In this document: positions 1-64,000 of the stretch, piece after piece
Numbering within the stretch: position 1 is the stretch's first letter
How the letters are laid out: every line of letters starts with the position of its first letter
From: a virus
Strand: one strand, 5' to 3'
Length of the DNA: 64,000 nucleotides
Virus record (IMG/VR): IMGVR_UViG_3300025639_000003
Translations under genes and position numbers: made by a program
Notes under the pieces: model-generated
Database searches by the model: none
What the model was told of the DNA's origin: nothing
The model's input: only the letters and a program-made list of their open reading frames with translations

Positions 1-317
1 TGTATAATCCAATTAGCCACATCATATCGACTCACATCAGGAACCTTTATATCAACTGCTTGCCCTAACATATGTTGGGAATTTTTCGCTCCCCCGATTA
101 AAGTGTTCAATTTCAAATTTCGGTATCCTGAAGTAATTTCAACTTCACCAAATTTATTTCTAATTGGGTCGATTATATTATTATATAATTCCTTTCCATT
201 ATTCACTTCGGAAATGCTTGGGGTGTTTTGTATACCATATGCGGCAGATATCTTCGAAGAAACAAATTCCCCATAATTAAATGATAGTGCCATAGTGCTT
301 AACATTAATAATTTCAT
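1..317 (-). CDS. Peptidase M15-family endolysin (L-Ala-D-Glu/D-Ala-D-Ala type), truncated by the window edge
   Basis: Manual translation, not in ORF track: MKLLMLSTMALSFNYGEF...ITSGYRNLKLNTLIGGAKNSQHMLGQAVDIKV. SGYR and SQHxxGxAxD are M15 Zn-peptidase motifs. Confidence 0.8.
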   Translation of the reverse strand, partial: MKLLMLSTMALSFNYGEFVSSKISAAYGIQNTPSISEVNNGKELYNNIIDPIRNKFGEVEITSGYRNLKLNTLIGGAKNSQHMLGQAVDIKVPDVSRYDVANWII

Positions 318-325
318 AGGTTAAA

Positions 326-351
326 TATTGGGGGATTAACTCCCCCCAATA
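326..351 (-). terminator. GC-rich intergenic hairpin, possible terminator
   Basis: TATTGGGGGA / TCCCCCCAATA inverted repeat; weak U-tract. Confidence 0.4.
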
Positions 352-374
352 TAATCACTTAGTGGGTTTCATGA

Positions 375-728
375 TCATGATGACGTCAACCAATCAAAAA
401 AGTTTTTCGGTTCAACAACTTCAGGCTCAGCTGGTTCAACAACTTCAGGCTCAGGCTCAGCTGGTTCAACAACTTCAGGCTCGAGTGATGTTTTTGGCAC
501 AAACCCTATAACGTTATCTTCGTCATCAAACACAGGAACTTGAACTTCTTCGGATTCAATTGCAATTGAATCTAGAACATTTTCTGCTGGGGCGACTTCT
601 TCAAGAGTAGTCATAGGAAGGATTTTTAAATTTTCGTCAACATCAGAAAGATTGACTGCCTCGTGATTATCGGCATATGCATATGATGTAGCTAACAATA
701 ATATAATTCCACTTACTTTTTTATTCAT
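375..728 (-). CDS. Secreted acidic protein with PEVVEP(A)E repeats
   Basis: Signal peptide MNKKVSGIILLLATSYAYA; Pro/Glu-rich C-terminus. Confidence 0.6.
   Translation of the reverse strand: MNKKVSGIILLLATSYAYADNHEAVNLSDVDENLKILPMTTLEEVAPAENVLDSIAIESEEVQVPVFDDEDNVIGFVPKTSLEPEVVEPAEPEPEVVEPAEPEVVEPKNFFDWLTSS
409..482. repeat. Three exact 20-bp copies (ggttcaacaacttcaggctc) encoding EPEVVEP
   Basis: Copies at 409-428, 433-452, 463-482. Confidence 0.95.
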
Positions 729-793
729 AATAGTTATTTTTTACCTCAATTCAAATTAAACAAATAATTAAACCTATCCTTAGGTGAACATCT

Positions 794-1492
794 TTATCTC
801 CGTTTTCTAGCTTGCCCGATCCAATTTTTAGCTGTCGGGTTAATGGGGACTTGTTTTGCCCATTCTTTAATGCGTTTATAGGTTGATACGCTTGTGGCTT
901 TCCAGTCAGCTCCTTCAGAATTATCAATAATATACATTTGATGCCCGAAGAGTTGCGAATATTTCCCTAAATTATTTTGAACTTCTTTCCACATAACAGC
1001 AACAACGTCATCTGGAAGTTTGCGTCGACGTTTACGATTTCGTAATATTGCAGTTTCAAGATCGGTATTCACAAACAACAATGCACTTTCATATCCAAGA
1101 GCATTTAATTTACCTATTTGGGCTTTAATCTTATTAAAGTCCTTTCCTGTTCCGTCAACCACCAACCCTAATCGACCATCAATAGCAAGTTGCATTTCCT
1201 TACCAGTTAATGATTTTGATCGGACTCGAACCGCTTGCCCCTCATCACTATATATATCTTTTGGAGTCATTTCAAGATTAGCTTTAGTCAACCCTCTTTC
1301 AAAATGTTTATCCGAATTTATAACTTTGAACCCCATAGCAGTAAGTGCCGTTTCATTAATTATAAAAGATTTTCCTGATCCTGGTCCGCCTGCAGTAAAG
1401 ATAACTTTAAATATTGAAGGATCATTGACGCCCTCTTTGAGTTCTAGATTATATGAAGCTAAATTCGTCAAATATTGTCCAAATTTAATCAT
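794..1492 (-). CDS. P-loop kinase (AAA_33/zeta-toxin-like)
   Basis: Walker A GGPGSGKS, INSD, LVVDGTG, R-rich lid RNRKRRR. Confidence 0.75.
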   Translation of the reverse strand: MIKFGQYLTNLASYNLELKEGVNDPSIFKVIFTAGGPGSGKSFIINETALTAMGFKVINSDKHFERGLTKANLEMTPKDIYSDEGQAVRVRSKSLTGKEMQLAIDGRLGLVVDGTGKDFNKIKAQIGKLNALGYESALLFVNTDLETAILRNRKRRRKLPDDVVAVMWKEVQNNLGKYSQLFGHQMYIIDNSEGADWKATSVSTYKRIKEWAKQVPINPTAKNWIGQARKRR

Positions 1493-1871
1493 ACGAAATT
1501 ACCTTATTGCTAGATTTAAAATTCTTTTTTCTCATTATAGTTTTATTGACAACTTCAAATTCACCGTTCTTATAATTGATGGCCACAGGTAAATTTAAAT
1601 CTTTTGATAAATCTTTAATGACGACCTCCATATCAGCATGCTTTTTGATCTCAGCACCTTTCATTTTTTGAATTTTTTTAAATAATTTTTGTATTTCCGA
1701 CACTTTAATTTCTGGAGAATTTCTTGCATCATTCATTCTATCAGCAAAATGTTTAGTAAATTCAATATCAATATCAAATTTATGCAACAGCCTATCCCCA
1801 AATTTTTCCAAATCGTCTATTTGCTTAACTGTCACCTTCTCAGTTAAGGAAAAATCTTTAAAATTTAACAT
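1485..1871 (-). CDS. Conserved hypothetical, probable capsid-internal protein
   Basis: Leader MLNFKDFSLTE; late promoter upstream. Confidence 0.55.
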   Translation of the reverse strand: MLNFKDFSLTEKVTVKQIDDLEKFGDRLLHKFDIDIEFTKHFADRMNDARNSPEIKVSEIQKLFKKIQKMKGAEIKKHADMEVVIKDLSKDLNLPVAINYKNGEFEVVNKTIMRKKNFKSSNKVISYD

Positions 1872-1874
1872 ATA

Positions 1875-2540
1875 TTAATTCTCTTGATGGTATTCTTTTA
1901 TAGTATTTATAAGGTCTTTATACCAATTATCTCGCTTTTCAACAAACACTTGTGCCGTATCATTATCATCACAAGCAATTATAATTACTAATTTATCAAT
2001 GGGAATTCCCGTCCGTTCTTCCCACATAATTGCGTAAGCTGCCGTCTGTTGAAAATATGATCCCACCCATTCTTTCTTTTTTAGTTTTCTAGAGGTCTTA
2101 AAATCTATAATAGAAAGGCGACCGTCCCACTCAGCAACGCAATCAACTCTGCCAGCCACACCGAGGTGGTCTGAATATAATGGTGCTTCTTGAGCATATA
2201 TCTTTCCAATTGAAGTATCAACTGCTTTTTGTATAGGTTTAAATAGTATTCTTTCATTAGGTAAGAACCCTTTTAAATTTAAGTTATTATTTAAATAATC
2301 TTCCGCCATCTGGTGCACGTTTGTGCCCCGACGTGCGGCTTGGGTCGAGATGCGACTTGCCTCTTTTTCTCCGACTTTATTGCGCCAAGCAGCAATGCCA
2401 TCACGAGAAAGAACGCTAAGAATGGTGGTGATGGATGGGTATATATTTCTTTCAGGCGTAGTGTAATGTCGTTTCCCATTTATAGATGTTGTCTCCATTT
2501 CTGTTAGTTTAGGTATAGATTTATGTTCAAATATTTTCAT
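1875..2540 (-). CDS. PD-(D/E)xK exonuclease (Cas4/RecB-like)
   Basis: YPSITT, AGRVDC, IIDFKTS, YFQQTAAYA; likely start MKIFEHK at 2540. Confidence 0.85.
   Translation of the reverse strand: MKIFEHKSIPKLTEMETTSINGKRHYTTPERNIYPSITTILSVLSRDGIAAWRNKVGEKEASRISTQAARRGTNVHQMAEDYLNNNLNLKGFLPNERILFKPIQKAVDTSIGKIYAQEAPLYSDHLGVAGRVDCVAEWDGRLSIIDFKTSRKLKKKEWVGSYFQQTAAYAIMWEERTGIPIDKLVIIIACDDNDTAQVFVEKRDNWYKDLINTIKEYHQEN
1904..1911 (-). promoter_or_regulatory. T4-type late promoter TATAAATA
   Basis: Exact consensus 33 nt upstream of the 1871 start. Confidence 0.6.
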
Positions 2541-2596
2541 ATAATTATTTTTTTGATGGGGGAGGTCTTCCCCCAAGTTATAAACCGAAATATTTA

Positions 2597-3352
2597 TTAT
2601 ATTCCCATGGCATGACAAATCGTAAGATATTCTCTAACAAAATCCGATCTGACAATATCGTCAGTAGTGAAATTTAGTATATCAAACGACTTCATCCTGT
2701 CTAGAATACTTAAAAACCCTGATAATCCGGAGGATTCATTATACCTTTCCGACGTGAGATCATCTTGCTTACCATCACCACATACGATTATACGAGAATT
2801 ATTTCCAACTCTTGTAATAACTGAGTTGAGTTCTTGAAAAGAAAAGTTTTGAGCTTCATCAACAATGATAATGGCATCATCCCAAGTTTGTCCCCGAACA
2901 AATGAGGTTGTAGTGAAATTGATAATATCTTTTCCTTTAAGTATATCATAGGCATCGCCACGATTAAACATTCCGGAAAGAAGATCTCGATAAGGCGATT
3001 CATAAACTTTCATTTTTTCAGTTAAGTTTCCAGGAAGAAACCCCATATCCCTAGTCGGAACAACAGACCGAACAATAATTACTTGACGTTTCCCTTCTAC
3101 CTTTTCTAATACATCCCGCACCCCTAAGTATGCAGAAAGAAATGTTTTTCCAGTTCCGGCACATCCATGTAGTACCATATTATTTCCTGACTCATATGAG
3201 TCAAATACGTTTCTTTGAGTGCATGTTAAAGGCTCAACCTCCTCAAGTATTAGTCCAGTTTGCTTAATTTTCCTTTGTTTCCTTACTTTTTTTCTCTGAT
3301 GATGATCAATATGATACTCATAATCTTCTACAACAGATAAGTTATGCAACAT
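2597..3352 (-). CDS. phoH: PhoH-family ATPase
   Basis: GCAGTGKT, RSVVPTRDMGFLPG, IIVDEAQN, CGDGKQDD, DIVRS. Confidence 0.95.
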   Translation of the reverse strand: MLHNLSVVEDYEYHIDHHQRKKVRKQRKIKQTGLILEEVEPLTCTQRNVFDSYESGNNMVLHGCAGTGKTFLSAYLGVRDVLEKVEGKRQVIIVRSVVPTRDMGFLPGNLTEKMKVYESPYRDLLSGMFNRGDAYDILKGKDIINFTTTSFVRGQTWDDAIIIVDEAQNFSFQELNSVITRVGNNSRIIVCGDGKQDDLTSERYNESSGLSGFLSILDRMKSFDILNFTTDDIVRSDFVREYLTICHAMGI

Positions 3353-3376
3353 ACTTCGTCCTCTTGGTTGCCGAAA

Positions 3377-3697
3377 TTAGAAGTCGATCTTATATTTCCC
3401 TTTATTGCCCATTCCATACTTATTTGCCGCTTGTCGGGTTTTCACTTCTTTAATTGACTGCCCACCCACTTTACTAGCTAATGCTGATCCTGGGTTTGCT
3501 TCCGCAATGCGGGATAGATTTTCATTCCATCCTGCATCATTTTTGATTTCACCGCTACCACTAACCGTTGGTGGTGCTGAAACAAACACTCTTTTAAGGT
3601 GTTGGTTATCCTTAATAAAGTCATCATATTCCGACATCTTGAAAATATATTCTTTAATGTCACCTGTTTCTTTGTTCATAAAATCATATGTTGGCAC
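3377..3697 (-). CDS. FmdB-like small protein (no Cys ligands)
   Basis: MPTYDF N-terminus, GTG start. Confidence 0.55.
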   Translation of the reverse strand: MPTYDFMNKETGDIKEYIFKMSEYDDFIKDNQHLKRVFVSAPPTVSGSGEIKNDAGWNENLSRIAEANPGSALASKVGGQSIKEVKTRQAANKYGMGNKGKYKIDF

Positions 3698-3710
3698 AAC
3701 TTACTCCTTA

Positions 3711-3878
3711 TTATCCGCATTCATTTAAATATTTTATATATTCCTTCCATTTTTCAGTTAATTCTTTACTATTAACTTTTAAATATTCTTCATATTTAAT
3801 TAAACCTACTCCATAATATTCTAATTCTTCTATATGGCGATGGTAGGATGCTTTGGCAAATTCATTATAATCCATCAT
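3711..3878 (-). CDS. Small hypothetical protein
   Basis: Manual ORF MMDYNEFAKASYHRHIEELE..., GGAG SD upstream. Confidence 0.5.
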   Translation of the reverse strand: MMDYNEFAKASYHRHIEELEYYGVGLIKYEEYLKVNSKELTEKWKEYIKYLNECG

Positions 3879-4068
3879 CATACTCCTTTCCTATGCCCCT
3901 TGTGTCGTCGTATATAGTTTTATTCCCTTTTTTAATGACAGTCCTTTCTACTGAGGTTAATGTTTTAGAGAATTCAATTTCCGCTAACAGTCTTTGCTTA
4001 GAAGCAACCACTTCGAAATTATTCTTGAATCCAGTATTCCAATATCGCGTTCCTTTATAGGTAATCAT
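3865..4068 (-). CDS. Hypothetical protein
   Basis: Tightly packed ORF. Confidence 0.5.
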   Translation of the reverse strand: MITYKGTRYWNTGFKNNFEVVASKQRLLAEIEFSKTLTSVERTVIKKGNKTIYDDTRGIGKEYDDGL

Positions 4069-4379
4069 TATTGCGTAGGAGCATCTTCAGGCGGTTGATA
4101 ATTATTCATTATTTGAACTGCTTTCGACATCATAAGAACAATATACCCTTTCATAGCTTTTGCAAACTCCTCATCATTCATATCTGGATAGGGAACCATT
4201 CCGTGATGTATGGGATCCGTAGATTTGCGTCCTCCAGTGTAATCCCACTCCCCGCATACAATCCCTTCGGCTAATGGGCACTCTTCGGCATGAGCAGTAT
4301 TAATTGTAATTAATAATAACGCAGACACAATAAATCCTACAATAGAACTTAATAAAAATGCTCGAGTTATTTTAGACAT
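4068..4379 (-). CDS. Secreted or membrane hypothetical protein
   Basis: Hydrophobic N-terminus with AHA signal-peptidase-like site. Confidence 0.55.
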   Translation of the reverse strand: MSKITRAFLLSSIVGFIVSALLLITINTAHAEECPLAEGIVCGEWDYTGGRKSTDPIHHGMVPYPDMNDEEFAKAMKGYIVLMMSKAVQIMNNYQPPEDAPTQ

Positions 4380-4389
4380 ATATCACCTC

Positions 4390-4644
4390 TTAAAATTTTG
4401 TTGGTAATGTATCCATGGCTTGTCTTCTTCTTTCTCTTTTTATAGCTTGTTCTAGAGCAAGTTTCCTTTTCTCAGTCGGCTTAACGTAATGCTGCCGATT
4501 TTGACATTCTTGAACTGCTCCGGATTTTTTAGTATCTCTCTTAAATCGCTTGAATACAGTATTAAAGTCAAGTTCACGAGGAGGTCGAGATTTCCCATTT
4601 TGACCTCTTGGTTTTGGTGCTTGTGGTCTTCTTGTATTTTTCAT
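4390..4644 (-). CDS. rpsU: Ribosomal protein bS21
   Basis: FKRFKR..KKSG.VQE...RQHYVKPTEKRK..LEQAIKRERRR matches the bS21 pattern. Confidence 0.85.
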   Translation of the reverse strand: MKNTRRPQAPKPRGQNGKSRPPRELDFNTVFKRFKRDTKKSGAVQECQNRQHYVKPTEKRKLALEQAIKRERRRQAMDTLPTKF

Positions 4645-4653
4645 AATTCCATT

Positions 4654-6372
4654 TTAATAGTTAAATTCATATTTTAATCTTGCATTTCGATCATTGTAAT
4701 CTACGGAACTCCCCAACATCCTCCCTTTATTATTAGTTATATTATTCAATTCAATGTTAAATTTATGATTCGGATAAGGTGAATAGACGTAGCCTATATC
4801 AAGTTGCGAATACCCATCATTATGATCTTGTATTCTAATATCCGATGTATCTTTTTTTGGAAGTTTTTGCGCTTGCATCCCCCACCGATGTGTAGCATAG
4901 AAATTTTTATATTCTACCCGAGTATCAATTTTTAATGGAGTCAATTTCGAGATATAATCTAAATTGGTTTCCCCATATAAGTATTCTGCGAATACATCGA
5001 ATGCGAAATCGTCACGAGTATACTTTAAATTAATATTAGAACCGTGGATATATCCTGAATCCGCATTATCTACTTTAAATTTATATTCCCCAAATTCATC
5101 AAGAACGTCAGATGGAACTCTAACTATCAAGTCATCTAGATGTGTAGAAAATATTGAAGCATTAATGTATTCTGAATTGAATCCTAATACATACTTTACA
5201 GATCTTTCTTGTTTAAGATTTTGGTTAGGGATTTCGGTAGCAGAATCAGATATAGCTTCAGACAAATTTGGAACGGTCGGATATTTAAATCCTTCAGAAA
5301 TAGATGCATATATACCTTTATACTCTATTCTAGCACCCATATTGAATGAATCAAAATGCTTATCAAAATTATTATACCCTGACCCAGATATTACGGTATA
5401 GTCATATAATGCAAACGCAGAATAATCAAAGTCTCCCCAATAGTTCCTATAATTTACATCAAAGGAATTAGAAAAAACTTCATAATCTGTAGTCAGTCCT
5501 TTATTATCATATTCAATTAGTTCAAGTTTGTGGTCGGAACCTAATGTTAAGTTTAGTCTATTATAATAATATATACTATTAGCCTGAAATATATCATTAT
5601 CAGTTTCTACATATTTACCTTTTTTGTTGATCAACTCTGAAAAGTTATTATAAGATAAATTTAGATCAAGGTTATCTAAATAAAAAGTCTTATATGCTCC
5701 CGTGAAATACTGTTCCTCATACACATAATGTTGTCCATTTTCAAATTTATCAGTCCTATCAATATCATCTGACCTTGAATGTATAAACTTAAATCCTTTA
5801 TATTCAAGATACCCAGCTTTTTGGTTATAATTAGAATGCGGATTATTATCTACGCTGTAAATATTATTAAATACTGCTCCCAATGATAGGTCGCCATTAG
5901 TATATACTAATGATCTATTTCCATCAAATTGTTCAGAATTTACTGTATCCCAATCTATTGAAAATTTAGATTCATTAATTCCAAGTTGCCTATTAACTGT
6001 CCCGCCTAATGAATTATTGTCTAATACATCATCGATTGATATTGCCGTGACAAATTCGTCAGGAATAAACGAATAATATTGATTCGGTCCAGACCTGAAT
6101 AAAGAGTTGGTGAAATCTATTCCGTCTAATTTTAGTAGAATTTTATCGCCTTGAAGTCCCTTTACGATAGGTTGTTTAAATCCTGGAGTTGTCGCTTGAA
6201 TTTGGACATTTCGATCTTCAAATAATTCTACTTTAGGAGTGTGCACTAAAGTAGAATTATGACTATCATATTGTATTACTATAGGATTTAATTCTTCTTC
6301 TCCGTATACCGATATTGGTAATATTAATAATAATACTTTAGTTATTTCTCTTATTCCCAATGGCGTCACCAT
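4654..6372 (-). CDS. TonB-dependent receptor-like outer-membrane protein
   Basis: Signal peptide; plug motif PIVKGLQGDKILLKLDG...FRSGPNQY; EGFKYPT; amphipathic strands; C-terminal YEFNY. True start may be near 6360. Confidence 0.85.
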   Translation of the reverse strand: MVTPLGIREITKVLLLILPISVYGEEELNPIVIQYDSHNSTLVHTPKVELFEDRNVQIQATTPGFKQPIVKGLQGDKILLKLDGIDFTNSLFRSGPNQYYSFIPDEFVTAISIDDVLDNNSLGGTVNRQLGINESKFSIDWDTVNSEQFDGNRSLVYTNGDLSLGAVFNNIYSVDNNPHSNYNQKAGYLEYKGFKFIHSRSDDIDRTDKFENGQHYVYEEQYFTGAYKTFYLDNLDLNLSYNNFSELINKKGKYVETDNDIFQANSIYYYNRLNLTLGSDHKLELIEYDNKGLTTDYEVFSNSFDVNYRNYWGDFDYSAFALYDYTVISGSGYNNFDKHFDSFNMGARIEYKGIYASISEGFKYPTVPNLSEAISDSATEIPNQNLKQERSVKYVLGFNSEYINASIFSTHLDDLIVRVPSDVLDEFGEYKFKVDNADSGYIHGSNINLKYTRDDFAFDVFAEYLYGETNLDYISKLTPLKIDTRVEYKNFYATHRWGMQAQKLPKKDTSDIRIQDHNDGYSQLDIGYVYSPYPNHKFNIELNNITNNKGRMLGSSVDYNDRNARLKYEFNY

Positions 6373-7045
6373 AAGCTAAGGACAATGGCAGTAGTTTAGA
6401 TAAAGGCAAATCAATCTTAATGACGTTGACTTTCATATCAGGATCAATTAATAATGCAGATAAAAACCTATGGTGCCCGTCAATAATTCTATTATCTGAT
6501 GAGACTATTAATATTTTTGATGTTATTAGTTTTTTAGCACCATCTACTCCAGATTTAATTATAGTGCCTAACCCTTTATCAAAATATATTTGCTCTTGAA
6601 TCGGAGTTAGATCTCTAGCTTTAATAGATTCACTTTTAACTGAAGTTATATCATCTTTTTTTGACCCATCATATACTTTTAACCCCAACTCAATAAACCT
6701 TTCAGCCTTTGCCCCAGATAACCCCTCAGGGAAAGGATCGCTCACTTCGGTTTCATTAGCATATGGTGCATTGATGTCAAGTTTACCTTTCATTAATCTT
6801 TTCTGAAACTTTTTGACATCCTTAGAAGTTATCACAGGCATGTCTTTCCGTTTCGTATGCCCTTTATATGCGAGTTTCTGTGCGAGAACATAATTAGAAT
6901 CAAAATTTGGAATATCCTCATCTAACGTAGGGAGTTTAGACAATGCATATTCTTTAGCATCTTCTAATGACGTTGCGATTAATTCGAACTTACCTGCAGC
7001 AGCACCGCCACCGCCTTCTATTAAATAGCCTTTAAACGATTTCAT
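6338..7045 (-). CDS. ParB/Srx-like domain protein with capsid-targeting-like leader
   Basis: LTPIQ...VSSDNRIIDGHHR; N-terminus MKSFKGYLIE. Confidence 0.7.
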   Translation of the reverse strand: MKSFKGYLIEGGGGAAAGKFELIATSLEDAKEYALSKLPTLDEDIPNFDSNYVLAQKLAYKGHTKRKDMPVITSKDVKKFQKRLMKGKLDINAPYANETEVSDPFPEGLSGAKAERFIELGLKVYDGSKKDDITSVKSESIKARDLTPIQEQIYFDKGLGTIIKSGVDGAKKLITSKILIVSSDNRIIDGHHRFLSALLIDPDMKVNVIKIDLPLSKLLPLSLAYGDAIGNKRNN

Positions 7046-7084
7046 ATGATACGCATTTCCTAGAGTGATTAATGAGTATATTTA

Positions 7085-7675
7085 TTATTCTCCAACAATC
7101 ATATTATAGATTTCTTTCCAATTATTTACCTGATATGCGGAACCCTCATACGACTTATTGTAATCGTGATTCATCAATATTCCACGCAATCCTAAGTTTA
7201 TTCCCGTATCTACATTTTCTGGCTTATCTTCAATCCAATATACTTCTGTATTTTCATATTCTTTAAGAGCTTCATCCTTATCTGCACCAGTATCTAATAT
7301 TGTATATTTCTCAAACACGGTATTTCCGAACATTTCCCTTAGATTTTTAATTCTTAATATACCAGCATATTGATCGTCAGTTTGGGACGTTATTGCGTGA
7401 AAAACATATCCATGTTCTTCGTGCAATTTCTTAACCCATTTGATTGAATCTCGGAAAGGAGGCAACTTTCTCATCCAAGCACTTTCATTAAACATCCTGA
7501 CTAATCGTTTAGACTCTTTACTTTGTATGTCATATTTCACGTGAACAGAGTATACATCGGGTTCGCCATTAATTTCATACCCATGCCGATTCATCCAACT
7601 GTCAAATGCATAACCCCAGTCAAGGAGAACGCCATCAACATCAGTAAGTATCACTTTATTGTTAATGTCAATCAT
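7085..7675 (-). CDS. HAD-superfamily 5'(3')-deoxyribonucleotidase-like phosphatase
   Basis: ILTDVDGVLLDW motif I, WIEDKPEN motif IV. Confidence 0.85.
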   Translation of the reverse strand: MIDINNKVILTDVDGVLLDWGYAFDSWMNRHGYEINGEPDVYSVHVKYDIQSKESKRLVRMFNESAWMRKLPPFRDSIKWVKKLHEEHGYVFHAITSQTDDQYAGILRIKNLREMFGNTVFEKYTILDTGADKDEALKEYENTEVYWIEDKPENVDTGINLGLRGILMNHDYNKSYEGSAYQVNNWKEIYNMIVGE

Positions 7676-8010
7676 ACGTCATCAATATTACTTAATAGGA
7701 TTGTGAATCCTGTTGTGGTTTGTATTGTTTTAAGAAAGTCTAAACGTTGGCTTGATTTAACAGAAACAGCAATATCATACATTCTTTCCGCTTGGGTTGC
7801 TGTGATAACAAACTCATCACCATCATCAGTAACAACTGTTGTTGTTGGGCGATACTTGTGTTCTGGAAGGTCGACTCCAGGAATAATTTTAGATGAATCA
7901 ATAACTTTAGAAAATTGTTCAAGCATAGAATCTTCCTTAAATCCCGGATCAAAGTTCATATCCCCAGCAGGACCATTAAATGCTTCAGTGTCTGTCCAAA
8001 TGTTAATCAT
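7672..8010 (-). CDS. Hypothetical protein
   Basis: Overlapping start/stop with neighbours. Confidence 0.5.
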   Translation of the reverse strand: MINIWTDTEAFNGPAGDMNFDPGFKEDSMLEQFSKVIDSSKIIPGVDLPEHKYRPTTTVVTDDGDEFVITATQAERMYDIAVSVKSSQRLDFLKTIQTTTGFTILLSNIDDV

Positions 8011-8519
8011 AACTTGCCCTCATTTTTAATATTATTTTGGTTATACTTGGATATCGCTTCATCCAATGTTTCATGCGCACTCTTAGAATCTTCCCACCCC
8101 AAAACAGTAACCCAGCGATAAGGATCAAGATCTTTATAATGATCAAAAAAATGGCGGAGTTGACTTAATAACCTATCCGGAACATCTTCAAGGTCATTCC
8201 ACCCAACATACATCGCGTCATCAGGCACAGCTAATATTTTATGATCTTGCCCCTCCTCATCAAACATTTTCAGCACCCCGATTGCTCTACATCTAGCAAT
8301 ACATCCGGAGAGTAGAGGATATGGCGATATTACCATCACGTCAATAGGATCTCCGTCTCCAGCTAATGTATGCGGAATAAATCCATAGTTGCATGGATAA
8401 TACATGGCGGTGTCTAAAAATCTATCTAAGTATAACTTCCCTGTAGCGTCATCAACCTCATATTTTATAGGATCTGACGCCATTGGCACTTCAATTGTTA
8501 CTTCGATAATATTCTCCAT
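8007..8519 (-). CDS. ppa: Family I inorganic pyrophosphatase
   Basis: KYEVD, LDRFL, YPCNYGFIPHTLAGDGDPIDV, DEEGQDHKILAVP, HFFDHYKDL. Confidence 0.95.
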   Translation of the reverse strand: MENIIEVTIEVPMASDPIKYEVDDATGKLYLDRFLDTAMYYPCNYGFIPHTLAGDGDPIDVMVISPYPLLSGCIARCRAIGVLKMFDEEGQDHKILAVPDDAMYVGWNDLEDVPDRLLSQLRHFFDHYKDLDPYRWVTVLGWEDSKSAHETLDEAISKYNQNNIKNEGKL

Positions 8520-8525
8520 TGTTTT

Positions 8526-8915
8526 TTATTTTTTTTGGTACACATACGGTTTATCATAAGACCCGATAGACATATCGATATAAAACGCAGTGTGGAAATA
8601 ATCAGTCATAATGTCAGACGCATCAAACCATTCTTGCCCATTCTCCGCTTTAGCGGGAGCAGTTTTAATGATTTTCATAATTTTATTTAAAAGGTTTGCA
8701 GATTTTTTTGAATAATGTTTATCGATGAAATAGTTGTTGATTGATTGATAGGTATCCGAAGGATCACGAAATTCTCTACGAAAGTCAATATCAGACTTCA
8801 GTAGATCGACGGATACTGAACAACTACGTTTGCGGACGGAAAACTTATATTTGGGAAATTCTTTTTTAAGTTCTTTACGAATTTCTTTACACTCTTCAGC
8901 AGATATATATGCCAT
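8526..8915 (-). CDS. Early hypothetical protein (LPD29-like polyvalent-protein domain)
   Basis: IRKELKKEFPKYKFSVR...DIMTDYFHTAFY; start MAYIS downstream of a sigma70 promoter. Confidence 0.55.
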   Translation of the reverse strand: MAYISAEECKEIRKELKKEFPKYKFSVRKRSCSVSVDLLKSDIDFRREFRDPSDTYQSINNYFIDKHYSKKSANLLNKIMKIIKTAPAKAENGQEWFDASDIMTDYFHTAFYIDMSIGSYDKPYVYQKK

Positions 8916-8974
8916 TTTTTCACCCCATTCATTATATAATTTTTTGTTAGGAACTTCCCTAACCCACAACACAT

Positions 8975-9003
8975 ATTATACTCCACTTTTCAAAAAAAGT
9001 AAA
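8975..9003 (-). promoter_or_regulatory. Sigma70-type early promoter TTTACT-N17-TATAAT
   Basis: -35 at 8998-9003, -10 at 8975-8980. Confidence 0.8.
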
Positions 9004-9016
9004 GGATTATTTTCAC

Positions 9017-9202
9017 TTATTTTAATATAGTCGCATTTCCATTAACAACCTTAACAGTGTTGTCCTGTATAAAGGTATATTCTTCGTTCCATTTCAAACC
9101 GCAATTTTTATAATCGTTCCATGACATGCACTCAATTTTGCCTGTTAACTTGTCGTTCTCGTCTCTCAATGGTACAGCGATCATTCCAGATTCAGGTATC
9201 AT
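9017..9202 (-). CDS. Small hypothetical protein
   Basis: ORF in an early cassette. Confidence 0.5.
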   Translation of the reverse strand: MIPESGMIAVPLRDENDKLTGKIECMSWNDYKNCGLKWNEEYTFIQDNTVKVVNGNATILK

Positions 9203-9444
9203 AAGTTAAATTCAGACAAATTTAAATCTTGCTCTTTATCGAGTTCTTGTTTAATCCAAATTAGGGCAAGTTGTTCAGTATTTTCAATAAATGCCTCATC
9301 CGAAACAGGAGAAGGTAATACCGACACCATCCACTTTATCTTATCGTATGCAGATATAAGCATATCATCCGAAATGGTGAATTTGGCTTTTTGCTTACGC
9401 TCAGTTTTAATTGCATCAAGTACAGTATCTAATGTCACCATCAT
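9199..9444 (-). CDS. Small hypothetical protein
   Basis: ATGA overlaps on both sides. Confidence 0.55.
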   Translation of the reverse strand: MMVTLDTVLDAIKTERKQKAKFTISDDMLISAYDKIKWMVSVLPSPVSDEAFIENTEQLALIWIKQELDKEQDLNLSEFNL

Positions 9445-9623
9445 AATATAGTCTCCGTGTGGCTTTTGCGAGAAGAGGCAATTGCTAGATTAACCTTTTG
9501 TTCTTTCGTCATCTTGACATATTCGTCATAGCTAATAAATCCGCCCATTTCACCGATTTGGATTTCGGTCATGGTCGAAGTTAAATCTTTAATTTTTTTA
9601 GTATATTCACTTTTAGTCATCAT
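9441..9623 (-). CDS. Small early hypothetical protein
   Basis: Start MMTKS after GAGAGG SD in the repeated leader. Confidence 0.55.
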   Translation of the reverse strand: MMTKSEYTKKIKDLTSTMTEIQIGEMGGFISYDEYVKMTKEQKVNLAIASSRKSHTETIL

Positions 9624-9655
9624 AATATAAATACCTCTCAATTAACTAACTTACA
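9618..9655. repeat. 38-bp leader identical to 53219-53256
   Basis: catcataatataaatacctctcaattaactaacttaca at both sites. Confidence 0.95.
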
Positions 9656-9659
9656 CCTA

Positions 9660-9688
9660 ATTATACCTAGTTTTTTTCAAAAAGTAAA
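9660..9688 (-). promoter_or_regulatory. Sigma70-type early promoter TTTACT-N17-TATAAT
   Basis: 9659-9690 is identical over 32 bp to 10812-10843. Confidence 0.8.
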
Positions 9689-9706
9689 GGTTTTTTTTAT
9701 TTATTT

Positions 9707-9886
9707 TCACAATACGATACAATCTTCATAAGCAGCAACTATAGATTCAAAATTAAGTTTTTCATCTAAGGTACATTCCTCCACCGCATCATCAAACAAC
9801 TCTTGCTCCATAGGGCAATAGGTGAAACTCACATATGTCTGGGCGTCATTAACGACGTTTAATTCTTGTTTATTTAAGGTTTTCAT
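9707..9886 (-). CDS. Small acidic hypothetical protein
   Basis: Manual ORF MKTLNKQELNVVNDAQ..., 59 aa. Confidence 0.5.
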   Translation of the reverse strand: MKTLNKQELNVVNDAQTYVSFTYCPMEQELFDDAVEECTLDEKLNFESIVAAYEDCIVL

Positions 9887-10059
9887 AATATATTCTCTCT
9901 ATCAATTTTATTTCTTTATGCTCAGGAAATCAATTAAACACTTCTATCATAAGTCTATAATATGCGTCAATTGTTATTGCAATACATAATGCAATAGCCA
10001 TAAAAACTAAGGATATTGGATAGGCATTTATAACTAGATGCGCCATTCATTAAAACTCC

Positions 10060-10263
10060 TTAAACACCCAATAAGATCGATTCATCAATTTCCAGCTGAG
10101 CATAGCGGGATTCATCCAATAAAACCTGCGTTTCAGGGATACAGCTACCACATACGCTTCCAACGCCAAGTTTATCTCGAATCATTGATTTATTACAACA
10201 CCCTTGACTAATAGCAGCATTAACCTGTGACTCTGTAACACCTTTACACAAGCACACATACAT
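10060..10263 (-). CDS. bfd: Bacterioferritin-associated [2Fe-2S] ferredoxin
   Basis: MYVCLCKGVT...LGVGSVCGSC (CxC-x31-CxxC). Confidence 0.92.
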   Translation of the reverse strand: MYVCLCKGVTESQVNAAISQGCCNKSMIRDKLGVGSVCGSCIPETQVLLDESRYAQLEIDESILLGV

Positions 10264-10292
10264 AAAATTCTCTCCTGATTAAAATAAACCAT

Positions 10293-10393
10293 ATGTGTCA
10301 TCGCTCATCTGGAGTAGTTCTTTTAAATTTCTCAATGAAATGTAACCCCAAAATAAAGCAAATGTGTCATCACTCACCTGGAGTAGTTCTTTT
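10293..10393. repeat. 32-bp direct repeat (30/32 identical) separated by 37 bp
   Basis: 10293-10324 vs 10362-10393. Confidence 0.85.
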
Positions 10394-10657
10394 TTCTGGG
10401 TCATGTATATTTCCTCCGCATTTTCCTCCACATACAGCTCCGCATGTGGATTCTTTAGTGGGAAGTGTCTTCGGTTTAGAATATTCCTGCATACCGAACG
10501 GTTCTGGTTCTTCTTTTATTGCCACATATATTTCTACAGCAATAGCACCCACAACTAAGCACCCAACGGTTATAAGGGCAACCGTTGATGCCGTTTTATT
10601 ATTTAGCATTATAATAATTCCGAAAAGCATTATCCCACTCTTCCGGACTCGCATCAT
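10370..10657 (-). CDS. Small membrane protein with Cys-rich tail
   Basis: One TM segment; CGAVCGGKCGG. Confidence 0.5.
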   Translation of the reverse strand: MMRVRKSGIMLFGIIIMLNNKTASTVALITVGCLVVGAIAVEIYVAIKEEPEPFGMQEYSKPKTLPTKESTCGAVCGGKCGGNIHDPEKRTTPGE

Positions 10658-10805
10658 TTAATTTACGCACTTTCTTTGGCTCTTCTTTATCTACCAACAG
10701 CTCAGGCACATATGTAAACTGGTATGATTTGTTTTTATTAAAATTTACTACGACAGAATCGGTCTTTTTGTAATTCATAATATATTTCCTCCTAAGCACA
10801 AACAA
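10599..10805 (-). CDS. Small hypothetical protein
   Basis: Likely start MNYKKT downstream of a promoter. Confidence 0.45.
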   Translation of the reverse strand: MFVLRRKYIMNYKKTDSVVVNFNKNKSYQFTYVPELLVDKEEPKKVRKLNDASPEEWDNAFRNYYNAK

Positions 10806-10812
10806 TACACCA

Positions 10813-10841
10813 ATTATACCTAGTTTTTTTCAAAAAGTAAA
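10813..10841 (-). promoter_or_regulatory. Sigma70-type early promoter TTTACT-N17-TATAAT
   Basis: Exact hexamers and spacing. Confidence 0.8.
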
Positions 10842-10848
10842 GGATTAT

Positions 10849-10998
10849 TTACTCGGAATCATCTATTTTAAGTATTCCTTGTTCTTCCAATTGCTCTAAA
10901 CAAGAATCAACTCCTTCAACAACCCCTTGGCTATACCCATTGCGATATGAGAAGTATGATGCTGCCGCTATCGTAACGAGAAAGATAAATTGTTCCAT
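10849..10998 (-). CDS. Small membrane protein
   Basis: Manual ORF MEQFIFLVTIAAASYFSYRNG..., 49 aa. Confidence 0.45.
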   Translation of the reverse strand: MEQFIFLVTIAAASYFSYRNGYSQGVVEGVDSCLEQLEEQGILKIDDSE

Positions 10999-11006
10999 AT
11001 AATGCC

Positions 11007-11594
11007 CTATTTTAGTTTTTCTTTAAACATTGAAATTTTCATCCCAATAATGTTTTTTGCTTCAATAACTCTTAATCTACTACTGCAACTGTCCGGAATC
11101 ACAAAAACGAAAAGTATATCAGGGTGCTGGCTAGCAAACCATTCAAGATAATTAATTCGGTTATAAATGTCGTCAGCATTACTCTGAGTGTGTTCTTCAT
11201 AATTTTGTGTTCCTTTATATATATTATCTAAAGAACGGTTTCCTGAAATAATAAAATCGAACCCTAAACAATATATTAGATTATAGTTTCGGGATATTGC
11301 TTCCCGCATAGCCACCATACCTGCGTTATTTCTACGACCAGTTGTTTCTTCCCACCTTTCTTTTTCTGGAGGAAAAATTACTGAATCTATATCAATTTTG
11401 TCATAATTATTTTTTATTTCATCTTCCATGCGTTGATCTATAGCGACTAAATAATCATATCCGTCCCATTCTCGATATAATGCATTACACCCAAAAATAG
11501 TTCCCTTACCTTTAAGTGTATCTAAGTCGATATCTTTTCTAGACGGTCCGTTCCCCAATACAATTGCTACTTTTTTTCTTTTCACGAGCATCAT
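11007..11594 (-). CDS. MptE-like/DUF115 or sialyltransferase-like Rossmann protein
   Basis: AIVLGNGPSR, IFGCNALYR, YCLGFDF. Confidence 0.55.
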   Translation of the reverse strand: MMLVKRKKVAIVLGNGPSRKDIDLDTLKGKGTIFGCNALYREWDGYDYLVAIDQRMEDEIKNNYDKIDIDSVIFPPEKERWEETTGRRNNAGMVAMREAISRNYNLIYCLGFDFIISGNRSLDNIYKGTQNYEEHTQSNADDIYNRINYLEWFASQHPDILFVFVIPDSCSSRLRVIEAKNIIGMKISMFKEKLK

Positions 11595-11724
11595 CCTCTA
11601 AAGTATTCTTTTTCTTTCCCCAATCAATGAGATCATAATTATTTCGAAACTTTTCATTAGTTTTCTTTGAAGAAAGTGTGTCCCCTGTGATATCATTTTT
11701 TGCCGTATTCATTAACGTATTCAT
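11539..11724 (-). CDS. Small hypothetical protein
   Basis: NDITGD...NYDLIDW. Confidence 0.5.
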   Translation of the reverse strand: MNTLMNTAKNDITGDTLSSKKTNEKFRNNYDLIDWGKKKNTLEDDAREKKKSSNCIGERTV

Positions 11725-12158
11725 TTACTCCAATGTTCAGTCAATTTTGGAAAAGCGTCACACACCAACTTTTTAGTCAATCCTTTATATGGAAGTTTTC
11801 CATTTCTCATACCAATAACTATTTTGGCGTCATTAGGATTGAGCGATTCTAGCATCTGAATATAAAGAAATTCGCGACGTGAAGTTTTTAAATTTTGTTG
11901 TGTTGGGCTTGGTCCTTCAACGAAAATATAAATTCTTCGTAGTTCCGAAGACAGTCCAATTTCCCCATCACTATTTTCGGACAATGGCTTGTATGGAGGA
12001 TCTCCTTCAGGGAGCAGCCATTTAACACTTGGGTCGAAAGTTGAACCCAAAATAATTTTTAATGCAGGACTACTACAATTATGAAGGATGGCGATTTTTT
12101 CTTTTTTGGATTTCGCTTTCCCCACTTCAGTAAAAATTTGATGGAAATTGTTATTCAT
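11721..12158 (-). CDS. Conserved T4-like protein (DUF6433-like)
   Basis: WLLPEGDPPYKP, REFLYIQMLESL; next to rnh. Confidence 0.65.
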   Translation of the reverse strand: MNNNFHQIFTEVGKAKSKKEKIAILHNCSSPALKIILGSTFDPSVKWLLPEGDPPYKPLSENSDGEIGLSSELRRIYIFVEGPSPTQQNLKTSRREFLYIQMLESLNPNDAKIVIGMRNGKLPYKGLTKKLVCDAFPKLTEHWSK

Positions 12159-13031
12159 CTAAAATTCTCCAATACAATCAGTTAAGTTTTTTAATCTATT
12201 TTTAATAAAGTAGTTTAAAAGACCGCTACGTTTGGGCGCATTATAATTCTTAAATTGATCAAGAATTTTAATAGATATTTGGGGCGGAACATATTCCAAA
12301 TCAACTAACGCTTCATTCCGCTTATAATTTCTAAGCATATCATCGTTGCAGAAATGTTCAGGCTCTAATTCTACCCAAGTTTCAAGTTTCTTTGTTGATA
12401 CAGGTTTTTGTCTTTTCTTATTAATTATACATGAATCTTCCGAAAGAAAATTCGGTATACCATCACCACGATCTCCTCGCATAATATGCTCACGAAGGAA
12501 ACGTCTAGGATCGTCAACAACAATCCACTTTTTTTGCATTGGACTATATTGTTTTACATTAGTATATTTTTGAAGTTGACAAAAGTCTTTATCCCCAGAA
12601 ACAATTAATATTTTTTCAACGTCATCATTATTTAAATACACCCCATATTCCTTTGATATTACGCCAATAATGTCATCGGCTTCAGCACGTTCAACTTGAA
12701 TCACCCTGTATGGAAAATATTCTTTAATTTCATCTCTAATCTTATTTAATGCCCCGAAAATTTTATTCCAATCATGCGTAGACTTGGACCGATCTTCCTT
12801 TCGGTGAGCCTTATAATAAGGGAAGATGTCCTTTCTCCAATAGTTTTTATCATCACAAGCAATCACTAATTCGCCGTATTCTGCCGAAAATTTTTGACGA
12901 TACATGCGAATAGAATTTAAAATCATATGCCTGACAAGATTTTCTTCTACTTCATCATTTTGATTTAATTGCATCATTATGTTACTAATAATAACTTGAT
13001 TTAAGTCTAAAATTATCATAAAATTCACCAA
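12159..13031 (-). CDS. rnh: T4-type RNase H / 5'-3' exonuclease
   Basis: IACDDKNYWR, FPYYKA, EADDIIG, SGDKDFCQL, GDRGDGIPN. Confidence 0.95.
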   Translation of the reverse strand: MVNFMIILDLNQVIISNIMMQLNQNDEVEENLVRHMILNSIRMYRQKFSAEYGELVIACDDKNYWRKDIFPYYKAHRKEDRSKSTHDWNKIFGALNKIRDEIKEYFPYRVIQVERAEADDIIGVISKEYGVYLNNDDVEKILIVSGDKDFCQLQKYTNVKQYSPMQKKWIVVDDPRRFLREHIMRGDRGDGIPNFLSEDSCIINKKRQKPVSTKKLETWVELEPEHFCNDDMLRNYKRNEALVDLEYVPPQISIKILDQFKNYNAPKRSGLLNYFIKNRLKNLTDCIGEF

Positions 13032-13050
13032 TTATTGTAATTAATAATAT

Positions 13051-13079
13051 ATCATACTATACATTAGGGTAAAAGTAAA
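13051..13079 (-). promoter_or_regulatory. Sigma70-type promoter TTTACT-N17-TATGAT for rnh
   Basis: Hexamers with 17-bp spacer. Confidence 0.65.
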
Positions 13080-13090
13080 TCGCCTTTCAT

Positions 13091-13117
13091 AAAAAAATGG
13101 GGGACAACCCCCCATTT
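13091..13117 (-). terminator. Rho-independent terminator
   Basis: AAATGGGGG/CCCCCATTT stem followed by a T-run on the minus strand. Confidence 0.8.
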
Positions 13118-13144
13118 CTACATTCCTAGAACAGAAATTGATCT

Positions 13145-13477
13145 CTATTGTTCGAAATTGTACTGATATTCAACAAATAATGCGTCACCGATTTGATCGC
13201 GACCTTGAAACACATCCCAAGGAGCAGATAAATCGTTTTGCTGATATGCAGCTGTTAACTGATGCGCTTTAGAACCAACATATGCTGTGCCAAATACACG
13301 TGCATAGTTGTTATTGTTCTGACCAGACCAAAATTCACCAAACTGATCCATGTCTTGATTCCAACGAAAACCAGCTGATTTCATTTTTAAAGCAAACCCA
13401 CTATCATGATCGGCTGCCATTAGAGGGGCAGACATAATAGCGAACATTGTTACTAATAACACTAATAATTTCTTCAT
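13145..13477 (-). CDS. Secreted beta-rich protein of unknown function
   Basis: Signal peptide MKKLLVLLVTMFAIMSAPLMA; C-terminus LFVEYQYNFEQ. Confidence 0.65.
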   Translation of the reverse strand: MKKLLVLLVTMFAIMSAPLMAADHDSGFALKMKSAGFRWNQDMDQFGEFWSGQNNNNYARVFGTAYVGSKAHQLTAAYQQNDLSAPWDVFQGRDQIGDALFVEYQYNFEQ

Positions 13478-13572
13478 TTTTTCTAATACCTTTTCTTAAT
13501 TGCAATTAATATAAAACATGTTTTATTCTGACATAAAAAAAGTTACATCAGAATATATATATAGGGGTTTCA

Positions 13573-14172
13573 TTACCCCACGGAATTACATAACCCTTTA
13601 TCGTATGCATCTTTCTGCTGCTTCAAACCAGTATTAAGAGCAGTTACCGTAGCACCAGAATCAATCTTAGCGGCAAAAGGATGCTCTGATTCTTCATAAT
13701 CACGTTGAACATCACGTGAAGAAGGAAGACCCATTACAGCATTATATAATGCTTCTTTTGTTGCTTCATAGTTATACTGCTGAATTAATGCATCATCAGT
13801 TGCATTCCAATGAATGAAAACTCCAACCGTGATAAATAGGTCATCTGCTTCAGAATCAAGAATTACGCCCTCTTGAACAGAATCAGCAATAGCCATAGAT
13901 ACGCCACGTTGAGCAGGACCGAACATCTGTACTGCTTGTGCCCCTTTCTTAATAGTAACTTTATTGAACATAACAGTATTTGGTTTAACCATTAAGTTCG
14001 GTGCTACTACTGCTAAAAGAGATGTAAACCCATCTTTATTGTTTACTAATGCATTAGCAAAAGCTGTTTCTACTGCTGAACCTCTTGGTCCAATCATTAA
14101 ATCAATGTGAGCAACTTCATTGCCCTCGCCCACTAATGACTCTCCTACACACAAATTTGTTATTCTGTTCAT
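13573..14172 (-). CDS. fae: Formaldehyde-activating enzyme (H4MPT-dependent)
   Basis: [73 protein letters not shown]. Confidence 0.95.
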
Positions 14173-14175
14173 TTA

Positions 14176-14346
14176 TTATCTATCCTCTGTTAAACTATCT
14201 AATTGAAAGTATGTGCATATATGATCATTTTCATACTGCCTAAGTTTGTCCTTTGCTTCTTTATATGTGTTGAATTTTTCACGTCTTACTTCTTCGCCTG
14301 ACTCACCTTGAACCCAATAGGATGTGAGTAAGTAAAAGTATCCCAT
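14176..14346 (-). CDS. Small hypothetical protein
   Basis: Manual ORF MGYFYLLTSYWVQG..., 56 aa. Confidence 0.45.
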   Translation of the reverse strand: MGYFYLLTSYWVQGESGEEVRREKFNTYKEAKDKLRQYENDHICTYFQLDSLTEDR

Positions 14347-14885
14347 TAATATTTTCCTCCCCTAGAATCATTTGATTGATGCGATCCCTTTCCCATTTCT
14401 TCCGTCCAAGTCATTTTAATGTCCGAATAATATACGCCTATCGTTCGTTTGGGGTTTCCTTCAGAATCGTAAGCCATAGCTATGCAATTATATGTAACCG
14501 CACATTCTTGATTTTCCCCATAAAATAGATCTATATATGTTCCACCACTAATATACTTTTTAAGATTTCTAATATATTTCTCGAGGGAATTGACCTTTGC
14601 TATTGCTTTATTTGCAACCCTCTTTTCCGGACTTTTTAAATTTTTTCGTTCCTCAGCCAATTTTCCCTCAGACGCTGATATATACCTTTTTATATTTTTC
14701 AATGATAGTGCGTTATCATCATCTAGGTCTAAGACCCTCTTAGCCACGTTCTTCGGAGGATTAGCTTTAGCACGTATTTCCCTTGCTTTAGCCAAACGTT
14801 CGCCTGCTGCAGCTTTTTGTTCTTCGCTCATTGGCTTGCGTTTTTTACGTTTTTTTGGTATAGTTTCTATCGGTAATGTATTCAT
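14346..14885 (-). CDS. Conserved T4-like basic protein
   Basis: RKPMSEEQKAAAGERLAKARE; MAYDSEGNPKRTIG. Confidence 0.65.
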   Translation of the reverse strand: MNTLPIETIPKKRKKRKPMSEEQKAAAGERLAKAREIRAKANPPKNVAKRVLDLDDDNALSLKNIKRYISASEGKLAEERKNLKSPEKRVANKAIAKVNSLEKYIRNLKKYISGGTYIDLFYGENQECAVTYNCIAMAYDSEGNPKRTIGVYYSDIKMTWTEEMGKGSHQSNDSRGGKY

Positions 14886-14892
14886 AATTCAC

Positions 14893-15876
14893 CTAACTGA
14901 CTAATTGACGTAACATATTTTCCCATTCAGCCGCACGAAGATCCCAGTTATAAAAATTATCTACCCAATTTTTTTGATACACGAGTTTCTTATTTAAATT
15001 AGCATCTTTATCCAATATGCGTTGAATTGATGAATATAATTGATTCACAAACACATTAGCATGTTGTTGACTGTCCTCATTCCACTGGTACATTGTAGCA
15101 AAATTTCCAGTCGTTTCAGGTAATGCTGCATAATTAGGGCAAACTATCTCACACCCAGCACTCATTGCTTCTATTGCTGAAATGCAAGAAGTTTCTGGCC
15201 AAATACTAGGATAAGCAAAGATATGAGATGATTTAAGTGCCTTCCGAACTTCTTCATTAGGTTGATACCCATGATATGTCATTTGAGGATGATCTATAAT
15301 ATCTTGAAATAGCTTATCAAAAGGTTTGTCGCGTTCTTTCCATCCATATGCCTCAAATGAGGAATATACATCTAGATGAATCTTATCTCCAAATATTTCT
15401 GCTAATTTTTCAACCGCAGCATAAAGTATATTCAATCCTCTATGGGGAGTAGTATGATATATTAAACGAACAACATCACTGTCCTTATCTTCCATAGCCA
15501 CTTCAATAGGATCTATTGCATTTCTAAGAACTATAGATTCCCCATAGGTAACTCCATACGCCATATTATATGTTGCTAATTGATAATTTGAAACAAAAAC
15601 TAATTTATCAAACCGCTTTCGCCTATCACTATCATTTAAATGATTAGCTTCTGGGTCATCCCAAGTGTCATGTAACCAAAGAATATTTTTCTTATCGGGA
15701 TCTATAGTGCGAACACGAGACTTGATAATATGAAATTGGTCTAGCAATTCATTATCAACTCGTTCATGTAATCCTTTATTCATAAGTTCTGTTCCGCCCA
15801 TCGCACCGTCGTATGTACCATCGGCAGAAGGACCAAGTTCGACTGTCTCAGTGTCGTCTATGATATTTAAACTCAT
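14893..15876 (-). CDS. GT-B glycosyltransferase (GT4-like)
   Basis: MGGTEL, YHTTPHRGL, YPSIWPETSCISAIEAMSAG. Confidence 0.9.
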   Translation of the reverse strand: MSLNIIDDTETVELGPSADGTYDGAMGGTELMNKGLHERVDNELLDQFHIIKSRVRTIDPDKKNILWLHDTWDDPEANHLNDSDRRKRFDKLVFVSNYQLATYNMAYGVTYGESIVLRNAIDPIEVAMEDKDSDVVRLIYHTTPHRGLNILYAAVEKLAEIFGDKIHLDVYSSFEAYGWKERDKPFDKLFQDIIDHPQMTYHGYQPNEEVRKALKSSHIFAYPSIWPETSCISAIEAMSAGCEIVCPNYAALPETTGNFATMYQWNEDSQQHANVFVNQLYSSIQRILDKDANLNKKLVYQKNWVDNFYNWDLRAAEWENMLRQLVS

Positions 15877-16121
15877 TGGATATAGTCCACGCTAGATATA
15901 GAATCTAATCTAAAAGATCTCCACCCATGTTGTTCTAAATCCCACACTGCCAACACTTCAGGATTTTCTTTTTTGGATCCATCACCTTTAATTTCAGGAA
16001 CTATGCCTTCCTTTAAAGTGCATCTCATAGATCTAGTAGTGCCGTCTACTTTGGTGAATAGCACTGCAGCTTCACCTGTTGTTAAGTATTTTTTCAATTC
16101 ACTTTTATTATATTTCACCAT
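15873..16121 (-). CDS. SH3-fold/WYL_2-like small protein
   Basis: FTKVDGTTRSMRCTL, VWDLEQHGWRSFRL. Confidence 0.75.
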   Translation of the reverse strand: MVKYNKSELKKYLTTGEAAVLFTKVDGTTRSMRCTLKEGIVPEIKGDGSKKENPEVLAVWDLEQHGWRSFRLDSISSVDYIQ

Positions 16122-16267
16122 TACCTCCTTATGTCTCCTCGTTTACAATTTCTTCAAGCCTACTTTTAATATTTTCATATTTTTCTTGCCAAAATTCAGT
16201 TAATTTTTTTTGTTCTTCGTATTTTAATTCGTAATCTTCAAGTTCTATGAAAAACCTTTTAATTTCC

Positions 16268-16462
16268 TTAATCATATTCGCTCAACCTCGTTATTTCTAA
16301 TAATGCTGCCGATTTTGGTGGTAAATGATTCAATTTTGAATACACTCTATTCGACACTTTCCAACCATATACTATGCTAGGAATACATCCGCTATTAGGT
16401 CTAGCGAGAATATCCCGATATGAAATTACAAATTTGGTTCTCCACAATAGTTTAAACCTCAT
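16268..16462 (-). CDS. Hypothetical protein
   Basis: Packed ORF. Confidence 0.4.
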   Translation of the reverse strand: MRFKLLWRTKFVISYRDILARPNSGCIPSIVYGWKVSNRVYSKLNHLPPKSAALLEITRLSEYD

Positions 16463-16608
16463 CCTTGCCCACGATATGCTTTATAACTTGATTTTTTAGA
16501 TTTATTCATTGATGAAAATTTTACAGCACCTCTTCCTTGGCTTGTTCTTTTATGATTAGAACTAGACCCTTTAGACATACCGATACCCATACCACCTGCT
16601 TTAGCCAT
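16459..16608 (-). CDS. Small basic protein
   Basis: Manual ORF MAKAGG...KRTSQGRG..FSSMNKSKKSSYKAYRGQG, 49 aa. Confidence 0.6.
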   Translation of the reverse strand: MAKAGGMGIGMSKGSSSNHKRTSQGRGAVKFSSMNKSKKSSYKAYRGQG

Positions 16609-16823
16609 ACATCAATTCCCCTTTTTCTCATTAATAATTACACCAGCAACTGGCCAAATGATTAGACTCAATCCAACTGCTGCCCATGATAACATCTCAG
16701 AAATGCTCATGCTATCTGCTACACACTTTCCGTCGCAGTCAGAACCAGCAACCCCAAGTAGGACTATCATGCCAATAATTATACGAATCATAATATACTC
16801 CTAAACATTTATACAATACCTAT

Positions 16824-16851
16824 ATTATACCGTATTTCCTGTAGAAGTCAA
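16824..16851 (-). promoter_or_regulatory. Sigma70-type promoter TTGACT-N16-TATAAT
   Basis: Intergenic hexamers. Confidence 0.6.
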
Positions 16852-16858
16852 GTGTTTT

Positions 16859-18571
16859 TTAACTTTTTTTAGTGTCATATGCAACTTGCGTTATGAACCA
16901 AGAAAACCAATTTTTATACGAAATTACTCTAGCAGATTCGTCGTCATTAATAACTTTACGCCATGTTCCTTCCAAATCGTTGATATCACCTTTAATTACA
17001 GCATTCTCGTAATCACATTTACCAAATACTACAACTGGACGCTCATATAGCATTGCTTCTTGCCCTGTTCCACTGTTTATACTATACACAGCAAGAGCAT
17101 CGGCAATCATAGAATTGATAGGATAGTCTAAATGATATTCCACATTAGTGTATGATTGTATAATTTCTACTAATGGTTCCATCGATTTTTTGTTAATAGG
17201 GTGACCTTTAAATACTACCTTTATCCCACTAATTTCTGCCCATTCGCACATTGCTTTAACCAGTTCAGGAACAGTTATGTTCGAATGATACTTGATGGTT
17301 TCGTCGTGGGGAAGTTGTAAAGGAACCAACACATAAGGTTCTTCATGAGACCAATCATTATTTCCCTGTAAATGTTTAAATTTAGTCCCGCCAGCTTTAA
17401 CATATTTTTGTAATTTTTCAAATTCCTTGTCATTCCCATATTCGATTTCTGGCGAATAATTATTTTTATATTCAGACCCACCAAGATATCCTATCTTATC
17501 TATAGTAAAAATCCACGGGAAAACGGTTTGCATATAATATCGGACATTATTGCCCCCACCCCACCACGACTTTTCAACATGAGGAGCGAATATTATTTGA
17601 TCGGTAAAATATTTACAAATCGTATCATTGAAATGCCATCTAGGTGCTTCAATAACTAAAGTATTCAATTCTTGTTCATTTTTCTTTTCTACAAAATTCG
17701 ACCAATGTTTGCGAATAGGCTCATTCACTGAATTTTCGATTGATATTTGTTTCTTGAATGGGAGGTCGAGACGTGGTTTTAATATTACATTAGTATAACC
17801 TTTTCCAATTCTATGATCTAGTTTATTCCAGCGTGCCTTTTCGGAAACGTATTTTTCATTATCATACTTTCGAGATCCTTTCCCTGTCCATATTGACGTT
17901 CCAGATTTAAACTCCCAATCCAGAAATGTCGAATCGAACTCATGTAATATGTCATCTGGGTCAACTTTAGTGGTGCTCATTAATTGGTCTATAATATGAC
18001 TTAATGCTATTTGATCATTAAACCAGCGTACAGGCAATCCTTCTATAGTTGCAGAAACCGCTTCAGCTACATTCAATGCATCAATATTATAATATACTGC
18101 TCCAGCTGCAACTTTCATCCCTTGCCGTTCCCAATTATTAGCAGCATCAACTTCACCTTTACGTGGAAAATACCCTACAGGGAGATCGGGAAATTCGAAG
18201 TCATTCATAATTAAACAATCAATATCAAGTATCATCACTTTATTTGCCGTTTTCAAAACATGCGGTGCTACAGCAAATCTAGTGCAGGCATAATATGCAC
18301 GTTCTTGTTCGGAATCAAAATCATTAAACGCAAAATCATGAAAAGAATACGTTACTCGCTTATGTGTCGTCGATGACAATATTGCGGCTAATGACAACAC
18401 ATCGTTTGTCGGGTTTACAATATGAATATGAACGTCAAACTTATGATCGGTTGCAGAATATATAAATGATGGAGCATGTTCTAAAAAATATTTTGAATCG
18501 CATGCAGCAAAAACTACAGGCGATGTCGGAAATTCTCCATATAAACTCATGTCAATTTTCTCACAATCCAT
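16859..18571 (-). CDS. Two-domain glycosyltransferase with a C-terminal KpsS/KpsC-like capsule-synthesis domain
   Basis: N-terminal ILDIDC (DxD); C-terminal VPLQLPHD, FKGHP, INSGTGQEAML. Confidence 0.75.
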   Translation of the reverse strand: MDCEKIDMSLYGEFPTSPVVFAACDSKYFLEHAPSFIYSATDHKFDVHIHIVNPTNDVLSLAAILSSTTHKRVTYSFHDFAFNDFDSEQERAYYACTRFAVAPHVLKTANKVMILDIDCLIMNDFEFPDLPVGYFPRKGEVDAANNWERQGMKVAAGAVYYNIDALNVAEAVSATIEGLPVRWFNDQIALSHIIDQLMSTTKVDPDDILHEFDSTFLDWEFKSGTSIWTGKGSRKYDNEKYVSEKARWNKLDHRIGKGYTNVILKPRLDLPFKKQISIENSVNEPIRKHWSNFVEKKNEQELNTLVIEAPRWHFNDTICKYFTDQIIFAPHVEKSWWGGGNNVRYYMQTVFPWIFTIDKIGYLGGSEYKNNYSPEIEYGNDKEFEKLQKYVKAGGTKFKHLQGNNDWSHEEPYVLVPLQLPHDETIKYHSNITVPELVKAMCEWAEISGIKVVFKGHPINKKSMEPLVEIIQSYTNVEYHLDYPINSMIADALAVYSINSGTGQEAMLYERPVVVFGKCDYENAVIKGDINDLEGTWRKVINDDESARVISYKNWFSWFITQVAYDTKKS

Positions 18572-18726
18572 TCACCATTTCCGCCATCGACCCATTCAAC
18601 TACATCCCCTGCTTTCCAATTTAAGCTATCCATGAGTTCGTCCGGAAACGTTATCATTAATTCCCCATCGTCGTCTAAGGTAATAGGGATTATGTGACTT
18701 TCTTCGTTCTTAATATGTATGCTCAT
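18547..18726 (-). CDS. AbrB/MazE-like small protein
   Basis: Manual ORF ...GELMITFPDELMDSLNWKAGDVVEW. Confidence 0.6.
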   Translation of the reverse strand: MSIHIKNEESHIIPITLDDDGELMITFPDELMDSLNWKAGDVVEWVDGGNGEWIVRKLT

Positions 18727-19590
18727 TTACTCACCTTTTGTTGTATCAAATCCATTACTTGCTGTATAGCCTTGTTGACTTTCTTTATTATACCCTGTCC
18801 AAGTGCTGGAGTCAAGTGAATAATAATCTTGCGGAGACATTCCCGAATCTAATGCCTCAAAATACATAGCATCAAACAATTCTTGAACGTCGGGTCGTCG
18901 ATGCTCACGAAATGTTCCATCAAACCAATGACTACGACCTTCCGATTTTAACCTTGGAATAAAATACTTACTATGCGGTTGGGTACTCATATCAGTATAA
19001 TGGAGAATCTTAATATCTTCAAGTTTATCATTTTCCCCATCAAAATTGTTCCATTGTCGGTTAAAGGTTTGTTGGAGGTGAGGGCGTTTTTTGAGTTCTT
19101 CGAATAATAGTTGATGAGCATAAGGTTCGGTTTTCATCACATCAACTTTAGGCAAAACAGTCTTTGCTCTTCTACAATCCCACTTAGCAACACAAGTTCT
19201 CCACCCACCTTTCATCATAATAATCTCTCCTCCAACATAAGCCTGCCTGAATGGTTCATCCCACAATTCAGCTAAGTCGCCAAGAATAATCATATCGGAA
19301 TCCATGTATATAGCTTGACCCTTAAAATCACATGCTTCAGGAATCGCCCAACGAAACCCAGAAAAAGGTGTCGCCCAAGTTTGGCTATTCCAACCACCCC
19401 AGATAGAATCCGGATCATTATTATGCTTCATCCATGTAATGTCGATAGGGAGACTGCTATTTTTACGAGCTGTGTATTCCAGCACCATTTGCGATTCAGC
19501 ATCTTCTCCGTTGGGGGCGACCCCAACATAAAGTTTGATTCTGGTCCCGTCCGTCATTGCGTTACAATCATTGTTGCCGATTGAAACCAA
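18727..19590 (-). CDS. GT-A glycosyltransferase (GT8-like)
   Basis: TPFSGFRW, AIYMDSDMIILGDLAELW, ILHYT. Confidence 0.85.
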   Translation of the reverse strand: MVSIGNNDCNAMTDGTRIKLYVGVAPNGEDAESQMVLEYTARKNSSLPIDITWMKHNNDPDSIWGGWNSQTWATPFSGFRWAIPEACDFKGQAIYMDSDMIILGDLAELWDEPFRQAYVGGEIIMMKGGWRTCVAKWDCRRAKTVLPKVDVMKTEPYAHQLLFEELKKRPHLQQTFNRQWNNFDGENDKLEDIKILHYTDMSTQPHSKYFIPRLKSEGRSHWFDGTFREHRRPDVQELFDAMYFEALDSGMSPQDYYSLDSSTWTGYNKESQQGYTASNGFDTTKGE

Positions 19591-20216
19591 CTTCTACTTA
19601 TCGGAATAACTTTACGATTATATTTATCGAGCCATTCGTTCAATGCTTTCCATTCATGATCTGGCCATTTAGGGTATAGTACACGTTTTGCATCATTTGG
19701 CGGAGTTGCTTCAGTAAACGCATGACGCCAACAACATAACTCATCAAACCTAATAATAGTTCCTTTTACGATTTGGGTATTGCATTCTTCTAAAATTGTA
19801 GTTGCGCTAGAATATATATCGGAATCAATATGGAGATATGAGATGTCTTCTTTATGATTATTTAAAAATTTAGGTAACGTCTCATTAAACCACCCCTTAT
19901 ATAATTCAACATTATCGGGGACTTCTGGCAATTCACCCTCACGATCAAATGCCTCTTTTTTTACCGTTTTATATCCCATATCCCAATCTTCAGGTAATCC
20001 AGTAAATGAATCGAACCCATGAAATTTTAAATGCGGGAGTAAATTAGCTACACAAGATATAGTCAACCCACTATGAACACCAAATTCAATATTAAGTCCC
20101 TTGAGTGGGAGATATGATGCTATCCAAGTCAACTCGCGAATCCGAACATCATCAGTAGTGGTATCAGTTGGTAGAAATTTAAATTTTTGTATATTTTGAA
20201 ATTCTGTAATCTTCAT
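19554..20216 (-). CDS. TylF/MycF-like SAM-dependent O-methyltransferase
   Basis: IEFGVHSG, GFDSFTGLPEDW, LHIDSDIYSS, FDE. Confidence 0.85.
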   Translation of the reverse strand: MKITEFQNIQKFKFLPTDTTTDDVRIRELTWIASYLPLKGLNIEFGVHSGLTISCVANLLPHLKFHGFDSFTGLPEDWDMGYKTVKKEAFDREGELPEVPDNVELYKGWFNETLPKFLNNHKEDISYLHIDSDIYSSATTILEECNTQIVKGTIIRFDELCCWRHAFTEATPPNDAKRVLYPKWPDHEWKALNEWLDKYNRKVIPISRSWFQSATMIVTQ

Positions 20217-20649
20217 TAATCACTCTTCCATCAATTATATGTTTAGGTTTTCTATGCCACTTCCCGTTGATATTTTCATTAATGAACCTATCTTCTTCAA
20301 GAACATTATTTATGAACTGCTGACGAACTTCTTCGTAATTGCAATCCCCCTCAGTTATATGTAACGAAAGTATTATTCGTTTAAACTCTCCCTTACCGTG
20401 TTCTAATATAAGATCCTTTAAATACTGAGAAGAGCCATAGTATGTTTTCCAATCTGATTCTTTTTTCGTTCTCCGTTTAGCACCCTTTGCTTTTCTTCTA
20501 CTATAAAAATATTTACGACCTATATATAGATTCCCATCAATTTTACACTCAATGACATAGACAAATCCAACAAATTTCCCTATATCTTCGGTATCGAATA
20601 TTTTTCCATTAAATGTCCAAGGGTTTTCATATTCATCGGTCTTCTTCAA
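20179..20649 (-). CDS. GIY-YIG family nuclease
   Basis: GFVY-x9-YIGRK, WKTYYGSS. Confidence 0.75.
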   Translation of the reverse strand: MKKTDEYENPWTFNGKIFDTEDIGKFVGFVYVIECKIDGNLYIGRKYFYSRRKAKGAKRRTKKESDWKTYYGSSQYLKDLILEHGKGEFKRIILSLHITEGDCNYEEVRQQFINNVLEEDRFINENINGKWHRKPKHIIDGRVINEDYRISKYTKI

Positions 20650-20839
20650 AATCTATCTCAGAATATATTTGATCGCTATCTCGGCTAGCATTTCCTTCTT
20701 CCATTTCAGTCAAATCAATTTCCGATCCACAAAATGGGCAATACATAGGATCACTTCTTCTAAGCACCCCCTCTAGATAATTAATATCGTATTCTGCCCT
20801 GCATGAATCGCAAGTTAATTCGAATTCTATTTGCGACAT
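20633..20839 (-). CDS. Zinc-ribbon protein
   Basis: CDSC...CPFCG. Confidence 0.6.
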   Translation of the reverse strand: MSQIEFELTCDSCRAEYDINYLEGVLRRSDPMYCPFCGSEIDLTEMEEGNASRDSDQIYSEIDFEEDR

Positions 20840-20857
20840 ATATTTAACTCCGTGTTA

Positions 20858-21412
20858 TTATCCGAACCTGATTGTATATAGTCCGCATGTTTTTAAAAAA
20901 ATGATACCACCGTCATCCGAAATATCATGCTTATATATCACTCGCTCAATTCCGGCAGAATATATCTGCTTTGCACATTCAACGCATGGAGCATGAGTAC
21001 AATATAATACAGATCCTTCAACATTATTCCCCTTGCTTATAGCTATAGTCTCTGCATGAATATAAGTTGACGGATCAATATTTTTAAATGCGACGCTATC
21101 TGAATATTCAACCAATTTCTTTTTATTTTTTATTTTTGCTTCATCAGTGTCATTTACGCATACAGTATCATCGCAACAATTATCGAATCCTTGAGGAGTT
21201 TCGTTGTATCCTATAGAAATAATAGAATCATCTTTTACAATTATTGCTCCCATTTTTAAAAACCTACAAGAAGACAGTTGCGCAAACCGTTCCGCTGTAT
21301 CCATATACGCATCAGTCAATCTATCAAATCCGTAACCTATATTAGATTTAACGTTAGGATGGCTTATAAATGGGTAATTGGTATTAGGCATAGGCTTGAT
21401 TCCAGTCACCAC
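20858..21412 (-). CDS. cd: dCMP deaminase
   Basis: GYNETP, HAE, PCVEC zinc motifs. Confidence 0.9.
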   Translation of the reverse strand: MVTGIKPMPNTNYPFISHPNVKSNIGYGFDRLTDAYMDTAERFAQLSSCRFLKMGAIIVKDDSIISIGYNETPQGFDNCCDDTVCVNDTDEAKIKNKKKLVEYSDSVAFKNIDPSTYIHAETIAISKGNNVEGSVLYCTHAPCVECAKQIYSAGIERVIYKHDISDDGGIIFLKTCGLYTIRFG

Positions 21413-22613
21413 TTAATCCCGCAACCTCATATTCAGTTACTCTATTTTCAAAAAAATTAGTGTGATCCGCCCCATTCAACACCCATTCTAGCCATTTAAG
21501 CGGATTATCTTTTACGCCATAATTAGGCTTTAGTCCTAATTGGAGTAATCGACGATCAGTAATATATCGTACATATTCTTTAACTTCTTCTTTAGGTAAT
21601 CCTTGTATTTCACCAAAATCATAAGCCAATTCAATAAACTTGTCTTCCAATTTCACTGCCTTTCTTGACATTTTGTATATTTCTTTCTTGAAATCTTCGT
21701 CAATAATACGGTTATGCTCAGCGCAAAACTGTTTAAATAGTCTAGCGTTCCCTTCAACATGCATAGACTCATCGCGGATTGACCATTCAACAACTTTCCC
21801 CATACCTTTCATTTTACCGAAACGTTGAAAGTTTAATAGCATAACAAATGAGGCGAATAATGCTACGCCCTCATTAAATACTGTCTTAGCAAGAGCAAGT
21901 CCTAATCCACGTTGAGTTGATGTATCACTTTCTGTCATAAAATCGACCTTATCGGTCATTTCTTTATATTCAAGAAACGCATGATATTCTGAATCTGGCA
22001 AACCTAAAGTTTCATTAAGTAAAGCATATGCTCTCTGGTGTATGCCTTCTCTTGCAGCAAAAGATCCCAACATATTTCTAATTTCATTATTCTTAAATTT
22101 CGGAATATAATATTCGTAGTAATTTTGTCCAACTGCTACATCGGATTGGGTGAATAGTCTCAGAATATTGGTAATAAATTCTTTCTCTACTGTTGAAACT
22201 CGTCCGTTTTTCCAATCAGTCACATCTTCCCCAAGATCAATTTCATCTTCTATCCAATGAGCTTTCTCATGCCTTGTCGTTATTTCTACTGCCCAAGGAT
22301 AATAAAATGGTTTATATGCTTTAGAAGATTCAAGTAAACCTCCCGAAGTTTTTTTAATTAATTGGTGCTTAATTTTCATTAAATCTTGATAACTACCAAT
22401 ACATTTCCCGTCGACAAATATTTGAGGAACGGTTCTTGCCCCATTAGTGCGTTGCAAAAATGCCATCATTTCCTCTTCACCATACAATTTATTTTCAGTA
22501 TAAGTGAATCCGTGTTCAGTAAACCACGCTTTTGTTTGAACGCAATAAGGGCACTGTTCTTTTGTATAAATTTCTATTTCTGGTTGGTTATGCATGACAT
22601 GCTGCGCATTCAT
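21384..22613 (-). CDS. nrdB: Class Ia ribonucleotide reductase beta subunit with N-terminal glutaredoxin
   Basis: CPYC...RTVPQIF glutaredoxin, then FTQSD, EGIH, EGVALF, DESMH. Confidence 0.95.
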   Translation of the reverse strand: MNAQHVMHNQPEIEIYTKEQCPYCVQTKAWFTEHGFTYTENKLYGEEEMMAFLQRTNGARTVPQIFVDGKCIGSYQDLMKIKHQLIKKTSGGLLESSKAYKPFYYPWAVEITTRHEKAHWIEDEIDLGEDVTDWKNGRVSTVEKEFITNILRLFTQSDVAVGQNYYEYYIPKFKNNEIRNMLGSFAAREGIHQRAYALLNETLGLPDSEYHAFLEYKEMTDKVDFMTESDTSTQRGLGLALAKTVFNEGVALFASFVMLLNFQRFGKMKGMGKVVEWSIRDESMHVEGNARLFKQFCAEHNRIIDEDFKKEIYKMSRKAVKLEDKFIELAYDFGEIQGLPKEEVKEYVRYITDRRLLQLGLKPNYGVKDNPLKWLEWVLNGADHTNFFENRVTEYEVAGLSGDWNQAYA

Positions 22614-24348
22614 CGTTATCTATCTCCACAAAATTTTTTAGTCGGTCTCTTTCAATTTTCAATGCAATGTTTTCCGCACGATTGCTAGATTCAGTTCTTA
22701 AATAATATAACCCTTTACAACCATACTTCCAAGCATCAAAATGGACTTTATGTAGGTATGATTTAGTTGCTCCAGCTGGGAAAAATATATTAAGAGATTG
22801 CCCTTGACATATATACTTTTGCCGTTCTCCACCTTGACGAACAACCCAATCTTGATCAAGTTCTATAGCCGTTTTAAATACTAATTTATTATGAGTATCC
22901 AACCAGTCAAAATGTTGAACTGAACCGCCATTAGTAATAATTGATGACCACGTTTTGTCATCATTGCGTCCAAGTTTAGTTAAAACTTTTTCTAGATACT
23001 TGTTTTTAGTCAAATGCGACCCTGCACGTGTGCGTGAAGTGAATGCATTTGCTTTCCAAGGCTCAATTGAAGGAGAGGTTCCCCCAATAAGGGAACTATT
23101 TGCATTAGGAGCAATAGCAAGCATATGCGCATTTCTCATACCTGTACCTTTCATATCAGGTGCTTCGCCCTTTTCTTCGCCCAAACTTTCGGATGCACGA
23201 ACCGCCTTGCCTTTAATTATCCCAAAGACCTCAGAATTTAAATTTACTGCTTCCTCAGACTCAAAAGGAATAGATTTTTGCTGTAAATATGCATGCCATC
23301 CCATCGCACCAAGACCTAAAGACCGTTCCATCTCAGCTGAATACTTTGCACGGCTAATTGTATCGGGTGCGTTATCAATAAAAAATTGCAATACATTATC
23401 AAGAAATCTTATTAAATCCGACACTAATGTACTATCTTTCCACTCATCATACGTTTCTAAGTTTAATGATGATAAGCAACAAACTGCAGTTCTATCTTCA
23501 TTGGTCGCAAGATGAATTTCATTACAAAGGTTAGATCCATGAATCGTTAGTCCTATATCCTTTTGCGATTTAGGTAATGCTTTATTCGCAGTATCAATAA
23601 AATTTAAATATGGTTCTCCAGTTCTATAACGTGTTTCTAATAAGGTCTCCCATAATTTCCTTGCAGGCATTTCATCTTGAATTTCTCCACTAGCAGGATC
23701 CGTTAATTCCCATATAGAATTATGCTGAACTGCAGTCATAAATTCGTCGCTAAGATTTACTGCGTGATGCAAATTTAAATTTTTACGATTTACATCTCCG
23801 GTTGGGATACGCATATTAATGAACTCAATAATATCCGGATGGCTTATATTCATATATGCAGCGTATGAGCCTTTACGAGTTTTTCCTTGCCGATATGCAG
23901 TCATATCAGCATCGACAGTATGTAGAAAGGGCATAGGACCAGGAGCGATATCAGAAACTGAACGAACATCAGACCAATGCCCTCCAACACCACCCCCTTT
24001 TACTGAGAGCCAACGGAGTTCTGAAGTATGATCTATCAATCCTTCCAGAGAATCCGGAACATATGATAAAAAGCAACTAATCGGTAATGCTTTAGCCTTT
24101 TCTCCAGGAAAAGGTGCGTTAGAAAGAATTGGCGACGAAAACATGAACCATCCTTTAGATGCAGCATCATAAATTCGTTGTGCAAGTTTCATATCACCTG
24201 CGCAATATGCGACAGAAGCACGTGCAAATGCTTGTTGTGGACTATCATCTTTAGTGCCACAATAATAATCCATCAACAATTTAAATGCTTGTTCGGATAG
24301 AATATCATCCCTATCCAAATCAATATTAATTCCTAAATATCTTTTCAT
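22588..24348 (-). CDS. nrdA: Class Ia ribonucleotide reductase alpha subunit (no ATP cone)
   Basis: SSPIL, PISCF, SNLCNEI, LGLGAMG, APNANSS, QGQSLN, C-terminal CxxC. Confidence 0.95.
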   Translation of the reverse strand: MKRYLGINIDLDRDDILSEQAFKLLMDYYCGTKDDSPQQAFARASVAYCAGDMKLAQRIYDAASKGWFMFSSPILSNAPFPGEKAKALPISCFLSYVPDSLEGLIDHTSELRWLSVKGGGVGGHWSDVRSVSDIAPGPMPFLHTVDADMTAYRQGKTRKGSYAAYMNISHPDIIEFINMRIPTGDVNRKNLNLHHAVNLSDEFMTAVQHNSIWELTDPASGEIQDEMPARKLWETLLETRYRTGEPYLNFIDTANKALPKSQKDIGLTIHGSNLCNEIHLATNEDRTAVCCLSSLNLETYDEWKDSTLVSDLIRFLDNVLQFFIDNAPDTISRAKYSAEMERSLGLGAMGWHAYLQQKSIPFESEEAVNLNSEVFGIIKGKAVRASESLGEEKGEAPDMKGTGMRNAHMLAIAPNANSSLIGGTSPSIEPWKANAFTSRTRAGSHLTKNKYLEKVLTKLGRNDDKTWSSIITNGGSVQHFDWLDTHNKLVFKTAIELDQDWVVRQGGERQKYICQGQSLNIFFPAGATKSYLHKVHFDAWKYGCKGLYYLRTESSNRAENIALKIERDRLKNFVEIDNDECAACHA

Positions 24349-24357
24349 TTCCTCTCC

Positions 24358-25041
24358 CTATTTTTCCGTGAATGTCTTGGATAAAGGAAATATCTGAGCA
24401 ATCACTTCTGCACAAGCAACAGCTATATCAATATGCTCCTTTTGAGTCCCATGACCTGCTCTAAGGTCTATATAATGTATCCAAGAACGTAGGGTTCCAT
24501 TCATATATAATCTAGACTTAGTTAATCCTTCTGGCAAAATTGCCCGTGCTTGTTCTTTCGCTATACCCACATCAATTGCCCAATTATATGAATCTTTCAC
24601 TATATCTAAAATTTCTTTTTGTTTTATTTCCCAAATACGTTTAATTTCGTCATCCTTAGTTTCAATCGAGTTTTGTCTATTGCTCACATCTTGTAGCCTT
24701 GCTTCACGCAATTCAAAATCCAAATCTTTAGTTGGGTCGGCATATCGCTGGGAGAACTCTTGAAACGAAAATGATCTATGCCTCAAAATTTGCCTCGCAA
24801 TATCCCGTGTGGTTTCAATTTCAATGCAAGCTGAAGCCATTTCTAATGGCGACCAATGTTTGTGCTTGATTAAATAATTTATCAATTTTTCCGACGTTTC
24901 TTTGTTCAGCTGATTGCTTGGGTTTGATACACGTGCGCAGAATGCAACGAGGTCTTGAACATTATCAAGTCCCTGATCAATCATACTTTCCGAAGGCATG
25001 CTGTATGAAATTAAATTCACTTCCATTATATTTTTCTCCAT
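24358..25041 (-). CDS. thyX: Flavin-dependent thymidylate synthase
   Basis: HWSPLE, RHRSFSFQEFSQRY, GTLRSWIHY. Confidence 0.97.
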   Translation of the reverse strand: MEKNIMEVNLISYSMPSESMIDQGLDNVQDLVAFCARVSNPSNQLNKETSEKLINYLIKHKHWSPLEMASACIEIETTRDIARQILRHRSFSFQEFSQRYADPTKDLDFELREARLQDVSNRQNSIETKDDEIKRIWEIKQKEILDIVKDSYNWAIDVGIAKEQARAILPEGLTKSRLYMNGTLRSWIHYIDLRAGHGTQKEHIDIAVACAEVIAQIFPLSKTFTEK

Positions 25042-26057
25042 TCACTTAATTTTGCTTTAGCACTTAATCCGCTAAAGGTATTGTTACTTATAACCGTTCG
25101 AATATCGCCAATATCTGTTCCAGAAAGAACCATATCATTAATATCTTTTTCCTGAATATATTCGGGAAAGAGTGATATATTATACCCCAGTTCAATAATA
25201 TTTTCAATACGTTTTACAATTTCTTTATTGCGTGGTTCGTTGTCAAACACAAACACTAAATCCTCAGAACCAATCCTATCGATTGATTGTGTAGAGAGAT
25301 CCGCACCGCCCATTGCTATAGAATTACTTAAAAATAAACTATCAATCGGTCCTTCAACAATATAAACCGTTCTATTGACGTTAATAGTATCTAGTCCAAA
25401 AATTTTAGGTGCATTCTCATCAACCTTTACTGTTATATATCTAAGAGAACTTTTCTTAAATGCTCTCCCCTGAAACCCCAACAATTCACCGTCACGGCTA
25501 ATGAACGGCAATATTAATCTAGGTTCATCTTTATCTACAATATCAAATTTTTCAGGAGCAAATTGATGCGCAAAGGCATTAAACTTTGGAGCATAAAATA
25601 ATTTATAATGAAACCGTTTAGGGATTTTTCTCCCCTCAACATACATCTTTGCTGGGTGTGTATGGATGAGTTGACTGACCTTTTTCAACTTACCTAAAGG
25701 CGTTTTTAGATAATTTGGACGTGGTTTAAGTTTAAATGGATTTTTACTAAAACTGGGAGATTTCTTCCTTTTTATGCCCCTATCACCTCCGGAGAAACGT
25801 TCTAAGGAATACTCACCGTGCAATTGAGGGTTTATATACTTTATCAAAGTATGAAGAAGAGCACCTTTACCGCAATTGTGGCATTTGAATACAGGCTTTC
25901 CTTCTATTTGGAATATGTACCCACGTGCTTTATTTTTATTAGATGCGGAATCGCCGCAAAAAGGGCAACGAAAATTGTAAGTTCCGTTGCCCTTGTCTTT
26001 GAACTTCTCTAGCTGAGATGAGAGAAGATTGAGATACTTTGTATCAATATAATCCAT
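25026..26057 (-). CDS. gp61: DNA primase
   Basis: CPFCGDS...CHNC zinc finger; TOPRIM EGPIDS, FDNE, KDINDM. Confidence 0.95.
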   Translation of the reverse strand: MDYIDTKYLNLLSSQLEKFKDKGNGTYNFRCPFCGDSASNKNKARGYIFQIEGKPVFKCHNCGKGALLHTLIKYINPQLHGEYSLERFSGGDRGIKRKKSPSFSKNPFKLKPRPNYLKTPLGKLKKVSQLIHTHPAKMYVEGRKIPKRFHYKLFYAPKFNAFAHQFAPEKFDIVDKDEPRLILPFISRDGELLGFQGRAFKKSSLRYITVKVDENAPKIFGLDTINVNRTVYIVEGPIDSLFLSNSIAMGGADLSTQSIDRIGSEDLVFVFDNEPRNKEIVKRIENIIELGYNISLFPEYIQEKDINDMVLSGTDIGDIRTVISNNTFSGLSAKAKLSEWRKI

Positions 26058-26111
26058 GATATATCATATTCTATTTGAGGAGATTGGCCAAAAAATTTTG
26101 ACCATTTCACT

Positions 26112-26140
26112 ATTATACTACATGATGCGTGTTAAGTAAA
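26112..26140 (-). promoter_or_regulatory. Sigma70-type promoter TTTACT-N17-TATAAT for primase
   Basis: Exact hexamers and spacing. Confidence 0.7.
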
Positions 26141-26149
26141 CCTTTTTTA

Positions 26150-26461
26150 TTAAGAAGGTGCCCACGCTAGTATATAAGCAAGAAACCCTGTTATAACTGC
26201 GGTCATTATAACCCAAACTAATTTATGTACAGAATCTACAGTTCTTGTATTTAATCCTACACATCTCTCTAATGCAACTATTCTATCTTCTATCTCATCA
26301 ATAGACTTCATTACATCCCGTTTATCTTCTTCTAATCCGAGAACCTTTTCTTCCGTTCGAGCAAATGAGATTAATAGATCTGCAACTCTATCTATCTTTT
26401 CTTCTATTCTGTCCAATCGCCTAAAGTCTGGGCATGTTTGGTTGTGTAGACTTTCGCTCAT
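26150..26461 (-). CDS. Coiled-coil protein with C-terminal TM (holin-like topology)
   Basis: RLDRIEEKIDR...; terminal hydrophobic helix. Confidence 0.5.
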   Translation of the reverse strand: MSESLHNQTCPDFRRLDRIEEKIDRVADLLISFARTEEKVLGLEEDKRDVMKSIDEIEDRIVALERCVGLNTRTVDSVHKLVWVIMTAVITGFLAYILAWAPS

Positions 26462-26473
26462 TACATTTTCCCA

Positions 26474-27229
26474 CTAAAGACCGAATTGTTTTTTAAATTC
26501 TTTAATTTTTTTCAATGAATCGCGTTTTTCTTTAGCTAATATATATCTCGCAAGAATACTTTTCATTTCTTTAAATCTAAAATCGGATTTTTTATCTTTA
26601 TCGCCCCAAACGTCTCCAGTGTCGCCTGTGCCTACAACAGAATCCCCAGTAGCGTTTGCTGGAGCATCTTCCATAACGCCTTTAACTTTTACCACAGTAA
26701 AGGTTCCGCCAACCTTATTAACTTTCTGCCCCTTTTCTGCATATTTTTTAGCCGATTTTTCGTCCTCAAAATATTTTTCGCCCTCAACTTTACCTTTTTC
26801 GTTCTTATAAATTACATTATAATAATCTTCTCTTAACATACTTTTAAATGTTTTTGGTGATATATTCTTCAACATAGTTAATTTCTCCATTAACCCCTCT
26901 TGCAAGTCTTGTTTGGTGTAATTTTCTTTTGGCTCAACGCTTTCTTTGATTAAATACAATGCGGCAGCATATGAAGCTATTTTAGATTTACCTCCAGGAA
27001 GTTTTTCTAGTAACCTCTTCATACCAAACACTAATCGATCAAAATATCCGTATGCGGCTTTTTCTTCTTGCGTGGATAAAGTTTTATATTTCTTTAATAC
27101 TTTGCCATCTTCATCAATTATCCCTAACTCATATGCTTCAGTGTTTTTGAATGGCGTAGTAAGTTTCTTTAGGAATTGATATGTATAGACTATATCAGCG
27201 ATCCCTTCATTTAATTGCTCTTTTGACAT
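26474..27229 (-). CDS. Conserved T4-like late protein
   Basis: AYELGIIDEDG, FDRLVFGMKRLL; leader MSKEQLNE. Confidence 0.65.
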   Translation of the reverse strand: MSKEQLNEGIADIVYTYQFLKKLTTPFKNTEAYELGIIDEDGKVLKKYKTLSTQEEKAAYGYFDRLVFGMKRLLEKLPGGKSKIASYAAALYLIKESVEPKENYTKQDLQEGLMEKLTMLKNISPKTFKSMLREDYYNVIYKNEKGKVEGEKYFEDEKSAKKYAEKGQKVNKVGGTFTVVKVKGVMEDAPANATGDSVVGTGDTGDVWGDKDKKSDFRFKEMKSILARYILAKEKRDSLKKIKEFKKQFGL

Positions 27230-27233
27230 TTTC

Positions 27234-27620
27234 TTATATAGTCCTAAGTTGTTGTACGACGTTATAGTCTAATCCTATATCGCTATCTATAAGCCTGTTG
27301 CCATTAATTTTACCTATTTCTGATGGCCAATAATTCAGAAAAATTAAAAATGGCTTCAAATAATTATCATAGCCATTCAGTTTTAAAAATAGCATTCTAG
27401 TCATAGCACGAGAATCAAACATATTATATAATACGATCAAATGATTCAGTATCAAGCGGTCTTTAAGTATGCCTGTTCCCTCATACTTTTTAAATAATCG
27501 TTTAATATATCTAATTCTCTTCAAGTCATCATGAAATTCCGTTATATCAGTGCAATGCGGATTAGTATAATATTTCATGGCAAAAAGAAGAAAGTTTTCT
27601 TCCGTCAAATTTTCAAACAT
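27234..27620 (-). CDS. Conserved T4-like protein
   Basis: YYTNPHC...EFHDDLKRIRYIKRL...RLILNHLI. Confidence 0.7.
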   Translation of the reverse strand: MFENLTEENFLLFAMKYYTNPHCTDITEFHDDLKRIRYIKRLFKKYEGTGILKDRLILNHLIVLYNMFDSRAMTRMLFLKLNGYDNYLKPFLIFLNYWPSEIGKINGNRLIDSDIGLDYNVVQQLRTI

Positions 27621-27621
27621 A

Positions 27622-28038
27622 TTAGAATGTACTCAAATTCACCCTTTTAATAGTATTAGAATCAGTCGCAATGTATAGATGCGTATTCGAATACCAAATA
27701 GTCCCTGCTGAAATTCCTTCATTTACCGCATTAGAAGTAGAAATTTGAGCTCCAAGTAGTCCGCCATTATTCAATTTCAACCTGTCAGTAACAATACCTG
27801 CGCCAGAAATGTAATGAGCGTTAGCGGTAGAAGTTACCGCATCGCACCCAAAATTTACATTTTCATTAAAGGCGACCGCTCCATTATGAACGGTTGCTGG
27901 AGTAACGTTAGCAAATAAATTACCAACCGAAACTTTATTACTAGAAGGAGATCCTAATGGATCATTGACGACCATAAGAAGATCGTCGCCACTAACATGA
28001 GTGATTGATGTAAGTTCTGTAATCTTCTTATCAGCCAT
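27622..28038 (-). CDS. Probable virion structural protein
   Basis: MADKKITEL fibre-type N-terminus; LYIAT...IKRV C-terminus. Confidence 0.6.
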   Translation of the reverse strand: MADKKITELTSITHVSGDDLLMVVNDPLGSPSSNKVSVGNLFANVTPATVHNGAVAFNENVNFGCDAVTSTANAHYISGAGIVTDRLKLNNGGLLGAQISTSNAVNEGISAGTIWYSNTHLYIATDSNTIKRVNLSTF

Positions 28039-28050
28039 AATCCGTCCCTA

Positions 28051-28611
28051 CTATGCTAAAGTTAATGTTGAAGCGGAAGAAATTGCATCAGTTCCGCCAG
28101 CCACACTTACTACACAACGATATTGATTTCCACTAAGACCCGCATCAGAATTTAATATTAAATTGGGCTGAATTACAGCAGGAATATTAGCACCAACACT
28201 TAGATCAGCCCAACTTGAACCTGAATCCGCTGATTGTTGCCACTGAAACGTCAATGTTCCGCCAGTAGGTAATGTGGATGCAGCAATCACAAAATTAGCA
28301 GGTGCTGGGGTGCCATCCGTGCCTGAGTGATTAGATGGTTGCGTTGTAATATTAATATTAAAATCCTGCATTACAACATCTTCTAAATCCCCCGACATTG
28401 AGCCAGCAACTAATACTTCAGTGGATGTTCTACCTGCTCGACCGCCAGTTCCAGTAGTTCTCCGAACCCAACCAGTGTGCCCAACAGGGTTTCCTGAATC
28501 GCGTTCCGAGACAGCTTCATCTGCGCTCACGCCAAAAACTATATCTAACTCGCCAGTGCTAACGAACTTAGGTTTGCTCGACGTTTCATCTGTATTTTTC
28601 CAACTTGACAT
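28051..28611 (-). CDS. Virion protein with C-terminal Ig-like domain
   Basis: HTGWV...GGRAGR; ITTQP...FQWQ...YRCVVS. Confidence 0.75.
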   Translation of the reverse strand: MSSWKNTDETSSKPKFVSTGELDIVFGVSADEAVSERDSGNPVGHTGWVRRTTGTGGRAGRTSTEVLVAGSMSGDLEDVVMQDFNINITTQPSNHSGTDGTPAPANFVIAASTLPTGGTLTFQWQQSADSGSSWADLSVGANIPAVIQPNLILNSDAGLSGNQYRCVVSVAGGTDAISSASTLTLA

Positions 28612-28634
28612 TGTTATAACCTCTTCATTTAATT

Positions 28635-29426
28635 TTATTTAGTTGACAATTTCTCTACCATTTTATCCACTATAGTTTCCCATCGTGCGCCATATTTTGC
28701 TTTATAGTAGGATTCCTTTTCCATCAATTTAGATTTAGTTGAATCGATTTCCGATTGTTCAACTTTCGGATTAGTGTCAACTTCTTCCTTATCGTCAGAT
28801 TTATTTTTCCGATACTCAAGTTCTTTTTCGAGTTCATCATCACTCAAATCTCCAATTTTTCGAGTGTCAACATTATCTTCGGCATCATCCGACTTTTCGT
28901 CATCTGCATCATCTGACTTTTCATCTTCGTCATCATCTGACTTTTCGTCATCTGCATCCGAATTTTCATCTTCGTCATCATCTGACTTTTCGTCATCTGC
29001 ATCCGAATTTTCATCTTCGTCATCGTCATCGTCATCATCCATAACGTTAATATCAATATCTTCATCGGAAGTTTTATCTTTCTTGGCGTCAATTGCGTCA
29101 TCAGTAGCTGCACGACGCTTATGTAAATATTCGTCCGAATCGTCGACGTCACCATCATTATCAATATCTTTATCTGTTCTATCTACGAAATCCTTATCAA
29201 CCTCATCGTCATCAACAGGATCAAGTTTAGAATCTTTTTCAATTTCAGCTGCTAATCTTGCTGCTTCTTTTGATGCCTTTAATGCTAATTTAGAGGCATT
29301 GATTTTATCAATCGATTTATTATCACCTGCTTCAGCGGTCACTACAGACTTCACTGCATCAAGTAATGATTGGGTTAAGCCGAATCGGTTTTCACTAATT
29401 AAACTTTTATCTTTATTTGTTTTCAT
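28635..29426 (-). CDS. Highly acidic low-complexity protein (head-core-like)
   Basis: Asp/Glu-rich; SLLDAVKSV. Confidence 0.65.
   Translation of the reverse strand: MKTNKDKSLISENRFGLTQSLLDAVKSVVTAEAGDNKSIDKINASKLALKASKEAARLAAEIEKDSKLDPVDDDEVDKDFVDRTDKDIDNDGDVDDSDEYLHKRRAATDDAIDAKKDKTSDEDIDINVMDDDDDDDEDENSDADDEKSDDDEDENSDADDEKSDDDEDEKSDDADDEKSDDAEDNVDTRKIGDLSDDELEKELEYRKNKSDDKEEVDTNPKVEQSEIDSTKSKLMEKESYYKAKYGARWETIVDKMVEKLSTK
28936..29025. repeat. 45-bp tandem repeat x2 (44/45 identical) with degenerate flanking copies
   Basis: Encodes DDDEDENSDADDEKS. Confidence 0.9.
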
Positions 29427-29428
29427 TT

Positions 29429-30430
29429 TTAATCTACCTTAGATTTTATTTTGGGAGTTTCATTTTCAATTTCTTCTAGAATACCATCTAAATGCGCATA
29501 AAAAACTTCAACCACCATAGGATCAGTTTCCCAATCAAATGCGGATTCAGATTTTCCCCTTGCCGCTTTGAGTCGAGCAATTTCAGCCTTGCGAATTTTA
29601 GGTAACAATTTTTTAGCAATTTTAGGAATCGCAGCTGCTTTTTTGTCTACCAACTTATCAATCGCGATTTTCTGTGCGGTTGCTAATTTAGCATAATCCT
29701 CACCTTTATCTCCGGCAACTTTTTTACGCAATATATTTTTTGCTGCCTTCTTAGCACGATCCATTAATTTATCTGTATCCGCCATACGTTTAGCAGAAAC
29801 TTTCTTTTTACGCTGGAGTTTTGCTGCCATTTTTTTCATTAAACGTGATCGCATCATACGTTGTCTAGCATCTAAGGCTTCATTGATATTTTCTTTTTCC
29901 ATAATACTTCTAACCTCATTGTATATTTTTTTTGCTGATGATTTAATTTTTTTAGGGAGACCTGATTTAAATGCATTTAGATCTCCTTCCTTTGCTGCGG
30001 TTCGCATTTTAGAAGCAGACATGCCCTCTACGCCCTCCGCATCAGGATCCCTTTCCCCTGCAGACATAATTCGAATTGAATTGAATTTATAATCCTTTCC
30101 GTTATATTTTTTAATGAACCCCATACTTGATATTCTATCCGACCCAACAATCATAATAACGTCAGTATACCCTTGAGCCTCAAGTTCTTGAAGAATATCA
30201 ATAGGTGTTCGTGCATCCGACTTTACAACAATCTTACCAAATGCAGTCGACGCATATTTAAATTTTGAATTATAATCTAGTGGGTCTTTTTTGTTATTTT
30301 GGGTGTGAGATAAATATAGTTTAGAATCTGCATTATTCTTCTTAGATACAGAATCAACTTTATCTACTAATTTTTGATGCCCTATCGTTGGAGGATTCAA
30401 TCTACCGAACGCAAATACAACTTTTTTCAT
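29429..30430 (-). CDS. HIGH-family nucleotidyltransferase (cytidylyltransferase-like) with basic C-terminal domain
   Basis: FGRLNPPTIGH, VGSDR, SAGERDPD, MSASKMR. Confidence 0.85.
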   Translation of the reverse strand: MKKVVFAFGRLNPPTIGHQKLVDKVDSVSKKNNADSKLYLSHTQNNKKDPLDYNSKFKYASTAFGKIVVKSDARTPIDILQELEAQGYTDVIMIVGSDRISSMGFIKKYNGKDYKFNSIRIMSAGERDPDAEGVEGMSASKMRTAAKEGDLNAFKSGLPKKIKSSAKKIYNEVRSIMEKENINEALDARQRMMRSRLMKKMAAKLQRKKKVSAKRMADTDKLMDRAKKAAKNILRKKVAGDKGEDYAKLATAQKIAIDKLVDKKAAAIPKIAKKLLPKIRKAEIARLKAARGKSESAFDWETDPMVVEVFYAHLDGILEEIENETPKIKSKVD

Positions 30431-30512
30431 ATGGAATCGCCTAAAATATTACTTTACTTGTGGTCAACATAACGGTATAATTAGGATGCCGCCTGTTAAA
30501 TATATGTTCAAG

Positions 30513-30520
30513 TATTTATA
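30513..30520 (-). promoter_or_regulatory. T4-type late promoter TATAAATA
   Basis: Exact consensus upstream of 30430. Confidence 0.6.
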
Positions 30521-30529
30521 AAATTAACG

Positions 30530-31561
30530 TTATACTATAAACGTTGATACTCCAGCAATTGATAATAATAAGGCTACCCACATCATTAATGCCATATAAT
30601 ATGTTGAATATGGTGTCCCGAAATATCTATTACCTAAAAGTACACACTTATGAGTCGGGGATATAAGGTATGCAGAGTAATCTACAGCAAAGAACCATAA
30701 GAAATATTCAATCCCAAATATTTGAGCCATCAATACTGCTATAGCAACAAACTTCCCACTAGACCCCATCAAAAAACTAGAAACGAATCCAATAGCAGTA
30801 ATCCCAATCATACCAAATATATCATTAGGATCTAAACCTATATTAATAATATTTTCCTTAAATTCATTATTATAGGTTTGAAAGAATGCACTACAAATGA
30901 TAACAACACCAACAATAAGTAAAACGTCAATATTAATATAATCTAAAAGTTTCTTTGGACTCCACGTGGAAGTCAACGCCATATAATATATGGCTAGAAC
31001 TCCGAATGTTATGTAGAAGTTTTCACTGAAAACATATCCGATAATTGCAGCAACCATCGGGAATACATCGCGAATTACAGCTAACCTATCAGGAGTAGTT
31101 TGTACAATGTTAATATCAGTTTCATCAATTCTACTCCAAATATACCAACCAATGAATAAAAATGTTCCAATCAAAAGAGGGTATATCTGAACTATCCATG
31201 CAGTGTATGAAATGCCAAATGTAGCAATAGGGATAATTACGGTTTTTTCTAACGGCGACCACATATAATAGTGGTGCGTTGCCAAATAATCTACTATTCC
31301 ATATTTTTGACGTTTCTTTGGGTCTTTTGGCGCAATCGTATCAAGTAATCCTGCCGATATAGTCACCCTACCAGATATTGGAAGTATTCCCCCAATCATC
31401 GATAAAATAATTAATACGATTTTATTACTTTTAAATATAGTTCTAATTAAGTTATATACTGGGGCGAAAAGGTTATGTTCCTTTGCGATCCCTGCTGCAA
31501 TCATAACAAATACAATCATCCATAAGTAATGTAATGATCCTGCAACTTCAATAAACTCCAT
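30530..31561 (-). CDS. Polytopic membrane protein (possibly ion-transporter superfamily)
   Basis: About 10 hydrophobic segments; GGILPISGR, SPTHKC. Confidence 0.7.
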   Translation of the reverse strand: MEFIEVAGSLHYLWMIVFVMIAAGIAKEHNLFAPVYNLIRTIFKSNKIVLIILSMIGGILPISGRVTISAGLLDTIAPKDPKKRQKYGIVDYLATHHYYMWSPLEKTVIIPIATFGISYTAWIVQIYPLLIGTFLFIGWYIWSRIDETDINIVQTTPDRLAVIRDVFPMVAAIIGYVFSENFYITFGVLAIYYMALTSTWSPKKLLDYINIDVLLIVGVVIICSAFFQTYNNEFKENIINIGLDPNDIFGMIGITAIGFVSSFLMGSSGKFVAIAVLMAQIFGIEYFLWFFAVDYSAYLISPTHKCVLLGNRYFGTPYSTYYMALMMWVALLLSIAGVSTFIV

Positions 31562-31589
31562 TGATAATCCTTCATAAATTATATTGGTG

Positions 31590-32816
31590 CTAACTCCACC
31601 CTTTAATCACATCACTACTGAAATTCGCTTTACTAAATTCCATTCGGTTGACTAGCTTCAATGCGCCACCTTTGCGGTCGATACCAACATATCCTTCAGG
31701 AGCAGTAACCTCAAAGCCGTTAACTGTCTTCAAGAATGTGCCTACCGTGCTCGCTTGATCTAGTTTAGCAATAATTATATCCTTTGCATCTATTATATAG
31801 TTCATCATCGTAAAGATGCCTTCTAGATTCTTTTTGTTAGCAGTAGAAAAATATTTCAGTATCTTATCTCGTTTATCGTATTGAACAGACTTCCCCTTTT
31901 CAGTTTTTCGTTTATCTGCCTCTTTTACATAAAATGCTGTAATATAATTGACAAGATCTTTTACATGTCTAGAAACGTTAGTAACTCTTTCGCCAGCTCT
32001 TACTTTCGTGTTATAATGGGTCTTAACTTTTTGTAATAAATCTGGATCATCAGATATCTGATTTAATGTAGATGCATCCAGTCTTTTAAACTGTTTACCT
32101 GCAGCAGAAAGTAATGAGGTTATTTTATCAGTTTCTTTTTTCGTGAACGTCGCCTTACCTGACACATCACTGAAATGCGCATCAACCGACCAAACATTTC
32201 GTGAAGTTGATAATTTGCCTGCAATATCTTTACCGAAACTGGCTGTCATATTTTCAATAGAGTCGCCAGTATAAGTGGTATGCCAAACAATACCTAATTT
32301 GCTTGAACGTATAGTTTTTCCAAGATCCGAAGAAAACGGAATAGTGTATACTATAGTATTTGGGTGGAATGTAATCATCTTTTCCCCCTCTATAGTTTCA
32401 GTCTTTAAGTCGTCTTTTGAATATAAAAAGTCGCCTTGATATACACCAGACGTGATACCCAACTCAGGGAGATGTTTGAGTGCAAGTTTAAGTTTAGATG
32501 CCAATTCCCCAGAAGTATCAGCATCAACATCATCATCTGACTTATAAAACTTTGGATTCTTAGCGAATAAACCTTTCTTGGCTACAAAAAATTCTCCATC
32601 AGCTGGATCGATACCAGCAAATACCGCAGGTGCGCCATCCCACTTTACTGTGACATTAACCGCACTATCCGAATTTCCCGCAAGCATATCACGAAGATTT
32701 CGTAAAAGGTTTATGGCATCTCTTGCACCATTAACCCCACCATTGAGAACTGCATCTTCTAGATGCTCCATATGAGTATTCTTTTGTTCCGTCAGGAAGT
32801 TGCTAAATTTTTTCAT
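31590..32816 (-). CDS. DUF6267-like protein with KxDG ligase-type motif
   Basis: THMEHLED, TVKWDGAPA, YQGD, EGYV, KLVNRMEFS; leader MKKFSNFLTE. Confidence 0.7.
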   Translation of the reverse strand: MKKFSNFLTEQKNTHMEHLEDAVLNGGVNGARDAINLLRNLRDMLAGNSDSAVNVTVKWDGAPAVFAGIDPADGEFFVAKKGLFAKNPKFYKSDDDVDADTSGELASKLKLALKHLPELGITSGVYQGDFLYSKDDLKTETIEGEKMITFHPNTIVYTIPFSSDLGKTIRSSKLGIVWHTTYTGDSIENMTASFGKDIAGKLSTSRNVWSVDAHFSDVSGKATFTKKETDKITSLLSAAGKQFKRLDASTLNQISDDPDLLQKVKTHYNTKVRAGERVTNVSRHVKDLVNYITAFYVKEADKRKTEKGKSVQYDKRDKILKYFSTANKKNLEGIFTMMNYIIDAKDIIIAKLDQASTVGTFLKTVNGFEVTAPEGYVGIDRKGGALKLVNRMEFSKANFSSDVIKGWS

Positions 32817-32817
32817 T

Positions 32818-34110
32818 TTATTTAATCTTTAGATACATTGAGTTTTTATCCGAAACTTTCATAGAAGCAAAAAAACCAAATTTGATTGTCTCTTCGAAGT
32901 TTTCCATTATAAACTTTAAGAAGTCGGCACATGTTATGTAACGTTGTTGGAACAGCTTGTCCATTTTTATGAAGTCGGGTTCCCAGAGAACATCATTATC
33001 TTTTTTAACAATAACATGTTTGTACTTATTATATATCGATAACGCTCCTTCCAATAGGATCTTAGTTGGCGATATATCTGTACCATTAGGAACTTTTCCG
33101 CCACTATATGCATCCCAAGTATTCTTATCAATAGCACCCATAGCAAAATTTTCCTTCTTCATGGTTCCTTCATAAAATAAATTAGGATTAGTTTTTGCTG
33201 CTCTGGCATTAGCTTTAAATGTGAATCCAGACTTAGTTTCAACAAATACAGATTTACAAGTTCCGGCGATTTGTACTCGGTTCAGTGAAAAATCGTAATC
33301 TAACTTTCGTTTTTTATATTTAATGGGTTCGATTAGTTCTATAGATGACTTACCCGATGCCTGTTTTAATGAAATAGGAACGATATTCTTAGTAACATAA
33401 TTTTTACGAATCCAAAGATTTAGTTCTTGGATATGCTTCATTTCCTTTAGATCACTATCTATATTTCCCACAAATGCTGTATTGAATAGCCATATATCGG
33501 CAGGATTCCAATTATCGGCAGAAGCAGGTGCACCTAGAATCTTAGCTTTGGCGTAAATTTTAGCTGAATTTACATCCCCCTGAAACTCAAAAACCATATC
33601 TCCCATTCTTTTAATTTTTCTGAATGAAATTAATTGTAGGATTGCGCTGGAGTAATATAAGGACTTGTAAACTGATGAGTCTGCATCCCAATCAGGCAAT
33701 TGCTTAATAGCAGATTCTTCGTCAAGTGTGCTACCCGATTCATGATAGTGTTTGAAGATTATAAGCGATAATGCTTCTTTACAACGAGTAGTCTTATGCG
33801 TATCCGATTTTCCTCCACCAGCATGATTGAAATAATTATTAATCGATTTGGCAGAACCGACTAATTTAATAATCTTGCCGTCAGTTTTAATGAAAACTGA
33901 ATCCTCACCCTTTCCAACTTTCAATTCTTCCGCTTCATCATTTGGTGCAGCCAATTCTATATCTTTCCCCATAGAACCTTTTACTAATTTATTTGCCGTT
34001 TTTCTCAACACCAATTTGTGTCCAGGACCATATTCTGTCTGGTTAACTATAGTTGCTTCGTCTAGCTTAAATGTTGAGAGGAATCGAGTGAAAGGTAATA
34101 AAGTAGCCAT
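32818..34110 (-). CDS. Hypothetical protein, possible PD-(D/E)xK nuclease fold
   Basis: DNWNPADIWL...PISLK. Confidence 0.5.
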   Translation of the reverse strand: MATLLPFTRFLSTFKLDEATIVNQTEYGPGHKLVLRKTANKLVKGSMGKDIELAAPNDEAEELKVGKGEDSVFIKTDGKIIKLVGSAKSINNYFNHAGGGKSDTHKTTRCKEALSLIIFKHYHESGSTLDEESAIKQLPDWDADSSVYKSLYYSSAILQLISFRKIKRMGDMVFEFQGDVNSAKIYAKAKILGAPASADNWNPADIWLFNTAFVGNIDSDLKEMKHIQELNLWIRKNYVTKNIVPISLKQASGKSSIELIEPIKYKKRKLDYDFSLNRVQIAGTCKSVFVETKSGFTFKANARAAKTNPNLFYEGTMKKENFAMGAIDKNTWDAYSGGKVPNGTDISPTKILLEGALSIYNKYKHVIVKKDNDVLWEPDFIKMDKLFQQRYITCADFLKFIMENFEETIKFGFFASMKVSDKNSMYLKIK

Positions 34111-34143
34111 GAATATGCAGCCTGTAGTTAAGTGTAATATTAT

Positions 34144-34151
34144 TATTTATA
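34144..34151 (-). promoter_or_regulatory. T4-type late promoter TATAAATA
   Basis: Exact consensus upstream of 34110. Confidence 0.6.
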
Positions 34152-34167
34152 CCATTGCATTATGCAT

Positions 34168-34192
34168 AAAAAAGGGGAACAAAAAGTTCCCC
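34168..34192 (-). terminator. Rho-independent terminator
   Basis: GGGGAAC/GTTCCCC stem followed by a T-run on the minus strand. Confidence 0.8.
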
Positions 34193-34222
34193 TATCGTAC
34201 TCAGATTAGCTTAAAAGGTATA

Positions 34223-35407
34223 TTATTGAACTTGAAGTTCAACTGCTACGATACCATCTTTAGTATATTTTTTATGTTTTCCTGTAGCTTTAGCTTCAAT
34301 GAATGAGTCTACAATTTTAAGTTCGCAGTCATATTCATTTTTGAAGTATTCATAATAACTTCCTTTAGGAGACCAATTAGATACAAGATCTTTGAGTGCT
34401 TTATCTCCAGTAAAATAGAATGAATCAAAGTATACAAAGTTTTTACCTTTCGTGTATACTTGAAGTTTTGCATCTGGACCCCAATCATCTTCATTTTTCA
34501 TCAATTTAACGATATCAGATGCTTTGAGTTTCTTTGCTTCAGTAATTACTGAGTCAATCAGATTTTCCTTTCCCATTTTAGCTAAAGCAGCTTCTACTTC
34601 TTTATCGGACACCTTTTTCATTTTAATGATTTTCTCAGCTCTTTTTGGGTCTTTTCTAAAATTCTGGACACCATCGTATTGTCTAATACGAAGGAAATCG
34701 TTGATCAACTTGAATTGTGCCATAGGGGAAAGTTTAGAAACAGCTGATTCTTCTAATTGCTCACTCAACCCTCTTTTTTTCATTTCCTTTTCAACTTTCT
34801 TTAGCATGAATTTCGTAGAAGGAGCATCCTGATCAAGATCTTTAAATTGTTTGAGTACTGCCTTTAATTTATCGTCAGTGTATTTGGATGTGTCATTCCT
34901 TCCTTCATCCAGCTCAATAGATTCTTTAAATTGTAATGCGGTTCCCTTATGATTCCACCATGTCTCATCACCATTAATGGTACTTGACATTTTCTTTTCT
35001 GAAAACCGATCTTTGAGTTTTTTCTTAAAGAATTCAATTGCTGCATCCGATGGCGAACTTTCTTCCGTTATATCTCCCATAACGTGTGCATCATCAATAT
35101 CAAAAATCTCATTCACATGTTCTTCTATTTCATCGGACTCAACAACAATCTTATTTTTCTTGCGCCAAAATAATACAGTAGCAGCATCATTAACCTCATC
35201 TGCGTACTTACCTGCTTTCTTACCCTCAGGATTCGCTTTCATTGCATCAGATGCATCCTTTTGGATATACTTTAGGGAAGCATCAGGAAGATCCCAAAAC
35301 CTGACATTCTCAATATGAGAACCGCCACGAGGTCGACCATCTCCTGGGATCCATGTAGTGGCTTCATTTAAATTTATTTGTTTTATTATGTCTTTAAATT
35401 TTATCAT
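34223..35407 (-). CDS. Multi-module probable capsid-internal protein
   Basis: Several (L/I)xE sites: LNE|A, LDE|G, LEE|S, ITE|A. Confidence 0.55.
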   Translation of the reverse strand: MIKFKDIIKQINLNEATTWIPGDGRPRGGSHIENVRFWDLPDASLKYIQKDASDAMKANPEGKKAGKYADEVNDAATVLFWRKKNKIVVESDEIEEHVNEIFDIDDAHVMGDITEESSPSDAAIEFFKKKLKDRFSEKKMSSTINGDETWWNHKGTALQFKESIELDEGRNDTSKYTDDKLKAVLKQFKDLDQDAPSTKFMLKKVEKEMKKRGLSEQLEESAVSKLSPMAQFKLINDFLRIRQYDGVQNFRKDPKRAEKIIKMKKVSDKEVEAALAKMGKENLIDSVITEAKKLKASDIVKLMKNEDDWGPDAKLQVYTKGKNFVYFDSFYFTGDKALKDLVSNWSPKGSYYEYFKNEYDCELKIVDSFIEAKATGKHKKYTKDGIVAVELQVQ

Positions 35408-35835
35408 TTGATAATCCCGAATGTTACGATGCCATCTTCTCTGGCTTGTATAATTTTTATGTTCATTGATTTCAGAAATGCTATAACTTTTTCTGAACCG
35501 ATTTTGTGTAAAAACTTAGGTAATAGTAATTCTTTACTGCCCCCACCAAAATGCTCAATAGCCGCATCCCAAAGTTTTTGTTGTTTAGTATTACGTGGCA
35601 AGGTTTCTACGGATTTTAACAGATCAAGTATGTTGCCCACAACGTTGATCTCAGGTATGATCAACCGTCTACCTTTGAGACTGTATTCAACCTTAGATAT
35701 TTTGTCACCATAAGTTGAGGCTAATTTTTTCGAGGGTGTAATCCACGTAATACCTTTATCATTAGGTGTTGATGGATCTATATCCGGAGCATGTCCTCTA
35801 TAATAGGTCGATTCAAAGGCTTTAAATTGTTTCAT
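35404..35835 (-). CDS. Possible ADP-ribosyltransferase-like protein
   Basis: YYRG...WITPSKKLASTYG; leader MKQFKAFE. Confidence 0.4.
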   Translation of the reverse strand: MKQFKAFESTYYRGHAPDIDPSTPNDKGITWITPSKKLASTYGDKISKVEYSLKGRRLIIPEINVVGNILDLLKSVETLPRNTKQQKLWDAAIEHFGGGSKELLLPKFLHKIGSEKVIAFLKSMNIKIIQAREDGIVTFGIIK

Positions 35836-35844
35836 TTAAATTCC

Positions 35845-36033
35845 CTAGACATAGAATATATTCCATATATTATGTAAAATCCACGTGGCAATACTTGCTC
35901 CAATGACCGCAAGACCCATATAGACTAACATTTCCCATACTACAGCTCTAGCTGCCCATGCATTAGCTAGAAACGTGCCGATGCCCTTATAGAGATACCA
36001 AATTTGTTCAAATACTTTCGTAATCATAAGCAC
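35845..36033 (-). CDS. Small membrane protein
   Basis: Hydrophobic segments. Confidence 0.45.
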   Translation of the reverse strand: MLMITKVFEQIWYLYKGIGTFLANAWAARAVVWEMLVYMGLAVIGASIATWILHNIWNIFYV

Positions 36034-36241
36034 AATCGCCCTTTGAATTCAGAACAGAATGGATTCTTACCACACCAAGGAATTCATACATATTTCTCAT
36101 ATTATTGGATGAGACAGAATCGTCATAATAACAAACCATTCTCTTATTTTTATACTGCGCTTTTAGGTGCGCTTTAACTAGAGAATGAAATAATCCCTCT
36201 TCTAATCTGCCTTCATTGAGTATTGTTTTAAATGATTTCAT
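36008..36241 (-). CDS. Small probable capsid-internal protein
   Basis: Leader MKSFKTILNE. Confidence 0.55.
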   Translation of the reverse strand: MKSFKTILNEGRLEEGLFHSLVKAHLKAQYKNKRMVCYYDDSVSSNNMRNMYEFLGVVRIHSVLNSKGDCAYDYESI

Positions 36242-36253
36242 TTCTCTTAACCT

Positions 36254-36502
36254 TTATTTATATTGATATGACACTGGCACATCTTCAGGACTATTAAATT
36301 TCTTAGCCTCTTTCTTTATACCTTGAAGTGACTTAATAATATCATTTAATGATTTTACATTAAAGTCATTACCGTTCTTCTGAGAACTATAAAAACTCTC
36401 AAATGCTTGCTTAACTGAATATAACTCATTACCTATGACATGACCTGGAAGTCTCATAAACGATTCTTCAAGAGGCAATTTTAATTCTTTATATGATTTC
36501 AT
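36254..36502 (-). CDS. Small probable capsid-internal protein
   Basis: Leader MKSYKELKLPLEE. Confidence 0.55.
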   Translation of the reverse strand: MKSYKELKLPLEESFMRLPGHVIGNELYSVKQAFESFYSSQKNGNDFNVKSLNDIIKSLQGIKKEAKKFNSPEDVPVSYQYK

Positions 36503-36664
36503 CGATTATATTTCCTTTTTTAAATTCTTTAACGTTTTTTTTCCTCAGATTATTATAACATATAATCTTAGGCATCCTATAATACTGTATAGGTTTGGCA
36601 ATTTTAAGTTTATTTATTGCTAGTATCATAAGTTGTATTTATACTCGTTTCAATTTATAGGGAT

Positions 36665-36693
36665 ACTATAGCTCATTTTTACCAGAAAGTAAA
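36665..36693 (-). promoter_or_regulatory. Sigma70-type promoter TTTACT-N17-TATAGT
   Basis: Hexamers and spacing. Confidence 0.6.
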
Positions 36694-36701
36694 GGTTTAT
36701 T

Positions 36702-36977
36702 TTAATCTTCTTCACACATACAGCTTCGTCCTCTACCAAGAACTTCGATGTATTTTTCGCCATCTTTTTTATATCTTTTTACAACCTGCAGTTGATATCC
36801 AGTATAATGTATTGAAGCATCATTGTATTCTTCGAAATCGGTTGCGGGAATGGATGCAGTAAATTTTGTATTCCGATCATTTTGATCCAAATCTTTTGTT
36901 AAGTAATTAAATTTATTAATAAGATTAGCTTCACAACTATAAGCATTAGCATACTTAGTAATTTCATCAATATCCAT
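36702..36977 (-). CDS. Hypothetical protein
   Basis: ORF with upstream GAGGG SD. Confidence 0.5.
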   Translation of the reverse strand: MDIDEITKYANAYSCEANLINKFNYLTKDLDQNDRNTKFTASIPATDFEEYNDASIHYTGYQLQVVKRYKKDGEKYIEVLGRGRSCMCEED

Positions 36978-36995
36978 TATAATTTGCCCTCTATG

Positions 36996-37232
36996 TTAAG
37001 TGATTATCACAAGATTGAGCATGTGGTAGATTCCGCCCCCAGATCCAATCTTAGGGAATTTGATATGTGCCAATTCTGATGATATGATGTCATTAATGAT
37101 GCCTTCATCCGTAGTCTTAAATTGGTGCTCATCATACTTAACACGAACTTTAGTTCCTATCCCAACTTTCCATCTCTCAAAGAATTCGCGAAGCATATCT
37201 GTACGTTCTTTTTCTTTTTCTCTCGGATTCAT
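36996..37232 (-). CDS. Hypothetical protein
   Basis: ORF track. Confidence 0.5.
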   Translation of the reverse strand: MNPREKEKERTDMLREFFERWKVGIGTKVRVKYDEHQFKTTDEGIINDIISSELAHIKFPKIGSGGGIYHMLNLVIIT

Positions 37233-37349
37233 ATTACTATTTTCCCCATCGTTATAACCATCATTCCGATGGTGTATATAAAATATGACACTATGCTAGT
37301 TTCCATAGAGATACTAAATTTTCCGCCATACCATATTATTAGCACATTA

Positions 37350-46972: not shown

Positions 46973-47555
46973 TATATAATACCCTCACAATATATTGCAT
47001 TCTATAAACGTCCATAGCTATGTCATGACGAGAATCATGGCTAATAAATTTATTTTTAATATCCTCAGGAATAAATTTATTATCAATCCTCGAACCGAAA
47101 AGCATTCCGTCTAAGAAAGATCTTGTATCACGAATCGCCCACCAGTTTTTAAGATGCGGTTTTCCTGTAGCTTTTAATATTGAATCAATTAGCACAGGAT
47201 CAAAACTATTTCCTCTAGACCATACATGCTTTGCTTGGTCACACTTCATACCTATTAATATATCATATAATGAATCAATGGAAACGTCAAGTTTTTTATT
47301 TGGCGTGAGTTGTTTTAATGCCTCAATACTTTGGTTTTTCCACCAAAGTAAAGTGTCTTTACATATTTTACGACCATAATTCCTAACCTGATCTTCAATA
47401 TCGAATTTTATGTGAGTAGAGTTTTCTACCAATTCGTCATAAGTATAAGGATCAGTGATATATCTATCGGGATCAAACTCCGTAATAGCTAAGTTGACCA
47501 CAACACCGCTAATAGCATCTTGGCTTAACGTTTCAAAATCATAAATTATATCCAT
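46959..47555 (-). CDS. dexA: DexA-like DEDDh 3'-5' exonuclease
   Basis: YDFETL, WSRGNSFD, RDTRS, HDSRHD; start MDIIY. Confidence 0.8.
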   Translation of the reverse strand: MDIIYDFETLSQDAISGVVVNLAITEFDPDRYITDPYTYDELVENSTHIKFDIEDQVRNYGRKICKDTLLWWKNQSIEALKQLTPNKKLDVSIDSLYDILIGMKCDQAKHVWSRGNSFDPVLIDSILKATGKPHLKNWWAIRDTRSFLDGMLFGSRIDNKFIPEDIKNKFISHDSRHDIAMDVYRMQYIVRVLYNEEN

Positions 47556-47556
47556 C

Positions 47557-48270
47557 TCAATGGTCTCTACGTTTGTTGAACACACATATAAATAACAAAT
47601 CTTCATCGTCGCTAGTGTTGAATACTTTATGGTGCTCTCCGTCAGGAATAGTGAACGTTTTGCCTTTTTCAATAGGAAACGGTTTTCCTGATATTTCTAT
47701 AACACCAATCCCACTCAAGAACGTATACACTTCCTCCATTCCTTGATGACAATGCCCCTTTGTTTCTTGCCTTGGATGTAATGTGGTGGTAGAAACGGTT
47801 AAAGCATTCAACTCAGTATTGTCAATAATAGTATAAACTGCATCATCCTTTACAGTTGCGCCAGTTAGTGGCGGAGTTCCTTGATTTTCTACAACTTTCT
47901 TTTTAAGTCCATTAGAACTATAATTATGTTTTCGGGCATTATAATAAGTTTCTATGTTAAGGTTATCTCCAGTAAAATGTTTTCTTTTATAGTCTTCCCC
48001 TATAAATCTGATATCCGGAGTGACAAGTTTCAATAATTCTATCAATTCACTTTCATCATTATACGGAATGATCCTATCAACATATTTCACAGCTTCAAGT
48101 TGAACATATCTCTCAACTATACTTTGGACAGGATATCTACCATACTTAAACGGATTTACATTTAATCCACATATAAGATAATCACAATTTTCTTTACACT
48201 CTTTTAGCATCGCGATGTGCCCTGTGTGTAATAAGTCAAATGGACTACAAGTAAACCCTATCTTCATCAT
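47557..48270 (-). CDS. Sugar/glycerol-phosphate cytidylyltransferase fused to a cupin domain
   Basis: FDLLHTGH, GEDY, YSSNGLK; cupin HCH..MEEVY...HHKV. Confidence 0.85.
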   Translation of the reverse strand: MMKIGFTCSPFDLLHTGHIAMLKECKENCDYLICGLNVNPFKYGRYPVQSIVERYVQLEAVKYVDRIIPYNDESELIELLKLVTPDIRFIGEDYKRKHFTGDNLNIETYYNARKHNYSSNGLKKKVVENQGTPPLTGATVKDDAVYTIIDNTELNALTVSTTTLHPRQETKGHCHQGMEEVYTFLSGIGVIEISGKPFPIEKGKTFTIPDGEHHKVFNTSDDEDLLFICVFNKRRDH

Positions 48271-49208
48271 TTAAACTCCGCATCAACCATAATTTCAGTC
48301 AATAGTGCCATCGTATTAATTTCTTGGTCGGCAACAAATGCTGACTTATATTGGTAGTCCGCCAACGTGACAACTATTTGCGGAATACTTGATGGCGTAA
48401 CTAGATCGTGTAACGATTCATATAACGTTCTGAAAAACGGAGCAACCTCACCGTCAATATTTTGAGCGACCCATTTCCGAACTACACTGAATTCCTTTGC
48501 TTTTAGTGCATCAGTTAAAACTTTAAAGTTAGACTCCTTTTGATTAATTAAAATCCCTGAATCTATTTTTCCAGTTACACTATACCTCTGAAGTTCATTT
48601 AAAATACGACGGTTATCAGGGAAATGTTTCATTACCATTTCCGCAACAACTTTATCTTCAAATTCAATATTTTCTTTTTGAAGGATTGTCTGTACTCTTT
48701 TAAAAAAACCGTTCGCAATTTTAGGCTTTTCTTTAGTCGTTATCTTAAATTCCACTACAGAACACCGACTATGAAGAGGAGCAATAATTTTATTTACGAA
48801 ATTGCAGGTCAATATAAACCCACAATTAGAACTATACTCCTCCATAAAATTACGAAGAGCAGGCTGTACTGTTTCCGCATTTAAATAGTCGGCTTCATCG
48901 AGAATAACATATTTACGCCCACCTGCAAGCGATAGACTAGAAGCAAAATTCTTAATCTTTGTTCTAAGAGTGTCAATAAGGCGACCCTCATCAGAACCGT
49001 TGATGACGATATAATCTGCCCCCAATTCTTCCAACATAGCTTTAGCAATGGTGGTCTTACCTACTCCAGCACTGCCTGTGAGTAGTAAATTTGGAACGTT
49101 ACCACTATCAACGAACTTCTGAAAAGTAGTCTTCAATTCATTAGGAAGAATAGTGTCCGAAACATTCTTCGGACGATATTTTTCCACCCATAAAAAATCA
49201 TCACGCAT
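48267..49208 (-). CDS. gp44: Clamp loader large subunit
   Basis: WVEKYRP, GSAGVGKT, ILDEAD, SRC; start MRDDF. Confidence 0.97.
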   Translation of the reverse strand: MRDDFLWVEKYRPKNVSDTILPNELKTTFQKFVDSGNVPNLLLTGSAGVGKTTIAKAMLEELGADYIVINGSDEGRLIDTLRTKIKNFASSLSLAGGRKYVILDEADYLNAETVQPALRNFMEEYSSNCGFILTCNFVNKIIAPLHSRCSVVEFKITTKEKPKIANGFFKRVQTILQKENIEFEDKVVAEMVMKHFPDNRRILNELQRYSVTGKIDSGILINQKESNFKVLTDALKAKEFSVVRKWVAQNIDGEVAPFFRTLYESLHDLVTPSSIPQIVVTLADYQYKSAFVADQEINTMALLTEIMVDAEFK

Positions 49209-49221
49209 AATATATCCTTTT

Positions 49222-49593
49222 TTAAATTGGCAATTTTGCTCCAGCAATTTTAGGCGAATTAGCATTCTGCACAAGATTTACGGAACAATCGGGTTCAGCG
49301 ATATTAATAGGTAACGAGTTACCATCACAACTCGAACGTTCCTTCTTATTCAATCTATTGCGTCTAGATTCTTCATCCCAACAAACTATACATTTATCTC
49401 GCGTATCATTACACGTCTTACTATCACGGTTAGATGCACGATAAAATTCTACAAGAAGTTTAACATTACCGCAACAGTCGCATCTCTTTACTGCTTCTTT
49501 ATTTCCGTATAGAGTCGATACAATTTTATCTCTTGCAGTTTCCCGTGTCACGACCGGAGGTTTCCCTGCTCTTTTACTCATAATATTCTCCAC
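49222..49593 (-). CDS. Zn-finger hypothetical protein
   Basis: CDCC...EFY...CIVC. Confidence 0.5.
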   Translation of the reverse strand: MENIMSKRAGKPPVVTRETARDKIVSTLYGNKEAVKRCDCCGNVKLLVEFYRASNRDSKTCNDTRDKCIVCWDEESRRNRLNKKERSSCDGNSLPINIAEPDCSVNLVQNANSPKIAGAKLPI

Positions 49594-49631
49594 TTAAATA
49601 TATATTATACCTTGATTTAACATGAAGTAAA

Positions 49632-49907
49632 CTACTTTCCCGTAATTGCTTCATAAAGTTCTTCAAGGTCAGAATTTTCAGCTTTAACTTCTGCCATACT
49701 TTGGTTATGATATATTTTTGCCATCTTAGTAATATACTTTTTAGGAACTTCAGTTCTACTTGAAGTTTCCTCTACAATATCCTTCATTAATTCTCGCTCG
49801 GAATCAATACGTGACATTGACACTGATAGTTCGTTTATTGCATCAAAAATTGCCTTTCTGGTTTTTGGATCACTTGGTATAATAATATTAGTCATTTGAA
49901 CCCTCAT
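49632..49907 (-). CDS. dsbA: DsbA-like double-stranded DNA-binding protein
   Basis: Helical pattern ...KIYHNQ...E..LEELYE resembling T4 DsbA. Confidence 0.65.
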   Translation of the reverse strand: MRVQMTNIIIPSDPKTRKAIFDAINELSVSMSRIDSERELMKDIVEETSSRTEVPKKYITKMAKIYHNQSMAEVKAENSDLEELYEAITGK

Positions 49908-50559
49908 TATAATTGCTACCTGCTTCGTTTGCTACCCAATATTGTACAGACGTGCCTTTAAAGTGAGAAATGCCTTGTTTAGACATCGTAACATCATAGT
50001 CTTGAGTCATGAATTTGAAGTTCTCGACCTTGAATACAAATTCAAATTCCGCATCAGTGGTAGAATTTAACTCATGAGAAAATTCATTACATGTAGGATT
50101 TTTAGTATCAGTTGCAACCAAATGAATCAACCCATTACCACGAACAACAATTTCAGGCAACCCCAATTGATTTGCCCCATCAATTACCTTTTTCAAATCC
50201 TCATTACGAAGACTAAATTTAACTTCCTGAGAAGGCAAGTCTAAATTTTGCTTAGGAGGTTGAGTTACCATAGAAGGATCAGCATAAGTATATCTTGATT
50301 TATTAGTTCCCTCACTAATAATGACCGAAGATTCGCCAAATGAATAGTCAGCATCATTAAATAGGCTAGAAAGACCTAAGAATTGATTTAAATCGTATAT
50401 AGCAAAATCTTTACTGAATGTTTCGTCTATATTTGCTTGAGCAAGAATATTCTTTTGCTCAGACACAGTCCGTAAAGTATTGCCGACTTTAACTGCAATG
50501 CTCGGATTAATTGATGCAAAATTCTTAAATACTTCAAACGTTTTCTCAGTAATTTTCAT
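49888..50559 (-). CDS. gp45: Sliding clamp
   Basis: KNFASINPSI, FAIYDLNQFL, FKVENFK, YWVANE. Confidence 0.95.
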   Translation of the reverse strand: MKITEKTFEVFKNFASINPSIAVKVGNTLRTVSEQKNILAQANIDETFSKDFAIYDLNQFLGLSSLFNDADYSFGESSVIISEGTNKSRYTYADPSMVTQPPKQNLDLPSQEVKFSLRNEDLKKVIDGANQLGLPEIVVRGNGLIHLVATDTKNPTCNEFSHELNSTTDAEFEFVFKVENFKFMTQDYDVTMSKQGISHFKGTSVQYWVANEAGSNYNEGSND

Positions 50560-50901
50560 TTATTTTTTCTCCATTCTCAAATCAAGTTTTTTATCATTTT
50601 CAAAATCTACACTATTTTCATTTTGACTATCATGTAGGTATAATGCCATTATACCGTAATGTAACACTTTCATCAAGTCTTTTCTCGATTCAATAGAATT
50701 TCCCTTTTTCCCATAGCGTTGTGCATATTTCATAATATTGCCAATCGTAAACCCTACTCCATGACCTGAATCGAAAATAACTTCTGCTGCTTGAAGTTTA
50801 GAATTACTATAATGTCCTTCGTATGTATCTTCAATATACTCCATCAATTCTTGAACGAATGCAGGTTCGTTATATTTAAAATCAGAATTCATATCAATCA
50901 C
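50560..50901 (-). CDS. DUF3310-like protein
   Basis: HY...GFTIGNIMKYAQRYGKKG...DLMKVLHY. Confidence 0.75.
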   Translation of the reverse strand: MIDMNSDFKYNEPAFVQELMEYIEDTYEGHYSNSKLQAAEVIFDSGHGVGFTIGNIMKYAQRYGKKGNSIESRKDLMKVLHYGIMALYLHDSQNENSVDFENDKKLDLRMEKK

Positions 50902-51755
50902 CTTTTCATATTTTTAATTAAATCTGGGTCAGCTGTTGCCGTTGCTCCTAATTTAGCAAGATCGGCTAAAGACCCACCAAATGTATACGACCCTGTATGC
51001 ATCAACTTCATCCAAGGGCACATCCAAGTTGCTATTCCAATTTCCCTCATCCATTGGCAGAACATATAGTCTTCCGATAAATATCTCCTAGACTTATCGT
51101 CAATTAATGCCTGAAAATACATAAAAATTGAACGCGAGCCGTCAAAATGTTTAGTTCTAACGTGATCAGGCAAATAATTATAATCGGGATAAGCGTCTTG
51201 AAACTTATAAAAGGCATTTTTTGTAATCATCATAAATCCCGTTCCACCCTCAAGAACCTTAACTGGTTCATCAATACGAACTGATTTAGTATCGTCAGCT
51301 GGATTAAATACATAATCCCCAACATAGTTTTCTAGTGCACTAGGATCTGCATCAGCAAAACCTTTATCTACAGCTTGCTTAATTTTCTCCCAAGCAATTG
51401 TTTTCTTAGGGTATGGTCCGCACATAATGTCCTTATCATTATTCGGATCATCATTATCCATCAATGCCGCTAATGTCAACACGTCATTAGGATCAAACCC
51501 AATATCACTATCAATAAACATCATATGCGTATAATCTCCACGCATAAACTCGTCTGCGCAATAGTTTCTAGCACGAGTAATTAGTGATTCGTTAAAAAGA
51601 TAAAAGAACTTAATCTCAACACCATATGCTTGCCCAAGTTTAGCAAGATCGGCAGTAGATCTAGTGTACATCCCATGGCATTGCCCACCATACATTGGCG
51701 TTGCAACAAAAATTTTACGCTTTCGTAAAATAGATAAATCAATTTTAATATCCAT
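50898..51755 (-). CDS. GT-A fold glycosyltransferase-like protein
   Basis: ATPMYGG, ESLITRARN, FIDSD, LSEDYMFC. Confidence 0.75.
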   Translation of the reverse strand: MDIKIDLSILRKRKIFVATPMYGGQCHGMYTRSTADLAKLGQAYGVEIKFFYLFNESLITRARNYCADEFMRGDYTHMMFIDSDIGFDPNDVLTLAALMDNDDPNNDKDIMCGPYPKKTIAWEKIKQAVDKGFADADPSALENYVGDYVFNPADDTKSVRIDEPVKVLEGGTGFMMITKNAFYKFQDAYPDYNYLPDHVRTKHFDGSRSIFMYFQALIDDKSRRYLSEDYMFCQWMREIGIATWMCPWMKLMHTGSYTFGGSLADLAKLGATATADPDLIKNMKR

Positions 51756-51781
51756 TATTTCCTCATAAGTAAGTAATTATT

Positions 51782-51810
51782 ATTATATACTAATTATATA
51801 TAGGAGTAAA
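51782..51810 (-). promoter_or_regulatory. Sigma70-type promoter TTTACT-N17-TATAAT
   Basis: Exact hexamers and spacing. Confidence 0.7.
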
Positions 51811-51818
51811 GTAATTAT

Positions 51819-52019
51819 TTAAGACGGTTCTTTATCAACCATTAAACTATTAGTCACCTCGTCCTCGTCCATATTATACCCCACACTTTTCATAAACGAT
51901 TCGAATACTTGAATCACTTCGTAAGATTGACTGTCCCCCGAAATCGTATGCGTTATTTCTACACTGTCTTTTAACACATACGAAAATGTAATTTTACCAT
52001 AATCGTCAAACATAACCAT
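51819..52019 (-). CDS. Small hypothetical protein
   Basis: FESFMKSVGY. Confidence 0.5.
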   Translation of the reverse strand: MVMFDDYGKITFSYVLKDSVEITHTISGDSQSYEVIQVFESFMKSVGYNMDEDEVTNSLMVDKEPS

Positions 52020-52028
52020 ATTCCTTAT

Positions 52029-52054
52029 AAAATAAGGGGGAAAATAATTCCCCC
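52029..52054 (-). terminator. Rho-independent terminator
   Basis: GGGGGAA/TTCCCCC stem followed by TTATTTT on the minus strand. Confidence 0.7.
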
Positions 52055-52081
52055 ACTAAAAACTATCTATGAAATAAAGAA

Positions 52082-53224
52082 CTATTCCTCAACAGCCGCA
52101 ATATTGTCATCGACGACACATACTCCATCACTTATATATTCTGCAACCGAACTATCAATTTTAGAGTAAAGATCAGAAAATGATTCTTTAGTGTCGTCAT
52201 CAAACCGATTAATACACATATTAATTGCCGTCATACGATCATCAAAGATTGAATATGCTTTAGCAATATGAACAAGGCGACGAGTTGAAATAATCTCATC
52301 GACGCCACCATCGTAAAATGTCTTACGAATGATGTCAGCCCAATCAACTAATTTTCTATAAAAATCATCGTCATTAATATCCAAATCATTAAACACTCTG
52401 CTTAGAATAGTTTTCTCGATAGCTGGAGTTGGGTACGATTGCTCGACAGTGATAGGGAAACGTTCTAGGAATGCTTCATTCATCACATTAGTACCAATAA
52501 AGCGACCGTCGTCAGATCCTTTACCTTTAGTGTTAGCAGTAGCAACCACAGTAAATCCCTTTTCAGGCTTGATGAAATTTCCAGTCTTTTTAATGAAATA
52601 TCCCTTTCCTTCAAGAATTGATTGAAGGCACATAATTTTAGCAGGGTTCGCTAAATCAATTTCATCAAGTAACAGCACCGCACCACGTTCCATTGCTTTA
52701 ATAACTGGACCTTTAAAGAACTTCGTTTCGCCATTAACTAGACGGAAACCACCAATCAGATCATCTTCGTCCGTTTCAACAGTAAAGTTGACACGAATAA
52801 CTTCACGTTTAGCCGTGGCACATTCTTGCTCAACTCCAAAGGTCTTACCGTTACCTGAAAGACCAGTAATATAGACAGGATAAAACATCTTAGACTTAAT
52901 CACGTCACGAATGGTCTTGGCATTACCGAATGCAACATATAGTGGGTCTTTTTCAGGAATAAGATTTTCGCTAAACCCACCGTTATCTATATCAAATGAA
53001 AATGAAGACCGTTTTTCAGGTTTAACATCGGCAGGTTTAACCTGAGTCATTGGAACTATTTGGGCGTTAATTTGATACATGCCTCGACTAATTCTATTTT
53101 CGGGAGTAGTCAACCAACTCCACCCGATCCCATTTTCAATTGCTAATTCTTTCAGCTCTTTTTTTGAAGCACTTGACCCAAATCTTTGAGCCGCAATATC
53201 TAAAAACCCTTTTCTATCCATCAT
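52082..53224 (-). CDS. MoxR/CbbQ-type AAA+ ATPase (CobS-like)
   Basis: GLSGNGKT, LLLDEID, ATANTKG, NEAFLERF. Confidence 0.9.
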   Translation of the reverse strand: MMDRKGFLDIAAQRFGSSASKKELKELAIENGIGWSWLTTPENRISRGMYQINAQIVPMTQVKPADVKPEKRSSFSFDIDNGGFSENLIPEKDPLYVAFGNAKTIRDVIKSKMFYPVYITGLSGNGKTFGVEQECATAKREVIRVNFTVETDEDDLIGGFRLVNGETKFFKGPVIKAMERGAVLLLDEIDLANPAKIMCLQSILEGKGYFIKKTGNFIKPEKGFTVVATANTKGKGSDDGRFIGTNVMNEAFLERFPITVEQSYPTPAIEKTILSRVFNDLDINDDDFYRKLVDWADIIRKTFYDGGVDEIISTRRLVHIAKAYSIFDDRMTAINMCINRFDDDTKESFSDLYSKIDSSVAEYISDGVCVVDDNIAAVEE

Positions 53225-53261
53225 AATATAAATACCTCTCAATTAACTAACTTACAATACA

Positions 53262-53290
53262 ATTATAAACGACCTTGAACCAAAAGTAAA
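53262..53290 (-). promoter_or_regulatory. Sigma70-type early promoter TTTACT-N17-TATAAT
   Basis: Exact hexamers; adjoins the 38-bp repeated leader. Confidence 0.8.
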
Positions 53291-53308
53291 GGATTATTTT
53301 AACTTTTT

Positions 53309-55468
53309 TCAAGCAATTTCTTTAATAAATTCATTCAACATAGTGCGGGATACCAATTTTGATTTATTTGCTTTCTTAAAGGCACTGGTAATTTGCCCCT
53401 TTTTCGCATCGGTAGCAACTTCAAATGAACCGTTAGCAGTCTTCAACCCAGCACCACCTTTGATAGCAAAGAACTTAGTATAACCTTGACCTGGAATAGT
53501 CGTATAATTTTCTTTTTTTAGTTCTTTCAGCATATCAAATATAGCTAACGATCCAACCCCACACTTATCGAAAACCCAACTAACTTGACTTCGACCTTGG
53601 GGCATGATTCTAAACCCAATAACATTTGACTTAGTTCTATCAGAATACATTTCCAATAAAGTTTTAGTGAACTTTGCATTATTCACCCTATATCGCTTTT
53701 TTGTTACAGGATCAGTAATACTAATTACAGTATCACTTTGAACATAAGATATTGCAACTCGGCTAATAGACATCGGCATTGGTCTATCGAACCGATCTTT
53801 ATACGCAAAGTGTGACATGTGCGAATCGCCATCAGTCAAGAAAATCGTATTAACTATGTCAACACGGTTTTCTTCTTGGAACATATCATATATTACTGGA
53901 GCCATTGTTAAGGTGGTATCAAGTGGGGTTCCGCCTAACGCATATTCGCTTCGAACTTGACCGATATGATTAGCTAAAGTCAACAAAATTTTAGACATTC
54001 TAGTAATTTGTCGACCATTCATTTTATTATTGAAAAACTCAAGTAGCTGAAACGATGACTCCGGAACCAAGTTAAGTTGCTCAGTAGAACTTAAAATCTC
54101 GTCATAATTTTCAGTTTTATGATATCGATTAGTAAAAGCATATACACGGAACGGAATTTGTACTTGGCGGCAGAAGTGAACTAAATTTAAAGTTTGTTCA
54201 ACAGTATTAAATAAGTCGTGAGCCATCGAACCCGACCAGTCAAGATACATAATCATTCCGTGATTTTTTCCTTCCGGAATATTAGTAACTTTCTTAAAAA
54301 TATCATCACTATATCTATATGAATTTAGCAGCACTGGGTCAATAACTCCAGTCTTAGAAGTAGTTGCCCGAGAGTAAGCAGAGGCAGACTTTTTCATTTC
54401 AAATTCTTTAACTAAATATTTGATGGTCTTTTTATTATTCTTCATGAACGAATTAAGAAGATCATCTCCATGCTCTTCTGCTCGAGATAACATTCCAAAA
54501 ACGGGACGATCGTGGTTGCGATATGTTTCGTTCATATTAGAAAAATCTTCAAGAATCTCTTTATATCCTATTGTGAGACCCTTAACCGTAGTTCGATTGT
54601 AGTATTTGTTAGTCAGATTATAAACATCACCTTGATGAGTATCGCCCAATTCAGACTCAATCCGATTGCGAAGTGCTTCATCGGTTTTTGATCCAATAGT
54701 ATCTTCAACAGATTCGTCATTAAACTCATCAGTCACCGAATCACCATATCCTTCAACTTCAACTTCTTCAGTTTCATCCTCAAACATACCGCTATCATCA
54801 AATTCGCTCATTTCATCAAATTCGAATTTTTCAGGCTCAGGCTTGGTGTCATCATCAAATTCCATTGACATCAATTCTTGAACTTCGTCTTCTTTGTTGG
54901 TAGCGTCTTCAGTAGCTTTTGTATACATTCGGTCAGCGATATCGACCACTTGGTCCCAAGTAGTTGCGGCTTCGATTTCTTCAACCCAAACCATTTCTTC
55001 AGGTTCAATACGGACACCAGACGAACGCCCGAGTTTAAAATAAGTATTGATTCTATCAATCAAATTATATTGATTGATTCCTTCGACATCATCGCCAAAG
55101 AATCCATCTTTAAGCATTTTATTATAGGATTTTACAAATTCGCGACGCAATCCAGGATACTTGCGTTGAATAAGTTTTTCAATGCGAGCATCTTCAATAA
55201 CATTTAAATATGATTTGTATGCAGGAGAATTATCAGAAACAGCATCACGCCATCCTTCTTCAGGAGTGTATAATGCGTGCCCAACTTCATGCCCGACAAG
55301 GTGATCATATGTAAATCCCTCCATATCATCCCAAATAGGAAGAGTCAGAACACGCTTTTTAACGTCGAACGATGCAGTTTTAACCTTATCATGGGTTACA
55401 GTTAAATTCTCTGTAGCTAAGAGTTTAGCTAGAATATCTTTAGAACTTATCATATAATTACCTCTCAA
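53309..55468 (-). CDS. CobT-like metallopeptidase + VWA domain protein
   Basis: HEVGH, EDARIE, MIDAS DWSGS, GGTPL, LTDG. Confidence 0.85.
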   Translation of the reverse strand: MRGNYMISSKDILAKLLATENLTVTHDKVKTASFDVKKRVLTLPIWDDMEGFTYDHLVGHEVGHALYTPEEGWRDAVSDNSPAYKSYLNVIEDARIEKLIQRKYPGLRREFVKSYNKMLKDGFFGDDVEGINQYNLIDRINTYFKLGRSSGVRIEPEEMVWVEEIEAATTWDQVVDIADRMYTKATEDATNKEDEVQELMSMEFDDDTKPEPEKFEFDEMSEFDDSGMFEDETEEVEVEGYGDSVTDEFNDESVEDTIGSKTDEALRNRIESELGDTHQGDVYNLTNKYYNRTTVKGLTIGYKEILEDFSNMNETYRNHDRPVFGMLSRAEEHGDDLLNSFMKNNKKTIKYLVKEFEMKKSASAYSRATTSKTGVIDPVLLNSYRYSDDIFKKVTNIPEGKNHGMIMYLDWSGSMAHDLFNTVEQTLNLVHFCRQVQIPFRVYAFTNRYHKTENYDEILSSTEQLNLVPESSFQLLEFFNNKMNGRQITRMSKILLTLANHIGQVRSEYALGGTPLDTTLTMAPVIYDMFQEENRVDIVNTIFLTDGDSHMSHFAYKDRFDRPMPMSISRVAISYVQSDTVISITDPVTKKRYRVNNAKFTKTLLEMYSDRTKSNVIGFRIMPQGRSQVSWVFDKCGVGSLAIFDMLKELKKENYTTIPGQGYTKFFAIKGGAGLKTANGSFEVATDAKKGQITSAFKKANKSKLVSRTMLNEFIKEIA

Positions 55469-55487
55469 ATTACCAACTTCAAGTTAT

Positions 55488-55516
55488 ATTATACTCTTAT
55501 TGTTTTAAAAAGTAAA
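55488..55516 (-). promoter_or_regulatory. Sigma70-type early promoter TTTACT-N17-TATAAT
   Basis: Exact hexamers and spacing. Confidence 0.8.
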
Positions 55517-55524
55517 GGATTTTT

Positions 55525-56085
55525 TTAACTTTTTTTCAAAAAATCGTTGGTAATCCATTCCAAAACAGTATTAGTATCCTCTTCCGTTTCGTGGTTAAAC
55601 GTTTTAATGATGCCTAACTCCTCCCCGAAGAGCGTCATTTTAGGTCCAAATTCATCAACTACATTTTTACATTTAGTTTTAGTCGTCTGTATAAATTTAT
55701 CGCTTTGATTGGACCCACGTTCTTTATATCGTTTCTCCCGAGTTTTATCAGAAACAGTTAAATGTATTATCGTCAAATCATCGCCACATGTTCTAAAAAA
55801 TTCCCTACTATTAAGACGGTCTCCTTCGCCTATAATTATCTCATCAGGTTTAGTTTTGATCCATTCTATTGCTTTAGGTGCAACAGCCATACTCAAACGA
55901 TCAGTTCCTGCATATACTCCTTCTCCATCATACTTACCCAAAATTCGAATATTACCTGACCTTTCTGTATCTAGTAAATCGGCAACCCTTTCCTTTTCCC
56001 AAGAGTTACTAATATTGGTTCTTATAGCATTCATAAGAGTAGTCTTGCCAGTTCCAGGCATCCCGATCATATAATATATCTTCAT
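55525..56085 (-). CDS. P-loop nucleotide kinase of a DNA-modification cluster
   Basis: GMPGTGKT, GTDRLS, EGDRL, RGSNQ. Confidence 0.75.
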   Translation of the reverse strand: MKIYYMIGMPGTGKTTLMNAIRTNISNSWEKERVADLLDTERSGNIRILGKYDGEGVYAGTDRLSMAVAPKAIEWIKTKPDEIIIGEGDRLNSREFFRTCGDDLTIIHLTVSDKTREKRYKERGSNQSDKFIQTTKTKCKNVVDEFGPKMTLFGEELGIIKTFNHETEEDTNTVLEWITNDFLKKS

Positions 56086-57500
56086 GTAAAAAACCCCTCT
56101 AGACTAGATTTCACCTCATATGCCTCAGGGTGATATTTTTCAACAACATTCTTACCCATTTTTGATTCTAAATAATCATACCATTCATTATCGCCCCACA
56201 TTTTAGGGGAAACTCCATTCCAAAAAGGTTTCCATAATGGGTGGGTTTTATTTGTTCTTCTAGAATCAACGTAGTTCTTTCTAGTATTTTCATATTCCCA
56301 TGAACCCAATTTATCCATATCTTCGCGAAAATAGAATACTAATGACATTCTCAAAAAATCATCGTCTCCAGAATCTGGTGCATCTATAGGCGTATTAGCA
56401 TGAATTATACGCATATTATCAATTAATAAAAGATCTCCAGGACGGCAGTTAATTGCCGCACGAACTTCAGGGCAAACTAGATAACCTCCTTTCCAATTCT
56501 TTCCATCTTTAGTTATTACAGTAAGATTTGAGAATCCTTCATTCAATGAACCCGCATCTCTATGGCATGCCATACGAGCATTTCTATCTGCAGTCGTCGT
56601 GTTCACAGTTATAGTTGTAAAAGTTGTATCCTCTCCAATTAAAAATTTATTATCCAACCTTTTAGCATATTCATATTGCCTATCCCAACGAATCGGCATT
56701 AATTTTTTAAATTCTGACTCAAGTTTCCTTGCAAATGGGTAGCATTTTTTAAATGCTTCCCTATTATGATCAACATAAGCAGTGGCTCTGCCATACGGTA
56801 TTCTAGGATATCTTCCATAAAATCCAGCAATACCTGACCATATTGGGGCAGCATATGATGTATCGGAAATATAATTTTCCGAAATACGTTTAGCACATTT
56901 ACTCGCTTTATCGATATCCATGATCTTCAATTCTTCAATGAGAGTTGAAAAAAATGAAGAATAATTTCCATAGGTTTCTTCTACTTTAGTTCTTAACCAA
57001 ACACCCCCACGATTAACGTGCGTTGAACACTCATGTTTTTTCTTAATGTCTTCAAATCTATCAGAACCATCAATTGGTTTTGGTTGACCTGAAATAAAAT
57101 AATCTAATATTTCTATCTGATATGCCGTAACCCAATCTCTATTTCCAGACTTTTCTGATCTTGGACCCGCAGCCATACCTCTATTATTCGACTCAACTGC
57201 AGCATCAAATAATCCTTCAAATGCCCCAACTTGCTCATCATGGGTAAACACGTTCTTACGAAATTTGAATGCTACATCATCCTCAGTAAGATCATCAGAA
57301 CCTGTGATAGCTTTTTTTGGTAAATAAAAATCAGCATCACTATCAACAACTATATCATAAAAATCAGAATCTACATATTTCCCAAGAAGATCGTTTCCAT
57401 TTGAAATGAACTTCGAGACATAAACATCTTGCCCCTCATCGCCCTTATATTTTTGCCAAACGTGATTTCCAATTTTAACTTCTTCCATAATTTGCCTCAA
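56082..57500 (-). CDS. TET/JBP-family 2OG-Fe(II) dioxygenase
   Basis: FTTITVN, HRD, GFSNL, GGYLVCPE, RPGDLLL, IIHAN, RMSLVFYFRE. Confidence 0.85.
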   Translation of the reverse strand: MRQIMEEVKIGNHVWQKYKGDEGQDVYVSKFISNGNDLLGKYVDSDFYDIVVDSDADFYLPKKAITGSDDLTEDDVAFKFRKNVFTHDEQVGAFEGLFDAAVESNNRGMAAGPRSEKSGNRDWVTAYQIEILDYFISGQPKPIDGSDRFEDIKKKHECSTHVNRGGVWLRTKVEETYGNYSSFFSTLIEELKIMDIDKASKCAKRISENYISDTSYAAPIWSGIAGFYGRYPRIPYGRATAYVDHNREAFKKCYPFARKLESEFKKLMPIRWDRQYEYAKRLDNKFLIGEDTTFTTITVNTTTADRNARMACHRDAGSLNEGFSNLTVITKDGKNWKGGYLVCPEVRAAINCRPGDLLLIDNMRIIHANTPIDAPDSGDDDFLRMSLVFYFREDMDKLGSWEYENTRKNYVDSRRTNKTHPLWKPFWNGVSPKMWGDNEWYDYLESKMGKNVVEKYHPEAYEVKSSLEGFFT

Positions 57501-57520
57501 AGAAATATATTTAATATGTT

Positions 57521-57549
57521 AGTATAACGTACATTATCCCGAAAGTCAA
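57521..57549 (-). promoter_or_regulatory. Sigma70-type promoter TTGACT-N17-TATACT for the TET gene
   Basis: -35 overlaps the upstream stop codon. Confidence 0.65.
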
Positions 57550-58697
57550 GTAAAAAACTTATCAATCGAATTAATTCCATAATTATTACTGAAACAATCC
57601 CATTCATTATCCATCAAAATAACCTCTCCGGTTTCACGATAATGATTCTGTTTAATGGGTTGAATGCCCACATCCCATGGGTTGTCTTCTAATCTCAAAT
57701 ACTTAGGTAAACAATCTTTACGCATTTCCCAGAATATATCGAATTTTTTGCCCCATTCTAATTCGGCATATTTTATACGATTATACATCATATCCATATA
57801 AACATTAGGATAACGTCTTTTTGGTCTATACCACGACTTATAACAACATAGAGTTGATTCTAGAGTGAAATATGAAACATCCGGATGATCTATACGTTCA
57901 CGTGCGTCTTCAAGTAACTTCTGTCCTTCCATAGTCAACCATTCAACCATATCTGTATCGTATGTCACCTTTTCTTTCCACCAATCCAAATCGTCGCGAC
58001 CCAATACTTTACATATACCGTTTCGATGGGACTTTGAACCGCTCATATCTTCTAGAAAAAGATTATTGCAATCTAAATTTAAACCTTGTATTCTCAGATA
58101 TTCAAGATAAGAAAAGGTTGATAATCTACCGAACGACATAAAATTATTGCGAACTAAGTCCCAAGTCATCTCGAAATTTTTTCCTACATCATCCGTATTA
58201 CATACAGAATTAAACATAGCTGTTTGACTTCCAAATTTAGCTACATTCTCTTTATATGATTGTACGCACTGAGGAAACCCTGTTTTTCCTACTTTAAAAT
58301 ATTTGCGATCTAGGTCCCAACCACTCCCCACTTTATACTTATGTTGAACTCCGTTCCACCACTCGTTAAGGTCTTCAATTTCACATTCTTCAAGCGAAGG
58401 ATACCTTTCAAATATTTGCCAAGTGGTCACAATATTTTGGGAACACCCATTAATAAATGCAATCCATAAACGCTGCTCTTGGTCAAGATTAAATTTCCGA
58501 GTTAACCAAGGCATAGCAAAATACACGCCACCAGGATGAGATGCATATTTTAAATGAAACTCATAGAACCTTAGAAATACTTCTCTTCGATATTGCGGCA
58601 ATCTAAAATCAAAGCCACGTTGTAAATCTTGAACTTCGGAAACGCCTTTTAATTCAGACCCTCTACATAAATTTTTCAAGCGTTGCCCTCTTATCAT
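57546..58697 (-). CDS. Amino acid:DNA transferase / alpha-glutamyl-putrescinyl thymine pyrophosphorylase-like protein
   Basis: FGRLSTFSYLEYL, SGSKSHRNG, FTLESTLCCYK, RRYPNVY; gene context; clade uncertain. Confidence 0.65.
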   Translation of the reverse strand: MIRGQRLKNLCRGSELKGVSEVQDLQRGFDFRLPQYRREVFLRFYEFHLKYASHPGGVYFAMPWLTRKFNLDQEQRLWIAFINGCSQNIVTTWQIFERYPSLEECEIEDLNEWWNGVQHKYKVGSGWDLDRKYFKVGKTGFPQCVQSYKENVAKFGSQTAMFNSVCNTDDVGKNFEMTWDLVRNNFMSFGRLSTFSYLEYLRIQGLNLDCNNLFLEDMSGSKSHRNGICKVLGRDDLDWWKEKVTYDTDMVEWLTMEGQKLLEDARERIDHPDVSYFTLESTLCCYKSWYRPKRRYPNVYMDMMYNRIKYAELEWGKKFDIFWEMRKDCLPKYLRLEDNPWDVGIQPIKQNHYRETGEVILMDNEWDCFSNNYGINSIDKFFT

Positions 58698-59436
58698 CTA
58701 AAAAATAAAATCCATCATACGAACTACCCAACTTAAAATATTCCGTTTCAGTTTCATGTTTTCCCACAATGGCAGCAAAATATACTGCGTTTCTGTGCCT
58801 AAAGGCAGCTTTTATGATTGAATACCCGAAGTTCATATACAGCCAGTCGGAGTAACCTTTAATATAATCATCAGTATTATTTACTTCACAATCAAAAATT
58901 TTACCATATTTCTTACCGTGAATCTTCATAGAGTACGAAATAGAAGTATCAGTCCACACCACCAATTTAGGTTTAGTTGAAAACGCTCCATCAAATATAG
59001 TTTTCCATTCACGTGTAGTCCGTATTATACTTGAATTGGGGAAATCCATAAATTTTAAATCTGAATGGGTATTATATAAATCGTTGGCATTAGAACAAAT
59101 TACCGTTACATTCGATGGGAAATTGCTAGTAGATAAATGGTCTACACAGCTGCGATCAAGCTCATTAACTATATGGGTCTTCACTTTAAAGATTTTTTGA
59201 ATTATTAGAGTTTGTATACCAATACCAGACATAAACTCTAATACAGAATATTCTCTATCTTCATCAATAATATCCTTTAACAGCCATTTAGTTGCATATG
59301 CTTTACATGCAACTAAATCTGGGCGAGATGTGGCGTAATGAATATATGACCGATTGTATAAATTTTTATCTTCTTCATCTTTTAATTTGATATTAAAATT
59401 CAAATCCCACTCATTACATATTCTAGCAATCCTCAT
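58663..59436 (-). CDS. SAM-dependent methyltransferase-like protein
   Basis: Motif I VLEFMSGIG, acidic NELD, FMDFP. Confidence 0.55.
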   Translation of the reverse strand: MRIARICNEWDLNFNIKLKDEEDKNLYNRSYIHYATSRPDLVACKAYATKWLLKDIIDEDREYSVLEFMSGIGIQTLIIQKIFKVKTHIVNELDRSCVDHLSTSNFPSNVTVICSNANDLYNTHSDLKFMDFPNSSIIRTTREWKTIFDGAFSTKPKLVVWTDTSISYSMKIHGKKYGKIFDCEVNNTDDYIKGYSDWLYMNFGYSIIKAAFRHRNAVYFAAIVGKHETETEYFKLGSSYDGFYFLDDKRATLEKFM

Positions 59437-59444
59437 TTAATACC

Positions 59445-61166
59445 TCACGCAGCTATTCTCGAAAAACTTTTGATCTTTTCAAATTTAATCGTACTCCTGA
59501 ATCTGTCTATCAATTGATCACCTTTATGACTAATTACAAATATATTAGTATTATGTAGTTCATTAAACAACCCCATAAGGATATCACTTCCATTAGCGTC
59601 AACTGAGCCATCAAATACTTCATCAAGTATAAGTAGATTTGTATTAACGCTATTCTTCAACTTAGCCACTGATCTCCAAGTCAACATAAGACTAATATCA
59701 ATCCTCGCCTTTTCTCCTTCACTAAATGATGCATACGAAAATGCATCGCGATGCCTAGACTTGATGACTTCGTTGAACCCCTCATCCAGTTCAAAATTAA
59801 CAAAAAAATCCAATGTTGAAAGATACTTATTCACAAGTTTATTGATAATTGGTATATACTGCCGAATAATTATAGCTTTTATTCCACCATCTTTCAATAT
59901 TTGATTCGCATACTTAAACACTTCAGCTTCATCACTCAATTGTTTAGATTCTTCTTTATACGTTTCAGTTTGTTTCTTAAATTTTTCTATCTTATCATGA
60001 GGATTTTCTTCACCATTAGTATTCTTACTTTCTGTGAGAAGGTGGGCGATTTTTTGATTAGCACGATTTATATTATCTCCACATAATTTTTTCTCAAATT
60101 TGATATTAATTAGATCACTTTGGTGTTCTGCTATTTTGGTTTGAATAATGTGAATTTTATCTATTGCGCATATTAATTTTTCTTGTTCAATTTTTAATAG
60201 GGAAACTGCAGCATCAGTCTCATCAACAATATTTGAATTCTTTTTTATATGCTCAGTTTTATTTTCCCATTCAATAATTTGCTCGCATGTGGGGCAATGA
60301 TCATTCGATTGGTAGAACCTTAATCTTTTCTCGGCAGATGAAACTTTTTCTTGAAGTGTCATTAGTAAACTAGAAACTCTATCCGATTTTATTGAAATCT
60401 TATCTGAATTTGATATCGCCACAACCAAATTACTAATAGTGTCAGCAATTTCTTGTTCTCTAATAGTTGAATTGGAAACATCATTATCCCAATCAGAAAT
60501 TTCTTCCTCAAGTTCCTTTATTTGCTTATCCGTTTGCTCTTGCAGTTTCTTCAAATAAGTTTCTTGTACTTCAATCTTATCCTGTATCAATTCAATTTTA
60601 TTCTCTGCAGATAATCTATCGGATTTATTTTTTGAAATTCTATCCTTGAGCAATTGGTTCATGCCGCTAAATATTTGAATATCCAATAAGTCTTCAATAA
60701 CAGTCCTGCGGTCATTATTACTCAACTGCATAAATGGCGTAAAGGTTGCTGAACCCAATATAACTACTTGGGTGAATGACTTATAATTTAATTTTAATAT
60801 AGTATCTTCTAAAATAACCTGATAATCTTTCGACGCTCCTGGCTGATCTACCATTTTTCCATTTTTTATTATTTCAAAAATTGCTGGCGATATCCCACGA
60901 CGAACTTTATATAAATTTGTCCCAACTTTAAATTCAATTTCAACAAGGCAATCTCGCTTATTCACGCTATTTGATAATTGACCCTTTTTAATATTTCTAA
61001 ACGGCTTATTGAATAGAACAAACGTTAATGCGTCTAACATAGTAGACTTTCCTGCACCATTTTCGCCAACAACCACCGTGCTTGGGGATCTATCAAATTG
61101 AATTTCAGTAAACACGTTACCTGTAGAAAGGAAATTCTTCCACCTAATCTTCTCAAAATACAACAT
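59445..61166 (-). CDS. gp46: Recombination endonuclease subunit (Rad50/SbcC-like)
   Basis: GENGAGKS, CPTC hook, FSEGEKAR, ILDE, ISH. Confidence 0.97.
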   Translation of the reverse strand: MLYFEKIRWKNFLSTGNVFTEIQFDRSPSTVVVGENGAGKSTMLDALTFVLFNKPFRNIKKGQLSNSVNKRDCLVEIEFKVGTNLYKVRRGISPAIFEIIKNGKMVDQPGASKDYQVILEDTILKLNYKSFTQVVILGSATFTPFMQLSNNDRRTVIEDLLDIQIFSGMNQLLKDRISKNKSDRLSAENKIELIQDKIEVQETYLKKLQEQTDKQIKELEEEISDWDNDVSNSTIREQEIADTISNLVVAISNSDKISIKSDRVSSLLMTLQEKVSSAEKRLRFYQSNDHCPTCEQIIEWENKTEHIKKNSNIVDETDAAVSLLKIEQEKLICAIDKIHIIQTKIAEHQSDLINIKFEKKLCGDNINRANQKIAHLLTESKNTNGEENPHDKIEKFKKQTETYKEESKQLSDEAEVFKYANQILKDGGIKAIIIRQYIPIINKLVNKYLSTLDFFVNFELDEGFNEVIKSRHRDAFSYASFSEGEKARIDISLMLTWRSVAKLKNSVNTNLLILDEVFDGSVDANGSDILMGLFNELHNTNIFVISHKGDQLIDRFRSTIKFEKIKSFSRIAA

Positions 61167-61170
61167 TATA

Positions 61171-61815
61171 TTATTCCGCCACTTTCAGATAAGCATTACA
61201 TGCTATTACAGTTCTATTTAAAGATGACCGAATTGCGCCAGAACTTGTGCTGTGCTGCAGCCATCCAGGAAAAATTACCCATCCCCCAGTTCCGACCGAA
61301 TAAGATTTGGTCATAGAAGATTGATGAATTGACGTATTTGGATTATATACCGTAGTCCCATCAAATCCAGGATTGTCTAGGTAATATATACCAACAACCT
61401 GAGCAGGAAAATGATTATGTATAGGGTTATGTGAATGCGTATCTACGCTATTTTCCATATCCTTACTATAAAACCAAGCAGTAGTATAAGTCAATTCATA
61501 CATTTCTGGAGGTCCATACATTTCCCTAGCTAGAGATAAATAGTTCATTACGTGTTCGCTAAACGAATTGGCTAAATTTTCCCAATTAACTGACCAATGA
61601 TCTTGCCAGTTTTGAAATAATATTGGGTGTGATTGATATGCAGGAACACGCAAGTGGCGACCATCAGTAATGATATTATCAATATCATCCATCATTTCTT
61701 GAACATTTATATTCAATTTGGGGGTTTCATTAACCAATATTTTTGTCGGGAATATATCGTGAACTTCCATAATCACTCCATTTATGTAAGCATAAAAGAT
61801 TCGCCACAACCGCAA
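61171..61815 (-). CDS. Putative 2OG-Fe(II) oxygenase (TIGR02466-like)
   Basis: HNH...GIYYL, FPGWLQH, R..IACN. Confidence 0.7.
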   Translation of the reverse strand: MRLWRIFYAYINGVIMEVHDIFPTKILVNETPKLNINVQEMMDDIDNIITDGRHLRVPAYQSHPILFQNWQDHWSVNWENLANSFSEHVMNYLSLAREMYGPPEMYELTYTTAWFYSKDMENSVDTHSHNPIHNHFPAQVVGIYYLDNPGFDGTTVYNPNTSIHQSSMTKSYSVGTGGWVIFPGWLQHSTSSGAIRSSLNRTVIACNAYLKVAE

Positions 61816-62132
61816 GACCCCATCGAAGGGGAAGATATTTTAAATGTGGGAGAAAAGGGACCTCCGGTATAGTCAACGGTTGCATCTTTCATATAATTTA
61901 AAGTAAACTCATCCATAATAAATATAGTGCGGCAATCTTCTTGTTCAGCAACTTCACCGCCCATTGTTCCTGGTTTGCATGCTCGCCATATTATAACATC
62001 AATTTTATTGTCGATCTTATCAACAGTTTCCCATTTTCCAATAAGACCAGAACATCCTCCGCCATTTAAAGAATATCGTATAATACCACCAATTTCTTTA
62101 AATTGTGCCTTTGCAGATTCTGTAACTATCAT
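61782..62132 (-). CDS. iscA: IscA/HesB-type Fe-S cluster carrier
   Basis: GGGCSG; C-terminal CGCGESF. Confidence 0.85.
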   Translation of the reverse strand: MIVTESAKAQFKEIGGIIRYSLNGGGCSGLIGKWETVDKIDNKIDVIIWRACKPGTMGGEVAEQEDCRTIFIMDEFTLNYMKDATVDYTGGPFSPTFKISSPSMGSCGCGESFMLT

Positions 62133-63193
62133 AAATTTAATGATATTGCTTCATTATATAACGATCTCAACAAAAAGTCAAGTTTTTTCTTCGGTGCAGC
62201 CTTATCTAAAGTTTCTACATATTTGCTCATAATAGATACAGTATCCTCAGCTTCATTTATTATTTCCTCTTCGCTTGTTAAGTTTAAATTTAAATTGTCG
62301 TCAACTACCTGAATCTGTAGCGGATTCGATTTATACAATTTATCCATAAATAAGTCAAACCAATAAGGATTATCGCAATTTATCTTTATAACTTTCACAT
62401 AAGTATTAGCATATACGCTAACATCAATATCATCAACAAAATCACTTAATTTCTTGTTCGAGTCATCATAAAATATTTTATGAAAAATTGAGTATGGATT
62501 TCGAATAAATTCAAGTTCACGATTATCAGTATCATATATATGGAATCCTTTCGCATCTTGATAATCTATCCAAGTCATTTCATATGGACACCCCAAATAT
62601 TGAACGTTCCCAATTTTATTCTTATGGTGGAAATGCCCAGAATATACTGTTTCAAATTTATTAAATAATTTGACGTCCATCCCATGCTCATTTTTATTTC
62701 CTCTATCCATCAATGCGCCAGATACCTCTAAGTGCGACATCATAACCTGAGCCGAAGTTTGATCCATAGCAGTTATAGATTCATCATAGTTTTGAGCATT
62801 AATCCAAGGCATGAGTAGAATAGGTTGACCATCAAACTCAATTGTAGCTGGCTTTGAATAATATTTCACGTGAGTTCCGTCAAATAATTCTTTCATACTA
62901 TTGACTTCATTAGTATTTTTATATGGAACGTCGTGATTGCCAATTAATACGTGAATTGATATATTAAGTTCGTCGCATTTACTTACGAACATCTCCTTCA
63001 TTCGTTTAAGTGTTACATAAGATATATATTTCCTACGATCGACAATATCCCCCAAATGGATAATAGTATCAATCCTTTCTGATATGAGTGTAGGGAAGAA
63101 AATTTCATCATAAAACCTCTCAAAATAAGTTAAAAAATCGGTGTTATCGTTTCTAGCACCAAAGTGCGTATCAGTAATTAAGGCTATTTTCAT
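62129..63193 (-). CDS. gp47: Recombination endonuclease subunit (Mre11/SbcD-like)
   Basis: DTHFG, GDIVD, GNHD, GHFH. Confidence 0.97.
   Translation of the reverse strand: MKIALITDTHFGARNDNTDFLTYFERFYDEIFFPTLISERIDTIIHLGDIVDRRKYISYVTLKRMKEMFVSKCDELNISIHVLIGNHDVPYKNTNEVNSMKELFDGTHVKYYSKPATIEFDGQPILLMPWINAQNYDESITAMDQTSAQVMMSHLEVSGALMDRGNKNEHGMDVKLFNKFETVYSGHFHHKNKIGNVQYLGCPYEMTWIDYQDAKGFHIYDTDNRELEFIRNPYSIFHKIFYDDSNKKLSDFVDDIDVSVYANTYVKVIKINCDNPYWFDLFMDKLYKSNPLQIQVVDDNLNLNLTSEEEIINEAEDTVSIMSKYVETLDKAAPKKKLDFLLRSLYNEAISLNL
62153..62181 (-). promoter_or_regulatory. Sigma70-type promoter TTGACT-N17-TATAAT inside the 3' end of gene 47
   Basis: Exact hexamers upstream of iscA. Confidence 0.65.
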
Positions 63194-63196
63194 AAT

Positions 63197-63736
63197 TTAT
63201 GAATTATGTACAGTTTTACGGTTCTTCTTATTCCGTTCGGCAGTTTCATAATTTTCAATAAACTCAGTCATATATTCTTGCGATCCGGAACTTTGCTTTA
63301 TATCGTCCCCATAATTTACCGACTTATCATGGGTTTGCCGATCAGAAGTCGCCCCTGAAATATTTGCGTTTTCAGTTGCCTTATATTTTGTGTATAGATA
63401 TTTCTTTTCTTTTTGTATTCTGCGCAAAAATGCATAATATATGATTTGGGTGAAATATGCAAAAGGGTTGGTTGATTTTTCAGGATTAAAATTATCAATA
63501 TATTGGAGACAATTTTCTATACCATCTCCCACCATTTCATCACGAAAACTATAATTAGCAAAGTTTGGTCTGTATGATAAGTTATTTGCAATCTTCATGA
63601 TACATTCAGCCACATATGATGGAATTTGGGGTCGGGCATTTCCGCTATTTGTCGCTTCAGACACGTTCCCTTTATATTCGATCATTGCTGCTAAAAAGTC
63701 TTTATTATTGACATAATGTGTAGTTTTCTTAGCCAT
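63197..63736 (-). CDS. gp55: Late transcription sigma factor
   Basis: HYVNNKDF, DEMVGDGIENCL, NPFAYFTQI.YYAFLRRI. Confidence 0.97.
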   Translation of the reverse strand: MAKKTTHYVNNKDFLAAMIEYKGNVSEATNSGNARPQIPSYVAECIMKIANNLSYRPNFANYSFRDEMVGDGIENCLQYIDNFNPEKSTNPFAYFTQIIYYAFLRRIQKEKKYLYTKYKATENANISGATSDRQTHDKSVNYGDDIKQSSGSQEYMTEFIENYETAERNKKNRKTVHNS

Positions 63737-63748
63737 TTAATTTTTCCC

Positions 63749-63991
63749 TCAATGATATATTATTTCATTATTTGATTCTATAAATTCATCCATTAATTCG
63801 TCAATTAATTCTTCTTTCCCTCTCAAGGTTCTATCTGGAGATAATATTCTATCTATCGTTTCCGCATAATACTCTGCCATATACTTTGTTGCGTCCGACA
63901 TAGCGATTATATGGGATTCGCGAATATACATAATATTATTCTCTTCAGTCATAGGCATCCACTGATAAGCAATCATGCTCATTTTTTCCAT
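63749..63991 (-). CDS. Conserved hypothetical upstream of gene 55
   Basis: QWMP...HII. Confidence 0.55.
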   Translation of the reverse strand: MEKMSMIAYQWMPMTEENNIMYIRESHIIAMSDATKYMAEYYAETIDRILSPDRTLRGKEELIDELMDEFIESNNEIIYH

Positions 63992-64000
63992 AGTTGGAGA

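Follow-up and report, generated by a model that had tools for sequence, protein, structure and literature searches.

Does the gene for a formaldehyde-activating enzyme (Fae) that lies among the genes of a T4-like virus encode a working enzyme, does it truly belong to the phage, and does the phage gain from carrying it? The gene, fae, is part of a 64,000-nucleotide stretch of viral DNA (IMG/VR record IMGVR_UViG_3300025639_000003; hereafter, the window). Formaldehyde is the toxic hub of marine methanol, methylamine, and methylated-sulfur oxidation, and Fae, a homopentamer whose solved structure places the active sites between subunits, needs tetrahydromethanopterin (H4MPT) and is hence useful only where H4MPT is made. 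From comparisons of sequence, we consider it likely that fae encodes a working formaldehyde-activating enzyme (5,6,7,8-tetrahydromethanopterin hydro-lyase, EC 4.2.1.147) and is an auxiliary metabolic gene of an uncultured marine T4-like myophage of the Melnitz/pelagimyophage group.

We found that the phage protein is complete, rather than near-complete as the first-pass annotation had it. The NCBIfam equivalog-domain profile for formaldehyde-activating enzyme, TIGR03126, aligned over positions 2 to 160 of 160 (231.4 bits versus a cut-off of 118). The Pfam Fae profile, PF08714, aligned over positions 1 to 158 of 159 (E 2e-64; 216.7 bits versus a cut-off of 27), and the alignment with Methylorubrum (Methylobacterium) extorquens Fae (PDB 1Y5Y/1Y60) spanned residues 3 to 169 (E 2e-68). 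All four conserved blocks reported from the first reading are present (AHIDL at residues 21 to 25, QMFGPAQ at 82 to 88, VFIHW at 118 to 122, and HPFAA at 164 to 168). The M. extorquens AM1 enzyme (Vorholt et al. 2000) has the same motif blocks, and both proteins are stand-alone, single-domain enzymes of ~170 aa, but the phage Fae differs from it in a 30-aa C-terminal tail, the substitution R144N, phage-like codon use, and its phage genome setting. Residues H22, D24, Q88, F119, H121, and W122 are invariant in a 53-sequence alignment, and, of the 84 columns that are at least 97% invariant among the 95 cellular Fae proteins compared, 77 are unchanged in each of the 19 viral copies. The sole fixed change at family-invariant residues is R144 to N, which is found in all viral copies and lies in the C-terminal helical part of the protein; K129 varies among the viral copies, and there are a few single-copy changes at near-invariant columns. 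A GAGGA ribosome-binding site precedes the fae ATG by ~11 nt. The positions of fae and its neighbors are collected in Table 1.

Table 1. Features of the fae locus and its surroundings, in window coordinates
Feature	Position (nt)	Strand	Details
RNase H/flap endonuclease (rnh), T4-type	12159..13031	-	PF02739 and PF09293; downstream border of the slot
Intrinsic-terminator-like hairpin after the 110-aa gene	13099..13112	-	5-bp G/C stem, then T run
110-aa secreted beta-rich protein gene	13145..13477	-	Last gene of the unit; signal peptide, then ~88 residues
fae, complete formaldehyde-activating enzyme	13573..14172	-	ATG start, 199 aa; Fae domain at residues 8-166, plus C-terminal tail
Phage-clade-specific C-terminal tail of Fae (residues 170-199)	13576..13665	-	Variable linker, hydrophilic helix at ~178-191, invariant end KGLCNSxG
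56-aa ORF directly 5' of fae	14176..14346	-	Within the inserted block; 83% conserved in sister contig L001
Conserved 179-aa phage gene	14346..14885	-	Upstream border of the slot; homologues before rnh in Melnitz (46%) and ~60 IMG/VR relatives
ThyX thymidylate synthase	24358-25041		In window

The C-terminal extension of ~30 aa noted at first reading is real, in that cellular Fae proteins stop one residue after HPFAA and the phage Fae is 30 residues longer. We found this tail in 19/19 viral copies versus 0/95 cellular Fae proteins. In an AlphaFold2 monomer model, its residues 178 to 191 form a helix, modeled at low confidence (pLDDT of about 45 to 60 for the tail and below 50 for residues 195 to 199), and the Kyte-Doolittle values of this hydrophilic helix average -1.2. 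The tail sequences show a lower pN than pS, and the invariant end holds a single conserved cysteine (C195). The tail motif was not found elsewhere in the 64-kb window, and a tail-only search of 1.84 billion representative proteins returned the clade itself and noise, with no meaningful match. Our best guess is that the tail is most likely a docking or regulatory peptide. A further proposal, tentative and not very likely, is that KGLCNSxG and its cysteine, held on a flexible arm, give the viral Fae a property missing from cellular Fae, such as docking to a host or phage partner or a tethered thiol that catches formaldehyde for the active site; assigning the conserved cysteine a role in formaldehyde chemistry is speculation. 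If the tail did confer such a property, the phage enzyme would outcompete or rewire host formaldehyde handling, rather than just adding more of the same enzyme. The fae gene is small and its product needs no partner protein; the tail poses a simple structure-function question.

Maximum-likelihood analysis placed the 19 Fae proteins from viral contexts in one clade (support of 100/99 in a careful search and an SH-aLRT of 99 in another tree), the stem of which measures 0.58 to 0.65 substitutions per site and attaches to the backbone rather than to any cellular family. Among 5.8 billion proteins searched, tailed Fae made up twelve clusters (197 to 200 aa, 81 to 95% identity), and the next matches were cellular Fae of 168 to 171 aa at no more than 76% identity. 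The tailed form was not found among 185,579 species genomes, where the best matches came from Methylobacter and Methylomarinum (74 to 75% identity); the phage protein is of the proteobacterial Fae type, at 70 to 75% identity. Pairwise comparison of seven viral genes gave a full-gene dN/dS of 0.05 to 0.12 at a dS of 0.6 to 2.1, and the core gave 0.03 to 0.11. Even viral copies with 94% amino-acid identity have diverged widely at silent sites, so the likeness of these copies reflects constraint and not recent exchange. The GC3 of fae (0.24) is close to the phage mean (0.285 +/- 0.047). Given that the viral copies form a single long-stemmed, tailed clade, with most near-invariant columns kept, low dN/dS, and phage-matching GC3, fae is an old, maintained accessory gene under strong purifying selection.

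A Methylococcales or methanotroph link of the phage Fae had been suggested from the sequence at first reading, and the data allow it but do not single it out. When the viral clade was forced to group with Methylococcales, p-AU was 0.79 and the tree was 11 log-likelihood units better than the quick free tree; when it was forced to group with the alphaproteobacterial group, p-AU was 0.37. Both origins therefore appear compatible with the AU tests, neither being rejected, and the viral clade stands on its own long stem.

Could the Fae fold have been kept while its function changed, such that the tail cysteine and R144N now suit the protein to H4MPT-free binding of formaldehyde or another aldehyde, to a different pterin, or to docking with a phage or host complex? 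Because the tail has no known counterpart, some change of function is possible, and the strict limitation of the tail to viral copies, the fixation of R144N, the long clade stem, and the absence of H4MPT from known hosts of the closest relative in culture (PMC6794327) would all fit such a change. However, the altered positions lie in the C-terminal helical part, outside the conserved motif blocks, while the near-invariant columns, motif residues included, are kept in every copy. The TIGR03126 equivalog score is twice its cut-off, and the dN/dS of the core fits an unchanged catalytic core. We regard a changed function as unlikely, and the conserved core argues for a working formaldehyde-activating enzyme.

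The search of IMG/VR for viral fae that had been proposed at first reading found relatives on seven of 2.9 million contigs, and a search with near-universal Fae motifs recovered only these seven, without any further lineage of viral Fae. No Fae was found in deposited phage genomes by tblastn. Tailed Fae occurs only on contigs of at most 24 kb, the window's own source contig of ~135 kb apart. At its locus, fae shares a variable slot with the 56-aa ORF and the 110-aa gene, and a conserved phage gene borders the slot on either side. We compared this slot across 64 related IMG/VR contigs that have the order WYL2, glycosyltransferase, 179-aa gene, rnh, and DUF6433 and at least 1.5 kb upstream of rnh; 63 of the 64 have no fae in the slot, and only the window's sister contig has both fae and the 110-aa gene in the interval bounded by the 179-aa gene and rnh. 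The fae start lies 3 nt past the stop of the upstream ORF, and this short gap, together with the terminator-like hairpin after the 110-aa gene, suggests that fae, the 56-aa ORF, and the 110-aa gene may form one transcription unit. A second phage lineage (L002-L006), with backbone proteins 30 to 60% identical to those of the window, has fae ~3.3 kb from the 110-aa gene, adjoining lipase and PRPP synthetase genes, and the ORFs upstream of its fae are weakly similar to the 56-aa ORF.

We found the phage nearly whole in three runs labelled sediment metagenome and in partial matches in approximately twenty seawater or marine runs, metatranscriptomes included. Its depth in runs X1-X3 ranges from 50x to several hundred x. 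Marine metatranscriptomes, whose libraries may contain DNA, gave contigs of relatives (90 to 95% identity) that match a portion of fae as well as the 110-aa gene, the latter in two runs. Three further RNA runs contain some fae words, for which DNA carry-over is possible. Expression of fae is thus possible. In the sediment-labelled run X2, variant contigs at 13072-13339 and 13876-14143 reach word depths of 69 to 344, compared with 46 to 51 for the window phage. Because these extra variants of fae and the 110-aa gene are present at such depths, several fae-carrying strains bloom together in run X2.

The patchiness of fae, on so few IMG/VR contigs and at the slot in only one of the 64 relatives, is what would be expected of a passenger, a moron that entered a hyperplastic slot by chance, does not benefit the phage, and is in the course of being lost. 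Yet copies separated by a dS of 0.6 to 2.1 are still 81 to 95% identical in amino acids, fae is present in two lineages of phages with backbone proteins just 30 to 60% identical, its codon composition is fully phage-like, and several strains with fae are found at high depth in one sample. We consider this explanation highly improbable.

Independent assemblies place fae in the phage genome. The identical Fae in the same gene order was found on contigs from JGI 3300008253 (with JGI 3300008254 likewise), one of them 21 kb long, and in ENA ERZ511468. In an independent run, zero-difference contigs with a uniform 46- to 51-fold depth tile positions 12000 to 16000 and bridge the junctions between rnh and the 110-aa gene, between the 110-aa gene and fae, and between fae and the upstream ORFs. 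A chimeric assembly, which had been named at first reading as a ground for doubting fae, is effectively excluded, and a mis-binned piece of cellular DNA is similarly negligible: the contig of one relative (P0012), although filed with a 'Candidatus Thioglobus sp.' MAG, is a 4-kb phage fragment encoding Phage_DsbA, DUF3310, Prs, and an M15 peptidase, both fae junctions are crossed by the independent assemblies and the even-depth tiling, and the tailed form is on no contig longer than 24 kb except the window's source and in 0 of 185,579 species genomes. The claim of the first-pass annotation that fae is a genuine accessory metabolic gene of a T4-like phage is thus borne out by an intact ORF, phage genes on both sides, independent assemblies, and purifying selection.

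What kind of phage carries the gene? In the 64-kb window, 90 of the 93 called ORFs are on the minus strand, at a coding density of 92%. The T4-like setting upstream of rnh described at first reading holds, with RNase H directly downstream of the fae unit and a T4-type replication and nucleotide module in the window (a split gp43, gp41, gp61, UvsX, the clamp loader gp44, the clamp gp45, gp46/47, NrdA, NrdB, CobS/CobT-like proteins, ThyX, PhoH, and a PDDEXK nuclease, in addition to RNase H). The core replication proteins are nearest to those of cyanomyophages (49 to 62%), and neither the window nor the locus has a nucleotide match among deposited phages. At the locus itself, the nearest cultured phage is the OM43 methylotroph phage Melnitz of the Methylophilales, to our knowledge the only cultured marine methylotroph myophage, which gave the best cultured match for RNase H (55%) and has common synteny. 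The description of Melnitz gives exactly the accessory set of the window (PMC9004378), and, like Melnitz and the pelagimyophages, the window phage is a T4-like marine myophage with nrdAB, bS21, rnh, PhoH, PDDEXK, a two-piece alpha-type tmRNA, and a slot running from the 179-aa gene to rnh. The order nrdA, nrdB, small ORFs, bS21, 179-aa gene, rnh, DUF6433, PhoH, PDDEXK, and two-piece tmRNA is common to both. In contrast, the slot of Melnitz is occupied by an unrelated 144-aa hypothetical gene, fae is absent from that phage, and protein identities between the two phages are 34 to 72%. Because a T4-type core is combined with the accessory set of the group (bS21, two-piece tmRNA, PhoH, PDDEXK) in the common order, we assign the window to an uncultured marine T4-like myophage of the Melnitz/pelagimyophage group (Kyanoviridae in the NCBI scheme), an assignment that draws on the genes in the 64-kb window, the structural genes falling outside it.

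Several other features of this window were observed. The permuted, two-piece tmRNA lies at 44989-45551 on the minus strand (RF04321, 99 bits; RF01849, 60 bits) and encodes the tag AESNYALAA; its two pieces are separated by an unaligned insert of ~260 nt. The Melnitz ssrA has a glutamine riboswitch, and no riboswitch family reached threshold in the tmRNA region of the window. The gp43 DNA polymerase is split at 40830-41930 and 42266-43741 (minus strand) into ORFs of 491 and 366 aa that flank a 96-aa ORF, and both halves match PHROG families of split polymerases. Sugar-related genes are scattered over the minus strand at 11007-11594, 14893-15876, 16859-20216, 29429-32816, and 47557-48270, and they encode a CST-I-like protein, a group-1 glycosyltransferase, Capsule_synth, a TylF-type methyltransferase, cytidylyltransferases, and a cupin-cytidylyltransferase fusion, a set that hints at phage-directed glycan or nonulosonic-acid chemistry.

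Since Fae needs H4MPT, we infer that the host must make this cofactor, and a C1-oxidizing proteobacterial host is plausible. The OM43 clade, to which the Melnitz host belongs, and 'Ca. Methylopumilus' lack the H4MPT pathway (Salcher et al., PMC6794327), and fae may point to hosts of Melnitz-like phages in a group not yet recognized. Pelagic ocean waters do contain bacteria with the H4MPT pathway. The pathway is present and expressed in marine BS01 Methylophilaceae (PMC8262872) and also in an Arctic Thiotrichaceae population, and, among the genomes that we fetched, both Fae and Mch were found in a 36.8%-GC marine betaproteobacterial MAG (TMED82) and in a set of marine alphaproteobacterial genomes with 29% GC (one MAG, the others from single cells). 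When the phage bS21, pyrophosphatase, and UvsX were compared with five marine genomes containing Fae and Mch, we found at most weak matches and nothing to indicate DNA of an infecting phage. A companion C1 gene of the pmoC, xoxF, or mxaF type, which the first-pass annotation had entertained, was not seen among the scanned ORFs of the 64-kb window.

Three candidate host clues were considered and dropped. The two-piece, alpha-like tmRNA is of the same type in Melnitz, which has a non-alphaproteobacterial host, and comparison of the tmRNA tag with marine single-cell genomes did not discriminate among hosts. The 'Candidatus Thioglobus' label of P0012 belongs to a 4-kb phage fragment. A 572-aa protein encoded at 4654-6372 on the minus strand has no Pfam or PHROG match of its own, and its relatives at 36 to 42% identity carry a TonB-dependent receptor barrel domain; these relatives are unnamed, and the best long contig among them (331 kb) looks like a very large virus and not a cell. 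This TonB-dependent-receptor-like protein had no match among deposited phages.

How might a phage benefit from such an enzyme? In an infected, H4MPT-making cell, the phage Fae would condense free formaldehyde with H4MPT to give methylene-H4MPT, a reaction that opens the H4MPT oxidation route and is its sole step without a partner protein. Formaldehyde could thus be kept low during the shutdown of host gene expression, and the production of NAD(P)H and formate would be sustained. Formate could in turn feed the tetrahydrofolate C1 pool and, through it, the synthesis of purines and the reaction of the phage's own ThyX. Such a role would parallel those of psbA in cyanophages and pmoC in the phages of methanotrophs. 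A phage Fae under selection would imply that C1 flux in pelagic bacteria with an H4MPT route is altered by viral infection.

The pmoC phages are large freshwater phages of methanotrophs, with pmoC closely related to Methylobacter genes, according to the citations of Chen et al. 2020 in PMC9875498 and PMC10904782. As in those phages, a single gene of the host C1-oxidation chain is carried here, presumably sustaining energy flow during infection; unlike them, the present carrier is marine and T4-like, and its gene, which has no close host relative, encodes an enzyme two steps further down the chain. Viral fae itself has been met in metagenome surveys, on one marine-sediment viral contig for which Methylophaga or Pseudomethylobacillus was suggested as the donor (Zhong et al. 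2024, PMC10904782) and in a cold-seep survey that counts fae among viral auxiliary metabolic genes (Li et al. 2020, bioRxiv 10.1101/2020.09.08.284018). The main text of Cheng et al. 2022, cited by Zhong et al. for hydrothermal vents, does not mention fae. Whether fae had already been described in T4-like phages, a question raised in the first-pass annotation, can thus be answered with these surveys and with its absence from deposited phage genomes. The surveys and our study have in common that fae lies on viral contigs from marine samples, but the surveys list the gene only, whereas phage type, tail, selection, and distribution are described here. Because the three runs with the near-whole phage are labelled sediment metagenome, the marine-sediment contig of Zhong et al. 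may represent the same lineage as the window phage. That fae is a viral auxiliary metabolic gene was therefore known, and what is new is the tailed, phage-only clade, the Melnitz-like carrier, the anatomy of the slot insertion, and the selection regime. Our claim is a modest one, its value being the first characterization of a viral fae lineage.

The 110-aa gene is present in every fae-bearing viral locus, which made its product a candidate for an obligate partner of Fae. We rejected this idea on finding the gene in T4-like contigs that lack a neighboring fae, and it is therefore a group-typical accessory gene instead. The family comprises ten clusters of relatives, all unnamed and seemingly limited to marine T4-like phage contigs (L108-L115), and the protein has 35 invariant positions. 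Language-model features liken it to porins or outer-membrane proteins, which we offer as a lead only, and its structure model (pLDDT of 58) is too poor for a fold search.

The cellular fae loci yielded a separate observation. Beyond the TAG or TGA stop of alphaproteobacterial fae (L034:6001-6600, L085, L086, L079, L065, L060, L064, L068, L070, and L090), several loci have a conserved, in-frame extension of 27 to 47 codons, without a start codon and followed by a second stop; Methylococcales fae loci have no such post-stop extension. The extension encodes a Pro/Gly-rich linker and an amphipathic helix (e.g., ...GLLQRLAALLFGK or ...GGWLSRLFSFFKSK). Its peptide is conserved, with synonymous changes, across a range that reaches from marine genomes of 29% GC to soil genera of high GC, and these loci are candidates for stop-codon readthrough that would give a C-terminally extended cellular Fae.

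Follow-up and report, generated by a model that had tools for sequence, protein, structure and literature searches.

What would a phage make of its DNA when it encodes, side by side, a TET/JBP-type dioxygenase, a P-loop kinase, an amino-acid:DNA transferase and a protein of methyltransferase fold? Phages that hypermodify their DNA can escape from restriction and CRISPR, and the enzymes involved are of use in DNA labelling and in the chemistry of sequencing. The question is raised by a stretch of 64,000 nucleotides in IMG/VR virus record IMGVR_UViG_3300025639_000003, which was analysed as a whole and is called the window below. The source phage is uncultured, marine and T4-like. Reading from the sequence, we consider it likely that this cassette hypermodifies thymine in DNA, after or alongside replication, with tailoring by the methyltransferase-fold (MTase-fold) protein and carriage on the gp45 sliding clamp.

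Organization of the cassette and linkage of its genes

The preliminary description had placed four contiguous genes beside gp46. The four open reading frames (ORFs) were indeed found on the minus strand, adjacent and co-directional, just downstream of gp46:

58663..59436, minus strand, class-I SAM methyltransferase-fold protein (MTase-fold, P0001), 257 aa, predicted from fold and family profile
57546..58697, minus strand, ADDT/AADT (aGPT-Pplase2-type) amino-acid:DNA transferase, 383 aa, Pfam ADDT
56082..57488, minus strand, TET/JBP-family 5-methylpyrimidine dioxygenase, 468 aa, Pfam Tet_JBP
55525..56085, minus strand, P-loop kinase (Ploopntkinase3), putative 5-hmU DNA kinase, Pfam and Walker A
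59445..61166, minus strand, gp46, SbcC-like recombination nuclease subunit, Pfam AAA_23/SMC_N, the upstream neighbour in the same direction
62129-63193, gp47, profile search

The genes flanking the cassette are gp46, which is 46% identical to a cyanophage gp46, and a CobT-like gene. Within the cassette, the ADDT and MTase-fold ORFs overlap by 35 nt, and the start of the kinase overlaps the stop of the TET gene by 4 nt. The TET ORF in full spans 56082-57500, with a TTG as its first codon. The ATG at 57488, which was chosen as the start in identical metagenome contigs, is probably the true one and gives the 468 aa listed above.

The MTase-fold gene is carried by 37 IMG/VR loci, most of which also have the TET gene and, like the window, the kinase gene; an ADDT gene is adjacent to it in 36 of the 37, wherever the contig extends downstream. 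In most of these relatives the MTase-fold gene comes directly after the TET gene. In the window it adjoins the ADDT gene, with the TET gene elsewhere in the cassette, and the adjacency to ADDT is kept in every arrangement. The four genes remain together although their sequences diverge by 40-75% and their order takes two forms. Relatives of the MTase-fold protein at only 24-33% identity are again neighbours of ADDT-like, kinase and TET genes, and in the mycobacteriophage Hangman an ADDT-kinase pair adjoins a Tet_JBP protein.

Dioxygenase, kinase and transferase

All four family assignments made earlier were upheld, those of the kinase, TET and ADDT proteins by Pfam and that of the MTase-like protein by its predicted fold. 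The TET protein scored 57.4 bits in the profile search against Tet_JBP (PF12851; cutoff 34.9, 1.4e-15). Its HxD..H..R signature is intact, as had been claimed: H309-x-D311, H363 and R380, which represent the Fe(II) triad and the 2OG-binding Arg, are invariant in 17 homologues. The AF2 model was of moderate quality (pLDDT 75.6), and the top 26 Foldseek matches in the PDB were CcTet, NgTET1, CMD1 and TET2, with AlkB-type proteins lower, so that the modelled fold is of the TET type rather than a generic DSBH.

With 66.5 bits (cutoff 26.2, 3.8e-18), Pfam placed the ADDT ORF inside the ADDT family, and there was an additional weak match to aGPT-Pplase3; the ADDT-like assignment of 57546-58697 therefore stands. 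It is 26-28% identical to homologues in ViI-type Kuttervirus and 38% identical to those in mycobacteriophage clusters. When the protein is aligned with those of Det7 (ViI-type), Cr30 and Hangman, residues E280, C284 and K287 do not vary, and E280 and C284 correspond to the Glu and Cys that are essential in M6 gp51 and ViI gp247 (Lee et al. 2021, PMC8989533). Near the cassette there was no decarboxylase, rSAM or lyase gene that would hint at Gly or Ser as the nucleophile.

The kinase exceeded the Ploopntkinase3 cutoff of 27 with 54.9 bits (1e-14) and has the Walker A motif GMPGTGKT, as expected of the P-loop kinase that had been proposed. Hangman gp4, which adjoins an ADDT, belongs to the same Pfam family. 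In Pfam the window kinase matched no family but Ploopntkinase3; it lies outside HMUD2, the family of the ViI-type (Det7) kinase, and BLAST found no similarity to the kinases of Salmonella or Pseudomonas phages. Because of this, the assignment of its substrate rests on context.

Source of the hydroxymethyl group

Two enzymes of thymine nucleotide supply are encoded elsewhere in the window:

24358..25041, minus strand, ThyX flavin-dependent thymidylate synthase, Pfam Thy1 4.2e-42
20858-21412, dCMP deaminase, Pfam dCMP_cyt_deam_1 1e-18

From these assignments, the pair is predicted to supply ordinary dTTP. The Pfam scan of the 64-kb window covered 50 minus-strand ORFs, each 170 aa or longer, and found neither Thymidylat_synt nor DNA_methylase. 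The relative G001, a 100%-complete genome of 173 kb with the same cassette, has no Thymidylat_synt and no C5-MTase, and five partial relatives have neither a dUMP hydroxymethylase nor a C5-MTase. The earlier observation of an ordinary ThyX and no hydroxymethylase holds in the window, and the lack of a hydroxymethylase holds in these relatives too. Since there is no dUMP hydroxymethylase in the window or these relatives, the data are best explained by 5hmU that the TET enzyme makes and that is passed on to the kinase and ADDT. As no C5-MTase was found, and in view of the downstream enzymes, we infer that thymine, rather than 5mC, is the substrate of the dioxygenase.

The pathway would run as follows. 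The dCMP deaminase and ThyX would make normal dTTP, and T would be incorporated into DNA. The dioxygenase would then oxidise the thymine methyl group in DNA to give 5-hydroxymethyluracil, and the kinase would phosphorylate the hydroxymethyl group. On ADDT, the conserved Cys would attack C6 with the assistance of the Glu, the phosphate would be expelled, and an amino acid or amine would join the exocyclic methylene. The group so added would in turn be modified by the MTase-fold protein with SAM, N-methylation being the most likely reaction.

The MTase-fold partner

The MTase-fold protein had been described as MTase-like, and a class I SAM-dependent methyltransferase fold is well predicted by modelling, although the protein falls below the Pfam threshold (the best match is RrnaAD with 19.2 bits, where the cutoff is 24, and weak matches to RrnaAD were seen for 11 of 32 homologues). 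The AF2 model (pLDDT 90.2) reached a Foldseek PDB probability of 1.0 to SAM-MTases and a VIA Z of up to 14.7 (to Trm1) over 215 residues, and of 13-14 to RsmD, TrmM and TYW2. The best structural matches were amino-directed nucleic-acid MTases (Trm1, TrmM, RsmD and HemK2); the adenine-specific DNA MTase M.BseCI was also among the Foldseek neighbours, and the ESM Atlas neighbours were MTases. A broad profile of the family matched KsgA at 2e-5 over motifs I-III. Invariant residues are E67, G71, G73, D131, P133, S135, S136 and W161-TDTS165. The first three form motif I (ExxxGxG), and E92/D94 of the acidic motif II are nearly invariant. The family comprises at least 278 sequence clusters and has no homologue in 50,697 GenBank phage records, which by sequence makes this protein a member of an orphan viral family. 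The conserved place of its gene beside ADDT and kinase genes suggests that the pathway includes tailoring with SAM and leads to a base not yet catalogued, and the case for a new modified base seems to rest mainly on this partner.

It is possible, but in our view unlikely, that the MTase-fold protein does no tailoring and is instead a non-catalytic or regulatory, ParB-like partner of the dioxygenase or transferase, or an independent N6-A/N4-C DNA methylase with an anti-restriction function. The second variant would agree with M.BseCI as a structural neighbour. The first draws on the finding that ParB-dependent 5mYOXs need an adjacent activator (O'Toole et al. 2026, PNAS, PMC13229309) and on the position of the MTase-fold gene directly after the TET gene in most relatives. 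No ParB activator adjoins the dioxygenase or the cassette. The Hangman ParB as a query found no match in the window, a search of limited sensitivity in that Pfam also misses this ParB, and the same applies to the absence of ParB_N from the complete relative G001 in Pfam. A ParB/Srx-like gene lies at 6338-7045, remote from the cassette, and is absent from G001. As for the traits of clade C1 5mYOXs, the linkage to a P-loop kinase and AADT was found and a co-localised ParB was not; some ParB-less enzymes of this clade were inactive in E. coli assays (PMC13229309). However, the SAM-binding motifs I-III are conserved across the whole family, which argues for a working SAM enzyme. Moreover, the gene keeps its place beside ADDT even in the window, where the TET gene is elsewhere in the cassette, and ADDT-like or kinase neighbours are retained in the more distant relatives.

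The preliminary description had left two routes to the hydroxymethyl handle. The route from T to hmU is supported by the missing hydroxymethylase, whereas that from 5mC to hmC is disfavoured. In the latter, 5mC would come from the MTase-fold protein or from the host, TET would convert it to 5hmC, and the kinase and transferase would decorate this base. It is true that clade A and clade B TETs of phages oxidise 5mC, that some metavirome contigs join C5-MT, TET and P-loop kinase genes (PMC8256090), and that the MTase-fold gene is a constant member of the cassette. Nevertheless, we give this cytosine route little credence. No C5-MTase (PF00145) was found in the window, G001 or the five partial relatives, and the MTase-fold protein itself does not match PF00145. 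Its motif IV reads D-F-P-N and the motif VI position T-D-T-S, with Cys at neither, and its best structural matches are amino-directed. In addition, the substrates of characterised ADDT enzymes are 5-hmU-derived (PMC8989533).

That the four proteins have separate roles in no common pathway (phosphorylation of nucleotides, repair by a glycosylase-like protein, oxygenation of RNA or protein, and RNA methylation) would fit a kinase family named only "nucleotide kinase" and the glycosylase-like fold of ADDT, but it is very improbable in view of the four-gene linkage across divergent relatives, the Hangman ADDT-kinase pair beside a Tet_JBP protein and the conserved catalytic Cys and Glu of ADDT.

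Clamp-type tails

The thymine pathway would have to act on DNA that has been, or is being, replicated, and the C-termini of its enzymes are of interest together with two replication proteins of the window:

40830..41951, minus strand, family-B DNA polymerase, C-terminal half, Pfam DNA_pol_B, whose tail serves as the reference
49888..50559, minus strand, gp45 sliding clamp, proposed docking platform, Pfam gp45-slide_C 4.7e-13

The polymerase ends in RSTLESFFS, TET in SSLEGFFT, ADDT in NSIDKFFT and the MTase-fold protein in ATLEKFM. Of 87 ORFs, three have a strict L[DE]xF[FMLI] C-terminus: those of the polymerase, of TET and of the MTase-fold protein. ADDT has IDKFF. The tails are kept in relatives, and the kinases, including that of the window, have none. 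The G001 polymerase ends in a tail of the same type (ATLEDFFG). In the AF2 models of TET and the MTase-fold protein, the tails are disordered.

In T4, the binding of gp43, gp33 and gp55 to gp45 is by C-termini of a similar acidic-hydrophobic kind (PMC2988020), which clamp ligands have in common with the polymerase. The T4 alpha-glucosyltransferase also binds gp45 (PMC13216743) and is thus a DNA-modifying enzyme of a T4-type phage associated with the sliding clamp. Unlike in T4, three enzymes of one pathway bear a polymerase-like tail here, and clamp binding is predicted from their sequences. This suggests that TET, ADDT and the MTase-fold protein are tethered to gp45. Because all three have polymerase-like acidic-hydrophobic tails, they probably ride on the clamp behind the fork. 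The most far-reaching version is a clamp-borne "toolbelt", in which TET, ADDT and a new SAM tailoring family on gp45 would, without ParB, yield a methylated or SAM-derived amino-acid-thymine outside the current catalogue of modified bases; we put this forward tentatively and are inclined to doubt it in full.

Comparison with published pathways

The idea that TET-made 5hmU feeds a kinase and a transferase is sound and already published (PMC8989533, PMC13229309). Oxidation of T to 5hmU by phage 5mYOX enzymes has been demonstrated (O'Toole et al. 2026, PMC13229309). Lee et al. (2021, NAR 2021/22, PMC8989533, section 21; Fig. 2 sequences 22-25) described contigs from metaviromes on which TET_JBP, kinase and aGPT-Pplase genes occur together and a hydroxymethylase is missing; these contigs had no nearby 5mC-forming gene, and TET was proposed to make 5hmU in situ. 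As presented in that section and figure, the clusters share the three core activities and the same no-hydroxymethylase logic with our cassette. However, they are only catalogued there, with no mention of an MTase-fold partner, a T4-like setting or clamp-type tails, and their kinase is given as 5-HMUDK, whereas ours belongs to Ploopntkinase3 and not to the ViI-type HMUD2 family.

In Mycobacterium phage Hangman (ParB-oxidoreductase-ADDT-kinase), a Tet_JBP dioxygenase is likewise linked to a P-loop kinase and AADT, and mycobacteriophage clusters of this type contain the best cultured relatives of the window ADDT (38% identity) and kinase. The window differs in having an MTase-fold gene instead of an adjacent ParB, and its dioxygenase, at 468 aa as against 324, is by far the longer one, with 26% identity over 108 residues only. 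M6, ViI, PaMx11 and PhiW-14 have in common with the proposed pathway the kinase-then-transferase chemistry on 5hmU DNA, the essential Cys and Glu and further tailoring. Unlike in the window phage, their 5hmU is made before replication by a dUMP hydroxymethylase, and their tailoring enzymes are a PLP decarboxylase, radical-SAM isomerase, flavin lyase or acetyltransferase (PMC8989533). A SAM methyltransferase is absent among the enzymes characterised in Table 1 of that paper.

The long TET subfamily, with the same C-terminal tail, is also found in the T4-like phages C48C1 (64% identity), Stenotrophomonas DLP_6 (48%) and Caulobacter Cr30 (40%). In DLP_6 the TET gene is likewise near gp46/gp47, but its partners are a TAGT glycosyltransferase and a sugar nucleotidyltransferase/APH; the partner in C48C1 is a UDP-galactopyranose mutase, and those in Cr30 are an ADDT and a TAGT-like protein. 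The homologue search of the phage records found the MTase-fold gene in none of the three. What appears to be new in the window is thus the MTase-fold partner, the lack of an adjacent ParB and the polymerase-like tails on three enzymes.

Implications

If the MTase-fold gene is truly a tailoring gene, its clusters would represent a new family of hypermodification enzymes, and the product would probably be a new thymine derivative in widespread marine and environmental T4-like phages. Why phages take post-replicative routes in place of pre-replicative ones was left open by O'Toole et al. (PMC13229309). If the tails bind gp45, the sliding clamp would bring together three enzymes of the same pathway, and this would provide a mechanism by which a "post-replicative" pathway could keep pace with replication without ParB.

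Phage origin and gene layout

The genes of the window form a minus-strand T4-like phage run with a GC content of about 35%. They include replication and recombination genes (gp47, gp46, gp45, gp44, UvsX/RecA, a gp41-type helicase, primase and RNase H), nucleotide-metabolism genes (RNR, ThyX and dCMP deaminase), and genes for CobS, PhoH and Hsp20. The gp46 of cyanophages is only 46% identical to that of the window, and stretches identical to the window turn up on metagenome contigs of marine sediment and seawater. Because of these T4-like genes, the low gp46 identity and the marine matches, we conclude that the source is an uncultured marine T4-like myovirus. The four genes that the preliminary description placed next to gp46 lie directly downstream of it, and are listed with two genes of thymidylate metabolism.

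58663-59436, minus strand, MTase-fold gene, 257 aa
57546-58697, minus strand, ADDT gene, 383 aa
56082-57488/57500, minus strand, TET gene, 468/472 aa
55525-56085, minus strand, kinase gene, 186 aa
24358-25041, ThyX
20858-21412, dCMP deaminase

The genes are tightly packed: gp46 and the MTase-fold gene are 8 nt apart, the MTase-fold and ADDT genes overlap by 35 nt, ADDT and TET are separated by 57 nt, and TET and the kinase gene overlap by 4 nt. Promoter and terminator sites scanned in 55000-63800 were no more numerous than in shuffles.

Elsewhere in the window there is a full-length, phage-encoded formaldehyde-activating enzyme (Fae, 13573-14172, minus strand, Pfam 2.2e-64), for which 50,697 phage records gave no match. 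Four Methylophilales phages have kinases of the same family as the kinase of the window, and together with the Fae gene this gives a hint of a methylotroph host. An inorganic pyrophosphatase (8007-8519, minus strand, 1.5e-54) adjoins an NT5C 5'-nucleotidase (7085-7675, minus strand). A sugar-related cluster (14893-20216, minus strand) encodes a GT1 glycosyltransferase, a capsule-synthesis-like protein and a TylF/Methyltransf_24 O-methyltransferase, and a cytidylyltransferase-cupin protein lies at 47557-48270.

Enzymes of the cassette

The TET protein, described earlier as a TET/JBP dioxygenase with an intact HxD..H..R, matched Tet_JBP at 57.4 bits (cutoff 34.9), and its residues H309-x-D311, H363 and R380 were invariant among 17 homologues. 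Its AF2 model (pLDDT 75.6) was nearest to CcTet, NgTET1, CMD1 and human TET2, with AlkB-type oxygenases ranking behind. The ADDT-like assignment of 57546-58697 also held, since the protein fell inside the family with a Pfam ADDT match of 66.5 bits (cutoff 26.2). It shared 26-28% identity with aGPT-Pplase2 proteins of the ViI-like Kutterviruses and 38% with homologues from mycobacteriophages. In an alignment with proteins of Det7 (a ViI-type phage), Cr30 (T4-like) and the Mycobacterium phage Hangman, its E280, C284 and K287 were invariant; M6 gp51 and ViI gp247 cannot do without a conserved Cys and the Glu near it (Lee et al., PMC8989533). The P-loop kinase was confirmed as such by a Ploopntkinase3 match of 54.9 bits (cutoff 27) and an intact Walker A motif, GMPGTGKT. 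In a family comparison it stood outside HMUD2, the family of the ViI-type 5-hmdU kinase, so its substrate is taken from context.

The fourth protein had been called MTase-like. By sequence it remained sub-threshold (RrnaAD 19.2 bits, cutoff 24), and the fold was supported by structure: its AF2 model (pLDDT 90.2) was clearly of the class-I SAM methyltransferase fold, and Foldseek matched it to many MTases with a probability of 1.0. VIA Z values were 14.7 for Trm1, 13-14 for RsmD, TrmM and TYW2, and 12.9-13.1 for HemK2/N6AMT1. A PDB sequence search with a narrow profile returned noise only; widened with remote relatives, the profile matched KsgA at 2e-5 across motifs I-III. The conserved residues are E67-x3-G71-x-G73, E92/D94, D131-F-P133-N-S135-S136 and W161-TDTS165. 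A Cys is missing from both the motif IV and the motif VI position and PF00145 was unmatched, so the protein does not belong to the usual, covalently acting C5-pyrimidine methylases. Its D-x-P motif, like its structural neighbours, presumably points to an amino-directed transferase. Complex prediction for TET and the MTase-fold protein scored 0.00, which speaks for binding no more than against it.

Source of the hydroxymethyl group and the proposed pathway

The preliminary description noted ThyX without a hydroxymethylase, and this was borne out: none of the 50 window ORFs of at least 170 aa scanned encoded a Thymidylat_synt-family protein or a C5-MTase, with PHROGs added for ten ORFs lacking a Pfam match. 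As a proxy for the remainder of the genome we used G001, a relative of 173 kb (CheckV completeness 100%) with the same cassette and a ThyX; no Thymidylat_synt, DNA_methylase or ParB_N was found in the whole of it. Five partial relatives likewise had no Thymidylat_synt and no DNA_methylase. Given these absences, 5hmU is most economically explained by TET oxidation of T in DNA. The earlier proposal that TET makes 5hmU for the kinase and the transferase is therefore supported, with no hydroxymethylase found and the families confirmed, yet it had already been published by Lee et al. (PMC8989533). One phage TET was reported to prefer T (Burke et al. 2021, PMC8256090), and phage T-dioxygenases have been demonstrated in vivo and in vitro (O'Toole et al. 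2026, PMC13229309).

In the pathway that we propose, TET with Fe/2OG would convert T to 5hmU, and the kinase would convert 5hmU to 5-phosphoryloxymethyl-U. ADDT, acting via Cys284 and Glu280, would then swap the phosphate for an amino acid or amine, and the MTase-fold protein with SAM would tailor the product, N-methylation being the probable reaction. The gp45 clamp would deliver TET, ADDT and the MTase-fold protein. We consider the overall hypermodification pathway probable.

Delivery by the clamp was suggested by the C-termini, which we compared across all 87 minus-strand window ORFs that are 80 aa or longer. In the window, two ORFs make up the family-B DNA polymerase (40830-41951 and 42266-43765, minus strand, with a 96-aa ORF at 41941-42231 between), whereas that of G001 is a single 830-aa frame ending in ATLEDFFG. 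The C-terminal half of the window polymerase ends in TLESFFS, TET in SLEGFFT, ADDT in SIDKFFT and the MTase-fold protein in TLEKFM; the pattern L[DE]xF[FMLI] was matched only by the polymerase, TET and the MTase-fold protein (3 of 87). Such tails are kept in relatives, as TLDxFF in MTase-fold proteins, TLExFF or SLESFF in TET, and G[IL]ExFME or TLENF in ADDT, and kinases of relatives lack them. The tails of TET and the MTase-fold protein were of low confidence in both AF2 models and are presumably flexible. Since these conserved tails resemble that of the polymerase and gp45 co-purifies with T4 alpha-glucosyltransferase (PMC13216743), tethering of the three enzymes to the gp45 clamp is a reasonable prediction, though a tentative one. 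The exact tailoring chemistry is held with less confidence than either the pathway or the tethering.

Comparison with known systems

A ParB-dependent subclass of these dioxygenases is "consistently linked" to GATases, P-loop kinases and AADTs (O'Toole et al. 2026, PMC13229309). Hangman is an example of this arrangement (L047, 1-3465, at the genome start), with genes for a ParB-like protein, a Tet_JBP "oxidoreductase", an ADDT and a Ploopntkinase3 kinase, followed by the terminase. The best cultured relatives of the ADDT and the kinase in the window are those of Hangman. Annotation calls the genes of the Hangman cluster hypothetical protein or adenylate kinase, and in some related records the kinase gene is labelled "terminase small subunit".

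Unlike Hangman, the window has no ParB gene adjoining the cassette. Negatives for ParB, including that of Pfam ParB_N in G001, are weak, because the same Pfam search also misses the bona fide ParB of Hangman. A remote ParB/Srx-like ORF does exist at 6338-7045 (minus strand), 49 kb from the TET gene; it has an IIDGHHR motif and no Pfam match, and by ESM Atlas features it scored 0.93 to viral ParB_N/ParBc_2 clusters. G001 lacks it and phage records hardly ever contain it, so it is unlikely to be a partner that the cassette needs, and we rejected it as an obligatory activator.

No SAM methyltransferase is among the enzymes that Lee et al. characterised (Table 1, PMC8989533), whereas the cassette of the window adds an MTase-fold gene. 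O-methyltransferases appear in O'Toole et al. (PMC13229309) only as co-occurring Pfam domains, and the MTase-fold protein, having no above-threshold Pfam match, would be listed as hypothetical in such surveys. What is new here is confined to three features: the SAM-enzyme partner, the T4-like setting without ParB, and the tails of clamp type.

Distribution and modularity of the cassette

Homologues of the MTase-fold protein numbered 41 by word search, and a profile search gave 278 representative clusters (E up to 0.001); none was found among 50,697 GenBank phage records. In our linkage survey of all 37 IMG/VR loci carrying the MTase-fold gene, the ADDT gene immediately adjoined it in 36, which are all those whose contig continues downstream. 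Most loci also had TET and kinase genes, and many of the exceptions occurred where the contig ends. Identities across the loci ranged from 40 to 75%, and the usual order in relatives is TET-MTase-ADDT-kinase, as against MTase-ADDT-TET-kinase in the window. The linkage of the cassette thus withstands divergence and rearrangement alike. MTase-fold relatives at 24-33% identity again lie among ADDT-like, kinase and TET genes; they were located by a degenerate pattern from a 7-sequence subset of a 41-sequence distant alignment, and their exact look-up gave contigs of 1-3 kb only. One of them, on contig L049, has an NT5C gene beside it.

Some relatives have an extra ORF of 335-346 aa between ADDT and kinase (L008:1977-3017, L040:3834-4874 and L043:2148-3155), without a Pfam match; two copies are 41% identical to each other. 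Its similarity to ADDT, which takes in an LC..RY stretch, is marginal and collinear, so it may be a second aGPT-Pplase-like paralogue.

The TET homologues of cultured T4-like phages are named "SNF2 DNA repair protein" in DLP_6 and Cr30 and "hypothetical protein" in C48C1. The TAGT, sugar nucleotidyltransferase/APH and UDP-galactopyranose mutase genes near them suggest routes of 5hmU glycosylation. These homologues are 40-64% identical to the TET of the window and pair with different downstream enzymes: a TAGT glycosyltransferase and sugar-activating enzymes in DLP_6, UDP-galactopyranose mutase in C48C1, and ADDT with a TAGT-like protein in Cr30. TET is the modular part of the cassette.

Follow-up and report, generated by a model that had tools for sequence, protein, structure and literature searches.

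The window analyzed here, a 64,000-nucleotide stretch of DNA from a T4-like marine phage, encodes a gp45 sliding clamp and its gp44/62 loader, a split family-B DNA polymerase, and a cluster of three adjoining modification enzymes: a TET/JBP-type dioxygenase (TET), an ADDT-like amino-acid:DNA transferase and a methyltransferase-like (MTase-like) protein (Table 1). The C-terminal half of the polymerase, gp43B, is 60% identical to cyanophage gp43. We noted that gp43B and the three modification enzymes end in similar peptides, the core TLESFF of gp43B standing against SLEGFF in TET, SIDKFF in the ADDT-like protein and TLEKFM in the MTase-like protein. A first-pass annotation had given the same four C-termini; its readings are correct, and all four fit [ST]-[LI]-[ED]-x-F-[FM]. 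That annotation assigned the finding to positions 56082-59436, and gp43B lies outside this interval.

Table 1. Replisome and modification genes of the window, with their C-terminal tails.
Feature	Coordinates	Strand	C-terminal tail (encoded at)	Basis
gp43B, C-terminal half of split family-B DNA polymerase	40830..41951	minus	RSTLESFFS (40833-40859)	Pfam DNA_pol_B
gp43A, N-terminal half of split polymerase (exonuclease and start of polymerase domain)	42266..43765	minus	none	Pfam DNA_pol_B_exo1, DNA_pol_B
gp62, clamp-loader small subunit	46559..46972	minus	none	Pfam Phage_clamp_A
gp44, clamp-loader large subunit	48267..49274	minus	none	Pfam Gp44_lid, AAA
gp45 sliding clamp, proposed tail receptor	49888..50559	minus		Pfam gp45-slide_C, 49.6 bits
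P-loop nucleotide kinase 3 (5-hmdU DNA-kinase type)	55525..56085	minus	none	Pfam Ploopntkinase3, 54.9 bits
TET/JBP-type 2OG-Fe(II) dioxygenase (5-methylpyrimidine dioxygenase)	56082..57500	minus	KSSLEGFFT (56085-56111)	Pfam Tet_JBP
ADDT-like amino-acid:DNA transferase (aGPT-pyrophosphorylase superfamily)	57546..58697	minus	NSIDKFFT (57549-57572)	Pfam ADDT
Class I SAM-methyltransferase-fold protein (MTase-like), unnamed family	58663..59436	minus	RATLEKFM (58666-58689)	AF2 and Foldseek
gp55 late sigma factor	63197..63736	minus	no clamp epitope; ends in basic stretch	44% identical to C48C1 gp55

The pattern [ST][LI][ED].F[FM] matched four times among the 93 ORFs of 60 aa or more in the window, each time within one residue of the C-terminus, and no internal copy was found in any of the 93; the motif is therefore unique to these four C-termini, as had been claimed. 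Composition-preserving shuffles (n = 20,000), scored with a pattern that had been set after the data were seen, gave one C-terminal match in 52 cases and two or more in none. Because of this margin, together with the conservation of the tail in homologues described below, an origin by chance is untenable. A DNA repeat or recombination scar was also ruled out, since the codons, stop codons and flanks all differ among the four genes. Selection acts on the peptide and not on the DNA that encodes it.

The TET enzyme matched the Tet_JBP profile (PF12851) at 57.4 bits against a gathering cut-off of 34.9, and its iron ligands, the HxD pair and the distal His (H313, D315 and H367), are the same in all of 30 homologues. 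It is of the long type (about 470 aa), which is found in T4-like phages. The ADDT-like protein was assigned from its Pfam profile (PF18724, 66.5 bits against a gathering cut-off of 26.2). For the MTase-like protein the sequence-level Pfam match fell below the cut-off, and a PDB sequence search with the family returned nothing useful. Its AF2 model had a pLDDT of 90.4, falling below 50 over the final six residues, and the top Foldseek matches to the model were all SAM-methyltransferases (E 1e-9 to 1e-7, TM about 0.45-0.53). Residues E67, G71 and G73, in the glycine-rich motif I of the Rossmann-like MTase fold, are invariant, and a class I SAM-methyltransferase fold is confidently predicted. The MTase-like gene shares 35 nt with the annotated start of the ADDT gene.

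The clamp-binding idea put forward in the first-pass annotation was to be given up if the tails were not conserved in homologues. They are conserved: the tail is kept in 117 of 120 TET homologues, in about 69 of 120 ADDT homologues and in 28 of 41 MTase-like homologues. The TET alignment shows conservation at YHP, L467, F470 and F471 but not at the intervening residues. In the ADDT family a conserved W[DE]CF.N block and then a variable linker precede the tail, and the MTase-like tail, in the form TL[DE]xF[FLM], follows a conserved GFYF; the linker before the tail differs among homologues of the tailed enzymes. One subclade of the ADDT family is tail-less, and a member of this subclade, P0238, lies in a non-T4-like phage contig. 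As judged from these alignments, the tail is under selection.

A family census of 1,508 ORFs from 80 related viral contigs found the tail in TET (83 of 84), gp43 (17 of 18), gp55 (24 of 39), ADDT (32 of 45), two GNAT families (16 of 24 and 11 of 14), two TAGT families (6 of 7 and 6 of 6) and GT1 (all seven), and in none of the gp44, gp45, gp46, gp47, gp62, UvsW, RegA, GATase and UDP-galactopyranose mutase proteins. The sole tail-less polymerase ORF of the 18 is the window's own gp43A half. Tailed gp55 relatives end in DSDLSxF[LF]EE, an ending that the window copy and its subclade lack. In the 80 contigs and four complete genomes taken together, the tail is limited to gp43, gp55, eight families of modification enzymes that are unrelated to one another (TET, ADDT, two TAGT, GT1, two GNAT and MTase-like) and a Dam methylase of phage C48C1. 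In the whole-genome censuses (C48C1, G001, DLP6 and Cr30), the tail was carried by gp43 and by whichever TET-island enzymes were present, and gp55 was tailed in two of the four; besides the C48C1 Dam methylase, the other matches were scattered, loose-pattern ones and one recurrent baseplate protein.

A baseplate hub protein (PF12322) ends in G[LI]xxFF in six genomes. Its ending is part of the fold, because the Pfam profile extends to the last residue, and we dropped it as a structural look-alike. That such look-alikes exist lends something to the view that the likeness among the tails is coincidental or purely structural, a matter of fold-terminal hydrophobic residues with no common function. 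Against this, none of the 20,000 shuffles produced two or more matches, nine unrelated folds bear the tail after variable linkers, the tail lies outside the fold at low pLDDT, and its presence or absence goes by lineage. Coincidence is hence strongly disfavoured, and we give it next to no credence.

The C-terminal hydrophobic-acidic epitope of T4/RB69 gp43, gp55 and gp33 is an established gp45 ligand (PMC2988020). The premise of the first-pass annotation, that T4 gp43 and gp55 bind gp45 through an SLDFL-like C-terminal peptide, agrees with that report and with the T4 sequences, which end in SLDFLFG (gp43) and SLDFLYEAND (gp55). Like this epitope, the window tails are hydrophobic and acidic, sit at the extreme C-terminus and follow a divergent, flexible linker, and in both cases the polymerase of a phage and its non-polymerase clamp clients have the peptide in common. 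Unlike in T4/RB69, the clients here are base-modifying enzymes in place of proteins of replication or transcription, SL[ED]xFF takes the place of SLDFLF as the local consensus, and the epitope has been lost from the gp55 of the window. The three neighbouring modification enzymes thus share their ending with the polymerase, which most likely holds the sliding clamp by this peptide.

Enzyme tails match the polymerase tail of their own genome in DLP6, Cr30, C48C1, G001 and the 220-kb contig L154. The co-variation with gp43 tails that had been proposed as a check was seen at a coarse level, in two divergent lineages: Cr30 (gp43 ADLSSLFD, TAGT-like SDLSKLF, TET GATLF) and L154 (gp43B ITLDDLFG, TET NSLDDLFG). 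It was absent at a fine level inside the marine clade, where gp43 and TET did not co-vary at the variable tail positions of 12 dereplicated genomes (4.08 observed versus 4.08 shuffled, p = 0.56). The contigs of P0300 and P0348 were too short to include the polymerase.

Tail-less homologues were found in HTVC112P (a small, ParB-associated phage), in S-CBWM1 and, in the case of the ADDT homologue P0238, on a RecT/Mu-portal contig; these are phages without a T4-type replisome. An extension to ordinary cyanophages was unsupported, as the Dam methylases of S-SSM5 and P-TIM68 have no tail; the gp43 tails of these two phages are SLEFLFG and NLELFFT.

This distribution bears on whether the target of the tail is instead the beta-clamp of the host (DnaN) or some other host factor, such that the enzymes use host machinery. 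Bacterial beta-clamps also bind short hydrophobic C-terminal peptides, and the Cr30 variants DLSSLF and DLSKLF somewhat resemble QL[SD]LF. However, only these Cr30 variants come near that motif and no window tail fits it, the tails having no leading Q and mostly ending in FF. Moreover, they are of the same type as the tail of the phage's own polymerase, the phage has its own clamp and loader, and the tail is missing from homologues in phages without gp45, which would rely on host clamps. We therefore regard a host target as highly improbable.

A formal parallel is the PIP box, through which DNMT1, UNG2 and others bind PCNA, and which in archaea occurs at the C-terminus as Qxx[LIVM]xx[FY][FY] (general background and reviews PMC6881253, PMC7225939). 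Both motifs place a hydrophobic residue three before an aromatic pair, and the window tails fit xxx[LI]xxF[FM]. Position 4 is aliphatic (L or I), and positions 7-8 read FM in the MTase-like tail but FF in the other three; position 1 is R, K, N and R in place of Gln, and Q is only occasional in homologues. As with DNMT1 and PCNA, a short motif would, as predicted here, hold a DNA-modifying enzyme on a trimeric sliding clamp. The differences are that the clamp belongs to the gp45 family, that the origin is independent, and that the motif recurs on several successive enzymes of a single pathway.

The first-pass annotation had suggested folding gp45 with the terminal peptides. We ran this for TET, folding the gp45 trimer with residues 438-472 on a gp45 alignment made up of window and viral-contig sequences only. 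The model placed exactly the tail, residues 463-472, on one clamp subunit, with a score that is rated as weak support: ipSAE was 0.41-0.42 in three runs versus 0.02 for the best control, on a scale where 58 of 80 solved complexes attain the pass mark, as do 2 of 110 mismatched pairs, and where values up to 0.60 count as a weak pass. The predicted interface comprises TET residues 463-468 and 470-472 and, on the clamp subunit, gp45 residues 32, 35-39, 102-109, 175, 194-197, 208 and 210-216. This score may echo memory of the solved RB69 clamp-peptide complex. In AF2 models the tails are of low confidence (pLDDT about 53-64 for TET) and weakly helical, as expected of a linear motif.

The weak complex score leaves some room for another phage replisome hub as the ligand, such as gp32, gp59 or the gp44/62 clamp loader, which would recruit the enzymes to replication sites without clamp-riding; the comparative data, too, point to a ligand common to gp43, gp55 and the enzymes and do not say which one. 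Yet the T4/RB69 gp43, gp55 and gp33 tails are interchangeable and by experiment gp45 ligands (PMC2988020), no dealings of gp55 with gp32 or gp59 are known, and the fold puts the tail on gp45, the score dropping to 0.00 when gp45 was swapped for a control protein. Another hub is, in our view, improbable.

We consider it likely that the shared tail is a gp45-clamp-binding short linear motif of the gp43 type, appended to DNA-acting enzymes of post-replicative hypermodification. The motif would take the form x-[ST]-L-[ED]-x-F-[FML] plus 0-2 residues on a flexible, variable linker, and evolution would have appended it to those enzymes of the pathway that act on polymeric DNA. Since the tail is common to polymerase and enzymes and is kept in relatives, the clamp on freshly replicated DNA probably serves as a tether for hypermodification. 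The earlier proposal that the modification enzymes ride the sliding clamp is supported by tail conservation, by the sharing of the tail with gp43 and gp55, by coarse co-variation, by the tail-less non-T4-like homologues and, weakly, by the predicted complex.

In T4, gp44/62 loads gp45 trimers on newly replicated DNA. By analogy, gp44/62 would put gp45 trimers onto fresh DNA, and the tails of the TET/JBP, ADDT-like and MTase-fold enzymes would dock where the polymerase tail does, in the C-face hydrophobic pocket of a clamp subunit, a step suggested by the comparative data and, weakly, by the predicted complex. The tethered enzymes would then slide with the clamp and modify bases soon after synthesis, whether at the fork, on clamps left behind or on clamps loaded at nicks. 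With three pockets per trimer, successive enzymes of the pathway might even share one clamp as a tool-belt. Taken to its full extent, the gp45 trimer would be a mobile assembly line on which dioxygenase, transferase and methyl-, acetyl- or glycosyl-transferase dock through polymerase-type tails in the three pockets of one clamp and modify DNA processively right behind the fork, as a phage-evolved analogue of DNMT1-PCNA; we find this picture conceivable but doubtful.

A tail shared by early and middle proteins could instead act as a C-terminal degron, signalling proteolysis or timing, or as some other non-tethering feature. Hydrophobic C-terminal peptides can act as protease tags, and a putative tmRNA-like element was noted in the window by the first-pass annotation. 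A degron is, however, implausible on an essential replicative polymerase and on gp55, the motif is that of the T4-type clamp epitope, and its distribution tracks DNA-acting enzymes and T4-type replisomes, so that such a signal is very unlikely.

Several observations count against a clamp tether, among them the lack of fine co-variation and the tail-less Dam methylases of S-SSM5 and P-TIM68. The 5-hmdU-type kinase has a real tail in 1 of 36 homologues from related loci and lacks it in the other 35, though it is DNA-acting and belongs to the same pathway. The window gp55 has no tail. Among modification enzymes, only T4 alpha-glucosyltransferase is known to bind gp45 (Sommer et al. 2004; re-confirmed in PMC13216743). 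Its C-terminus, FDIITK, is not a polymerase-type tail, so its binding mode differs, and it was ruled out as a tail-bearing precedent. A 2026 study found that gp45 binding of this enzyme is not the main determinant of glucosylation levels (PMC13216743). It resembles the present case in being a phage DNA-modification enzyme physically bound to gp45 (binding is predicted here) and in the idea that modification follows replication; it differs in being a single enzyme and not a whole pathway.

T4 alpha-glucosyltransferase-gp45 and DNMT1-PCNA are the closest precedents; a literature search that covered few subscription journals found no published description of tails on modification enzymes. Phage DNA hypermodification must be fast and nearly complete to shield new DNA from host nucleases. 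If the clamp tether is real, a tail common to at least eight unrelated modification-enzyme families would be a simple answer to this demand for post-replicative speed and completeness, and the gp45 tool-belt would serve more than replication and late transcription. With the cognate clamp and loader added, the enzymes could then be more active or processive in vitro, and searches of T4-like genomes could use the tail to pick out further modification enzymes that act on DNA. C-terminal His tags, as carried by the recombinant phage TET and glycosyltransferase enzymes of one study (PMC8256090), would mask such a tail.

Another DNA-associated partner has been described for ParB-dependent phage 5mYOX T-dioxygenases, whose authors suggest that a ParB-like partner may stabilise the enzyme on DNA (PMC13229309). 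There, as predicted here, a phage TET/JBP-family enzyme depends on a DNA-associated partner; unlike here, that partner is ParB-like and not gp45, and no polymerase-type tail takes part in the interaction. In non-T4 phages, TET enzymes may be kept on DNA in another way, by their ParB-like partners, and the tail-less TET gene of HTVC112P adjoins a ParB gene.

The first-pass annotation had proposed that gp43B, the C-terminal half of a split polymerase, shares its C-terminal tail with three putative DNA-modification enzymes: a TET/JBP dioxygenase (TET), a protein resembling amino-acid:DNA transferases (ADDT-like) and an MTase-like protein. All four endings were as claimed, and all four genes lie on the minus strand. 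Among 93 ORF translations from the window, the pattern [ST]-[LI]-[ED]-x-F-[FM] gave only these four matches, every one C-terminal, and at least two C-terminal matches arose in 0 of 20,000 composition-preserving shuffles. Since the codons, stop codons and flanks of the four tail-encoding stretches are all unlike, a DNA repeat was ruled out as their origin. The surrounding genes constitute a T4-like replication and recombination module (UvsX, gp41, gp44, gp62, gp45, gp46, gp47 and gp55), and the nearest polymerases are those of cyanomyoviruses (60% identity). Both polymerase halves were identified by Pfam, and a 96-aa ORF fills the gap between them. The AF2 model of the MTase-like protein (pLDDT 90.4) has its last six residues as the sole low-confidence segment. 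We noted that the MTase-like gene overlaps the annotated ADDT-like start in a different frame; if that start is real, the nucleotides coding for the MTase tail also specify the first ADDT residues.

Coordinates of the tailed proteins and of other features discussed in the text
Sequence	Coordinates	Strand	Feature	C-terminus	Basis
Window	14893-15876	-	327-aa ORF	no clamp-type tail	Glycos_transf_1, E 1.6e-11
Window	40830-41951	-	gp43B, half of split family-B polymerase	RSTLESFFS	Pfam
Window	41941-42231		96-aa ORF		
Window	49888-50559	-	gp45		Pfam
Window	55525-56085	-	P-loop nucleotide kinase 3	no tail	Pfam
Window	56082-57500	-	TET/JBP dioxygenase	KSSLEGFFT	Pfam Tet_JBP
Window	57546-58697	-	ADDT-like transferase	NSIDKFFT	Pfam ADDT
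Window	58663-58697		35-nt MTase-like/ADDT-like overlap		
Window	58663-59436	-	MTase-like protein, 257 aa	RATLEKFM	AF2, class I SAM-methyltransferase fold
Window	63197-63736	-	gp55	..NKKNRKTVHNS	
C48C1	L090:14480-15364 (record 33480-34364)		D12 Dam methylase	ESTLDAFFG	
C48C1	115098-115805		Baseplate hub		PF12322
G001	90022-90771		Baseplate hub		PF12322
Cr30	133694-134395		Baseplate hub		PF12322
DLP6	135667-136368		Baseplate hub		PF12322
S-SSM5	6454-7164		Baseplate hub		PF12322
P-TIM68	5899-6618		Baseplate hub		PF12322
L063	7725-8387		Glutamine-amidotransferase-like		
L022	11416-12030		Glutamine-amidotransferase-like		
L154	8550-13293		TET gene between polymerase halves		
L156	1259-3235		P0348, TET/JBP-kinase fusion, 658 aa	ADLSEMFG	

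The tails are conserved in homologues. Among the 120 TET homologues that scored best, at 63-100% identity, 117 end [ST]L[ED]xFF plus 0-2 residues, separated from a conserved YHP block by a variable stretch. The MTase-like family ends TL[DE]xF[FLM] in 28 of 41 members, after a conserved GFYF and a variable linker, and the ADDT family carries the tail after W[DE]CF.N in ~69 of 120. A separate ADDT subclade ends immediately after this block; the contig of one such tail-less protein (P0238) carries RecT, ParB and a Mu-type portal, and belongs to no T4-like phage. Among diverse TET representatives, long forms (~440-470 aa) nearly always have the tail and most core-only forms (~300 aa) do not. It is also missing from the TETs of podovirus HTVC112P, where a ParB gene adjoins, and of S-CBWM1.

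We clustered 1,508 ORFs from the window, from three GenBank phage loci and from 80 IMG/VR contigs that a TET profile had picked out; tail presence proved family-specific. The tail was found in TET (83/84), gp43 (17/18, the exception being the gp43A half in the window), gp55 (24/39, as DSDLSxF[LF]EE), ADDT (32/45), two GNAT acetyltransferase families (16/24, with the others ending SLEKF, and 11/14), two families of TET-associated glycosyltransferase (TAGT; 6/7 and 6/6) and a GT1 glycosyltransferase (7/7). By contrast, only 1 of 36 P-loop kinases carried it, and gp44, gp45, gp46, gp47, gp62, UvsW, RegA and GATase had none in this census; nor did UDP-galactopyranose mutase, of which 4 of 7 members matched the loose pattern and were discounted. 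The glutamine-amidotransferase-like family (~220 aa, TET usually adjoining) has a clamp-type tail in none of its 38 members, nearly all of which end in another conserved motif, [ED]DLQ plus 0-1 residues.

Whole-genome censuses of four complete T4-like genomes concurred. Tails were found on gp55, gp43, TET and a D12 Dam methylase directly downstream of gp43 in C48C1; on gp43, ADDT, GNAT, TET and gp55 in G001; on gp43 (ATLDSFFA), TET (ATLGDFFV) and TAGT (DLSSFFN) in DLP6; and on gp43, a TAGT-like protein and TET in Cr30. The C48C1 Dam methylase has the same tail as its polymerase; the Dam methylases of cyanophages S-SSM5 and P-TIM68 have none. In every censused genome the loose search pattern also matched scattered other ORFs, with the baseplate hub protein as one recurrent extra match. 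Hub proteins end G[LIM]xxFF plus 0-1 residues in six T4-like genomes; because this ending sits within the PF12322 domain, we took it as a structural look-alike and did not count it as a clamp tail. Collectively, the two kinds of census show the tail on the polymerase, on the late sigma factor and on enzymes whose expected substrate is polymeric DNA; precursor-making enzymes and the remaining replisome proteins are without it.

In T4, gp43 ends SLDFLFG and gp55 SLDFLYEAND. Experiments have defined the hydrophobic-acidic C-termini of T4 gp43, gp55 and gp33 as interchangeable ligands of the gp45 sliding clamp, each attached to the rest of its protein through a divergent linker (PMC2988020). The enzyme tails match these ligands in position, composition and linker behavior, and are shared with the gp43 and gp55 proteins of their own phages. 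Enzyme and gp43 tails co-varied coarsely, in two divergent lineages; inside the marine clade, variable tail positions showed no co-variation. When a polymerase tail deviates from the FF consensus, so do the enzyme tails: in Cr30, gp43 ends ADLSSLFD, the TAGT-like protein SDLSKLF and TET GATLF; in L154, a 220-kb T4-like contig, gp43B (ITLDDLFG) and a short-form TET (NSLDDLFG) share LDDLFG. This 366-aa TET is encoded between the split polymerase halves (484-aa N-terminal and 293-aa C-terminal).

Three predictions of a complex between TET residues 438-472 and the gp45 trimer scored 0.41-0.42, graded as weak support by the tool, which warns that such a score may stem from a remembered solved look-alike complex; controls with partner or clamp swapped scored 0.02, 0.00 and 0.00. 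The tool's pass mark admits 58 of 80 solved complexes and lets through 2 of 110 mismatched pairs, with passes at or below 0.60 counted as weak. The confident TET contacts (463-468 and 470-472) correspond to the tail and fall on one clamp subunit, at gp45 residues 32, 35-39, 102-109, 175, 194-197, 208 and 210-216. We consider gp45 the probable ligand of the enzyme tails.

Clamp-binding tails as such are known, and the notion that DNA modifiers are tethered to a clamp is not new either (T4 alpha-GT with gp45, DNMT1 with PCNA). Within an incomplete coverage of the literature we found no description of tails of the polymerase type on phage TET/5mYOX, ADDT, TAGT, GNAT or MTase enzymes, and the key papers on these enzyme systems are silent on them. 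In T4, gp44/62 loads gp45 on replicated DNA, and we propose that the same step would come first here. A tail would then settle in a clamp pocket, and, tethered in this way, TET, the ADDT-like transferase and the MTase-fold protein would scan and modify newly made DNA; more speculatively, one gp45 trimer might serve several enzymes of the pathway. The chemistry, modeled on published 5-hmdU pathways (PMC8989533), is likely to run from TET oxidation of a 5-methylpyrimidine through phosphorylation by the kinase and amino-acid displacement by ADDT to further tailoring.

Four points complicate this scheme. The window gp55 has a basic ending without the hydrophobic-acidic epitope, which is kept in 24 of 39 homologues of related contigs and has been lost from an entire subclade; how late transcription couples to the clamp there thus becomes a question. 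T4 alpha-GT binds gp45, a binding that is not the main determinant of glucosylation levels (PMC13216743), yet, unlike the window enzymes, it has no polymerase-type tail. The Dam methylases of ordinary cyanophages are likewise tail-less. Lastly, the stand-alone kinase is tail-less, and the existence of a natural, tailed fusion of TET/JBP with P-loop nucleotide kinase 3 (P0348) hints that it may travel or work in complex with TET.
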